From NCBI GenBank assembly GCA_051294375.1, contig CM119269.1:12742790-12806789 (forward strand): a stretch of 64,000 nt of DNA, in the 5' to 3' direction. This document shows positions 1 to 64,000 of this stretch, piece after piece (the stretch's first letter is position 1; every line of letters starts with the position of its first letter). Below the pieces are notes generated by a model. The model ran no database searches, had not been told where the DNA came from, and saw only the letters and a list, made by a program, of their open reading frames with translations. This DNA comes from Paraspadella gotoi. Lineage: Eukaryota; Animalia; Chaetognatha. The translations under genes and the position numbers were made by a program.

Positions 1-263
1 CGGACGAAGACAGAGAGAGACAGAGACAAAAAGAGACGAGTCACATATCTCTCTCTCTCTCTTGCCGATAAGAAAATCCGATAATATTTCGTCTCTTGCC
101 TCCGGAACGGTCGATTGCGATGGCTACTGTTTATGTGTGTGTGTCTCTCTCTCTATTCCAGCCAATGCCGCCGCACCGACTCTCTCGTTCCGCGATGGGA
201 CAGCTTTCCTGTCATCTGGAGGACATATGTCGTTTTCTCAGATCGCGTGTCGTAAGAAACGAG

Positions 264-298
<35 letters not shown>

Positions 299-627
299 AG
301 TCAGTGGCATTAGGGCAACTAAAAAATCAAGTGCCATCAACGGCATGACTTTTCTAAATATTAACAAACAAATGATTAAGTGCGGTTAGTGTACAAACCT
401 AAAATTACATACATAAAAATATGATACTGACAATAATACAATGATATTGGGAAAAAACAACGGCGACGACGGAAAAAACCACAACAATGACAACAGCAAC
501 GTTAATCTCAGGAGTCAGAGAGAAAAACAAAATCGCAACGATGACAAACGAAGATAACAACAACAACGACAAAGATCGTCTAGGGTCCGAGTCACTCGAC
601 CGCGACTTTTTTTTTTTGCTCTCGGCG

Positions 628-715
<88 letters not shown>

Positions 716-800
716 ATCCTTCCGTCACTCAATTCGTTTTCGATCTCTTTGTTTCTCTCTCTGTCTCTTTTCTTATGCCTCTCTATTCTCTCTCTCTCTC

Positions 801-865
<65 letters not shown>

Positions 866-868
866 TCT

Positions 869-899
<31 letters not shown>

Positions 900-2050
900 T
901 TTGAATTCGAATGATGCTACTAGTTAAACTGACATCACGCAAACGGTTTTTTTTGCTAACATTACGTCATATTTCGTTAAAATCTTTTGCTAAAAAAATC
1001 AGAAAAAAAAATCGATTTTGGAAATATTTCGTTTGTGGTCCAGTTGTTGTTGGCATTTGTTTGTTGGCTGTTGTTGTAGTTAAAACATAACAGACAACAA
1101 GCCGAGGAAATAACAAAGCCAATAGGTAATAAAAAATGGAGGTGACACTTACATTTACATTAATACCGCAGCGATGTATAATTTCTGGATCGTTTCGTCA
1201 TTTGAGAATCATGAAATTACTCGAGATAAAAAAAATGGCAACGATGACTTCGTTTTCGAAAAAGATAAAAAGACAAAAAGAAAAAAGACAAGTCGAGGCA
1301 AGTCTCCAATTGCTTCGTTGACTTGATATCTATGTTGACATGATTGAAAATGGGTTGGGGGAAGGGACGACCGCGCCCTCCTAATGATATGAATAAGATA
1401 TTTTTGATTTTAAATAATTGTATAGGAAAAATAATATCTAACAGACAATTAAAAAGAGACAAAATTGAAATAATTAAGACCGAAAACTTAAAATAGTAAA
1501 ACACGTAAATTAGTCATTATTATAGTTCGCTTACTCGGAAGCTCGGAAAGCGGAATTAAAAATAAAGAAGTCAACTTTTTTTAAATTTAAAAATGGCGTA
1601 AAAAAAGAAAGATAGAGAAGAAGATGAGGCTGAGTGAGATGACTTATTGACTGATCCGTCGTCGCTCGTTAAATTACAAAAAAATCACTAAGCGGCGCTG
1701 ATTCGATTTTCACTTTAATCTCACGATTCTTTCGGCTTCACTCCAGACTCCCACCTTCTCCCTTTTCACGGACGCGAAAGTTCCGAAGTTCAACGAGGAT
1801 TTTATATTCGCGAGATAACAACAACAACGACAGCGAAGAGGACAACGTCGACGATAGAAGGCGATAAAAAAATATTCTGTTCGCGCGTTAAGATAAACTG
1901 ACGATCGAATTGAAATCGCAACCTGAATTTCTCGTCGTGAAAAAAAAAGTAAACAAAGAAAAACAAAAGGGAAGCGTAGATCGTCTCGACGCGCAGATTA
2001 ATTGGCGCAAACTGAATCGTTTCGATTATAGCAAAAATACAAAGATAACA

Positions 2051-2147
<97 letters not shown>

Positions 2148-2381
2148 ATTACGCTCAATAACTGCCTAAAAAAAATTTTGGTCGAAAAAAAAATCAAAAC
2201 TTTGACGCCTTAATCGGTTTTTTTTGTTCAAAACGGAAATAAATTGGAAAATAAATCGAAAGAAAAGGAAAAGTAAAAAGATTTTAATGGCGACGCTGAT
2301 GTTTTTTCTTTTTTTTTTCTCTCTAAAGGTAAGTCGTGACGAAGTGGAAATTCGAGTAGGCATCCTCCTCCTCCTCCTCCT

Positions 2382-2479
<98 letters not shown>

Positions 2480-2606
2480 CTCCCGTCTCTCTCCTTCATT
2501 TCGATTCCCATTTTCGTGTCGTTAGAAAACGACGACGACATGTTTCCCTGGGTTCCCATAGTAATACACACACACAAACTCTCTCTCTCTCTCTCTCTTC
2601 TCTCTC

Positions 2607-2646
<40 letters not shown>

Positions 2647-3318
2647 GATGAAAGGATTTTTTGCCCACAAAGTATAATTACTGATATATAGAATGAAATA
2701 TATATATTCTAAGTTTTTTGGTAATTCGAGATCTTTAAGTTTAAACTAATAAAATTGAGTTAAGACTATAATTTCTTTCATATTTTTTCTTATTTTTCTT
2801 TGAATTTAATTTTCCGATAAAACCTTCAGAATTTTTTTTGCCCAAAAGAAAAAAAAAAAGAAAAGCAAACGGTTCAATAAAGTTTCAACATTAATTATGA
2901 TTTGAGGATTGTTTTTTCTTTGATTGAGTGTAAATATATTTTGTTATCCTTGACGATGAAACGAGTTTTGTCGAGAGCTGAATCCTAATGACATGAATCC
3001 ATATGACATATCTCTCCCGCTGCCGCTGTCGCAGCCTCTGCCGTAAAGGCCACATCGCTGCGAGCACTTACTTTCTATGGCGCAGCGCGAATTAAAGAGC
3101 GCGAGCAGAGAACGCGCGTGCATCTGCCCCTTGCCTCACCTGAAGAGTAAACTTACCTCTTTTTTTTTTCTTGTCACATTCAAAAGGAATCGATTGGCTG
3201 CGTACTCCTCCTCCTCTTCCTCCTCCATATCAACACCCTTTTACCGATCGCCTTTCCTCTCCTATTCTCAATCCTTCTCTCTGCAGGGAAGTCGCGAGTT
3301 TGAAACAATATCGATTGC

Positions 3319-3383
<65 letters not shown>

Positions 3384-3859
3384 TTCTCCGTAAACCATGC
3401 AATTTCTGAGCTAAAATAGTTGTCTCAAGACATTAACTCATAAATTTCGCTCAATGACCATTTAGCTTTTACTCTTTAGGTAAAAATAAATGAATCTAGA
3501 TAAGGATTAGGAATTTTATGCCAGATTCGAGTGCAGTCTATTTTTAAACAGAGATAAAGAGAGAAGGACAACGACTGGTATAATTTTAAAAAAGTATTAA
3601 ACATTAATTGTATGAAATGTTCGCAGCCATGAATGAAGTGGAAAGGTAAGAAGAAATTCGCACGTTGACAGCAGTGAGCGCGATTTCATTTACAAACATG
3701 TAATAATCGTACATATGTAACGTCAATTTTGTTTTCCGTTTTCTATGGGTTTTCATAATCCCCCAGTAAATTCGAAAATTACTATATTCTTTCGTGTTTC
3801 AACTTTTTAATTAACTTTTATTGCCTATGTATTATTTCGCACGAATTTGGAAGCCATCG

Positions 3860-3873
3860 GTTGCCATGGCGAC
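3860..3873. promoter_or_regulatory. RFX X-box (GTTGCCATGGCGAC) ~300 bp upstream of the CCDC177-like ATG, next to an inverted CCAAT box
   Basis: One mismatch to the palindromic X-box GTTGCCATGGCAAC; GATTGG at ~3886. Confidence 0.6.
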
Positions 3874-4171
3874 CTCTCTTACATCGATTGGGCCAGACCC
3901 AGAGTACCTAATGATTTTGCCGGTTCATTTCGAAATTCAAAAAAGAAATTGTAAATTGTTGTTAGAACAAGTTTCGACTTAACTTTATTCCAATATAACA
4001 AAATATAACAAAAATACTTTTTCTCTTCAGTAAGCATTCAAAAAACTTAATGATAGGAAAAATCGTCGAAGAATTAAAAATTAAACACATCAAAAAGACA
4101 AAATTATCTAACCACAAACTTCCCTATACAATGAATCTTCCATAACGAATAGCGTTCTACATTTTTCAACC

Positions 4172-4310
4172 ATGTCGGGCGACGTTCTGGCCGACGATTT
4201 CTTCAATTTGTCGGGTAAGTGAACGACATGATGACGACAACAACGACGCCGTTGATTTACCCTTACTTTCTTTAGGCGCGACTCACAATCACGTCCGCCG
4301 ATCAGCGCGC

Positions 4311-4341
<31 letters not shown>

Positions 4342-6095
4342 CGCCTCAAAGAATCACCTTGGAGAATTTCGATTCCGAAGACGCGGAGGGAAGCAGATAC
4401 GTGCTTACCAGCCCGAGGTGATTGCTTGCCTGGCTGTAGTGATTGATTGTTGTGCCGGGCATTGGAGAAGCTTATATTTCAATATCATTCAATCATTTTT
4501 TTAATTATTGAATTATTTTTTTATTTAATATTCAATGCCTTCATTCATTCATTCATTCGTTCATTCATTCATTCATTTAATTGTTAATTCATTTATTTAT
4601 TAATGTAATCTCTTATCATTTAAAATAATAATTCATTCATTCATTGCTTAATTTATTCATTCATTTTATTTATTAATTCATTAGTTTAAATTCCTTCATT
4701 TATTAATTAACTTATTTTTTAAATCATTTATTCGTTCATTCATTCTCTATTTCTTTCTTTTTTTCATTCATTCATTCATTCATTCATTCATTCATTCATT
4801 CATTCAGTCATTCATTCATACATTCATTCATTCATTCATTCATTCATTCATTCATTCATTCATTCATTCATTCATTCATTCAATTGTTCATCCATTTATT
4901 TATCAACCATTGCTTATTTTATTCATTCATTTTTTATTAATTCATCAGTTTAAATTCCTTCATTTATTCATTAACTTATTTTTTAAATCATTCATTCATT
5001 CATTCATTCATTCATTCATTCATTCATTCATTCATTCATTCCTTCTTCAGATCACTCGAGGCCTGCGCCGCAGTCGGAGTTCGACCAGTGGATTTACTTC
5101 CAAAGTCTTTGGAGGAATTCGAGTCGGAACTTTTGCCTCGAGGCGTCGAGCTCAGGACTATTAGGGATGAATTCGATCGGAGGGAGACGGAGAGACAAAG
5201 TGAGTGGGGAGAGGGAGGGAGAGAGAGAGAGAGAGGGAGACAGAGAGACCAACTTGGTGAATAGAGAGTGAGCTAAGATAGAGTTGGGTGACGATCTTTA
5301 ATTTTCAATTTCTCAGGGAACGTGATGGACGCGATGCGAGTTCGAGGAGATTTGATTCGAAATTCTCTAAACTCCTCTCTCGGCGGGAAAGGCAGATCCG
5401 GCGAATCGGGTAAGTCTCCACCTGAACTCAGCCAAAAATCTCTTAACTTACCCTCACTCTAAAAAGCAACGCCCTCTCTCCCCAGGGTTCTCATCGCGTC
5501 CTCCTCCGTCGCCGACGCATCGATCTCCGTTTCGTCCCGATAGAGGTCTCTCTTTCGACCCGCCACGCCCACCAAACTTTAACGAGCCACGCCCACTCGG
5601 AATTTCCGATTACTCTCGCTCTCCGATCTCGTCCAATCGAAGTCCGACTCCAACTCGATTCAACCGAAGTTCATCTCCGACGAATCGCGTCAGTTTCGGC
5701 GACGAAAACAACAACAACGACGACGACGACGACAGGTGAGTTAAATTTATTTTTTTTAATATTTCTACACTTTATTACTATTTTTCGTAGATTCACAGTA
5801 GATTGAAGACTGAAAAATACTTTTTTCCCCTTTTTCTCCCTTTTTATTTCGTTTTGTTATTTGGTTTTTATTTGTTTTATCTTGGCCGCCATTTTGCTTT
5901 GTTTTTTTTTTATGCCGCACGGATTCTATTTTTTTCTTTCTTTCCGCGTTTATCCATGGCATCTTTCCGTTTGGTATTTATTTTCTAAATCTTTTTCTTG
6001 TGTCGTGCTTTTGTTCCTCTTTTCCTTTTTCACGACTGAAAAAAATTATCGAACAAAATAAAATGACGACGACGACAAAAACCACAACGACAAAA

Positions 6096-6127
<32 letters not shown>

Positions 6128-9100
6128 TTCTCGCCCTTCCTGGCCGAAGCGCGGGCTCTAGTTCGAAAGAACAAAGAAATGACGAGAAAATTGGAAAAGA
6201 AAATCCGCGACACCAAAGGAGATAACAACAACAACAGCATCAGCGTCGACGAAGGGTTCGACTCCTCCGACACGGTTGACCTCGACTCCCCGGAATCGCC
6301 CGTCCGCGGTCGGGTCGGAAACAAATCGGCGCCGAAGAGACGGAATCCGCGAAAATCGACGCCGAAAAACCAGACGAATCCCGGCGTCGTTTCCAACCCT
6401 TATCTTCGTAAATTCTCCGTCGCCGCAGCAGCCCCGACGGCCCAGGAGCCGCCGCTGCAGGTCGGCGGAGTGGGCGTCGCCGGCGGACGAGCCTCTCCGG
6501 CGACTCCGGCGTCGCGAGCGAGGTCGGCTTCGCCCGACGCCGTGCGAGAACGAAGAAGCGGGCCAACGCCGTTTTTAGACAATGGGTGAGATATAATTGA
6601 CAGTTTTATTGATTTGATTGTATGACTGACAGCCTGACTGACACACTGTTGAATTGTTTGATTTATTTTCTTTCCCAACAGATCTCAAGATTCGACTTCC
6701 ACTCCGAGGCTTCCCAGGTTAGTTTGAACGGAAAAAACGACGAAATTTAATTTGAAAACCTTATAAACCTGTTCACAAACAACGATTTATAATAATAATG
6801 ATAATAAAATTACCTTTAACGTTCTAGAGAAAAAATCACAAAGTCCACGAATTTTAAAATCAAATTGAAAAAACCGTTAGTTATCTTTTCAATAAATAGT
6901 AAGAACAAATAAAAAAAAAGAAGCGTCAGGATTAAGAGAGTAAAGATTCAGGATTCATGAATCATGATTTTATTTTCGGCGTCTTGAAGTTGAACTATGC
7001 AAACTCCCCCGGGCCCCCAAAAAAAAAAAAATAACAAAAAAAGTAACTGAGTCGGTCTGACTTTCTTCCGCTGAGCAAAAACACCGAGTTATCATGAAAT
7101 ACTTATTCATGATAATAAAAAATAAAAAAGAAGAAATCAGCTTCGTCAGCATGACAACTTTTAAAACCTGTTCTGGTTCTTTTCGTCTTCTTTAAAAAAA
7201 AAGGACAAAACACAAAACAAAAAACACGAACGAATTCTTTTTCTTTCATTCTCATCGAATTCCTTCAATCAATTTCCTCTCGCTTCTCTGCAAACAATAA
7301 AAAAATGAATACCCATTGGTCATTGTTGTTTTTGTCTATCGGTTCCGCCATTGCAGCAATAGGCGGCACCAACATTAACATCTCCACCTGCCTTCCAATG
7401 CGTCAAACGCTGAAATGCGTCGACGCCACATCGTGGCGAATCAACGACGCAAAGATTAATTCCTCGTCGAAAGACTTTAACGTGACTGAAGACGGAGCGC
7501 TGGTCATCGCGGATCTACCGTACGCAGCTCGACAGGGCTCTTGCGCAGCCGTAGCCGTCGTTGGAGGTTCCTTGTGTAGCGAAACCGGGCTTTTTGAGTG
7601 GTCGTCGTGGAAAGTCTGCAACACACCATGTCCTCGGAGATATAAATGCGACGTTTCGAAAGCAAAGATCATTTCTACTCGCGCCATCAATGGAGAATTT
7701 ACCGGAACCATCTTTGTCCACTTTTCGTGTCCCCCGAATCGTCAATGTCGCGTCAGGGTTTACGATGCATACAATAATGGAATCGTAGACGAACGAATCT
7801 TCGCCTGCGAGCAACCTTGTCAAACATGTCGCGAATTGTGGGTCCTTCCGATTGAGCGTTCCTGGACAAGACGTGACTTGGCCTTTTACGTCGGCTTAGA
7901 CTTTGTTGACGAGGAGGTTGACGCGGAGATTTCCAGGATGTTCGGGTTCTCCGATTCGTTTCTTCCGCCTTCGCCTCCGGATTCGCCTCCGCCTCCGGAT
8001 TCGCCTCCGCCTCCGGATTCGCCTCCAAGTCAATCGCTTCCGCCGACACCCGTGATGCAACCGATCCCGCCTGCGACGACGCAATCGTATTCAATTGAAA
8101 TCGTCGTCGTTAGCATTATCGTAGTCCTCATCCTGCTAACCATTTGCGGGGCTTTTTGGAAGAAAAGGAGGCCATCCGATCCCGTGGTTAGAAGGACACC
8201 ACGAGTCGCGAACAAGCGACTTTATCTTTCTGATTCCGAGTACGCCTATCCCGAATTCTGGCCAAGCAACTGTAAACGAAAATGTAGTGATTCTGACGAA
8301 GTTTTTCCCCAATGCACACAGTTTTTGGCTACCACTGATCCGCCTAATTTGCCTGTTGAAGAAATGGATCTAGATTTGAGTGACGTTGAATCAGATCCAT
8401 TAACTGAAAACCCAGATGTACAAGCTATGGATAACTCTTCCTGCACAACTGAAATATCTCCTCATGACCTGGACGATGTTCCTTTGTCCAAACTATCAAA
8501 TCATCCATCAATGGATGTGGCTGATATTTCTCCACCCAAGATGCCTGATCCAATTGATACGAGCTCCCGGGTCAATGTTATTTCCATTCTGTTGTGTCCC
8601 GGGGCGACATGGATGAAAGCCGAGTTAACTTTAGAACAACAAACCAGCGTTGCTATGACAACGTTTAAAAAGCTCAAGTACGTTTTTAGCGGTACGGACA
8701 ACCTAGGTGTCATGGAAAAGCTCGTCGACGCTGGAGAAGCCATGAAGTTGGGATGCGGTCTCTATGTGGACACAGCGACCATCGCGTCGGCGATAGATGC
8801 ATTGCATGAGACGGAGAAGATGTTGACTCCAATTATCACACAATTTGGAGAGAGCGTCGTGGAAGAAGTCAAGCGGGGACGATATTCTAAGCGAATGATT
8901 TCAGATCTGTTGAAGGAACGACTTGGATTAATGGACAGTGACAGCAAAAGCAAAGAGTTATGTCATGCTATTATCCTCCATCTGAAACGAGAGGGTTTTT
9001 TCTATCCAGTGCCACAGTCTTGTATTTCCGCAAAAGTTGAACCAGCAGATAAATGGTATCAAATTCCTCACGTGTCAAAAGCTCCATTCATTCCCGACTT

Positions 9101-12100
9101 GTGGCAGTGCCAGACCGATCAATACCAGATTGGATACTTATATGAAACAAGCACACAAATTCCAGCTCATCTTTTGTCTTTGATTTCGATGTCCATAAAT
9201 AATTTCTGTCAATACCCAACCAGAATGGACTGGGAACACGGGCTCATGGCCAGGAGCGGAGCCTTGTCAGTGTATGTACAAAACTTTGATGAAAGAAATG
9301 ACGTTATTCACGGTGCCTATCACGTGAATGATTTTTCAAATGGCCTCCTCCTCGTCTGCCGAGGACCACAAGATCTCAAAGAAAGTGTTTCTTTGATGCT
9401 GCATAAGTTTGACGAACACATCTTGGGCTATCTGTCCTTGTGGAGTGAAACTAAAGTGAAGACACTTATTCCTTGTATTTCACAAACATCGACTGTGACT
9501 TCACACGGAACACGCGAAGATTCGGAGGAAAATTTGGTCTGTGACGCGTGTCAAAGGATTGAAAACATCTCTGAAATAGAAAAAGAGGAAAATGTTAAAA
9601 AAGGGGATCCCACGCCAATCGCTGAAAGTAAATCGTCGATAGTAGATCGAGGTTGCTTCGGCGAACGCACTGGCAGCAAGTCTTCAATCGATACTGGCTA
9701 TAAAAGTTTGGGGAGCGATCACGGCGCGCTGACATGGCCAAACTCAAGAACTTCCGAAGCCGCAACTGAATACTTGCAAAGTCAAGTTTTCAATAAATTT
9801 TGTCAAGCCACCGCCAGTATTGGAATTTGGAACGACAATGAAAACTGTTATTCTCATCATGGAACTGGATTTCTCTATGCGAAGAAAACCGATGATGAAA
9901 TTGAAATGATGACTTGCCTTCACGTGATATTTGGTATCGCGGAATTTCTGGGAATCGAGATTCCATCACATGTAACTTTAGATGAACTTAACGACTTGCT
10001 GGACAAATTATATGTTAAAATTACCTTCGACCATTTAGTTGAAGGTACTCCCGAGGAGCCCTGCAATGTGAATTTGTCATACAACGTGACTAGCGCCGTT
10101 GCTTATGGGTTGGTAGGAGAAACTGACCATGTTCTCTTGAAAGCCATTAAAGTTAGAGGCTCGGAGTTTATCCTGGAAGCCGAACCTCTGGCTGACTTGC
10201 TGATGGAGGATTCTTTCGATGAAAAATCTTCCTTCTTTCAAAGTCTTTTGATATTTGGTTTTGTAGACCGCAAAACAAAAGTTCACGACCATGCCACCTA
10301 TCGGGATTCCCTGGCAACTACCTGCGCCCTCAAACTCAAGCAGGATTTGGATTTGAAAGTCGTAGACATGAAGCCCGAAGTCAAGGAGCGTGTCTATCAA
10401 AATCTGGTCGAAACCAAGAGGTTTCATTATACTAACTGCGACTCTGGAAACGTCGCTGCCCACCAATTGGAGGATTGTGAACTTAAAAATGACGAGGACG
10501 ATGTGCGTTGCTATGAAACATTAAAGAATCATTTTAATCCCGAAGACAATTTGAGTCGCTCCGAGTGGGCAATGTTAACGGACCCCAGGAGGATGTTGCT
10601 CAAATCCAAATTTAGACATGGGGCTTCTGGAGCACCAATTGCTGTCAGCAAGTCCAAGAGAGGAAGATATCCCCGATATCCTCAAGTTCCGGACACAAGG
10701 ATTGATCTTGTGGTCGGCATGTACGTAAGGGGATTCCCAATTTCCGACAGGGTTGAGTTCCAGGTGGAACAGGGCGTTTGGATCACATACATCTTTGATG
10801 ATTGACTTTATTTTTCTGTTTTTAAGATTGACTCTATTTTTGTAAATAAAAATAGATCTATGTACTCAACTATTTTTGCTCGGTTTTTAAAAACATATGA
10901 TCTCTAGACTAAGGTAGTGGCATAACCTCAGAAGTTATTTTCAAATTGAAATCTATCTCGCTCTTTCTTCTCATGTATTATTTTTCAATATTTAATTTTG
11001 GTTCTTTCTATCTTTTGATCTTTTGTTTTATGTTTTGATCCATCGATCTCACTCTCAGCTGGCGACGCCGCCTCAACTCTCTCCCTCTGCTCAGCGAATC
11101 CCGCTTCTCCTCCCGCCAATTAAGTCATTGTCCCCGCAGCGATTTGAACCCCGTCGCCGCGTCAGACCGCCACGGCAGATCCGCGGAGCAGAGGCGCCAA
11201 TTGGATTCTATGCCTAGGTTAAACTGTCATCCTTTGGCCATATTTTTCAAAAGCTCCCCGTTGTCATTGCTGTTCAGAAATTATGGATTAGGTTTAGGGA
11301 TTGGTTTATCGATTTGGTTTAAGGTTTGTTTAAGATTAGAGGTTATGGTGAGGGATTAGAATTATGGATTAAATTTTGGGATTAGGTTAGGATAAAATAG
11401 AATTTAAAGATCTATGAAAAACGAAAGTTGTAATTGGCAATTAACTACGATTTTATTAATAATAAAAGTTGGACATGTTTCAACTCGTGCTTTTCGAGTC
11501 TTCATCAGCGTTGATGAACATGTCCGAATTTTATTGTTAATTGCCAATTAAAACTTTTGTTGACCTTAAATCAAAAATACAACAAAAAGAGAGAATGAAC
11601 ATAATTTAAAGATCCAAATTAAGTCCAGGGATTTATGGCAAAAAATAGAGCGCTTTTAGATAAATGTGACTAAGTTACTCCTTTTCCCCTGGTCTTCTCA
11701 CCTGACCACATTCTTAACCCCCCCCCACCAGATGGCGACGCAACGCCCTCCTTAATTCCCTTCCTTCCTCCCCATTTCACTCTCCTCCCGCCCCATGGGA
11801 AAACGACGACGAATATTTCGACGCTTCCTCCGCCTCCGCAGTGTCGACGCTGAGAAAGACGCATCCGCTGCCGCACGTCGCTTCCGCGGCGGAGCAGGAA
11901 TGGCGGCAGCGGAAGCGGGAAGGGTCTGCTAAGGCTGCTGCGGCGGAGGCGGCGGCGGCGCCCACGAGGTGGCGATATTAACCACGAATGTGAAGAAAAT
12001 AAAGAGAAAAAACTCACCGAATAATCACGAGCTTGAATCTTAACCTCGCTTTCTATATGTACATACATTGTACATACATGCAATATGTTATTCTAAAATA

Positions 12101-14505
12101 TACATAATCGCTGCCAGATAAAGTCGGGAAAAAGCTCATTTTCGTTTTGTCCCGGAAAAGAGACTGGCTTTGAGGTACAAACTTGGATTGGCTCATGGTT
12201 CTAATATTAATACCTTTCCTTTAAATGCACATTAATTTGTATAAAATTAAAATATTTTTAAATGGAAAAACAAAATTATTTTATTGTTTTAGAGCGGTAG
12301 TTGATAAAAAGTGTTTTAGTTCGCTTATTGTTTGTCTTGTCAAAGGCTATTTATAATACAGAAATGTAATATATAGTTTTATGCACAAACCAATTTTAAC
12401 AATAAATCGAACCTCGTTTCGTATCTTGTCTCTTCATTTCTCTCTCGCTCGTCTTCATCTCTATATTTCTCACGGGCCGATGCAGCCGTCCGTCCACCCC
12501 TCGATCCGCCGCCCATTCCCCGCCTCCCGTCTCGCCGCCTCCAGCATGGCGCCCAACCGGACGAGCCACTGCGGGGAAAAGGATGAGGTTCGTCATTGAA
12601 AACAAACATCACTTTTTCTTCTTTTTTTTTGTGTCTTCCGCTGTTAGGGATTTGAATGGGAGAGCCGCTCCCTCCGTGAACGGGTCATTTTTTATTTCTT
12701 TAAAAATTTTAATTTCTTTAAAATATCTTTTATTAACGGACTAATATTTAATTCTCATTTAACATACATACTAAGTGCGAATCGCTAGTTTGTTTTCAAT
12801 GTTTACTTTTTTAAAGTGAAAACATAGTCCGAGGCTAACTATAACCAATTGGCCGTAGCATTTCGATCAGACTTTCAGGCAAAGATCGATTAATTTTCGT
12901 TGTCGTCGTCATCTTCGTCATCTCAGCGTCAAGAGTTGGACGAAATCAAAAGTCGTTGACGTGAAAATCGATGCGACGACGACGACGACGACGAAAACGA
13001 CGCATTCTGTCGATCCCTCGTCGGGAGTTTCCTTTTTCATCACAAAGTCGAGGGTTCGACTCTGTTCATTCCCCTTTAGTCGATATATACTGCAGCCGTT
13101 CTGGTCGTTGTTGTTCTTCTATTTTAAGCATCGATTCATTTCTGAGAAATTCAAACTGCGATGGATTTTTGTCTAAATTTTTTTTTATTTTTCCTAAGAT
13201 TTTTCAAGCAGAGAAGAAAATCTCTCCAAAAAAACTTGATTTTTTTTCTTACATCGATTTTTATCTTTCGCTTTTCTTAGAAATTTCCCCTAGAAATCTT
13301 TTTTTTTTCCTCCTTTTTTCCCTTCACCCCCTGAACTTTCTGTCTCTGCTACCAACTTTTAATAAGTTAATTATATTCAATCATTCAATAAATTTAGAAG
13401 ATTTAAAATCAGCTTTTTTTTAAACATCGATCGAAACGATTATTACATTTAATATTACATTTAATTTTACACCCACTAAAAACCCTTAACGTCTCTTCTT
13501 GTTCTTTCATTCCTTACTCCCCCTCTCCTTCCCCTCTTCCTGCTCCTCCTCCTCCTCTTCCTCCTCCTCCTCCTCCTCATCTTCTCTTTGATTTCGTCTT
13601 TTTTATTCTTTTCTCTCTTTATTATCTTTTCTCACCTTCCTTACTTTTCCTAATCTCTTCTTCCAAGTTACATCTACGATGCCATCGCCGTCATCTTCGC
13701 CGGCGTCCTCCGATAATTCGCTTTCCGATTCAATCACCGACGCCGATTCCATTAACGGCGCTCATTTAAAAAGCGGCGCCATCGAAGGCCTTACCGACGC
13801 CGATTCCGGTTCCACCGACGCCGCGGAAATCCACGAGATTCCCGCTCCGTTAGTTTGGTCTCTCGAAGTCCCTAAAACCGACGCCGAATTATCTAACGGC
13901 GCCGCCAACACAGACAATTATAGTAAGACGACGCCGTCCCGTCTCTCTGCGTCATTTTTTGTTAAAAATGACGCCGCGTTATTGAGCGGCGCTAAACGCG
14001 TTCGACCGCCGACGGCGCCGCGCCCTTCTGTGTCGTACTTTTTAGCCTTTGACCGGAACGACCCCACCGATAGAAGCAGAGCCGCGTACAGAAAGAACGC
14101 CGCGTACAGAAAAAGAGCCGTGGACAAAAAGAGCGCCTCGGAAAGAAAGAGCACCGGCGATAAAAACAACGCCCCTGATAGAAAGAGCGCCGATCGATCC
14201 ACGCCGCTTATTAATCGATCGTCCCTTCGTTCGACGGCGTCGAATTCGAACCGGCGTCAAGTAGCGCCGCTTGTTCGATTTCATTTAGACTTTTCAGGCG
14301 CCGAGATTCGTGAACCGGAATCCAGACGTTCTCGTCAAATCGACGCCGGTTTGACTCGACGTTGCCCGCCGAAATCCGGCGTCGGTATAGGCCGGAAGTC
14401 GTCGTCGTCGTCTAAAGACGCGCCGGTCGTTTTCGATCTCAAACTTCCGCTGATTATTAATCGTCTTCCCCTTTCTCCTCTTCCTCCTCTCCCTCGTTTT
14501 CAACA

Positions 14506-14539
<34 letters not shown>

Positions 14540-17500
14540 ACTCCTCAAAATCGTTGCCGTCTGAAATCTTTGTTCAATCGAAACGAAAACGTCAACAACG
14601 ACAACAACAACAACGACTTCAGTCGTATCGCCAAAAAAGGAGCAGTGATGGCAGGACGAATCTTGGGCGGTGATCATTCGCCTCCCATCAGGTGAGGTTG
14701 GCGTTGGAAATTTAACGTTGCCCGGGTCTTGTCGTTTCTGGTCGCCATGTCGTTGATGGAAAATGTAGAAGTCGGTAGAAGGCTTGGCTATTGTTAGACT
14801 CGCCATCGCACGTTGGCGTGGCTTAATGGTTAATCCTCAATAATAATTAATGGATGTTGTACCAATTTGTACGGACGTACTCAAGTTTACAGATCCATAC
14901 TGCATAATTTACCTTTAATTAACTTTTGAAAAGACAAGCCAACATATCAATAAAATATCTTCTAACCCTCCCAGATTTAGTTACTAACCGTCTAAAACCA
15001 CTGCAATGATTTCTCAATTTAAGTTTCCATGTTTTTCTCTTTTTTTTCACTGCTGGACACGAAACGATATACCAATAAAATAAACAAAATTTATGTCAAA
15101 TATTAAATTAAAACATTAACTTTAACTGCCAATCGGCGTTAAATTTAAAAAAAAAAAAAATTTTGAACCAACTATTGTTTCAAACTTTAATTATTAAACC
15201 GAAAATAACATAATTAATTATAAATTACATAATGATATTTCACAATAAATGACGCCTGCCGAAGATTCGGCGTGGGCGACGGCGCCATCACGCCGCGCGA
15301 TTTGCCGGCGACGGTCATCGCGGCGCCGGAAGACGACGACGACGACGACGACGACGCCGGTGGCGTCACAAGCGGACGAAATCTTAATCTGGCAGAAATC
15401 GTTTCCATGGCGACGGAGAAAGCGAAGAGGGAAAACTGTTTCGGGGGTCGAAGGAGCAAAGGGAGAAAGAGTCGAGGGAATGAGAAAGGTTACGTGAGCG
15501 AAGGAGTAGGAGCTGGTTATAGGAGCGGAACGAAAAACGAGGTCAGCAGGAAAAGGTACAACACTTACGCGGGATACTGGTGAAAAAAAAATTAAGGATG
15601 AAGCAAAATAATTGAATGGGACTTTAAAATTTGATATAGAAAAACCAACCAAATTACCGGTATCACACTTAATAATTACAATACCTTCCTTTGTTTCTTT
15701 TATAATTTTCTGTTTTAATCAATAAATATAATTTTAAACTTCACACAATTCTTCTTTTTTTTTAACTTTAAAAGTTGGAAAGAGTCTGATTCGTTGGTGG
15801 GAAAAAGTAAAATTGAGATTCCAGTCAAGATGATTCCAGATGCAAGGTGACCGAACTGATTATCGACCGAACAGCATAGACTGGAAAGTTGAAAGTTTAG
15901 TTCGGAATTATCGTTGTCGTTATTAATGAAATTAATTATGTTAATAAACAAAGGAGACGCAATTAATGCTGATCTCGAACTATCGCGATTTCTTCCTCCG
16001 CGGCTTCAGCCATGCCATGGCTCTTGATGTCGGAGACTACGTCCTCTTTTTTGTGTACAATTTTCTGCTTCAATGTCCCGCTTAAAATTGTCAATTGTTC
16101 GCTGTAAGATTTTGGAAACCCAAAATATTTTCATCAATAGCAGAAGATCATGGATTTAGGTAAACTTTTAATACTTGGTCCTTGCATGCAGTTTTTGAGA
16201 TCATTAACAGAAAAAAAGTAATCCTCACCGACTAATTTTCATCTGGATGCTCTAATTTAGTTACTTCCCTGAAATAAATATAACTATTAACTATTAACTA
16301 ACCAACTGCATTTTTCTTGGATCAGCTAATCTTTCTCTCTAATTTTCTTACAAGAAATTTTCCCATATGTAAAATATTTTTTTTTAGTAAGTATCACGTA
16401 CCTTAAATAATAAACACCGTAGCAATACCTTATAAAAACTTAACTTTACCTAAACTTTATTAACAACAAAACGCATGATATCTTAACTAAATCATCTGAC
16501 AAACATAAGATTTTCTAGAACCGATAAGTGTTCCGGCTAACCCAATTCTACACCAATTCTTCAGTAACTCGGAAGGACGATTTGCGCCAGAAGTGCGGCC
16601 TCCATCTCGCCGATTCTCCGCCGCAACACCTCGACGAGATTCCTCCTCATCTGAGCCGAAAAACGTTGTTGCTGCGAAAACAGAAAAAAATGTTGCAGCA
16701 ACCGCGGAGATTTCTAACGTTGCCGAAAATTCCAAGGTGAAACAGAATTTAAATTTGATAATAATAAAGATATAATCTAATATTTATTTCGTGTCACTTC
16801 GAGTTTAAGCCGAGTTTAATTCCGTTCCGCAGTTGACGGTAAATTCGACGCCGATTCTAACGCCGCTCATGCAAAAGACGGCGCCTTTGACGATGTCGGC
16901 GCCGCAACCATTTCTTCCAAAGACGCCGACAACGACGACGACTATAACGATGACAACGACGACGCCAACAACGCAGTTGACAACGACGTCGATGACAACA
17001 ACAACCACGACGATGACAACAACTACTCTTAAGTCGCCTACTCACGTAATCTTTGATCTAAAAAGTCAAGAAGAAAAACAAAAACAACAGCAATTTCCGC
17101 AGCAAGAATTATCCCCGCAGCAATCCTTGCTGCAAGATTCCGAAGTTGTGCTGCAGCTGAGCAAAGAAATGATGGCTTCGCCGTCTGTAATGCAAACGAA
17201 AGAGATTGGCGATAATGAATTAAATGGAACGACGAGTTGGACCGCAGAGGCGAGCGGTGAAGTTGAAGTAGAGGGCGCGGAGGGCAGAGTGGAAGCTGTG
17301 GAAGTTGACGAGGGAAAAATTGAGGAAGAAAATGAAATGTCGATAGAGGCGCTGCCGTTGACGACGACGACGACGACTATAGAGACGACGAAAATGGCGA
17401 GGGAAAAGAAGGAGGAGGGGGAGGAGGAAGAAGAAGAGGAGGAAGAGGAAATTGTCAAATTGGAGGATTTGGTGGCAGAGGACGAGTTTTTGCGACAAGT

Positions 17501-20500
17501 AGAGACAAGAAGGAGAAGCGTCGAGGGAGTTTATTATAGGTTAATATTGTTTAATAATGTTTATTATTCCATTTTGTTATCTAGGTTTAATATAGGAGTG
17601 AAAAAGTAAATTACTAACTTACTGCGTACTGACTTACAGACTTACTTAATACGTTTATTCTTTTTTTTTTCTCGAATTTGTCTTTTTCTTTACTCTGTTG
17701 GCCTTTTTAGGTTTTATAGTTTTTTTCATAGCCAATTGGTTATAAATATACCACTATTATAGTAACTATAAACATTATTTTTCGTCCCCTTCCACAGAGG
17801 AGGAGCCGAAATCAACTCTTCTCAGAACGAATCCGTCGTCAGCAAAAATTCGCAGAGAAAGATTCGTAGAATCGTTCGACCGACCGGGAACGCCGTTGTT
17901 GTTAGATCCGGGCCCACCGGGAACGCCCTTGAAGTCAAAGGTCGGCTGAACGGGAACGCCGTTGAAGTCAAAGGTCGACCGAACGGGAATTCTGTTCGGG
18001 TTAAAGGAAGGCAGATTGACAATTGCGTCAAATGCTCGACGCTGAGGTTAAAAGATCAGGTTAGTCGAAAAATTACTTGCAAAGTTGAGGTTGGTTCAAA
18101 TGAAGTTTTAAGGATTAACAGAAATGGGGCGCTTTCTGTAAATAGTGCAAAAACGAAACCTGCGAAGTAGAATAGAAAGATTCTCTCGTTTGCGCAGGAC
18201 GAAAAAATCCTGAAACTCATGATGAAGAGAAGAAGAGAAGAGGAAATGGAATTCGTCAAAAATGCGATAATCGAACAGGTTGATGGGATTTATTAAGAAC
18301 TATGTCATTAATCAACCTAATAAATAAATGAAAAAATAAATAAAAGAATATATAAAGAAATAAATTAATAAATACGTCGCTAAATAAATTATTTGATAAA
18401 TCAATCAGTGCCATCACTCAAACAATTATTCAGTCTTTTATTTGAACAATCAATCAATCAATCATCAATCAAACATCAATCAATCAATCAATCAATCAAA
18501 ATAAATCTTCTAAGGAGTGGGCTATGGCGCGTCGTTCTCAGATCCTCGATTCAATGGATTCTTGGGAATCGAATCGACGATCGAAGAAAATCGACGATCG
18601 AGTTGAGAGAACTCGAGTCTCCGCAGCAGCAGACGCCTCCGCAGCAGCAGACGCCTCCATATCAGCAGACGCCTACGCAGCAGGAGACGCCTACGCAGCA
18701 GGAGAGGCCTCCGCAGCTGCAGACGCCTCCGTTGCAGACGCGCTCGCATCCGCCGCTGATTTCGACGACGATGAAAACTCGTCCTCAGTTCAAAGAAGCT
18801 ACCGTTGCTTTTGCCGCTCGAGTGGCGCGAAAAATGGGCGCGTCGATGACGTTGCGAAATCGAATGATTACGTCAAATTCGAGGCTCAAAAGAAAATGAT
18901 CGAAAATGACTATAAACCCAGCGATTATAAAGTTGACCACGAAGTTGTCTTGAGCGACAACAAAGCGCCAAGCAAACGTCGCGACATGGAAAGCATTGAG
19001 AAAAGCGACGCCTTGCGGGCGATGGAGCGACACATGGCGTCCATTACGACGAAGACGAACTGGAGAGACTCTGCTCGGGTTCAAACGGATCCCGATCAGA
19101 ATGGAAAGAGTGATCAGCGATCTGACGATTGCGGTGATGAGATGAGAGGTGATCACCTTGACTGTCGGGGTGATCGAGACACTGACTTTGACGATTTAAT
19201 CACCGAAGAGAATAAACTTCTTAGCGATGGTCGTCGCCGGGTGCGTCTCAGCGACGATCGCCGCCAGGATGAACTTATGGATGGACTCCGCGGATTCGAT
19301 CGTCTTTTCGGCGAAGATCTTCACCGGGGAGACTTTCACCGCTGCGCCTTGGAGACGAAGAGGAGGATGGACGACGCGGAGAGGAAGAAGACGAGGACGA
19401 GGAATACCGAGGCGGAGGTGGGTAGGAGGAGGAAGAGGAGAAGGGAAAAGATGAGGGGGAGAGGAAGAGGAAGAAGACGAGGACGAGGAACACCGAGGCG
19501 TAGGAGAGTAGGGGGAGGAAGAGGATGAGTAAAAAGATGAGGGGGAAGAGGAGGGAGGAGATGAATTGAGAAGATATGATTCTGAATAGATAAAGTGGTG
19601 CTGCTAATATGATAGTAATTAATTATGAAATTAATTTGTGAATTTAATAAAACTGCGTTTAACCCACCCCATCAACCAGCGCTTGCGCCTTGACAACCGA
19701 TTTCGCGATCTCGAGCGACTCCAGCGTCTCAAGGATTTGGCGGAGATGGATGAGATGGAGGCGACGACTCGGAGGAGGATGTTGGAGACGAAGCATCGAC
19801 GGGCAGAGGAGAATCGGGCCAGGGTGGTAGTCGAACAGGCGGGCAGGATGAGGCAGAGGAGGTGAGATTAGGGGGAGTGGAAATATAGCGAGATGGCGGC
19901 GGGGTGGGTGCAAGGGTGGCAAGAGGTAGAGAATGTCATTTTAAGATGAGAGAAAAGTTGCATAAATATTACAAGAAAAAACGGTAGCTCAGTTGTAATT
20001 AACGTAGGTAAAATTAAGTCGGTCATAAGTCTTTAAAAAGCTAGTCACTTGCCAGGTTCAAATTTAACCGCTGCCACCACATAGGGCCTTTATTTCTTTT
20101 TACAAAACAAAGCAGCAAAAATCTTCTTCTCTTTTTCCTCTTTTTTCACCTCAGATCCGACGATCAACTCCGCCACCACCTCGCCCGCCACCGCCTCGCC
20201 ACGCAGACGGCCGACCGGCGTCGTTGGGCGGCGTCATTGCGCGGACGTCTCGACGCCGCCGAGGAGAGGGCGGCGGCGAGGGCGGCGGCTGCTGCGGCGG
20301 GACGGCGTGGGGGAGCGGTTGAGGGGCGTAGGAAGAGGGCGGAGGTGGCGGCGGAGAACGTGAAGAAGTAAAAAAATATTATTAACAGAGTAATATAATT
20401 ATTATTATTATTATTTCTATTACATCAATGGCAATCAATGAAAGAGTTTTAAATTTTTATAATTTGACAATTTATTCTATTTAATAATTAAAAACTCCGC

Positions 20501-21119
20501 TTTGCCCAGATTGAGAGAGAGCGAGGAGCTGTGGCGAAGTTCGATCGAAGCGTCACTTCGAAAGAAAGAAGAAAGAAGCGATCGAATCTTGGAGGAGAAA
20601 CAGCGGGCGATTGAAGAAGTGAGTTCACGAAGGATGAGGTTTATTTATTAATATAAATGATAGTGATTGCCTATCATCTTATTATTGACTGAGCCAGTTT
20701 AGGAATGTACAATGTCAATGTACAATTCGAAACGTAAATTTATAATTTTGTTAGCGTAACTGTTTATATAACTATCTATGATAAAGCAATTAAACTTTAT
20801 TTGTTTATATAACTATATATTTATTTAGCAAGCTTCCGAATAACATCGATATTAGGCGATCGGCAAAAACTAAAGTAATTCCTTCAATCAGCGTCGATCT
20901 TTACAAACCGCCAACCAATCGCTGCTCTTCCCGCCCTTTTCGTTCTAGTCCCGCGCTTTGGCTCAACTCGCATCTCAAATGCGCGGGAAAATCAAACGCG
21001 ATTTTCTCGGCGGCGACGACTTCGCCAAGAAATCGCGCGACGCTGAACTCTCGCGCCGCCTGGAGGGTCTTTCGGTGAAGGTGCCGCGCGGAGGGACGGC
21101 GCGTTCTGGATGTGGATGA
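4172..21119 (+). CDS. CCDC177: CCDC177/CCDC185-family coiled-coil protein, multi-exon, with a very long low-complexity middle
   Basis: Phase-consistent GT-AG exons 4172-4214, 4276-4417, 5051-5199, 5317-5409 give ITLENFDSEDAEGSRYVLTSPR|SLEACAAVGVRPVDLLPK, the CCDC177 N-terminal signature. 3' exons 19680-19861, 20155-20367, 20510-20618, 20949-21119 give LRKKEERSDRILEEKQRAIEE|SRALAQLASQMRGKIK..DFAKKSRDAEL, resembling the CCDC177 C-terminus. Probable middle exons: 5486-5735, ~6030-6585, 6682-6717, 11059-11217, 11732-11968, 12486-12587, ~13668-14691, ~15250-15493, ~16520-16736, ~16810-17539, ~17798-18278, ~18514-19420. Not all middle junctions were resolved. Confidence 0.8.
7305..10805 (+). CDS. 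Intronless type-I membrane protein: signal peptide, Ig-like/Cys-rich ectodomain, Pro-rich stalk, TM, COR-like region, cytoplasmic FAM111-like trypsin serine protease (nested gene)
   Basis: 1166-aa uninterrupted ORF. Signal peptide MNTHWSLLFLSIGSAIA; Ig-like pattern LKC..SWRIN..FNVTEDGALVIADL; TM IEIVVVSIIVVLILLTICGAFW+KKRR (~8094-8171); protease motifs GTGF, TCLHV (H873), TDHVLLK (D941), RHGASGAP (S1108), LVVGMYVRGF, VEQG; AATAAA at ~10845. Confidence 0.85.
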   Translation: MNTHWSLLFLSIGSAIAAIGGTNINISTCLPMRQTLKCVDATSWRINDAKINSSSKDFNVTEDGALVIADLPYAARQGSCAAVAVVGGSLCSETGLFEWSSWKVCNTPCPRRYKCDVSKAKIISTRAINGEFTGTIFVHFSCPPNRQCRVRVYDAYNNGIVDERIFACEQPCQTCRELWVLPIERSWTRRDLAFYVGLDFVDEEVDAEISRMFGFSDSFLPPSPPDSPPPPDSPPPPDSPPSQSLPPTPVMQPIPPATTQSYSIEIVVVSIIVVLILLTICGAFWKKRRPSDPVVRRTPRVANKRLYLSDSEYAYPEFWPSNCKRKCSDSDEVFPQCTQFLATTDPPNLPVEEMDLDLSDVESDPLTENPDVQAMDNSSCTTEISPHDLDDVPLSKLSNHPSMDVADISPPKMPDPIDTSSRVNVISILLCPGATWMKAELTLEQQTSVAMTTFKKLKYVFSGTDNLGVMEKLVDAGEAMKLGCGLYVDTATIASAIDALHETEKMLTPIITQFGESVVEEVKRGRYSKRMISDLLKERLGLMDSDSKSKELCHAIILHLKREGFFYPVPQSCISAKVEPADKWYQIPHVSKAPFIPDLWQCQTDQYQIGYLYETSTQIPAHLLSLISMSINNFCQYPTRMDWEHGLMARSGALSVYVQNFDERNDVIHGAYHVNDFSNGLLLVCRGPQDLKESVSLMLHKFDEHILGYLSLWSETKVKTLIPCISQTSTVTSHGTREDSEENLVCDACQRIENISEIEKEENVKKGDPTPIAESKSSIVDRGCFGERTGSKSSIDTGYKSLGSDHGALTWPNSRTSEAATEYLQSQVFNKFCQATASIGIWNDNENCYSHHGTGFLYAKKTDDEIEMMTCLHVIFGIAEFLGIEIPSHVTLDELNDLLDKLYVKITFDHLVEGTPEEPCNVNLSYNVTSAVAYGLVGETDHVLLKAIKVRGSEFILEAEPLADLLMEDSFDEKSSFFQSLLIFGFVDRKTKVHDHATYRDSLATTCALKLKQDLDLKVVDMKPEVKERVYQNLVETKRFHYTNCDSGNVAAHQLEDCELKNDEDDVRCYETLKNHFNPEDNLSRSEWAMLTDPRRMLLKSKFRHGASGAPIAVSKSKRGRYPRYPQVPDTRIDLVVGMYVRGFPISDRVEFQVEQGVWITYIFDD
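7966..8027 (+). repeat. 18-bp coding tandem repeat (PPDSPP)x3 forming the extracellular stalk
   Basis: TCGCCTCCGGATTCGCCTCCGCCTCCGGAT... repeated three times. Confidence 0.9.
11424..11560. mobile_element. Penelope-like pseudo-LTR remnant in inverted arrangement
   Basis: Arms TAATTGGCAATTAAC..AATAAAAGTTGGACATGTT and AACATGTCCGAATTTTATTGTTAATTGCCAATTA flank a hammerhead core. Confidence 0.55.
11471..11510 (-). ncRNA. Minimal type-I hammerhead ribozyme motif (Penelope-type)
   Basis: Minus strand cg-CTGATGA-a-GACTCG-aaaagca-CGAGTT-GAAAC-AT-GTC-c: intact core, stem II and GUC cleavage triplet; stem I poorly paired. Confidence 0.7.
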
Positions 21120-21559
21120 CTTCAAGAGGGAAGAGGGCGTCAACGAATCTGTGAACTTTACTCTCTTGGATTATTTTTTTTTAGTCATTCAATGAGTCAT
21201 AGAATAATCTGTGAAATTAGTAAAACCAATAGAAAATAATAATAAATAAGCTATCTTGCCCCTGACTTTAGACAGGAATTGTCTGGTTAAGGTCTCCATC
21301 TATCTTGCAAGATAAAATCATAGCAGGACGAGCAAGCTCTCAGACAAGACTCTCTCATATGATATGAAACGATAATAATTTTACAATAACTGAGGACAAA
21401 GCTTCTTTTGTTATTATTGTTTTTTCAATCCTCTTCTCGAGCTATCGCAAACTCCTGTCCTGTGTCTTGAACTAAATTTGCCGTTTTTAGTTGTAATAAT
21501 TAGCTATTCGTTTTGAGATTAATATATTTTAGTTATACAATACATTTTTTTTGTCACTT

Positions 21560-21867
21560 AACGTCTGACGCCCACGTTGAAGATCTTGGCATCCTCGTCC
21601 TTCCGGTCTCGGCTTCACCTTGAAGGCGTGGCTTCGGTCCTCGAAGGTTCGACCGAATTGCGCCGTGTTGATGGCCAGTTGCAAACGCAGAGCCGCCACC
21701 TTCTTGGAGGCGCGGACGACGGGGTTCTGCCATTGGGTGTAGCCGCGACGGGCCGCTTCTTCCGCGGAGCCGACACAGAGTCTGCCCAAACCCGTCGCCG
21801 TCGGGGTTGTTCTCGGTCGCGGAGAGGGAGGAGGGGTCTTTGGAATCGCTGTTGGAGATGTGGTGCC
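21560..21867 (-). pseudogene. Isolated, frameshifted exon of a protein DD3-3-like gene
   Basis: After a pyrimidine tract and AAG acceptor: RHHISNSD.. / ..ARRGYTQWQNP..LRLQLAINTAQFGRTFEDRSHAFKVKPRP / DAKIFNVGVR, matching the recalled DD3-3 motif LAINTAQFGRTFQDRSH..I.N.NVRG. At least two frame changes; no partner exons seen. Confidence 0.65.
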
Positions 21868-21930
21868 TTGGAGGAAGTGAGATAGTGGAGAGAGTGTGTG
21901 GGTGAGAGAGAGAGGAGAGAGAGAGGAGAG

Positions 21931-21978
<48 letters not shown>

Positions 21979-22066
21979 TAGAGTGAGAGGGCAAAGTTTC
22001 CAAGTTGAGTTGAGAAAAGGACAGATCGAGTGAGTTTGTGAAAAGAAATTGAAATAGTGAGAGAGA

Positions 22067-22111
<45 letters not shown>

Positions 22112-23176
22112 TTAATAATAAAAACTAAAGTGAAAGTAAATATTGTTAACAATTAACTACTATAAATTAGTGAATATGAAAGAGAAATTTTTGAATTTGA
22201 AAGATATGTGAGGGAGGGTTAAGTAGTTAGAAAAGTAAAAGTTTAAGAATTAAGAAAGAGCTCAAAATGAGCTGGCCCCCTTGGTTTATGCAAATGGACC
22301 CCTTTGTTGAAGCAAATGAAAGGCCTCATCGATGAGGTCGAGTCATTGACGCGTCATTGGTTGAGAAGACAGTTTGGTTGAGCCTGTTTGTGCTGAACTG
22401 GGGAAACTTCCTCGCGGACAGATTCCGAAGGCTACTCGAATGTCTCTCTGGCCTAGTACGCCTGTCGACTGCCCTCTTCTCGCCTGCTGGCGAGGTGGGC
22501 GGTTGTCCGTTCTTGCCGCTTTTTGCGACATGAGTTGTGGACTCCTCCCCTTCCTCCTGCAGCCGTAGTTTGGGGCGGCGCTTACTCCACAAAACAGAAG
22601 TGACCAAAAGAAAGAAACAATACAGTGCTTCACAAATAAAATCATTTAAAGCAATTCTGCCTAAAGAAAAATTTGGTTTAATCTCCTTCCCGTTTCCACG
22701 CACAAAAAAAAATATTGATTATAAAACTCGTCGAAAAAGTATGAATCGGCATCAAAATTTCGAAAAGAAACCGGTTCGATTCGTCCATACGTATATTACT
22801 ATATACATACAAAATCTGCTATTCCTTCCTTCTGATAGTGAAAAAAGTATATTTGGATAAAGGACTCATTAGATTCCTCCATCGATTTTTAAATTTGTCA
22901 GAACGTTTTACTCTTTTTTTACCCTATTTTTTTGACACGCTAAACGTTTCGCTGATTACGGGAAGTAAATTGTGTAAATTGAAAAACTAGTAATACCAAA
23001 AGTTAGTGTTATGTCTCAAATAGACGGAAAAAAAACCTCGTTTAAAAATTCATTCGGGAAGTGGGGTTACGAAGCCTTACCAGTGGCATTGTCAATGTCA
23101 AACATCTCGCAAATAATTATTTTTATTTAATATGTTTGAAAGGGAAATTACAAAAATTCAGAATGCGGGTTCCGCC

Positions 23177-24917
23177 TAAGGGGTGAACTTAGGCAAAGAT
23201 TTTTTCTTAAATAGGTAATAGACAATTTTTTGGTTTACCTAGTAGTTAACTGAATAAAAGTAGGCAATTTTTAATTGAGGAAAGGATCTTTAAAACTAAG
23301 ATATAACTGATAAACTTAAGATCTAATTTGCTAAGATTTAATAATTTGAAGCCAAATGATATTAAATATTGTATTAAATATTAAATATTGTAATCTAATT
23401 GTATTCTATTGTAGTCTAACCTAGTGTTGTATAGATGCTCCCTCGATTTCCAGAAGACAACACTGACCTCCTCCTCCCAAAATGAGTTATTAGATATAAT
23501 AAGCAAATAATATTTTTAAAAAATAATATATATATAAATAAATAATATAGTTTAAATAATAAAACATTACCTTCACCTGTCCTCAATCTGACCACTGTCT
23601 TTTTCTCAACCTTTGTTGGAAGCTTTATCTCTCTCTTTTCTCTCTCTCTCTGTCTCTCTCTCTCTCTCTCTCTCAATTTCTCTCTCTCTCTCTCTGTCTC
23701 TCTCTCTCTGACTCAATGGAAAGAGAAAAATTTGTCTGATTATTCTAACGCTGATGAAGGCTTATACATAAAGCCGAAACATGTCCCTATGTAAAAATAA
23801 AAATCGTTATAAATAAACAAATAAACTTTGTTTTTCTCTAAGTTTAAATAGTAAAACATTTATAAAATATAAAAATATAAGATATTGAAATAAGTAATTT
23901 TGCAAATTTTCATATAAAATAAAAAAAATAACAAAATAGGATATTTTTCGGTATTAATTTTTAAACAAAATCTTTATCAAATATAAAACTTTAATTTGCT
24001 CAACATTGAAATTCAATTAGTTTTAGCCCAAATATTTTTAATGAAACATAAAATAATTTTATAAAAAAAATTAATAGCTAAAACTATATTTGGTGTTTGG
24101 TATATGGTGTTTGGTGAATAGGGTTGGAGTCTATTATATAGTTGTTTTTAATTAAAATAAACATTTTTCAGTATGTTCAAGAATGTCATTTTTTACTTTG
24201 AGTTAAAATCTTTGTTAATGATGAAAAAATAGAAAGAGAATTTTTTTAGATTTTTTTTTATTTGAAATTCATATCCATAGGATATTTACTTTCCATATCG
24301 AGCTCGAATTTTTTAATATAAACAGCGAGGGAGGTATTGAGTAATCCATATCATATTCTGCAAAAAATTCTAATGAGCTTTGACATTCTAAATAAGATAC
24401 AAAACATTTTTGGGCGACTTGAGTCTTGTGTTCATTTTTATATCATCTTTGATCAAGGTTTTAATCTCCAATCATATCAGGATACAACTGAATACATTAC
24501 ATTGCAAATCTTTTTAAATGTATGCATCCTTATTGTTATTCTAATTTCTTTATTATCTGTTAATTTTTTATTTATCAATGAATTAATCTTCTTTAATAAT
24601 TTTATTGGTTCTGGGTCTGGTAGTAGCCAAGTAGATTACATACTTAATGCTGATATTCATATTTCATGCCATCTGCGAAAAGTATTTTTTTGGGCTTAAA
24701 ATATAGTAATAACAAATTGAAAATATAGTTGATAACGAAATTATAATAATAAAAGAAAATATATTGTTTTATTTATCTTTAAAAATAAATATAAGCAAAA
24801 TATTTTGATTTAGAAATTGCCTATATTTTATTAAGAAAAATCATTTCTTTACCTAGGCAATTTCAGTAACACTTTGCTCAGTTAATCAGGCAAAATATTA
24901 CCTAAGTTCACCCCTTA
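23177..24917. mobile_element. Non-autonomous hAT-type DNA transposon (1741 bp)
   Basis: TIR TAAGGGGTGAACTTAGG / CCTAAGTTCACCCCTTA; perfect 8-bp TSD GTTCCGCC at 23169-23176 and 24918-24925; AT-rich non-coding interior. Confidence 0.85.
23749..23786 (+). ncRNA. Minimal type-I hammerhead ribozyme motif (Penelope-type)
   Basis: cg-CTGATGA-a-GGCTT-atacata-AAGCC-GAAAC-AT-GTC-c; same flanks (AACGCTGATGAAG..GAAACATGTCC) as the 11471 copy but a different, still paired stem II. Confidence 0.72.
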
Positions 24918-26683
24918 GTTCCGCCTTGTATGCACATCAAGTAAAAATGTTTTTTAAAGTTTTGGGCACTTCCATGTCTAGGGGCTTGGGGGCAAAAGGG
25001 CGAATTAAAAAATTCTACCTTTTAATCAGTAAACGATGACATTCAAGATGAGTATATTTTTTTTTTTTTCCTTCGTTGAAATTTTTATTTAAGAAGAAAA
25101 AAAAAGAAAGATATAAAAAATTTTTCTTTTTTTCTTTTTTCTATTTAAAAGAAAAATTATCAATACAATTTAACACAATGATGTCTTGCTTTGTCAAATA
25201 TGTCGCCAGCTATGTAATTTTTAAAATTTTATTATGATAAACAAGCAGTTTGTCAAGCTTTTTGTTTGCAGTTGAAGATAATGAAAAGTGACGATTTTTT
25301 TTTCACAGGCAAGAAGGTCGATGTCCAGACTGTTTATATCAAGCTTAAAACATTTTTGTATTTATCATTTTTTATATTTACAATCAAGCTACATAAATTT
25401 TTGCTTGTTTTTTACTTTAACTGAAAAATACAAGCAATTTTATGCAGTAGAGAAAATTTAATGGTAATCAAAATGTAATTCAGTCTTCCCTTTTTCAAAT
25501 CACAAAAGAAAAACAAAAAAATTCATATGCCTTCATCGCAATTTTTAACACAAAAAATTGTTATACTTTTAACTATGATTTAAACAAAAGCTGTGTAAAG
25601 ATTTATAGATGAAATTTAATTAAACTCTTTGAGAAAGGTGTCCATGATTAGGGCTTTAATTTGATACCACACTCACCTTGCTATCTCTTTCTTTCAAAAG
25701 TTATCCAAGAAAATAACTTTTTTTACCATCGGAGAACTAAGGATTTGAACTACGCAGTACAAATCTTTGTTAAATAAAAAACTTCGGCAAAGCAGGAGTA
25801 TCTCACTTAATCCTATTGGTACAATACTTAAATTTTAAAATAATACTTAAAGAAAAAATTTTCGTCATCTAGAGACCTATCACTTTCAGATGTACACATT
25901 GTCTTGCTCATTTATGGCTTTTGCTTTAAGAAATCAGCAAAACGTTTCCTCTTTTTTTTTAAATAGTTAGTACTAGCGCGTCAGAAATCTTTAGAGAAAC
26001 TCGAAAATTTTATTCTGATAAATTTTGCCTTTGAAGGCTGACGTTTATGACCATATCTCGGAAACTATTGTAGGAATTTTAAAACGGTTTTTTGCAAGTG
26101 AATATATATCCTTCCAGGGACTGGCATAAAAATATATAAAAAAAATAAATTAAAATTAGCTCTCATATGAGGTATCTAGACTCATTTTGAATTGAATCGG
26201 AAACTACTTTTATTACTACTTATAACATTAGATTAGATCTGTTCGTTGAAAAAGTTTCTATTTACGGAATATTTCATAAATCATTAATCAAATATCCAGA
26301 TACATTCAATGGTACTTTTCTCCCAGAGCGCGATAATTATTTGAACACTGAATGTCTCCATATAGTATTGATGTTTTTACAAGCGATAAATAAAAAAAAA
26401 ACGAAAGAATAAATTTTACGTCGTTGCGTTTCGCTCAGTTACATTTGTCGTTTTTGCCCTCCTGTTCTTGTTGAGCCAATATTGTCGATAGCATTCGTTC
26501 GAAATGTTCAATGAGCAAGAAACGAGCCAGCAATTCGAGAGAACGGGCAGCTCAGTCCCGTGTTCCTAAAAAAATCGGGGGAAGGGGAGATCAGCCGTGT
26601 TATAGATAATATATATATTTAATTATTTAACTATTTAATTAACCATTGTGGCAGCAAGACTTAAAGCTGCCTCACTGCTGTCT

Positions 26684-26910
26684 GTCCTCAGCCTCGTCTC
26701 AATGGCTGAGCAGGCTAAATCATCTCATTCCATCCGTGCGTCCCGGGTTCAATCCCTGGGTATCCCGCTTCTGGCTTAAATGTGACGGTGCCGGTATAAA
26801 CATGCCAGTGACAGGAGGCGCTCACTGAGGGTCCGCAGCCCCTACGCCAGTTGGTGAGATACCCCGCGCCCCGGGTATCACAGGCTATCCTTCCGTTGCC
26901 ATACCATCTT
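26684..26910 (+). mobile_element. tRNA-derived SINE-like repeat
   Basis: A-box-like TGGCTGAGCAGG, B-box GGTTCAATCCC and a GC-rich body in AT-rich context. Confidence 0.55.
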
Positions 26911-28067
26911 ATTTCCTTCGATAAAGCAGCGAGCGAAATTCATCGACGGAATATCATGGGCGGTACCAAGACGACGACAAAATGGCGAATTGTAATCATC
27001 CTAAAAATAAGAATTAGTTTGAGGGCTTTCTTTCTTTCTCTCTCTTTCTCTCTTCCCTCTCACCCCATTTCTATAATTCTTCAGCTGCATAATTCTGGGC
27101 AAGTATCTTCTCGGAAGAATCCCTCCCTGTTCTTGATCTGTTTCGTTAAGATATTTGACCCATTCTTCGTTTTCCATGACCGATCTCCAAGTCAGGCAAT
27201 CGCGTCCTTTTCTGCTCCGATATTATTGAGAAAAAGCAAAACATTATAATCCTTCTATTAAATATCAGAAGACTACATTAAACTAATAAAACAAATCGTG
27301 AATGTTTCATTTTTAATTAATATTAAATTGGTACAACTAATATAAATATATATCTCATTTTTACTGAGATAATATTACTAATATTAATCTACTAGCAAAT
27401 TGAAATATAAATATCTCTGCAATTGCAAATAATGTATGTATAAAATAAAATATAAGAGTTATTAAATCATAAAGATAAGTTTACTGGTCGATCGAGACGT
27501 ATCCTCTGTACGGACAAGGATTATCTTCGTCCAAGATTCCGGTCGACCCGTACCAAAAGCAAATGTTGGACTGGGTCAGGTTGAAGCGAATGTGAGTCGG
27601 GTGAACGTCCTGCCGCAACATCAGCCTGAATTGACCAACATTCTATTTGACGTTTTGAGACGCGACCCGTTAACACGCTTTTCGGGCCGTCAGTTTATCT
27701 TCAAGTTAAAAAAAACTTATTTTTCGCCAAAGAATTTGAATTTAAAATGTAAATAGTCGAAACATGTCCCTCTGACAAAAACAAATCGTTTTTTGCAAAG
27801 AAAAAATAAACTTGGTTTTCTCTCTTAAGCTTTTAAGTGTTACTGTAAAGCGTCCAAAGCTATATAGATAAGAATAGATAAGAAACTCGAGCCAATATTT
27901 ATAATTCGATCCATAAAACGCGATTCGTGCGAAAACCTTTAACTTAAAGGTTTTAGCTAAAGTTAGCAAAAAACCCATTGTATTGGGATTCGCGGTGGAC
28001 AAAGCGAGCGTCGCCGGAGGGGAGGGATAGATCTCCTTCCGACAGTAGAGAATTTCGACATCGGTGC

Positions 28068-28324
28068 TATGGCAACAGGGAGACATGTGTTACATTGTGT
28101 AATGGCCGGGGTGGGAGGCATCGCCCGATAGCCGGCGCTAATAAGGGCATTGGACCAGTGACCAGTGACCACCGCTGTTTATGCCGACAGCATCACACTT
28201 AAGCAGTGTAAACGTGAGGGATGGAACTCGGAACTAACGATTGGTGAACGAGTCGCAAGCCAAGCCAATGGGACGATCTGAGTATCACCTAGCTATACGG
28301 GAGGCGTATTTAGGATTCGCCACA
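28068..28324 (-). mobile_element. Solo LTR related to the TRIM at 30116-30852
   Basis: 257 bp with the same termini (TATGGCAACAG...CGCCACA), shared CCAGTGAC and AAGCCAATGG motifs, and a near-TSD GTGC/GTGT. Confidence 0.6.
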
Positions 28325-30115
28325 GTGTCACGACGATAATGATGACGATATAGAAATCGAATATCTTGCTTATTTTTAATGTTTGAAATTTGGAAAAGTC
28401 AGAGGTAGCCTCTTTAGTCGCGACGTCGAAAGTTTTCACGTTTCTTGTTAATTTTTTTTTTTATGTCAATTTTACGTTGGTTTATAACTTAATGATTGTT
28501 TTGAAACAATGAAAACTGTTTTATTGCCCGTCTCTGTCTAACACGAAAGTAATACAGTACCGGTCTTGGCTTTCCTTCATAAGTCCATGAAGCTATATCT
28601 TCTATAATAATGAATGGAATGACTTGATATGCATGTGTGGGATGGAACTCGGTATGGTCTATTCCCCATTCTATATTTCAAAAAAAAATTTTGAAGTTTT
28701 GTTTTGACCATCATTTTGTAAAAAAATTTAATTTGCATACTGTGCTCAAAATACTTGTACGATATAATTTTTTTTCTCAGTAAAAATTACTCTAACATTA
28801 CTTGGTCTAATGGAAAGTGTAAGGCTGAAAAAAAAATATTATTTATTAATTTATGCATAGTTGCTAATTATAATAATTAGCTTATTATTTATTTTTATTT
28901 ATTAGTTAAACTTTTTATTATAGAAATTAATAGTTGATTAATAGGCAATTTTATTCCTGTAATCAAATTATAATTTTTTTATAATTAACTAAATAGTGAT
29001 TTTTAATATATTACTACAAAATATGATTTTTTGATAAATAATATTTTTTAAAAAAAAGTTTATGCCAAACTATTGGGGAAATGTTACTGATTACAAATAT
29101 ATAAATTTTTTCAAATTTGGATAACCCTTTAACGAAATACAGCCCCAAAAAGCCCTAAAAATGGTTAAAAACACCTATTTTTTAAACCTTTCTAAAAACT
29201 GCAATAACACGAATTTTCAACTCAAATTTTGTAAGGTATGTTAGAATTGGTAGTATTTTATTGCCTGAAAAAATCAGAGACGTAGTAATAATTTTTACCT
29301 AATTATACAGATTAAATAGGGAGACGTCCTAAGAAATTCAGGTAATTTTAAATTTTGCTGAGGTCGTCTAAGTTTTCTCGTATTTTTTTCTATCTCTTTG
29401 TTTCTTTTTTCTTTTATTACCTCTCCCTTTTTTTACTTCATTCTCTCTCTCTTTAAAAATAAAGAAAAGTGTGAATTTTATCAAGGATATGATGCGCTTT
29501 CAAAAACGGAAGTGGCCGGAGGAGGGCGATATAGTAGGATCAGTGATATCACTAATACAGAATATTCATGTAATGTCTGCTTGTTTCGAATGAAACTTTG
29601 CAGAGTAGTGATCAACAATAAGATGTTTGTTATACATAAATATCTTAGTTATGTATGTCATGTGATCACAGGGAAATACACGTAAAAAGAAAGTCATTGC
29701 AGTGCAACGCATTATGTGGATTTGAACCCGAGACAGCTCATCCACAAGTATTTGCTCAGCTAATGTCGCCACTCTATAGAGAATGTTATTTGTTAGAACC
29801 TTTAATAACTTAAACGTTTTACTTGTTTTAACTTTTGTTTTATCAAACAAATGATCAACTCTAATCATCAGTAAATAGCTGATTCATAAGTTTCATCTCC
29901 ATCTAGCTTAGAATCCGATTTTTAAAGTCACAAATAATTAAAAACTGACTTCAAATCTCAGCAGTTATTAATTTAATTATTACTCTCCGTTATCATCTTA
30001 TTATTTACTGAGTCTACTAATTGATTGATTGTTTGTTTCACGAGATATTCAGATTTCTTGCTGGCAAAAGTACTATGAATATCTATATGCTTTGATTATT
30101 TTATTAAGGTCACAT

Positions 30116-30852
30116 TATGGCAACAGCCGGGTTGCCTGTGATGCCCATTGGGATGGGGCATCTCACTGTTGGCTTTGGGGGCTTCCGACCCCAGTGACGC
30201 ATCCAGTCACTGGCGCGGTTACCCTAGGACGGTCTCGCTTTGCCAACGCAGAGGAAGTCGTTAGGACTGTGGATGGAACACTACGCCTGGGATGGTGTGT
30301 TCCCCTCTAAGCCAATGGATTTGGCTGAAGGATGGTGGACGTGAGGCGGTGTGAATATACCGCCACAGGATCCCCGGGCCAAGACATCACTCAGGTTCCT
30401 CAAGCCTGAGAGGTGTCTGACAAGACTGTTACCATAGTGGAGAGAGAGAGAAGAGCGCGAGTTGTGGGGGCATAGGCGTTTGTCGTAGCGTACCCCAGGG
30501 GCATAGGCGTTTGTCGTAGCGTACCCGAAGTCGGCAGGGCATAGGCGTTTGTCGTAGCGTACCCTGAGAAGGTTGTGTTCGATAGTAGGGCTCACCACTT
30601 ATGGCAACAGCCGGGTTGCCTGTGATGCCCATTGGGATGGGGCATCTCACTGTTGGCTTTGGGGCTTCCGACCCCCAGTGACGCATCCAGTCACTGGCGC
30701 GGTTACCCTAGGACGGTCTCGCTTTGCCAACGCAGAGGGAAGTCGTTAGGACTGTGGATGGAACACTACGCCTGGGATGGTGTGTTCCCCCTCTGAGCCA
30801 ATGGATTTGGCTGAAGGATGGTGGACGTGAGGCGTGTGAATATACCGCCACA
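30116..30852 (-). mobile_element. TRIM (miniature LTR retrotransposon), 737 bp
   Basis: Near-identical LTRs 30116-30367 and 30600-30852 (TG..TA on minus strand); 4-bp TSD ACAT at 30112-30115 and 30853-30856; PBS-like TGGTGAGCCCTACTATCGAA 2 nt after the 5' LTR; 232-bp non-coding interior. Confidence 0.85.
30468..30564. repeat. Three copies of 27-28-bp GGGCATAGGCGTTTGTCGTAGCGTACCC inside the TRIM
   Basis: Seen directly. Confidence 0.9.
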
Positions 30853-32669
30853 ACATCTTATTACATTAACCAAGCAAGTTGGTTACATTGAACTTTTACC
30901 TCAAAGCTGATAAACTTTGCCTACGCCACGAGCGTCAACGTAGCGCCTCTTTCTTTCTTTCTTTCTTTCTATTTTCTTTCTATGACTATCGGTCACTCTA
31001 TCAAATTTGTACACAATAAAAAGAAAAAGAAATGGAAATGACTTTGAATGGAAAAACATAAGTCACATTTAGTTTAATCTTTTTACTAATTTTAACATAT
31101 AATTACACAAATTAATCATAATTAGATGGATAGATTGAGATAAAATTTTGTGTTTGGGTAGGAAAGTGTGTGATTGTGTTAAATATAAAGTTTCGATGGA
31201 ATCGTGCAAGTGGAAAAGAGTTTAGGTAGAAAAAACAAGTCATATTTACCTATACCTTTTTTAATTATTTTATTAATTCAGAATTTCATAGATTAACTGA
31301 TATAAAATTTTGTGTCATTAAGCTCGCTATAAAGTTTTGATGGAATCGTGCAAGTAAAAATGAGTTTTAATAGAACAAGAATGGTAATTCAAATGTGTTG
31401 TGCCGCAGTATCTGCCTTATCACATATATTTTTCGTGACATGACATTCATGATGTAATATGACATGATCTGATATAACATAACTTCATGAATACAATAAC
31501 TTTCTTAACCCATATATTAGGACCTGCACTGCATCAAAATTCCGTCTTTTATTCCTTTTAGTTTTAGGATTTTTGAAGGCGGCGTCTGCAGTCTTTTAGA
31601 TTTCAGGTTTTTTTCTGTCTGAACAAATGAGCAACCAAGTGGGACAGACTGACAAACAGACATACCGACTGACCAACGGACCGACCAACCGACAAGTGTC
31701 TTATAGAGCTGCTACTCGAGTACTCACGGCGCAACTAAAAAAACTATTAAAGTCTCTCTCTATCTCTCTCTTATTCTCTCTCACAGATAAAATTGAGGCG
31801 ACTTACTATCTAGGAAAAAGTATATAACATAATTCATTTATTTAATAAAAAGTACACAAAACCTGGGTAAAACATTCTTAATATTTGGTATGCCCTTTCT
31901 TGGCATTGAGTACTGCCTGCATTCATCTGGGCATGCTCTCATACAGCAAATTGAGGTATGACAGTGAAACATTTTTTTACATCTTTAACGCAATTATTTT
32001 CAGACCCGATATTGATGTTGCATATCTTCCCTATTTTCTAAAAAGTATAATAGCACTTTTTTTGAACCAAAAAGAGGTGCAAATAAAATAAAAATAAATA
32101 ACTAAATAACCAAATAACCAAAAATGGAGGAAAACTAAATATGATTTTTTTCACCATTTTTTATTTGAAGTAACAATATTTATTGGCCTGTAACTTCTAA
32201 ATGATTTAACCTACAAAAAAATGAAAGGAAGCTACTAAAAAAAAATTCAATGTAGATCCGGAAACATTCTAATTTTTTTAAATCATACAAAATTTAGAAT
32301 AGATATCCTTTATTAAAAATGTTATATACTTTTTTCCTAGATAGTACTACCGGTCTCTCTCACTAAATCCTCTCTCCTCTTTCTCCGAGCCGGTCAATCC
32401 ACACGGTCACTTTGCCCTAGCTTTGGCAATTACCTTAGATTGATCGGACAAAGCAATAGGGCCAAGGAGACCATAAGGTTAAAAGCCAGTGATGATAAAA
32501 GTGGATCAGGAGAGAGTTCCTCTCACTCCTTTTCAACTTCTCTTACATCGTCACAATACTTCACTACAAAATTGGCTACTTGTTAAGTGATCGACTGATT
32601 TTTTTGGTGATTTATTAAAAATATGTTATGATTTATAAAATAATGGTTAATCATGAAAAAAATTATTTT

Positions 32670-33020
32670 AAAAATTATGCAAGTTACCGAATTAGGCAAG
32701 TTGACCAAATTATGACAGTTAACTAAATTATGCCAGTTGACCATATTATGCAAATTAACTAAATTATGAATGTTGACCAAATTATGCCAGGTGACCAAAT
32801 TATGCAAGTTGACCAAATAATGCAACTAGACAAAATTATGCAAGTTGACTTAAATTATGCAAAATAACTAAATTTATGAAAGTTGACCAAATTTTTCAAG
32901 TTAACCAAATTATTCCAGTTGAATATATATTCTATTTGACCAAATTATGCCAGCCGATAAAATATGTCAGTTGACCAAATTATGCCAGTTGACCAAATTA
33001 TGCAAGTTGATCAAATTATC
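32670..33020. repeat. ~18-bp minisatellite (GTTGACCAAATTATGCAA-like)
   Basis: Many degenerate tandem copies inside the Tc1-type element. Confidence 0.85.
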
Positions 33021-34419
33021 GAAGGCAGATCCGACGTTGTTTGCTCAACTTGTTTATTCTTTAGTTGCCTGATTCTACTTTTCTAAAGAACCTCTTTAAA
33101 ATACGGGGAAATGGAGTCCTAATATTTTTGGAATCACAACACCCTCAAAAATAATTAAAATTAGAAAAATTCAGCCTAATCATAGCACAGTCTCTCACGA
33201 GTTAAAGCTCAACTGACAGAAAAAATGTCAGAGCAAAAGAAAGGAGAGTAGGAATGGAGAGAGAGAGAGGTAGGAATGGGAGAGAGAGAGTGGGGAGAGA
33301 GAGAGAAAGATAAGGACACACACACAGAGAACGAGAGAGAAGAAGAGAGAAAGAGAATGAAGGAAGAAAAGGGAGAGGGTAATACAACATCCAAGAAGAA
33401 GAAACAAAGAGATAGAAAAAAAAAAACACCTCAGCAAAATTCAAAATTACCTGAATTTCTTAAGACGTCTCCCTATTTAATCTGTATAGTTAGGTAAAAA
33501 TTATTACTACGTCTCTGATTTTTTCAGGCCATAAAATACTACCAATTCTAATATACATTACAAAATTTGAGTTGAAAATTCGTGTTATTGCAGTTTTTAG
33601 AAAGGTTTAAAAAATAGGGTGTTTTTAACCATTTTTAGGGCTTTTTTTTGGGCTGTATTTCGTTAAAGGGTTATCCAAATTTGAAAAAAAAATTATATAT
33701 TTGTAATCAGTAACATTTTACCAATAGTTTGGCATAAACTTTTTTTAAAAAAATATTATTTATCAAAAAATCATATTTTGTAGTAATATATTAAAAATCA
33801 CTATTTAGTTAATTATAAAAAAAATTATAAATTTGATTACAGGAATAAAATTGCCTATCAATCAACTATTAATTTCTATAATAAAAAGTTTAACTAATAA
33901 ATAAAAAATAAATAATAAGCTAATTATTATAATTAGCAACTATGCATAAATTAATAAATAATTTTTTTTTTTCAGCCTAACACTTTACCATTAGACCAAT
34001 AATGTTAGAGTAATTTTTACTGAGAAAAAAATTATATCGTTCAAGTATTTGAGCACAGTATACAAATTAAATTTTTTTACAAAAATGATGGTCAAAACAA
34101 AACTTCAAAATTTTTTTTTGAAATATAGAATGGGGAATAGACCATACCGAGTTCCATCCCACACATGCATATCAAGTCATTCCATTCATTATTAAGAAGA
34201 TATAGCTTCCCTGGACATTATGAAGGAAAGCCAAGACCGGTACTGTACACATTTAAAAATACGTTGAATTCTCGATCGTCAACTCCATAGACAATTTTTA
34301 AATTAAAACGAGGCAGATCGAACAACCATAATATTCAAAATAAGGATTCCTTCGAATGACAGAGATAGATAAAGGGAAGTAATAAAAAAAATAAGTCTTT
34401 TCTAAATTTCAAACAGTAC

Positions 34420-34433
34420 GTTACCATGGCAAC
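34420..34433. promoter_or_regulatory. Consensus RFX X-box GTTACCATGGCAAC
   Basis: Matches the X-box consensus; target gene unclear. Confidence 0.4.
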
Positions 34434-36763
34434 GAGGTGATGCAGAAAGAGAAGACGAAAACGACGAATATCCTGAGCGCGTCGCGGACTCCTGACCAAA
34501 TCTCCATCATCTTTTTTTCGTGGTCTTGCATCGTGGTGCTGCCGGACGGAAACAATGCAGATATTAATATATATACGTAATATATACATATATAGTTTGC
34601 TATTTGCCTCTCTATCTCTCTAACTCCACAACTCTAATCCCCCATCTTAGTCTTTAAGCTTAATACTAAAACCTAATCCTTAATCTTTGACCCTAACCCT
34701 TAACCGCAAAAAATAATTATTAACCATAATGACTAACCTAATCTTTAACTTAATCTTTAACTTTTTCAATTTATTTCCGAAATTAAGATGAAATTGGCCG
34801 CTTTGGGCAAATACGACCGTCATTTTTCCTCACCTCGTCTCTTGCGAATAAGAAGTTGACTTTGACTCTTTCACGATTCGTCTAATTTTGGTTCTGAGTC
34901 TCGCCGGAGAATCTTCGGCGGAGGAAGGGGAAGAGGAGGGGGGGGGACTCGACTCGGTCGAAACCGGATAATCTGAAGAGTTGGGATCGTCGACGTCAGG
35001 AATACTGGTCACATTGTTAAATTAAGCGTAATGCAGGACAATGGATGTTGATGTTGCTCTCTTTCACCCGCTTCATTCCTTTTCTTTAATCCGTGCGTCT
35101 TTCTCCACTCGTCCACACCGAACGCGAGGAGCTGCTCGACCGTGATGCCCGGACTTTATGCGCGCGAAAAAAAGATAAACAAACATTGTTAAATTAAAAA
35201 AAAAAGGTCCCTGCATGGAATCGTTGTCAAAAAAAATAAAAACCCGTCATTGGAGGCGTTGGAGGCTTTGCTGTATGCGGACGTGTTGTACTCGACGGTA
35301 TCATTGTTCTCCTCGCTTTCGAAACTTGAAGCGCTCACCGTCGAATGAAACTGAAATGACGACGATAATGACGACGACGTCAGAACTTCATTTGAATTAG
35401 GGGTAGGACTCTCTATTAATCTCTCTATTAATCTCTATTCCGCAATCTCTATTAATTAATCAAAGAAAGAATATTATTACCGAGAAGCAGGAGTCCTTTT
35501 CCCGTTCTTTCATTGTCGTTCATTTAATTATTATTGCTTTTACTTTACAAAACTTTGAGTACAGAACGACTAAATTCTATGATCGTCTCGCTCTAAACTA
35601 TTTGAATTCGTTAATTGAAAGCAATATTTTCAGACATCTCTGTCCGCGCTATAGCTAAACAAATGTAACACCTGAAAAAAGCATTTCTATTCTTAATTTT
35701 CGAAGTGACATTCCGTCAGCAAAAAAGGTTTTTAACATATTTCAACTTTTAATGCAAATGAATCTTGGCTTTGTGATAATTTCCACATCTTTTCCTTTCC
35801 AATATCATAAAAGAAGGCACGATTTCATTGGGGTAAATAAACGTAAACCAGTCCACTTCAAATATCAAAATACACATTATAATAAAAAGATTTATAGGAT
35901 AAATATGAACTGGTAATACACATATAATATACATCTACAAAATTCCAAGATTTCCTTGCTTCACCATTTATTACTATTAGTTTACTCCTATATATAAAAA
36001 TAATTAAAATAATAAATGTGCTTTTAATCTGCTTAAATACCAATTGTTAGATCGAAATAAAATATCTGAACAGGACAGAAATAGACTTTGAGTCTTGGAT
36101 GCAACTTAAAAATGAAATTTATGTAAAAAAATTGTAACAAAAAGTTGAAGTTTTTAGTAAACAAAGCTTATTGTTTTTTTTTTGTAAAAGAAAATATATA
36201 GACTATAAAAGGTAAATTGCATTGATAGAAAATTCGTAAAAAATTGGCAGGTTTGCATTGATTCATGAATAATACTGCGAAACAATTTAGAAGTCATGAT
36301 ATGAAGACAATAACAAAAACAGGACCACAATAGCGGGAAAAAACGTCAAGAGCTTAATCTACGAAAAGCTTAAGCTTAGCCTACTTATTACTATTTCATA
36401 TTTGGGAAACTGAGTAACAACAGCAGTGCCCAAGGTCTAAAAATTAAGACAAAAACCGTGGGACGCTTTTTTAGTATTTATTACACCTAACTAAATCACT
36501 GTAATTTACAGTGATGTAGGTAGCAGGAATTCGGGTTTGGCAGGGGCTTTTGCATTTGTACACAAGAGATCGTTTACACTAAAAATAGAATCGATGAAGT
36601 GAGTTACCGAATAAAAAACCACCTTGAGTTTTCGACGATCGAGTTGTATTTTGTTTTTGTTTTGCTCCGTGTGGTTTTTTTTTTTTATAGCGTGTTTAGG
36701 TCGAGGCCGCGAGAGGGATAAGAAAACGACGCCGCGAGAGGGATAAGAAAACGACGCCGCGAC

Positions 36764-37407
36764 TCAATCCTTCTTATTGAGTCCAGTTGGAAAGTGAACA
36801 ACAGAGACGCCGCTTTTGGCGACGACGACGACGACGACGGCGCCATCGCTCAACCTCGTCGTCAAAGTCGTCGACGCCGTTTTCGTCGTCGTCTTCGTCG
36901 ACGGCAACGCCACGCCCCCAAGAAACCGTCGACACTCGAGATCGAAGACGCCGAGAACGCCGGCGTCGCTCGCGACGGCGATGGCGTCTTCGTCGCCGAT
37001 GAGCGCCGCCGACGAAATACGAAAGCCGGCGTCGAACGGAACTCGATGCAAAAGAGCGCCGGAATCTCGAGCGAAGGTGGAGACGGAATTGGCAACGCCG
37101 TCGACGACGAGGAGACGCGACGCCGAGAGAAATACGCCCACTGGCGCCGCTTTTGACTCTGATCGTAGTTTGTGCAGACAAAGACCGGACGATGGGCGAG
37201 ATTCTGATCGCAATTTGTGCAGACTGAGACCTGAGGAAAGACTCCAGGTCATCACCGTCCCTTCTGCGTCGCTGGAGACCAATTGGGCCTCGTCGGCGCC
37301 AGGGTCAAAGGTCAGAGAGACGATGGCGGATTCGTGACCCGAGAGATGATGGAGAATGACGCCATCTTGGATGCGAGAGACCTTATGAGAGACGGGAAGT
37401 GGTTTGT

Positions 37408-37464
<57 letters not shown>

Positions 37465-37875
37465 GGACTTAATCTCTCGTTGTAATTCGTTGCTCTTGAG
37501 TTCCTTTTGTGAAGTGTTTAAAAATATAAACAATCAATACTTGTTTACAAACATTACCGTTCATTATTACTTCATTACTATGTATAATCATGATTTTCTT
37601 TCATACAGATTGTAACAATATTATTAGGTCTTATATGGTCTAATATCTTTTATATGTCATTAATAATCTTTTTGTGGCTATTTATATCGTTATTGATTAG
37701 GCTGAGCTTACCTGAGAGATCATTGCTATTCTGATTGATTCCCGATGCTTGCTTTTGCTTACCTCCAGTTCTAGATCATACTTGATCCCAGAAACTTGCG
37801 TGTCAATCTGATTGCTGCCTGCAATATTGATACTCTCAGAAGGGTGAGCAAGAGACGGAAAAACCTCGCTCATCA

Positions 37876-37956
<81 letters not shown>

Positions 37957-40900
37957 ACACGCACCTTGATCATTCCCTCGTTGCAGCCAGTAACGACTTT
38001 TCCGCCTCCAACGACAAGATCACCCAAAGGAGTTTTGTGTGCTCTGACGGATTGGTTGAGGAAGAGTACCTGTTAAGGGTTAGTTTAATTAGTTAATTAG
38101 TTTAATTAAGTATTAAACAATGATTGAATAGAAAGAAAATTCATTAACTTTCAATGGGACTCTGCAACGCCTTACCTCCGAACACCCTTCCATCGTCGCG
38201 CCATCTTGAGGGTAAGTCTCGTGCAGAAAAAAGTCGAGCATGCCGTCCAGGTGCGCCGCCACGATGAAAACGGGACTATTCGCGGTCATCGACGATTCGG
38301 CGACGGAGGCTGGCGCCGCTTCGAGGTGCGTAACGCCGGATTGAAGGCCGGCGTCGCCGGATTGACGACAGACGACGCCGGGTTTAGTTGCCGGTTGAAA
38401 GACGTGAGTCTCGACGCTTCCGTCGCCACAGCCAAAGTAGAGGACATCGTTGACTAGACAGAGACACCAAACGGCGGCGACGCGCGACTTGGCGCCTTCG
38501 TTCGATCCAGAAGAGACGGAATCCTCGGAATCTTCCGGCGCCGCGAGTTCGTCGATGCTCCAACCGGATTCTGCGCCGGATTTTCCTACGTAGGAATCTT
38601 CGATGCTGCCGGAAGAGGGTCGCCGCGGCTCGCAGGACTTCGCCGAGTCCGGCGCGGCCCATCTGGCGATTCGCGCGACGGCGGCGCCGGTTTCCACGTC
38701 GAAGACGACCACCTTGGCGCCGCTGGTGTCCGTCGCCGCGAAGAGACGAGAAGAGACGCGCGACGCCTCCACTTCCGCGGCGTCGTTTCCCGTCAACAAA
38801 GGAAGAACGGCGACGGAATCGGCGGCGACAATTTTGGCTCCTGCGGAGGGAGCGGCGGCGTCGGCTGCTGCGGCGGATGAGCAGGAGGCTGCGCGCCACT
38901 CGGCGTAGTTTTTGGAACAGACGCAAAAGTAGAGAGCGAAGCAAGTGTAAGCGAGAACAAAGACGACGAGACAGACGAAACCAAATAGGAAGAGGAGGAG
39001 CATCGATTCTTCGTGACGAAGAGAAAAGAGTGAATCGTCGGATGCGGAAAGTCGAGCGAATCGGACGAAGCGGGCCAAACGAGACGGAGATCCGAAGAGA
39101 AGACCGGACGCGATGTCTTCCTCTTCGAAAGCGTTTGCTTCCTCGGAGAGGATCGTCGAGGAGTTCCCGCGTCCGAAACTGGCGGCGACGAAAACGTTGG
39201 GAAGGACGGAGACGAATCGATTCTCGAAGGGCAGATCGAGTTGAGCGACGAGGGTTCGAAGATGAGACGACGCGTGACGTTGCGTCACTCGATCCAATCG
39301 CTCCACCACGGTGGCGTTGCCATCGACGGCGCTTCGATCCGCGCCGAAGAGGCCCAACTCCCGCCAGGCGTCTCTGAGAGCGCCGGCGTCGTCCAAATCG
39401 CCGCAATAGAGCGCCGCGACGTAAGCGATCCACGCCGCGGCGCCGAAGATGACGCCGCGAAGGACGAATCTCTTCTCCGTCACGAAGTCGACGACTCGAA
39501 GTCTTTTTGAAGAGGAAGGGGAGGAGGAAGAGAAGGAAGAGGAGAAAGAGGAGAGACGAGGAAAAGAACTCTTCCTCTTTCTCCTCTGAGTCAAAGATGG
39601 CGACGTTCTAGGCCACTCGGCGACGGCGCCGCGAGGATCAGCAGCCAGAGATATTTCGGCGCCGGTATCCAAAACGGCGCCGTCGTTTCGCGGCGTCGAG
39701 TAGAGGACGTCCTCGAGATCGACGCGACAAACGTCGATGGAGACGACGCTGACGAAAAACGTCATCTGGAGGAAGAAGGAGGAAGCGACGGCGACGACGC
39801 CCACGAGGCAAAAGTCACCGACGGCCGGAACCGGCGTCGCTAATCCGGCGAGAAGGATCGCCGAGACGATGGCGCCGTGTTTGGCGATAGAGACGCCGTC
39901 TTTGGCGAGACCTCGCGCCAGGCGGCGTTGGCGATCGACGCCGATCGGTTGAGCGACGACGGATTTGGTGAGAACGAGGACATTTTCAAGGCCGATGATG
40001 AGGACGAGGTAAGGAAAGACGACGCCGCCCTGGCGGAAGGAATATTCATTTTAAGGTAAGTTAATATTCGATTGTGAGTTAAACTTAAAAAAGAGCTGTT
40101 GATACGTGCATTCGAAATTTTGAATTTTGTTACCAAGTTTCAATTTACAGGCATTCATCCTCAAAATAAAATAAAAATTAATTAATTTCACGAATAAAAA
40201 TAGGGTTTGACCCAGAGTAAATAAATTATAAATTTATAAATTTATAAATTTTGTCGACTCATCAGTCCATCACAGAAGATACAGAGATGGAACCGGATCA
40301 GAAGCTCGGGAAAAATCACTGAAATGGAATCGAGCTCTCTGATACAGAGACGGAACCGGATCGGAGGCTCTGGAAGAAATTACCAGAATGAATCGAGCTC
40401 TCTGATTGGCCGAGACTCAGATGGAAGCGGCCAATGAGCGAAGAGGCTGTAAAATTTACCAATGTCTCTGATCCACTTGCTCTGTATAAATAGATGTAGA
40501 TTTTGTATCCTGGCATTCTGTCCAAAATTGACACCGTCTTCATATCTGTTTTTATATCAATAAATTCCACTTTGGTTTCACGTTCAAACCCTGTCTATTT
40601 ACTTAAATGTGGTGACAGGAGTGGATTCGACACCCCACGCTCTCAAGAAAAGAAGAATCAAGCCTTACCAACAACGACCACGCCACCCCTCAAGAAGATG
40701 GATTCCCCAGCCCCCAACTATTCCCCCAGCCAAAGCCGGCTGAAGAAAGGGGCCGCGAAGCCAGCCACAGGCACCGCAACAAAATGAAGACGGTAGCAGC
40801 CACCGCGAGGATCTCGACTACCATACGTTCGAACTCACGGGAGCTCTCTTAGAGCAATGCCAATTGGAGACGAATCAAGCGGAAGTGACACGCCAAATCC

Positions 40901-43900
40901 TTACGTTAATAAACAGTGCGAATTTAAAAAATGACCAAAACTACGCACGAATGAATAAAAGATTCGACGATACCGAGACGAAGCTTGGCACAAAATGGAT
41001 GAAATTCATCAAATGATGAAAGTCATGATGTCCCGCGACAACGGCCGCGACGTCAACACACGACTGACGCATCTAGCTCAGACTCCGTCGCCACCATCTA
41101 ACCTCTACCCCAGCCCGGCCGCCCTCGCCGCCGCCGCTGCGGCCGGTCAACCTCAAACTGGGCCTTTTGCCAGCCAAACTCTAGTAAAAGGCTTCCAATC
41201 ACCAGAGGAATCCCCCTCGGAAAGCGGAAGAAGCGATCCGCCGTCCTATACGCCTGTCGAGCAGCCCATTAAACTGGAAAAAAGGAGCGACGAATCTCCG
41301 GAAGATTTTCTTCGTAGCTTCTACGAAGCCTTCAAGGACTCCCCTTCACCGGACAAGGTTGACCAGCAACTTCGGGCCCTCCTTGCGCGAGACAAGGTCG
41401 CGAACAGGTTCTTGGAACCCATCAACCAATCCATGTGGTTGGGACTGCGCGCGTTGTGCGAGGGCTCCTCGGTCAGCATAGCGGAGGCTCTCGCCGAAGC
41501 AAAGATCGAGGTGGACCCGCAGGTCCATGCCAAATATGGCCTCGCCCTCGTCAATGCCGCGAAAGAAAACTTCGAGGCGGTAAGAGAAAAGGACAGAGCA
41601 TCAATACCGGACTACGTTGCCCAGATGCTGGTGGAAGCTATGGAACCCTATGTACCAGGGATAACGTCGGAGACGCTAGAATGGACCCAAATGCTCGAGA
41701 GAGGCGAAACCGCCGTCTTGGCAAAGCAATTGAATATAAATTGCGGGGATATTTAAAGAAAACGGCCGACAACTCCATCAGGAAAATCGTAAGGACCGTG
41801 TCCGATGACGACAAGGAAAAACTCATCAATGCGCTCTCCAAAAGGCCAAACGGATAAAGATCCGAGTAGCAGTGCCACGGCCTTTTACCAAGGAACTGTT
41901 CTTCAGGAAATGAACAACATGAATGAAAAGATAAAGGAACTGAAGAAGACTTAGACAACGCACGGCGTCCAACCAAACGGATCGCCAACCGGATCGCCGC
42001 TATGAACGTCGTGATCGCCGTAGTCCCAGTCGAAACTACGAAAGAAAATTCGACAAAAGCCGCGACTGGAGAAACGAAAAAAAGCCAGGATGGCGCGACG
42101 AGAAAAGAGGGAAGAAAGCTCCACACTTTGGAAAAAGACGGGATATTGTTGATGTAACTAATGAATTTAATTCCGACTCTGCTGATGAATTTGATGCAAA
42201 TAAAGATGATTCTTATTATCCCTGCGTTGTGAATAAAAACAAGGACAGTAGGAAAACAAACAACAGCACAGACCAGATCCTAAAAGAATCTTATAGAAAC
42301 CTTGGAGAAAAGGTGATGAGAGAAAACACACAGCGAGTGAAACACGAGAATAGAAACAAAATCAAAGAGTTAGCCAACACGGCCAACAAATTAAGAGGCA
42401 AATCAACCGCGTCTAGGATGTACAAATTACTTAAACCTTTGTGCGCAGAAGAGATCGCCCTCGCCAACAAATTCATCCACAAGCTGGGCTGGACGGACTG
42501 GACTAAAGCTGACCAAGCAGGAAAGAAGGCGATCATAAAAAGATCGAAAATCTGTGCTAAACTAGTTAGAAAAGCCATCCGGACCAAACCAAACCAGGAA
42601 TATCAATCCCAACTCCCAGTGGAAGAACCAGCTAAAGCCCAGCAAAAACGAAAAAGTAGACCCAACCCAATGAAGCGACAGGGTAAGCCTTCCCTAAGAA
42701 AGCTTCGACCAGCAGGGGATAAAAACAATCCTACTTATGAATTAATTGCCGGGGAACAAAATGGCGAATCTCTCCACCAGGCGACCATCACATACCCAGC
42801 TATTACATACGACTCAAATAATTTAATGGTCACGCTCAATTTTAATAATGATAATCTTTTCGAGTCGCACGAATTATTGCGCGAGTGAAGATAATTTGTA
42901 AACTTTAAAAATCCCTAGCGATTTGAAATTATTTTCATTGAATCCCGATTGATTCATTGTTCGATAGATTGTTTTCCTTCAAAAAAAGTGTAGTACCCCC
43001 GCCGCCCCACCGCCCAGTCCCCGTCTCACCCGCATGGGCGTTCCCAGATCCAACCGCGCGCAGACGCCGAAAGACGTCGCCAGGGACGCGGCGATGGTCG
43101 CCACCGCCGCCACCGCCAACCCGGACTTACTTTTCACCATGACCATCTTGCGGGTGGAAAAGTAAAAATAGACGAAGAGGAGAATGAAGGCGGAGGCGAG
43201 CGGCGAATGGCGGCGGAGCGGTGAGACGGCGGGATGGAAGAGAATGTGGGTGGCGGGGGAGGGACAGTCTGGAAAAGGGTTTATGACAATTTGTTGTGAC
43301 AGTCAGATTAACAACAACCGATTGTAATTTAGTATAACTAGATACAATCTCTCTTTTATGATATTAATTTACTAATGATATGTGAAGGGGAATAAATTAA
43401 AGAAAATTTAATCATTGATTAATCTCTCACCAATATTCACTATCAATGATTAAAAAAAAAACTGTTTTATTCATCACTGAATTAAAATTCATGATAGAAT
43501 ATTGAACAAAAATTTTGATGGAAATTTATTCCTGACAACTGAGCGGTAAACATGTTGATTGTTGATTGTTGAACCCAGGTGACCCACTAAATGACCCTAC
43601 CTAGTACCTACCTTCGTGCTTCGCTCGCGGACGAAACTCTCCTCCGAGACTTCTCCCCAACTCTTCCTTCAATTCCTCCAAGAATCCTTCATCGCGACGC
43701 CGCAGAAAAACCGACGCCGCGAAGGCGACGAGTTTCCGGCGTCGTCGTCGCCATCTCGCCGAAGACGACGCCCATTCGGCGACTCCGCTCTCGGACCAAG
43801 GAACGCCAAGCGCCGCTTCGGCCAGAGACACGGCGCCGCGAAAGAGGCGTGGCCGAAAGTGGGCGGCGCCGAGAGAGGAGAGGATGCCACTGAAAGAAAG

Positions 43901-44746
43901 TAGGGAGTTAAGAATGTGAGGTACAATTGTCAAGTCCATTAATGGTTTACAATTATGGACTGGGTTTTTTTTTTTTTGCGGTCTTGTTTGTAGTTTAAAA
44001 TATAAAATAAGATAGTTTGGTTAATTTTTAACTTTTTGCAACTTGAAACTATCATTTAATGATCAGAGGGCTTTTGTATTATTTAGTAAAATTACAATTG
44101 TTTTTATTGTAACGTTGAAACACCTGAAGTTTCCATTCGTTTCATTTTTCCAAAAAACCGCGGGAGAAATTATGAGACAATCACTGGCATTTGATTGATT
44201 CTTGTTGTTGTTGTTGTCGTCTTTGTCAATCTCTTTGTCCTTCGCTTCAAAGGCGACGCCTCCTTTCAAACAGACGTTCTCCAAAGCGACGCCGGTTTTA
44301 GACCGAAAACGTCGGATCGTCTTTGTCAACCGAAGCGAAGCCATCAAAGCGGCGTCGATCTCTTCTCGGCGAAGACGATTGCGGCGCCCAGGTGACAAAA
44401 CGACACCGTAGACGACGAACCTCTGCAGCCAAGCGGCGCGATTGTCGTCTGTCAACCAGATCGGCGTCGGTGACGTCGAGACTTTTTCGTGACAGTTGGG
44501 AGAAGAACGAAAAGTCGTCGTCGTCGTCGCCGTCTTCGTCGTGGCGTTGTGGCGCGGCGTCAAAGGCGACAACGGCAAGCACGCCACGGCGACCACGACT
44601 GCAGCCAGGGTCATCATTGCTATCGGCCGTCGCGCCACGAAGACGCCGTAGTGGTAGAAACATCGCTCCAGTGACGTGCATTTGGCCGATGTCGTTGCTG
44701 GAGTTAGGGGAGCTGAGGTTGAAGAGGTAGCGGAATCTGGAGTCAT
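36764..44746 (-). CDS. SCAP: SREBP cleavage-activating protein (sterol-sensing domain + WD40)
   Basis: Phase-consistent exons 44746-44124, 43889-43612, 43268-43030, 40029-38176, 38069-37965, 37381-36764. Motifs FYHYGVFVARRPI, LFVYFYFSTRKMVMVKSKSGLA, GGVVFPYLVLIIGLENVLVLTKSVV, FFLQMTFFVSVVSID, LYFCVCSKNY, AHKTPLGDL..VVTG, LSGHESAI and C-terminal VVHFPTGLNKKD all parallel SCAP. Confidence 0.95.
40995..41756 (+). pseudogene. gag-like ORF fragment of the intronic LTR element
   Basis: 253-aa ORF just downstream of the PBS; coiled-coil/Pro-rich N-terminus then a helical region; frameshifted on both sides. Assigned by position only. Confidence 0.5.
42229..42888 (+). pseudogene. Basic ORF fragment of the intronic LTR element
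   Basis: 219-aa K/R-rich ORF contiguous with the gag-like region; no recognisable motif. Confidence 0.35.
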
Positions 44747-45559
44747 AGTAGAGATTCGGATTTAAGTTTGATGGAATGTTTGTATAAAGTTTGCGTCGTG
44801 GTAGTTTATTTTTTGTTTTGAAATATTTGTTTTCTGGACTTGATTTCGTGTCGTTTGTATGATTTCTACTTTGTATAACTTGAAAGACTGGCGGGAGAAG
44901 TAGATACCAAAAAATGAGGAGTTGAATGATGAGGTTAATTTGATGTTTTTTAAAGTTAAGTTTAATGTTCCCCCCTAAACCAGCACGGGTGGAGTTTACG
45001 TAATCACATGGTCCGAAAAGTCGCCCTGGTGGAACGGAGCAGGAACTAACTAAACAGATGTAAACATTATAAAGGGCATGGGAACGATATCAAAGCCAGG
45101 TCGAAAATCCTTTGCGCACGAAGCGAGCTCTTTACTCTTCTCTCTCAATCGATTTATGTTTTTTTTTTTAACTTGTAAAAAAAACAAATGTCCTATAACT
45201 ACTCCCAGTTAATTCCGATGCTATTTTATCTTTAGCAGTCGACGCCGACTCGTGGCGCCTCCGACGGACGGAATGTGCAACTGGATCGACGTTTACAAAA
45301 GAGCAGCGTCAATGAGACCGATAAGAATTGAAAAACTTTCCAGTTGCGTGTCGTCGTCGTTGTCGTCTTCCTCTTTTGATTGGGTAAGGTCATGGCCTAT
45401 TTCAAGGTGTTGCTTTTCTTAAATTAAAACAAACTAGGAAAAATTCCCGGGAGAAACAACTTTGATTAATTGAAGTCGACATTTTTATGGGTAAAAATGA
45501 AAAAAGCGGCGAATAAATTATTACCAAGTTTCTTCCATCTGGTCACCGACAAATGAAAT

Positions 45560-48500
45560 ATGGCCACGACGACGACGACGACGACCAGGACGACGACGTC
45601 GTCTGCGACTCGCGGAGAATTCCAACTTATAGAGGAACAGTATTCGGTAAGCGTCTCACTCCAAAATTAAACAAACAAAATTAAACAATTACTGTATTGT
45701 AGAAAATGTTAAAGTTCACATATCGTTTTGCTAGATAAAATTTAGCTCGTCCCATTATCTTAGACACATAACTACTGGTTCAACCCCTTACAGTCATGCT
45801 GATTAAATGTAATAGTACCGGAATATACTAGATAGGAAGGCTAACGGAGGTGGTAAGAATTTATCCGTGGTCAGATGTTGCCATAGTATTAGCGTTATTA
45901 TTGTAACTTAGTTCCAATCTCCGAATCCAGCGTTCCATGCGTCCCTCCCATCATCTGGCGGAGTCCGTCTACGCCGCCATCGTCTGCTTTCCCTTCGGCC
46001 TCTTTCCTCTCATTTTCGCCATCAACTCGAAGAGAAGCATCAAAGAGGGAGATTTCACCACAGGGAGGGAATTGGGTCAGTTGGTGTGGGGGTGGGGGCT
46101 GTTGCTGTTGCTGTTCTTGATGCTGATGTTGCTGCAGTTGCTGATGACAAAGGGGATGATGACAATATGATTATGATAATTTTACTACTAATGATGACGA
46201 CGATGGTGATTTATAAATTTGATGATGATACAAAAGTTTTGATTGTGACCTTGTGACATTAACGATGACATTATTTAATAAATGATGATGAAGATATTTA
46301 TGATGATAAAAATTGATGATAGCATGTTGATAATGATAATCTTTTCATACAATTGAAACATTCTTTGAAATATTATACCACTTCATTGATAGGGAGGCCA
46401 GGTTTACTGAGAGTGAATAAACAAGACTGTGAGAGAGTCTTGATTGAAAGCTTGCAGAAACCTGCTATGTTATTATCTTGTAAGTGTGATGGAGGCCTTA
46501 AACCAACAAAGCCTGTCCAGAGTCAGGGACAAGATAGCTTATTTATTAAATGAATGGATAATTTTTATATTGGTTGTACTAATTTCATACCAAGATTTCA
46601 ATGATGATAATTAATGATAATATTGACGATGACGTGACATGTGACACGTGACACTCGAATTAGCGATGACACGGATTCGATGCTGGTATTCTGTCTGTGG
46701 AATAAAACATTCGACGCGGACTATCGCTTGTTACTCTCTCTTAAGTTATTAACTACTACTTAATCGGATATTTTATTATTTAAAAAATTAGTTCCCGTTT
46801 AATCCGAATTTCATCGCCCGGGTTTTCCCCTCTTTTCTTTTTTTTTTCAATGGGGAAATTGTGTGAAAGACGAGTGAAGGTCGCGGCATCCGCTGTGATT
46901 CACTCGTGATCGAAAAACCGACGATTGGCTAATGCTAAACCTATGACCTGGTCACTAAATTTAATCCCCAATCAAATGCCTCACAATAATTCGAAACCGA
47001 AATGATTAAATCTAGCGGATACTATCCTTAATCCATAAGAGATGAGAATATGAGTGTTCTATGACAGATCATAAAAGGTACGGAGAGTTCTATGACAGTT
47101 CTATGACAGTTTCTTTGATATGCATATGAATTAGCCTCAGTCTCTATCGCTAAATATTAATGAGGTTCTAAATCTCTTTCTCAAGATATTTTGTTTGAAC
47201 TGATTCTATACTCGTCACCATCTATCTTTAAAAAAGTCCATTATTTAAATTTGAAATCTTTATTTTAAAACAAAAAAACTTTAAAACTTAATTTTTAAAA
47301 AACTAAAAGCCCATTTTTAAAATAAAAATAAAAACTAAACAAAATTAAAAAATAAGGGCTGAATGAACAATTTTTGCGCGCAAAATATAACAATTTTCAA
47401 TATTCTTGGGTAAATATAACATGTAAAAAACAATTTTTCAATATTCTTGAGTAAATATGGCGATATTCTTGAGTAGATATGACAACTTGGGATACCGAGA
47501 CAATGATGAGGGAGTGGAGAGAGGAGCGGAAGTGTGGAGTCGAGAGGAGAAGAGAGTGCGTTGTGAAAGACACAAAGACACTGATGAGAGGGTGGTGGGA
47601 GGAGCGGAAGAAGGAAAAAAGAGCGCGTTGTGAGAGACATGTTTATTAGTAAAGTAAGTTTTAAGTTTAAATTTTTTAAATGTTTTAAATAAAAATAAAA
47701 TTTGCGGTTTAATTAGAATTTGCTGTTTAATTAAAAATAAAATTTGTGTAAATACATGTATAAACTTTTACTAGTCGTGATATAAATTTGATTGCGTTAG
47801 TTAGTGTTTCAAAATATTTTTAGCTAGTTCACAGTTCTCTTTGTTCAATTACGATCATCAAAAACCAAAAACCAAACCGAATCGATGTTAATGAATTCAG
47901 AGTCTCTTCAAACAAAAGATTTTTTGAAAAAAATAAGTCAGTGATATTCGCTCAAACAAAATTATTCATACATTTGAGGATTTAAAAAAACCATGAGAAG
48001 ATGATATTCGTTCAAACAAAATTATTCATACATTTGAGGATGATCAAATTCTCATTAATATTTATCGATAGAGACCGAGGTATATTCATCCGATTATTTA
48101 ACAATAGAGATTAAGGCAAGTTCATATGCATATCAATAACTGTCATAGAACTCTCCGTACCTTTTATGACCTGTCATAGAACACTCATATTCTCATCTCT
48201 TCCATAACCCCGATCTCTATCCAAATCCTTAACCATAATCCCAAACCTAATCCCTAACTTTAACTACTAATATACCTAAGATAAAAATCATATCTTAAAC
48301 ACTAAATTCTGATATAATTCTTAGTTTGGAAGCTTTTGAAAAACATGGCCATTTCATTTTGAAAAACATGGTCATTTCATTTTGAAAAACATGGCCATTT
48401 CATTTTGAAAAACATGGCCATTTCATTTTGAAAAACATGGTCATTTCATTTTGAAAAACATGGCCATTTCATTTTGAAAAACATGGTCATTTCATTTCAT

Positions 48501-48697
48501 TTCATTTCATTTCATTTCATTTCGACTATTTATTATATTTAGCACTTTATCTAACTAATTATTATTATTATTTATTATTTATTTATCTGAAAGTTCCCTT
48601 TTGTTCAGGTTTCATGGCGCAATCGATGGCGTGGACTCTCATCGTCTTCAACAAAATCGTCGTCGTCGTCATCGTCGTCGTTTATTTCGTCACGTGA
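45560..48697 (+). CDS. CD225/dispanin (IFITM/PRRT-like) small membrane protein
   Basis: Exons 45560-45646, 45931-46075, 48609-48697: ..RPSHHLAESVYAAIVCFPFGLFPLIFAINSKRSIKEGDFTTGRELG|FMAQSMAWTLIVFNKIVVVVIVVVYFVT*. Two hydrophobic segments around the C-x-P-x-G and GD..A/G CD225 motifs. Confidence 0.8.
47038..48200. mobile_element. Non-autonomous TIR element with AG..CT ends and 6-bp TSD, in the dispanin intron
   Basis: TIR AGAGATGAGAATATGAGTGTTCTATGACAG.. (>60 bp near-perfect, imperfect to ~150 bp); TSD TCCATA at 47032-47037 and 48201-48206. Confidence 0.8.
48335..48523. repeat. ~23-bp tandem repeat TTTTGAAAAACATGGYCATTTCA x~7 followed by (CATTT)n
   Basis: Seen directly. Confidence 0.9.
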
Positions 48698-48784
48698 CCA
48701 AATTCATGTTGAAACTCGTCTGAACGATCGAAGAGCCAATTCATAAATAATGTCTTCTTGTCTTTAACAACAACACTGTTTACT

Positions 48785-49050
48785 NNNNNNNNNNNNNNNN
48801 NNNNNNNNNNNNNNNNNNNNNNNNNNNNNNNNNNNNNNNNNNNNNNNNNNNNNNNNNNNNNNNNNNNNNNNNNNNNNNNNNNNNNNNNNNNNNNNNNNNN
48901 NNNNNNNNNNNNNNNNNNNNNNNNNNNNNNNNNNNNNNNNNNNNNNNNNNNNNNNNNNNNNNNNNNNNNNNNNNNNNNNNNNNNNNNNNNNNNNNNNNNN
49001 NNNNNNNNNNNNNNNNNNNNNNNNNNNNNNNNNNNNNNNNNNNNNNNNNN
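48785..49050. other. Assembly gap (N run)
   Basis: 266 Ns. Confidence 1.
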
Positions 49051-49842
49051 CCCCCTCCGATCTACGGGTCTTTAATATTTATCCGATAATTAGCGATCCT
49101 TTAGGTTGAGTCACATCGGTAATTCCCCGATGTTTCATCATGACTGAGAAATTCCCGACTATTGTTCAATTTGTACCACGCAATGTAGATTAAAACAAAG
49201 TATTCTCGCCGTAGCTTGTAGTCGTAATGTTTTTATCAAGCAAATAGAACCAAGAATGACTAATGACAACAGCTTATTTATTTAAAGATCGAACAAGTCA
49301 AACAATAGTCAAAAATTGATTTAGTAGAAACCAGTTATATATCCACATAGCTTTGAACGTTTTTTCTCTCTGTTCACAAAATTAAGTCGGATATGACAAA
49401 ACCGGGGAACTCACCTGCTGGGACTTCTGCTTGTGTTGCTTCCCCCTTTTGGAAATCGGTCTTCCCCAGTTGTGACCCGCATTAAAATCCACAACGAATC
49501 TGATTTCTCATTTCTCATTCGAATCCAATTCTAAAATCGTCGTGACTCAACAGACAAATTTTGCTCCGACGATTACTCGGAAGAAAGATTTTTTTTTCCT
49601 AATACAAGTTGTTATGCCGTTTTAATTTAAAAAAAAAGTAACTAAAACTCCTTTATTTTAAAAAAGAAGACTTTTGCTAAAAAATCTTAAAGGCGTTGAC
49701 CATCGTGAATCAACAACACCGCTCCTGCAAATAACATTTCATCCTCGGACTGACAAAAACTATCATTTACGATCGTTATCATCATCATCTTCATCGTCCC
49801 CTTAAAAATTAATTCTTCTAAGAAGAATATAAAACACTCGAG

Positions 49843-54972
<5,130 letters not shown>

Positions 54973-54982
<10 letters not shown>

Positions 54983-55485
54983 CTTCATCGCCACTTCTGA
55001 CCAAAAGTAACGTCGCTATGACTCGTGTCACGGCAGCGCCACGCGCCACGACAGCACCACACGCCAGGGCTGCGCCTTGCGCCACGGCAGCGCCACACTC
55101 CACGGCTGCGCAACTAGGGACGACAACAGTACTAATTCCGAGTCCGCAAACTTCAAGGCCCTCGCCGTCGCCAGCTGACAGACCTTCGACGCCAGTTGTA
55201 ATAAGGGCGGCGCCACGGACGCCGCTAGCGGTCAGAACGGCGCCAACGACGCCGGGCGCCATCCGTTCGCCACTCGGCACTCGGCAGCCAGTTAACGCGG
55301 CGCCAACAACGCCCGTTTTGAGGCCGAGGACGAACGGCGCGACCTCTCAAGCGACTTGGGCTTGTGTAGCAGCGCCGGAAGAAATGGCTGCACGGACAAG
55401 AGGGGCGCCGCCGACGTCGCTACCAGCAACTCCAAGAAAGCCTTCTCGACCGCCTCGACCGGACATGACGGCGCTGCAGAAGTAG
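54973..55485 (+). CDS. Pro/Thr/Ala-rich ORF overlapping the MMP stop; probable continuation of the MMP cytoplasmic tail
   Basis: 170 aa with the same composition as the preceding tail, shifted by one frame; contains TP repeats and PSRPPRP. Confidence 0.45.
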
Positions 55486-57730
55486 GCGCCTTTTCGAAAC
55501 CAGTGATCGGTTTCAAATATTCTACGTGCGCTTGGGCGTGAGACAAGCAATCACTATCTATTTTATACGTTTGTTATGTATTTATTATTGTTTGTATTCG
55601 ATTTGTTTATTTCAATGAATTTGATTCATTTTGATTTTTACGTGAGTTTGAAATATTTTTCCAAACGCTCAGATTCGCATTGGTCAAAATCAAATGGCCC
55701 ATTGTAAAAAGTAATATAATATCAAATGTACAATTTAAAATAAAATGTTTTTCTCACCGCAGAATCTTTTGCTTCGGCGCGATTCACCGCCAGAGCTACT
55801 ATGTAGGAAAGACCCTGACGAAGCTGGAGTAACAAAAGGCAAACGTTGGGAAAAAAAACGTCCATGACTAAAATTACGAATAAATTTGATTAAAAAAAAA
55901 AAATTCAAAATTGATGTAATTTTGAGAACAAGAAATGTATGTCGCGTACGTTTACTTAATGCCCGACTACTTATATCAATTTCGTTTCAAGAGTAATTGG
56001 GTTTTTGTGAACTTTTTTATTCGGCTCAATTGGTCACCTCGATACTTTGCCCTCGTCTGAATCACCTCGCGACCTGATTTTCACAATCACAGAACTCGTT
56101 TTTCATAGCTTCGTGGATCACCAAAACTCAAGGATCGAGAGACACAAACAAGAGAGAAAAAGTAGGTCTTCAGGACAGTTGTCTTAATTGCCCTTAAATG
56201 TTACGTTTTCGAGCAAATATACTTTTTTCTACAACTCTTTTTGTAGTACGACGAGAGAGAGAGAGAGCCAGAGAGAGTGAGAAAGACAGACGTGATATAA
56301 ATGTTGACGAGTTAGGAGGTCGGCGCGCAATTCGATCATTATTCACAATTAAAAACAAAATCTCAATCGCAGCACAATCGCTTCGATCGAAGCCGATTAA
56401 CATTTTGTGGCGCGAAAGAGAAAAAAATAGGTCATGATTCTCGAAAGATAAACATTTGGACGAGCTTGTCTCATAATTTCTATCTTCTCATGAATGATGA
56501 CCATTTTTTCGATCCACAAAACATTTGACCCGCCGGTCAGATTTAAAAACCCAATTCAAGTTAAGTTGAATCACGAGAGACTCGATTTGCAAAGACAAAT
56601 GTTGCTTAGAATGTTTTAACGAACGGTAGGAAATCGTTTTGGAGTTTTGTAGACGGGGTGATCTTATGCAATGCCCGACTACAGTTTCAAAAAATCAACT
56701 GCGCCAGTTATTGAATAAAATAAATTATCGATGTCACTGATAATGTCACAGGTGATAAAAAATGATGAAAAATTTATGAAAGAGAATTTAGATAAAATTA
56801 ATAAATCCTTTAATGAAAAAAGACATTTTTAAATGGACTTAGTTTTTTTTAACAAAAAGTGCCTTCAGTCAAAGCCCATTTGTCCGTAACCGACCCTTTT
56901 TTCTCGAATTTCTCAAAACCGACAGGGTTCGGAATCAAAACGTATAAAAATTGTCTTTACAAATAAATGCAAATCATGTATACTAAAAACCTACTTTACG
57001 CGGCGAAATTCATTAGCTGATTTATTTTATTTTCTTTTTCATTTAAATCGAGTCTTAATCATTAGGTACCGTTAAAAATTACCTTTATACCTTTATATCT
57101 TTATAAATTATATCTTGCTGGGCGAGATTTCCGACAAAATGTTTGGTTTTTTTTGGGTAACTATATTTACCTTTCTATATATAAAAAAATATCCTTCAAA
57201 AGTGAATGTTTATCAATGTGAAAGCAGTGACCTTGTGAGGCAATTCACAGTTTTCTTGTATGGGTGACGAAATGTTTTTAATCAGTTTTTTTTTTTGTAG
57301 CAAAAGTGATGTCGTGGGGCGACGTAGTACTTTTACTCTAAATTCATAATCGTTAAGGATAAAATGTTATATAATTAAATTAAAGCTTTTAACAACCGTC
57401 GGATAAACTCCCAGGCCCCCAAGCCACCTGGCCATGTGGTAGGTGTCAGGTGGCAGGTGTTGATGAGTGGGTTTTGATCGACAGGTGTAGATAGACACGT
57501 ATTGATAAATGTTGACAGGTGATAAATAAGATAAGTGGATTAATGGGTCCAGGTGTGCAGAGTCCAGGTGGGATCAGATAAACAGGCGTGGTCCAGGAAC
57601 GTAACAATTTTAAGTTAAAAATGTTATGATATTTATTGTCTCTAAACTTTGATGGATACTTTTACCAAAAAAATTTTCAAAGTTAAATTAAACTGTGGAT
57701 AAGGCGCCAAGTGGGCTGAAGATGACTACC

Positions 57731-57920
57731 CGTAACTTCTATAACCCTGTCTCGCAGCCATGGAACGGGTCCTGAGCTTGGAACTAGGTTTGATGGTTTG
57801 CCACGCCCGTAAGGAGGTTTATGGCCGTCCTCACTCTTTCCCCAGGGTAAGTAACGGGTTGAGATTGAACCCGGTGCCTAGTGGTCATGAGTTGATGGCT
57901 TTACTCAATGAGCCACCGGG
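57731..57920 (-). mobile_element. tRNA-derived SINE-like repeat
   Basis: Minus strand GGTGGCTCATTGAG (A-box) and GGGTTCAATCTC (B-box), then a GC-rich body. Confidence 0.55.
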
Positions 57921-59532
57921 TGACAACTGAAAGTGAAAGCTTATATGTGGGGTGAACCTAGGCAATGCCCGACTACAAAATTTAATTAGATTAGGGTGAC
58001 AAGTACATCCATGGATAAACTTTTCAAATTTATAAAATTGTCGAGTACAAACTGCGCAATACCTATTTCCTACGTTTCTTATCTTTAAAAAACAAGAAAA
58101 ATAAAAAGAAAACGACGAAAAAAAGAAAAAACGGAGCTCTTAACCTCGTTAGATAACCAACATTGGCAAATTTCGAATTGCTGAAAGTGGTCTGTTCGGT
58201 TTTTTACTTTGTCGGTAAAAGTCGACGATTCTGTCTCACAATAAGTCAATAAATGGCGTCGAATGGTTCGGTTTGTTTTCTTTATTTGATTCCAGAACAA
58301 TGGAACAATGGAACAATGGAAAAGTTGAAAGGTTTATTGATAGAATTAATTTTATTTACTTCGTAAAGAGAGAAGAAAAATTGAGAGGTGACATAAGTAA
58401 TGGTACCAAGTCGAAATCCTGAGTAGTATTAGGTAAGAAAGGAAATAAAATCACCAATGGAATTAAATATTTATTTAAAGCTCGCTCAACAAAAATTTTT
58501 CTTCCTCTCTTCAAACGCCGGTCGCAAAAATTTGACTTTATTTGGAATTCTTTTTAATATTGTTTTGACTACAAATATATATATATATTTTTTGAGTACA
58601 AATATTAACCTCATAAAGTGAATGATCCATTGTACAATTAGCCAATTCGATTTAATTCGCTTGACTGACTTCAGTAAATCGATTCATATTATTTAGTTCG
58701 CCATTTGTCACGGTTCTACTCGTAGCGCCCCTCGTCACGGCTCCACCTAGTATCGGATCTCGTAGTTCCTCTAGTGTTTGCTCTTGTCGCTCCTTAAGTG
58801 AACGATCTTAGGCTTTATTCTACGTTGAAGGTGTCACAATTATCGTTCTTCGCCAAATCGGTGATTTATTCAAATGACAAAACTTTTAACAGTTGCACTC
58901 TATTCTTAATTGCGTCGTTCTACTTAAAAATCTAATTAAAACATTTATGACGAAATCGTCTCCGCTGGTTTAGGGTTAAGGATAACCAAAAAAGGAGTAA
59001 AATGTTTTCTTGCATAATAATAGGATTAGTGGGTTACGACGAAAACTTAAAGAAAGACGCCATGAATTTGATTAACGTTTGAACCAAGTTCTCGTCTCAA
59101 TCTTTTCCGCTTTATTTTCGACGTGAAGATCGAGTTTTTCGCCGTCCGTCCTGAAATTTCAACGGAGACTTTGGATAGCATAATATATGTATATGTATAT
59201 ATACAAAATTTTATATCTATAAGCGACTAAGTCAGTGAGAAAAAGGCCAAAATATATCGAAAACGGGAGAGGCCTGGTTGAGAGGAAAAAGAGGTGAGAG
59301 AAAAGAGCGTGAATGAAAACCAAAAACTCGACCTTGGATCTCAGGAGGAGGAGGAGGAGGGGAGGAGCGGGAGCGAGGAGGAGGAGGAGGAGGAGGAGGA
59401 GGAGAGGAGGAGGAGCGAGGAGGCGGAGGCGGAGGCGGAGGCGGAGGCGGAGGAGGGGGAGAGGATAAAGAGAAATGAAGAGGAAACTGTGCATGCTTTC
59501 TTCTTTATTTCTCTCACTCTCCGTGGTCGTTC

Positions 59533-59587
<55 letters not shown>

Positions 59588-59909
59588 ATCAGTTGTTCAG
59601 TACCATTTATGAAAACTCAAGAAAACCATTAATGCCTACAAATGATAAGATAAGGTAGCTTTTTAGGGCAGTTTAAAGTACAAGCCTAAAGCTCGCACTT
59701 TTGTTTTTCAATATCAATATCTCTCTTTCTCTCTCTCTCTCACTCTCTCTTTCTTTCTCACTTTCACTTGGTCTTTTAATCTCTCTCTCATTAATTTTTT
59801 CTGATTTTTTCTGCTTAATTTTTTCCTTTAAAAAATTTAAATATTTCTAGATTTCGTTGGATTTTTTTCCTTAATCTTATGGTGGACTAAAATCCACCAA
59901 CCGTTTATC

Positions 59910-60039
59910 AGCGGCCATTGGTGCCGGAGGCAAGTCATTCGCCTCCCAACCCAAAAGTCCGGGGTTCTAGCCCGGTGGTCGTCTGGCAGTTAAGAGGGAC
60001 GGGGCGCTTAACCCGCCTGTAACATGGTGTTACAGCCTG
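59910..60039 (+). mobile_element. tRNA-derived SINE-like repeat
   Basis: TGGTGCCGGAGG A-box-like and GGGTTCTAGCCC B-box-like motifs. Confidence 0.45.
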
Positions 60040-60447
60040 ATCCGAAACTCAGGAACTGCTTATATTGAACGGTTCTGACACTAACATATAATAATAATTA
60101 CTCTCTCTTCAATCTTCTTGTTGATAAATGTCAAATGATAAAATGTCACCCAGTCTGACAGCTTTACTTTTCCCATGAGTTGCAATGTACAAGAATAGCG
60201 TTGCTCTTTTATTCGAAACGGCTCAGTTGGCAAAACGTTTAAAATTTTCGATCACAATTTAATTACAAAGGATTGCGCAATGAATATTAATCAACATGGA
60301 ATGCATCCATACTTGAAACAGCCACTCCATATCTACGAGTCAAAACAAAACAGCCATAGCTTATTATTAAGTGCCTCTTTATTTATTTATTTATTTAAAC
60401 TTATGAATAATTTCACGTTAACCGATTTAACTTACTCTCTCTATCTC

Positions 60448-60500
<53 letters not shown>

Positions 60501-60506
60501 CTCTCT

Positions 60507-60597
<91 letters not shown>

Positions 60598-60760
60598 CAA
60601 GAAATCAATCATCTTGCCTCGCAAAAAATATTCCTGGTTTCTCTCTTTCACCAAAACGAATGCGAAAGAAAAGAAAAAAAGTGAGAAAAAAAATTTGAAT
60701 CTTGTTTGACAAATATCTTTCCTTCGGCTTCGCTTATTCTTTTCTTCTGCTACGAAAAAG

Positions 60761-61050
60761 GCCCTATTTTCCGAAAGTGCCGCATTTCTTAATTTTACCT
60801 CTAATCTATAACCAAACCCATAACCTAATCCTTATCTTAACCCCTAACCCTAACCCATAATTTTAAATTTTAATCCCTAACCATAATCCATAATTCTAAT
60901 CCCTAACCAATAACCCTAATTAATAACCCAATCCCAAAAACTCCCCCAGTACTAATCCTTTAACTTTAACCTTTATCTTAATCTTTAAATCTAAAAATTA
61001 CTTTAATTTCGAATTTAAAATGAAATGGGGCGTTTCGGGAAAATGAGCCC
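60761..61050. mobile_element. MITE-like element with degenerate telomere-like (CCCTAA/CCTAAT) interior; duplicated at ~62630-62920
   Basis: Imperfect TIR GCCCTATTTTCCGAAAGTGCCGCATTT / AAATGGGGCGTTTCGGGAAAATGAGCC enclosing CTAACC-type hexamers. Confidence 0.55.
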
Positions 61051-61073
61051 GCGGAAAAAAGGAGAACACTGAA

Positions 61074-61651
61074 CAGTAGAGTGGAGCACTCAAGAACAAA
61101 AAAATTATTTGAATGATCAAACAAGGATATTCAAATGTGAAATAGTATGATTAAGTAGTATAAAATTTTTTTGTTTATATTGCCTCGAGAACAGAATAGT
61201 AAAATATAATATATTTGTAATAATATTCTTATAAAATAGTAAATTTTAAAAATAATTTTTTTAAAACTTTCATAAAAAGTTGAATCAAAAATTCTGTCAT
61301 CTTTAGCATTTTAAACGAGAAAAAAAGTGATAATTCATGACTTTTTTCTTCTCTGTAGAATAAACTTTAAGTTATTTTTTGTGATCCAAAATTTAAAATA
61401 TCATATAATATATTTTATAAAAGTTTTTTAGTTTTTTATGTCAAATCCAAATATGTTCTTAAAAATAAAATAAAAAATATTTAAAAATTTAATAATTTTA
61501 TAAGGATATATTATTACATAAATAATTAAATTTTCTATACTGTTATACTAAAAAAATTTATAAAAGGATTTAAAATTTATTAATTATATATCCATAGGCA
61601 GCCAAAAAAAAATGTTCAATCACTCAATCTTTTCATCACTCCACCCTACTG
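61074..61651. mobile_element. AT-rich MITE with short TIR CAGTAGRGTGGAG
   Basis: 13-bp TIR with one mismatch; TSD unclear. Confidence 0.45.
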
Positions 61652-62381
61652 AACAGTCGCGCCTCAACCGAATCTAAAGCGAAAATCCCGGGAAGAATCG
61701 AGATTAAATTTGTCAACGTCTGGGACTGTTGAAAAGTACGAATGTTGACTAACCCTCTCATTGAAGGTTTTCTAGATAACGTGTCAAACTTTTGTGATAT
61801 TAGGAGCCTTTGTGATATGGTGATATTTTTTTTTTCTTGATGCTATGGATGAATGAATAGTTTCAATGTCGTCGAAAACTTCACGATTAAGTCTAGGGGC
61901 CGAACAAATTGCTAGGCATATAGGAAGAGTTAACACGATGTACTATCCGAAACTCAGGAACTTGCTTATATTGAACGGTTCTGACACTAACATAATATAA
62001 TAATTACTCTCTCTCTTCAATCTTCTTGTTGATAAATGTCAAATGACAGCTCATTACACTTTTCCCCATGAGTTGCAATGTACAAGAATAGCGTTGCTCT
62101 TTATTCGAAACGGCTCAGTTGGCAAAACGTTTAAAATTTTCGATCACAATTTAATTACAAAGGATTGCGCAATGAATATTAATCAACATGGAATGCATCC
62201 ATACTTGAAACAGCCACTCCATATTCTACGAGTCAAAAACAAAACAGCCATAGCTTATTATTAAGTGCCTCTTTATTTAATTTATTTTTTAAACTTATGA
62301 ATAATTTCACGTTAACCGATTTAACTTACTCTCTCTATCTCTTTCTCTCTTTCTCTCTCTCTCTCCTCTCTCCTCCTCTCT

Positions 62382-62419
<38 letters not shown>

Positions 62420-62423
62420 CTCT

Positions 62424-62468
<45 letters not shown>

Positions 62469-63888
62469 CAAGAAATCAATCATCTTGCCTCGCAAAAAAT
62501 ATTCCTGGTTTCTCTCTTTCACAAAACCGAAGCGAAAGAAAAGAAAAAAAGTGAGAAAAAAAATTTGAATCTGTTTGACAAATATCTTTCCTTCGGCTTC
62601 GCTTATTCTTTTCTTCTGCTACGAAAAAGGCCCTATTTCCGAAAGTGCCGCATTTCTTAATTTTACCTCTAATCTATAACCAAACCCATAACCTAATCCT
62701 TATCTTAACCCCTAACCCTAACCCATAATTTTAAATTTTAATCCCTAACCATAATCCATAATTCTAATCCCTAACCAATAACCCTAATTAATAACCCAAT
62801 CCCAAAAACTCCCCCAGTACTAATCCTTTAACTTTAACCTTTATCTTAATCTTTAAATCTAAAAATTACTTTAATTTCGAATTTAAATATGAAATGGGGC
62901 GTTTCGGGAAAATGAGCCCGCGGAAAAAAGGAGAACACTGAAGCTAGAGTGGAGCACTCAAGAACAAAAAAATTATTTGAATGATCAAACAAGGATATTC
63001 AAATGTGAAATAGTATGATTAAGTAGTATAAATTTTTTTGTTTATATTGCCTCGAGAACAGAATAGTAAAATATAATATATTTGTATAAATATCTTATAA
63101 AATAGTAAATTTTAAAAATAATTTTTTTAAAACTTTCATAAAAAGTTGAATCAAAAATTCTGTCATCTTTAGCATTTTAAACGAGAAAAAAAGTGATAAT
63201 TCATGAGACTTTTTCTTCTCTTGTAGAATAAACTTTAAGTTATTTTTGTGAGATCCAAAATTTAAAAATATCATATAATATATTTTATAAAAGTTTTTAG
63301 TTTTTATATGTCAAATCCAAATATGTTCTTAAAAATAAAATAAAAATATTTAAAAATTTAATAATTTTATAAGGATATATTATTTACATAAATAATTAAA
63401 TTTTCTATACTGTTATACTAAAAAAATTTATAAAAGGATTTAAAATTTATTAATTATATATCCATAGGCAGCCAAAAAAAATGTTCAATCACTCAATCTT
63501 TTCATCACTCCCACCCTACTGAACAGTCGCGCCTCAACCGAATCTAAAGCGAAAATCCCGGGAAGAATCGAGATTAAATTTGTCAACGTTGGTGGGACTG
63601 TTGATGAAAGTGAGTGTGGACTATATGCTTTTCATTGAAGGTATTGACAGTGTCAACTTTTGTGAGTATTGCGGGGTGTATCTTTTTTTCTGATGATGGC
63701 TGAATGACATAGTTGTGAACTCAGATTCAGGAAACTTCTTTGAGGATTTAAGTTAGGGCCGATCAGAATTTCTAAGATTCTTATGCTTGGATGATGAATA
63801 GTCAATGTCTAAGCTAGATTAAGGAAAAGGCAGAACTGCAGATATGAGGAAGAAAGGATGGAAAGGAGGAGAGAGAGAGAGAGAGAAG

Positions 63889-63964
<76 letters not shown>

Positions 63965-64000
63965 AGAGAGAAGGAAGAGAGAGAGAGAGAAAGAGAAGAG

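What the first reader, a model, noticed from the sequence alone, without database searches (positions are those of the whole stretch)
7305..10805. Candidate 'receptor protease': Ig-like ectodomain + TM + COR-like module + cytoplasmic FAM111-like serine protease
Seen: signal peptide, Cys-rich ectodomain with an Ig-like pattern, PPDSPP stalk, one TM followed by KKRR (type-I topology), and a C-terminal trypsin-fold domain with an intact triad H873 (9921), D941 (10125), S1108 (10626). The motif series GTGF / TCLHV / VKITFDH / DHVLLK / IFGF..K..D / DPRRM..F.HGASGAP / VGMY..GF / VEQG...I..D follows the FAM111A/B pattern (ATCF / TCRHV / VRVTFGY / DYAVLKL / IIGHP..K.ID / FFFGASGSP / VAMH..GF / IEFG...I..D). 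Known: FAM111 proteases are soluble intracellular enzymes, dimerisation-dependent and implicated in antiviral restriction; membrane-bound trypsin proteases normally face outward. Inference: a surface receptor whose output is cytoplasmic proteolysis triggered by ligand-induced clustering, possibly innate immune or cell-death signalling. I know of no described protein with this architecture.
Basis: partly seen in the sequence, partly recalled or inferred. Interest (0 to 1): 0.92.

Follow-up and report, generated by a model that had tools for sequence, protein, structure and literature searches.

The report
Surface receptor with intracellular serine protease
An intact, intron-free animal gene tucked inside another gene's intron encodes a predicted single-pass membrane protein whose predicted cytoplasmic half joins a Roco-type dimerisation (COR) domain, without its usual GTPase, to a likely trypsin-fold protease, so it would likely turn ligand binding outside the cell into protein cleavage inside it.

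Summary
The ORF (7305-10805, 1166 aa) is real and intronless, and it lies in a 4.3-kb intron of a CCDC177-like gene. It has one strong membrane helix (266-284), with 9 K/R just after it and none just before. H873, D941 and S1108 are where stated. Residues 598-728 match the COR-B dimerisation subdomain of Roco proteins (hhalign P=4e-4; 0 of 172 shuffles). No Roc GTPase was detected. The C-terminal domain is trypsin-like by language-model features (0.97) and by His and Ser motifs in register. The fold was not modelled (pLDDT 33-34), and FAM111 membership is untested. No relative was found and no RNA evidence could be obtained. CpG usage changes sharply at codon ~305, which suggests a fusion of a receptor N-terminus to a COR-protease module. 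COR plus a C-terminal peptidase is in print for cytosolic Roco proteins (brown algae, one bacterium). Replacing LRR-Roc with an ectodomain and membrane helix was not found in ten literature searches. Best reading: a clustering-activated receptor protease (0.5). It rests on one locus.

The parts
7305..10805 (+). Intronless ORF, 1166 aa (P0001); no in-frame ATG upstream in the open frame 7155-7304
7305..7358 (+). Predicted signal peptide, aa 1-18 (moderate hydrophobicity, ends A-I-A-A)
   Evidence: KD 1.57; cleavage site judged by eye
7371..7628 (+). Ectodomain module 1, aa 23-108, Ig-like motif by eye (C38, W44, L66-x-I68, G78-x-C80); sequons N25, N52, N59
   Evidence: no profile hit
7629..7952 (+). 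Ectodomain module 2, aa 109-216, Cys-containing and probably beta-rich
   Evidence: weak Pfam CATSPERE_NTD1 E=8e-4, below cut-off; strands in a low-confidence model
7953..8099 (+). Pro/Ser/Thr stalk with an 18-nt PPDSPP repeat
8100..8171 (+). Single TM helix aa 266-284 followed by KKRR (286-289)
8172..8591 (+). Acidic linker aa 290-429 where a Roc GTPase would sit; CpG change-point at about 8220
8592..9095 (+). Helical region aa 430-597, probable COR-A (second half aligned; not significant on its own)
9096..9488 (+). COR-B-like subdomain aa 598-728 (the Roco dimerisation half)
9741..10802 (+). Trypsin-like (PA-clan) domain aa 813-1166; H873 (9921), D941 (10125), S1108 (10626); candidate N-terminal helix 817-838
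10845..10850 (+). AATAAA 40 nt after the stop, candidate polyadenylation signal
6718..11058 (+). 4341-nt GT-AG intron of the host gene that contains the ORF; the other seven introns traced are 61-633 nt
4172..20618 (+). Host gene, CCDC177-like: exons 1-8 traced open in frame (4172-11217), later exons only partly traced
   Evidence: DUF4659 E=0.0076, below cut-off; name recalled

Best explanation
The gene encodes a predicted type-I membrane receptor whose predicted cytoplasmic COR domain and likely trypsin-fold protease would be switched on when ligand binding clusters the ectodomains. Shown: intact ORF, hydropathy and charge bias, COR-B homology, no Roc motifs, His/Asp/Ser motifs in order. Inferred steps: (1) a receptor-type N-terminus (codons 1-305) was fused to a Roco-derived COR-protease module in place of LRR-Roc, and the result sits as an intronless copy in an intron; (2) ligand brings two chains together; (3) COR-B pairs, as in C. 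tepidum Roco, now without GTP control; (4) pairing orders the protease active site, as dimerisation through the N-terminal helix does in FAM111A; (5) the protease cuts cytoplasmic substrates and perhaps its own acidic linker, releasing the COR-protease. The likeliest pathway is immune or cell-death signalling.
For: Topology. COR-B: hhalign against 60 bacterial COR domains, P=3.6e-4 over 105 columns (aa 600-728); 0 of 172 shuffles reach the score, and the reversed sequence and four other parts of the protein score 15-19 against 34; 0 of 48 shuffles with COR-B alone; Atlas features 0.93 to COR clusters. Protease: Atlas 0.97, and 10 of the 10 best named hits share a trypsin family or clan; the best local hit of a 40-sequence Trypsin_2 profile is GTGF..TCLHV, 1 of 133 shuffles; 6 of 7 near-invariant columns matched, 3 of 150 shuffles. 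Fusion: NCG codon use 35/97 before against 23/190 after codon 305, p=4e-6; change-point beats 200 of 200 permutations. Literature: C-COR mediates dimerisation (PMC6337361); FAM111A protease needs dimerisation (PMC10920703); Roco proteins carry C-terminal peptidase effectors (PMC11378527, PMC8195603).
Against: No relative was found in any search, so neither the triad nor the architecture is shown to be conserved. No transcript evidence. No confident structure (pLDDT 34 and 33). MAFFT put the invariant Asp column on L944, three residues from D941, and His and Ser both align in 20 of 150 shuffles. The Ser-motif hit alone is not significant (P=0.11). Both Atlas hits share fewer than the 170 features typical of same-family hits (151 and 164). 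HMMER support for COR is weak (7 and 6 of 500 shuffles), Pfam COR and trypsin models do not hit, and COR-A alone is not detected (31 of 47 shuffles). Triad spacing is much longer than in FAM111A (68/167 against 54/102). FAM111A autocleavage does not need dimerisation. COR dimers can be constitutive, which would not make a switch.
Confidence: 0.5

Rival explanations
1. It is a membrane-tethered cytoplasmic protease held as a constitutive COR dimer; the ectodomain only anchors, sorts or senses the ER lumen, and activity is not ligand-gated at the surface.
For: CtRoco RocCOR is a dimer through C-COR, and nucleotide control comes from Roc (PMC6337361), which is missing here. No ligand is known.
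Against: A two-module, Cys-rich, glycosylatable ectodomain on a Pro-rich stalk is typical of surface receptors (established knowledge). An unregulated cytoplasmic protease would be costly (inference).
Confidence: 0.17
2. It is a young or decaying chimeric retrocopy with no established function: two pieces fused in frame, inserted in an intron, silent or neutral.
For: Intronless, nested, single known copy, sharp compositional seam at codon 305; no orthologue found; no poly-A tract or clear target-site duplication.
Against: 1166 open codons, all three catalytic-position residues, a leader peptide and AATAAA are retained; the parts are in a sensible order.
Confidence: 0.14
3. It is a gene of viral or other mobile origin (an endogenised large-DNA-virus or polinton-type gene), for example a decoy receptor with a protease that cuts host signalling proteins.
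For: Intronless in an intron-rich genome; the 3' three quarters differ from host exons in CpG use (0.89 against 1.54-1.66; NCG p=5e-8).
Against: No relative in viral contigs, phages or PHROGs; no other viral gene or terminal repeat in the 4.3-kb intron; the 5' part is host-like (p=0.10); the nearest COR-like Atlas clusters are mostly eukaryotic, commonest Mollusca.
Confidence: 0.09
4. The trypsin-like domain is a catalytically dead scaffold and the receptor signals through protein contacts.
For: Large insertions between the motifs; D941 not aligned automatically; no structural confirmation.
Against: His, Asp and Ser motifs are all present and in order.
Confidence: 0.06
5. The two halves were joined by an assembly error, or the protease faces outward.
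For: Compositional seam; five sequons and twelve Cys also occur C-terminal of the TM; no reads could be examined.
Against: The frame is open across the seam, with no N or repeat there; charge bias is 9 against 0; COR domains are cytosolic modules (established knowledge).
Confidence: 0.04

Closest known systems
[quoted passage not shown]
   Same: COR-type module upstream of a PA-clan peptidase in one chain, proposed as immune sensor-effector proteins. That IPR009003 is the S1/PA clan is recalled.
   Different: No Roc GTPase and no LRR or VWA sensor here; a signal peptide, ectodomain and TM helix take their place; intronless; in an animal.
FAM111A/B serine proteases (PMC10920703, PMC9798293)
   Same: Intracellular trypsin-fold domain; a candidate helix just before the first barrel. 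By eye, Y1140/F1144/E1155 fall where the paper's H556/F560/E573 do.
   Different: No sequence hit; no UBL domains or PIP box recognised; membrane-anchored; longer triad spacing; H1105 at the position of S1-lining F538, so specificity may differ.
Invertebrate Roc-COR-TIR immune proteins (Aplysia TLR-like and MyD88-like ROCO proteins, PMC9334734; actiniarian NG1/NG3, PMC5094078) and Ig-TM-TIR IL-1R-like receptors
   Same: COR modules shuffled into animal innate-immune architectures, including one Aplysia TIR protein listed with COR alone; Ig-TM-effector layout.
   Different: Their effector is TIR or a kinase, not a serine protease.
Branchiostoma FN3+FN3+TRADD-N+coiled coil+Death+Trypsin (XP_002598013.1; PMC8195603 supplement 4)
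   Same: Animal multidomain protein ending in an effector-position trypsin domain.
   Different: No TM or COR is listed for it.
Receptor-like proteases of other kingdoms: BlaR1/MecR1 (bacteria) and DEK1 (plants). Recalled, no call.
   Same: An outside signal is turned into cytoplasmic proteolysis.
   Different: Multi-pass proteins with metallo- or cysteine proteases; no shared domain.

Membership tests
Roco family | Roc GTPase (P-loop GxxxxGKS/T, DxxG, NKxD) directly before COR | tested here: not met
   None of the three patterns occurs in P0001; a profile of 53 bacterial Roc domains scores at shuffle level, 27 of 43.
Roco family | COR-B (C-COR) subdomain | tested here: met
   P=3.6e-4 to 4.6e-4, 105-107 columns in register; 0 of 172 and 0 of 48 shuffles. 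Pfam PF25497 itself does not hit.
Roco family | COR-A (N-COR) subdomain | tested here: inconclusive
   Second half aligned with 8 sequences, P=0.008; COR-A alone not significant, 31 of 47 shuffles; Atlas clusters carry COR-A on 16-39% of members.
PA-clan (trypsin-fold) serine protease | His, Asp, Ser motifs in order (TxxHV ... D-x-hhh ... GxSGxP ... hhG) | tested here: met
   (0 of 20000 shuffles, but the pattern was written after seeing the sequence). The Asp is assigned by eye, not by the aligner.
PA-clan (trypsin-fold) serine protease | Two beta-barrel fold with the triad juxtaposed | tested here: inconclusive
   Single-sequence models at pLDDT 33-34; language-model features 0.97.
PA-clan (trypsin-fold) serine protease | Proteolytic activity | not testable with these tools
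   Needs an assay.
FAM111 | Detectable sequence homology to FAM111A/B SPD | tested here: inconclusive
   No FAM111 hit in PDB sequences at E<=10 or in the protein searches, all of low sensitivity; no FAM111 profile was available.
FAM111 | N-terminal UBL domains (vertebrates) and PIP box (mammals) | tested here: inconclusive
   None seen in Pfam scans; coral and lancelet FAM111-like proteins lack them too (PMC9798293), so this does not discriminate.
FAM111 | Dimerisation through the SPD N-terminal helix | not testable with these tools
   A candidate helix 817-838 is seen in the sequence and in a low-confidence model; binding needs an experiment.
Type-I single-pass receptor | Signal peptide, one TM helix, positive-inside C-terminus | tested here: met
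   Hydropathy and charge counts; the signal peptide is moderate and no dedicated predictor was available.
Ig superfamily | Ig-fold domain with B-strand Cys, C-strand Trp, F-strand Cys | tested here: inconclusive
   Motif by eye; no Ig profile hit; F-strand lacks the usual Tyr.

The most novel reading that the evidence does not exclude
The first animal example of a single-pass 'receptor protease': a Roco-type COR-protease module whose LRR sensor and GTP switch were swapped for an extracellular Ig-like sensor, so that ligand-driven dimerisation fires a FAM111-like serine protease in the cytoplasm with no adaptor. It would be the protease counterpart of a receptor tyrosine kinase, and possibly one member of a lineage-wide family with interchangeable ectodomains.
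Probability: 0.4. Interest if true: 0.9.

Novelty: new variant of a known kind. Interest (0 to 1): 0.74.

Why it matters
Animal receptors reach proteases through adaptors (death receptors, inflammasomes). A one-chain ectodomain-TM-COR-protease would add a direct output class. It is also a natural experiment on two open questions: what COR does without Roc, which bears on LRRK2/Roco regulation, and whether dimerisation-dependent activation of FAM111-type proteases can serve as a ligand switch. If it works as inferred, it is a compact template for synthetic receptors with proteolytic output.

Tried and rejected
Profile scans (Pfam, NCBIfam, PHROGs, PADLOC) and PDB sequence searches: nothing over a cut-off. 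Three word-index homologue searches (aa 420-1166, 810-1166, 1075-1166): 0 hits among 7988, 1425 and 12 candidates; the ectodomain was not used as a query there, and longer or shorter length classes were only partly covered. Exact look-up: not in the collection. tblastn of phages and plasmids, viral, metagenome and prokaryote genome scans: chance-level hits only (L001-L004, H1-H2). The full HMMER search of representatives never ran (queue full on all 10 tries), so the most sensitive homology test is missing. No genome was held and no sequencing runs could be listed, so paralogues and expression are open. Two AlphaFold jobs without alignment gave pLDDT 34 and 33; VIA and Foldseek searches on them were uninformative. 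The homodimer prediction of aa 813-1166 returned 'no answer' and did not use the alignment; it is not evidence either way. Splicing of the host gene into the ORF was rejected: the best acceptor (7356) is out of frame, the two in-frame AGs (7579, 7639) have weak pyrimidine tracts, and exon 7 joins exon 8 in frame. No terminal repeats or target-site duplication stood out. COR-B was found in 0 of 401 genomes of G001's phylum. None of 68 bacterial COR loci showed a trypsin Ser motif downstream, but the loci are short. A global hhalign run failed and one script timed out.
Full report
OBSERVATION. The window is animal DNA: it has spliceosomal introns and SCAP exons (Pfam Sterol-sensing E=2e-24, SCAP_N E=3e-10). 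The lineage could not be determined and no genome is held. The ORF 7305-10805 encodes 1166 aa without a stop; chance from composition is 10^-28. H873, D941 and S1108 are at 9921, 10125 and 10626. There is one strong hydrophobic helix, 266-284 (KD 3.16), and a moderate N-terminal one, 6-24 (1.57). The 21 residues after the helix hold 9 K/R and the 20 before it none, so the C-terminal 880 residues are predicted cytoplasmic whether or not the leader is cleaved. Residues 1-215 hold 12 Cys and 3 sequons; 5 further sequons lie in the cytoplasmic part.

CONTEXT. The ORF is nested on the same strand in a 4341-nt intron (6718-11058) of a multi-exon gene. Its first seven exons join without a stop for 400 codons and continue in frame into exon 8. 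Its other seven traced introns are 61-633 nt. A later exon gives a weak DUF4659 hit (E=0.0076, below cut-off; 1 of 7 exon pieces scanned), and I recall the SPRSLEAC motif as CCDC177. The best acceptor inside the ORF (7356) is out of frame with the host, so the ORF uses its own ATG; AATAAA follows 40 nt after the stop. No terminal repeat or target-site duplication stood out. CpG observed/expected is 1.48 for codons 1-305 and 0.89 for 306-1166, against 1.54-1.66 in three host exon sets. The change-point falls at nt 8220 and beats all 200 codon permutations. NCG codons are 35/97 against 23/190 (p=4e-6); for the ectodomain alone 14/56 (p=0.03 against the cytoplasmic part, p=0.10 against the host). 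I infer a fusion of a host-like receptor front to a cytoplasmic module of different history. A methylation gradient along the gene would be an alternative cause.

COR. Library profiles found nothing over a cut-off. ESM Atlas features placed aa 415-765 next to COR-A/COR-B clusters (0.93, 164 shared features, commonest Mollusca), which is a lead only. To test it I collected bacterial COR loci. 68 loci had a match; 60 with more than 200 aligned residues were kept, and 53 of these had Roc. hhalign gave P=0.008 with 8 sequences (aa 523-648) and P=3.6e-4 with 60 (aa 600-728, from W600 to LIPC). 0 of 172 shuffles reached the score of 34.4 (best 24.3); the reversed sequence and four other parts of the protein scored 15-19. 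Split by subdomain: COR-B 0 of 48 shuffles, COR-A 31 of 47, Roc 27 of 43; no P-loop, [WYF]DxxG or [NT][KH]xD occurs in the protein. HMMER support is weaker (7 and 6 of 500 shuffles). So COR-B is supported, COR-A is probable, and Roc is not detected; a 140-residue acidic linker lies in its place.

PROTEASE. Atlas features for aa 810-1166 score 0.97 to trypsin-family clusters (151 shared features; the tool gives 0.95 or more once in 100 for shuffles, not measured for parts). A profile of 40 Trypsin_2 domains (42 loci fetched, 2 left out) hit best at GTGF..TCLHV (1 of 133 shuffles). The C-terminal part hit best at HGASGAP, not significantly (P=0.11). MAFFT matched 6 of 7 near-invariant columns (3 of 150 shuffles did as well), but placed the Asp column on L944 rather than D941, and His plus Ser align in 20 of 150 shuffles. 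An ordered motif pattern, written after seeing the sequence, matched 0 of 20000 shuffles. Both AlphaFold jobs lacked an alignment and failed (pLDDT 34.3 and 32.9), so the triad geometry is not shown. FAM111A has His385/Asp439/Ser541 and an S1 site lined by F538, H556 and E573 (PMC10920703, passages). By eye these positions correspond to H1105, Y1140 and E1155 here, with longer spacings (68/167 against 54/102). No tool returned a FAM111 sequence, so 'FAM111-like' is a resemblance and not a membership.

RELATIVES. None found: (word-index searches). These searches need close relatives, and the sensitive HMMER search never ran. The blank shows divergence or an unsampled lineage, not absence. Expression is untested.

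MECHANISM. [quoted passage not shown] FAM111A's protease dimerises through its N-terminal helix, which orders the oxyanion hole; dimerisation is needed for activity in vitro but not for autocleavage. Putting these together, I infer that ligand-driven clustering of the ectodomain drives COR-B pairing and then protease activation, replacing the GTP-controlled monomer-dimer cycle of Roco proteins. Every step after the anatomy is inference. An immune or death output is suggested by the company such modules keep: trypsin is listed among the C-terminal effectors of bacterial LRR-AP-GTPase-COR conflict proteins (PMC8195603, passages), Roc-COR is shuffled into TIR proteins of Aplysia and sea anemones (PMC9334734, PMC5094078, passages), and trypsin-like proteases occur beside bacterial gasdermins (PMC9612521, passages). 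I put this reading at 0.5. Rivals: constitutive tethered dimer 0.17, functionless chimera 0.14, viral or mobile gene 0.09, dead protease 0.06, artefact or outward-facing 0.04.

WHAT IS KNOWN. A Roco module followed by a peptidase is in print: three brown-algal group 3 ROCOs and SAR relatives carry a C-terminal IPR009003 domain (PMC11378527, section 10 read; COR was detected in only 18 of their 111 genes). In supplement 6 of PMC8195603, 1 protein among the 17 'trypsin' occurrences has COR and trypsin in one chain. Supplement 4 lists Branchiostoma Death/TRADD-N-trypsin fusions (file cut when stored). 'TM+COR' occurred 0 times in the supplementary files searched; cut or unsearched files may hold more. 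Invertebrate FAM111-like proteins lack UBLs, and the word 'membrane' does not occur in that review (PMC9798293, passages). Ten full-text searches (listings and abstract starts, open-access library only) showed no ectodomain-TM-COR-protease.

VERDICT. Observation confirmed; interpretation partly supported. It is not a Roco family member (no Roc) and not shown to be a FAM111 member. It most likely works like a Roco sensor-effector rewired to the cell surface. New variant of a known kind; interest 0.74, held down by the single locus, no expression data and no structure.

Noticed in passing
window 4172-20618 (+): CCDC177-like host gene (name recalled; weak DUF4659 hit) with long low-complexity internal exons such as 13592-14695, 16809-17609 and 18446-19528; only exons 1-9 were traced.
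   Followed up: partly
window 36764-44761 (-): Divergent SCAP gene (SCAP_N, sterol-sensing and WD40 exons).
   Followed up: partly
window 40744-42888 (+): Two or three ORFs (265 and 314 aa) on the opposite strand inside a SCAP intron, gag-like in character by eye, no Pfam hit; possibly a retroelement remnant.
   Followed up: no
window 50416-53714 (+): Exons of a matrix-metalloproteinase-like gene (PRCGRPD cysteine-switch motif, HELGHTLGLHHS, hemopexin-like pieces); names recalled.
   Followed up: no
window 45907-46167 (+): Exon resembling a CD225/dispanin two-TM protein (by eye, recalled).
   Followed up: no
window 21529-21800 (-): Exon resembling the end of a synaptotagmin-type C2 domain (by eye, recalled), convergent with the host gene.
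   Followed up: no
window 60199-60921 and 62004-62789: Local duplication of about 800 nt, 1868 nt apart, each copy with a CT microsatellite and telomere-like TAACCC-type repeats.
   Followed up: no
window 32672-33019; 48334-48497: Minisatellites: 18 nt x19.4 and 23 nt x7.1.
   Followed up: no
window 5809-6096: A 290-nt AG-free zone before the acceptor of host exon 6, suggesting a distant branch point.
   Followed up: partly
whole window: CpG is over-represented (o/e 1.29; exons 1.5-1.7), which suggests little or no CpG methylation in this genome and makes the ORF's CpG-poor 3' part stand out.
   Followed up: partly
L013:225-3016: Acaryochloris plasmid with a Roco gene in three pieces: separate LRR, Roc-COR and DUF4062 genes.
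   Followed up: no
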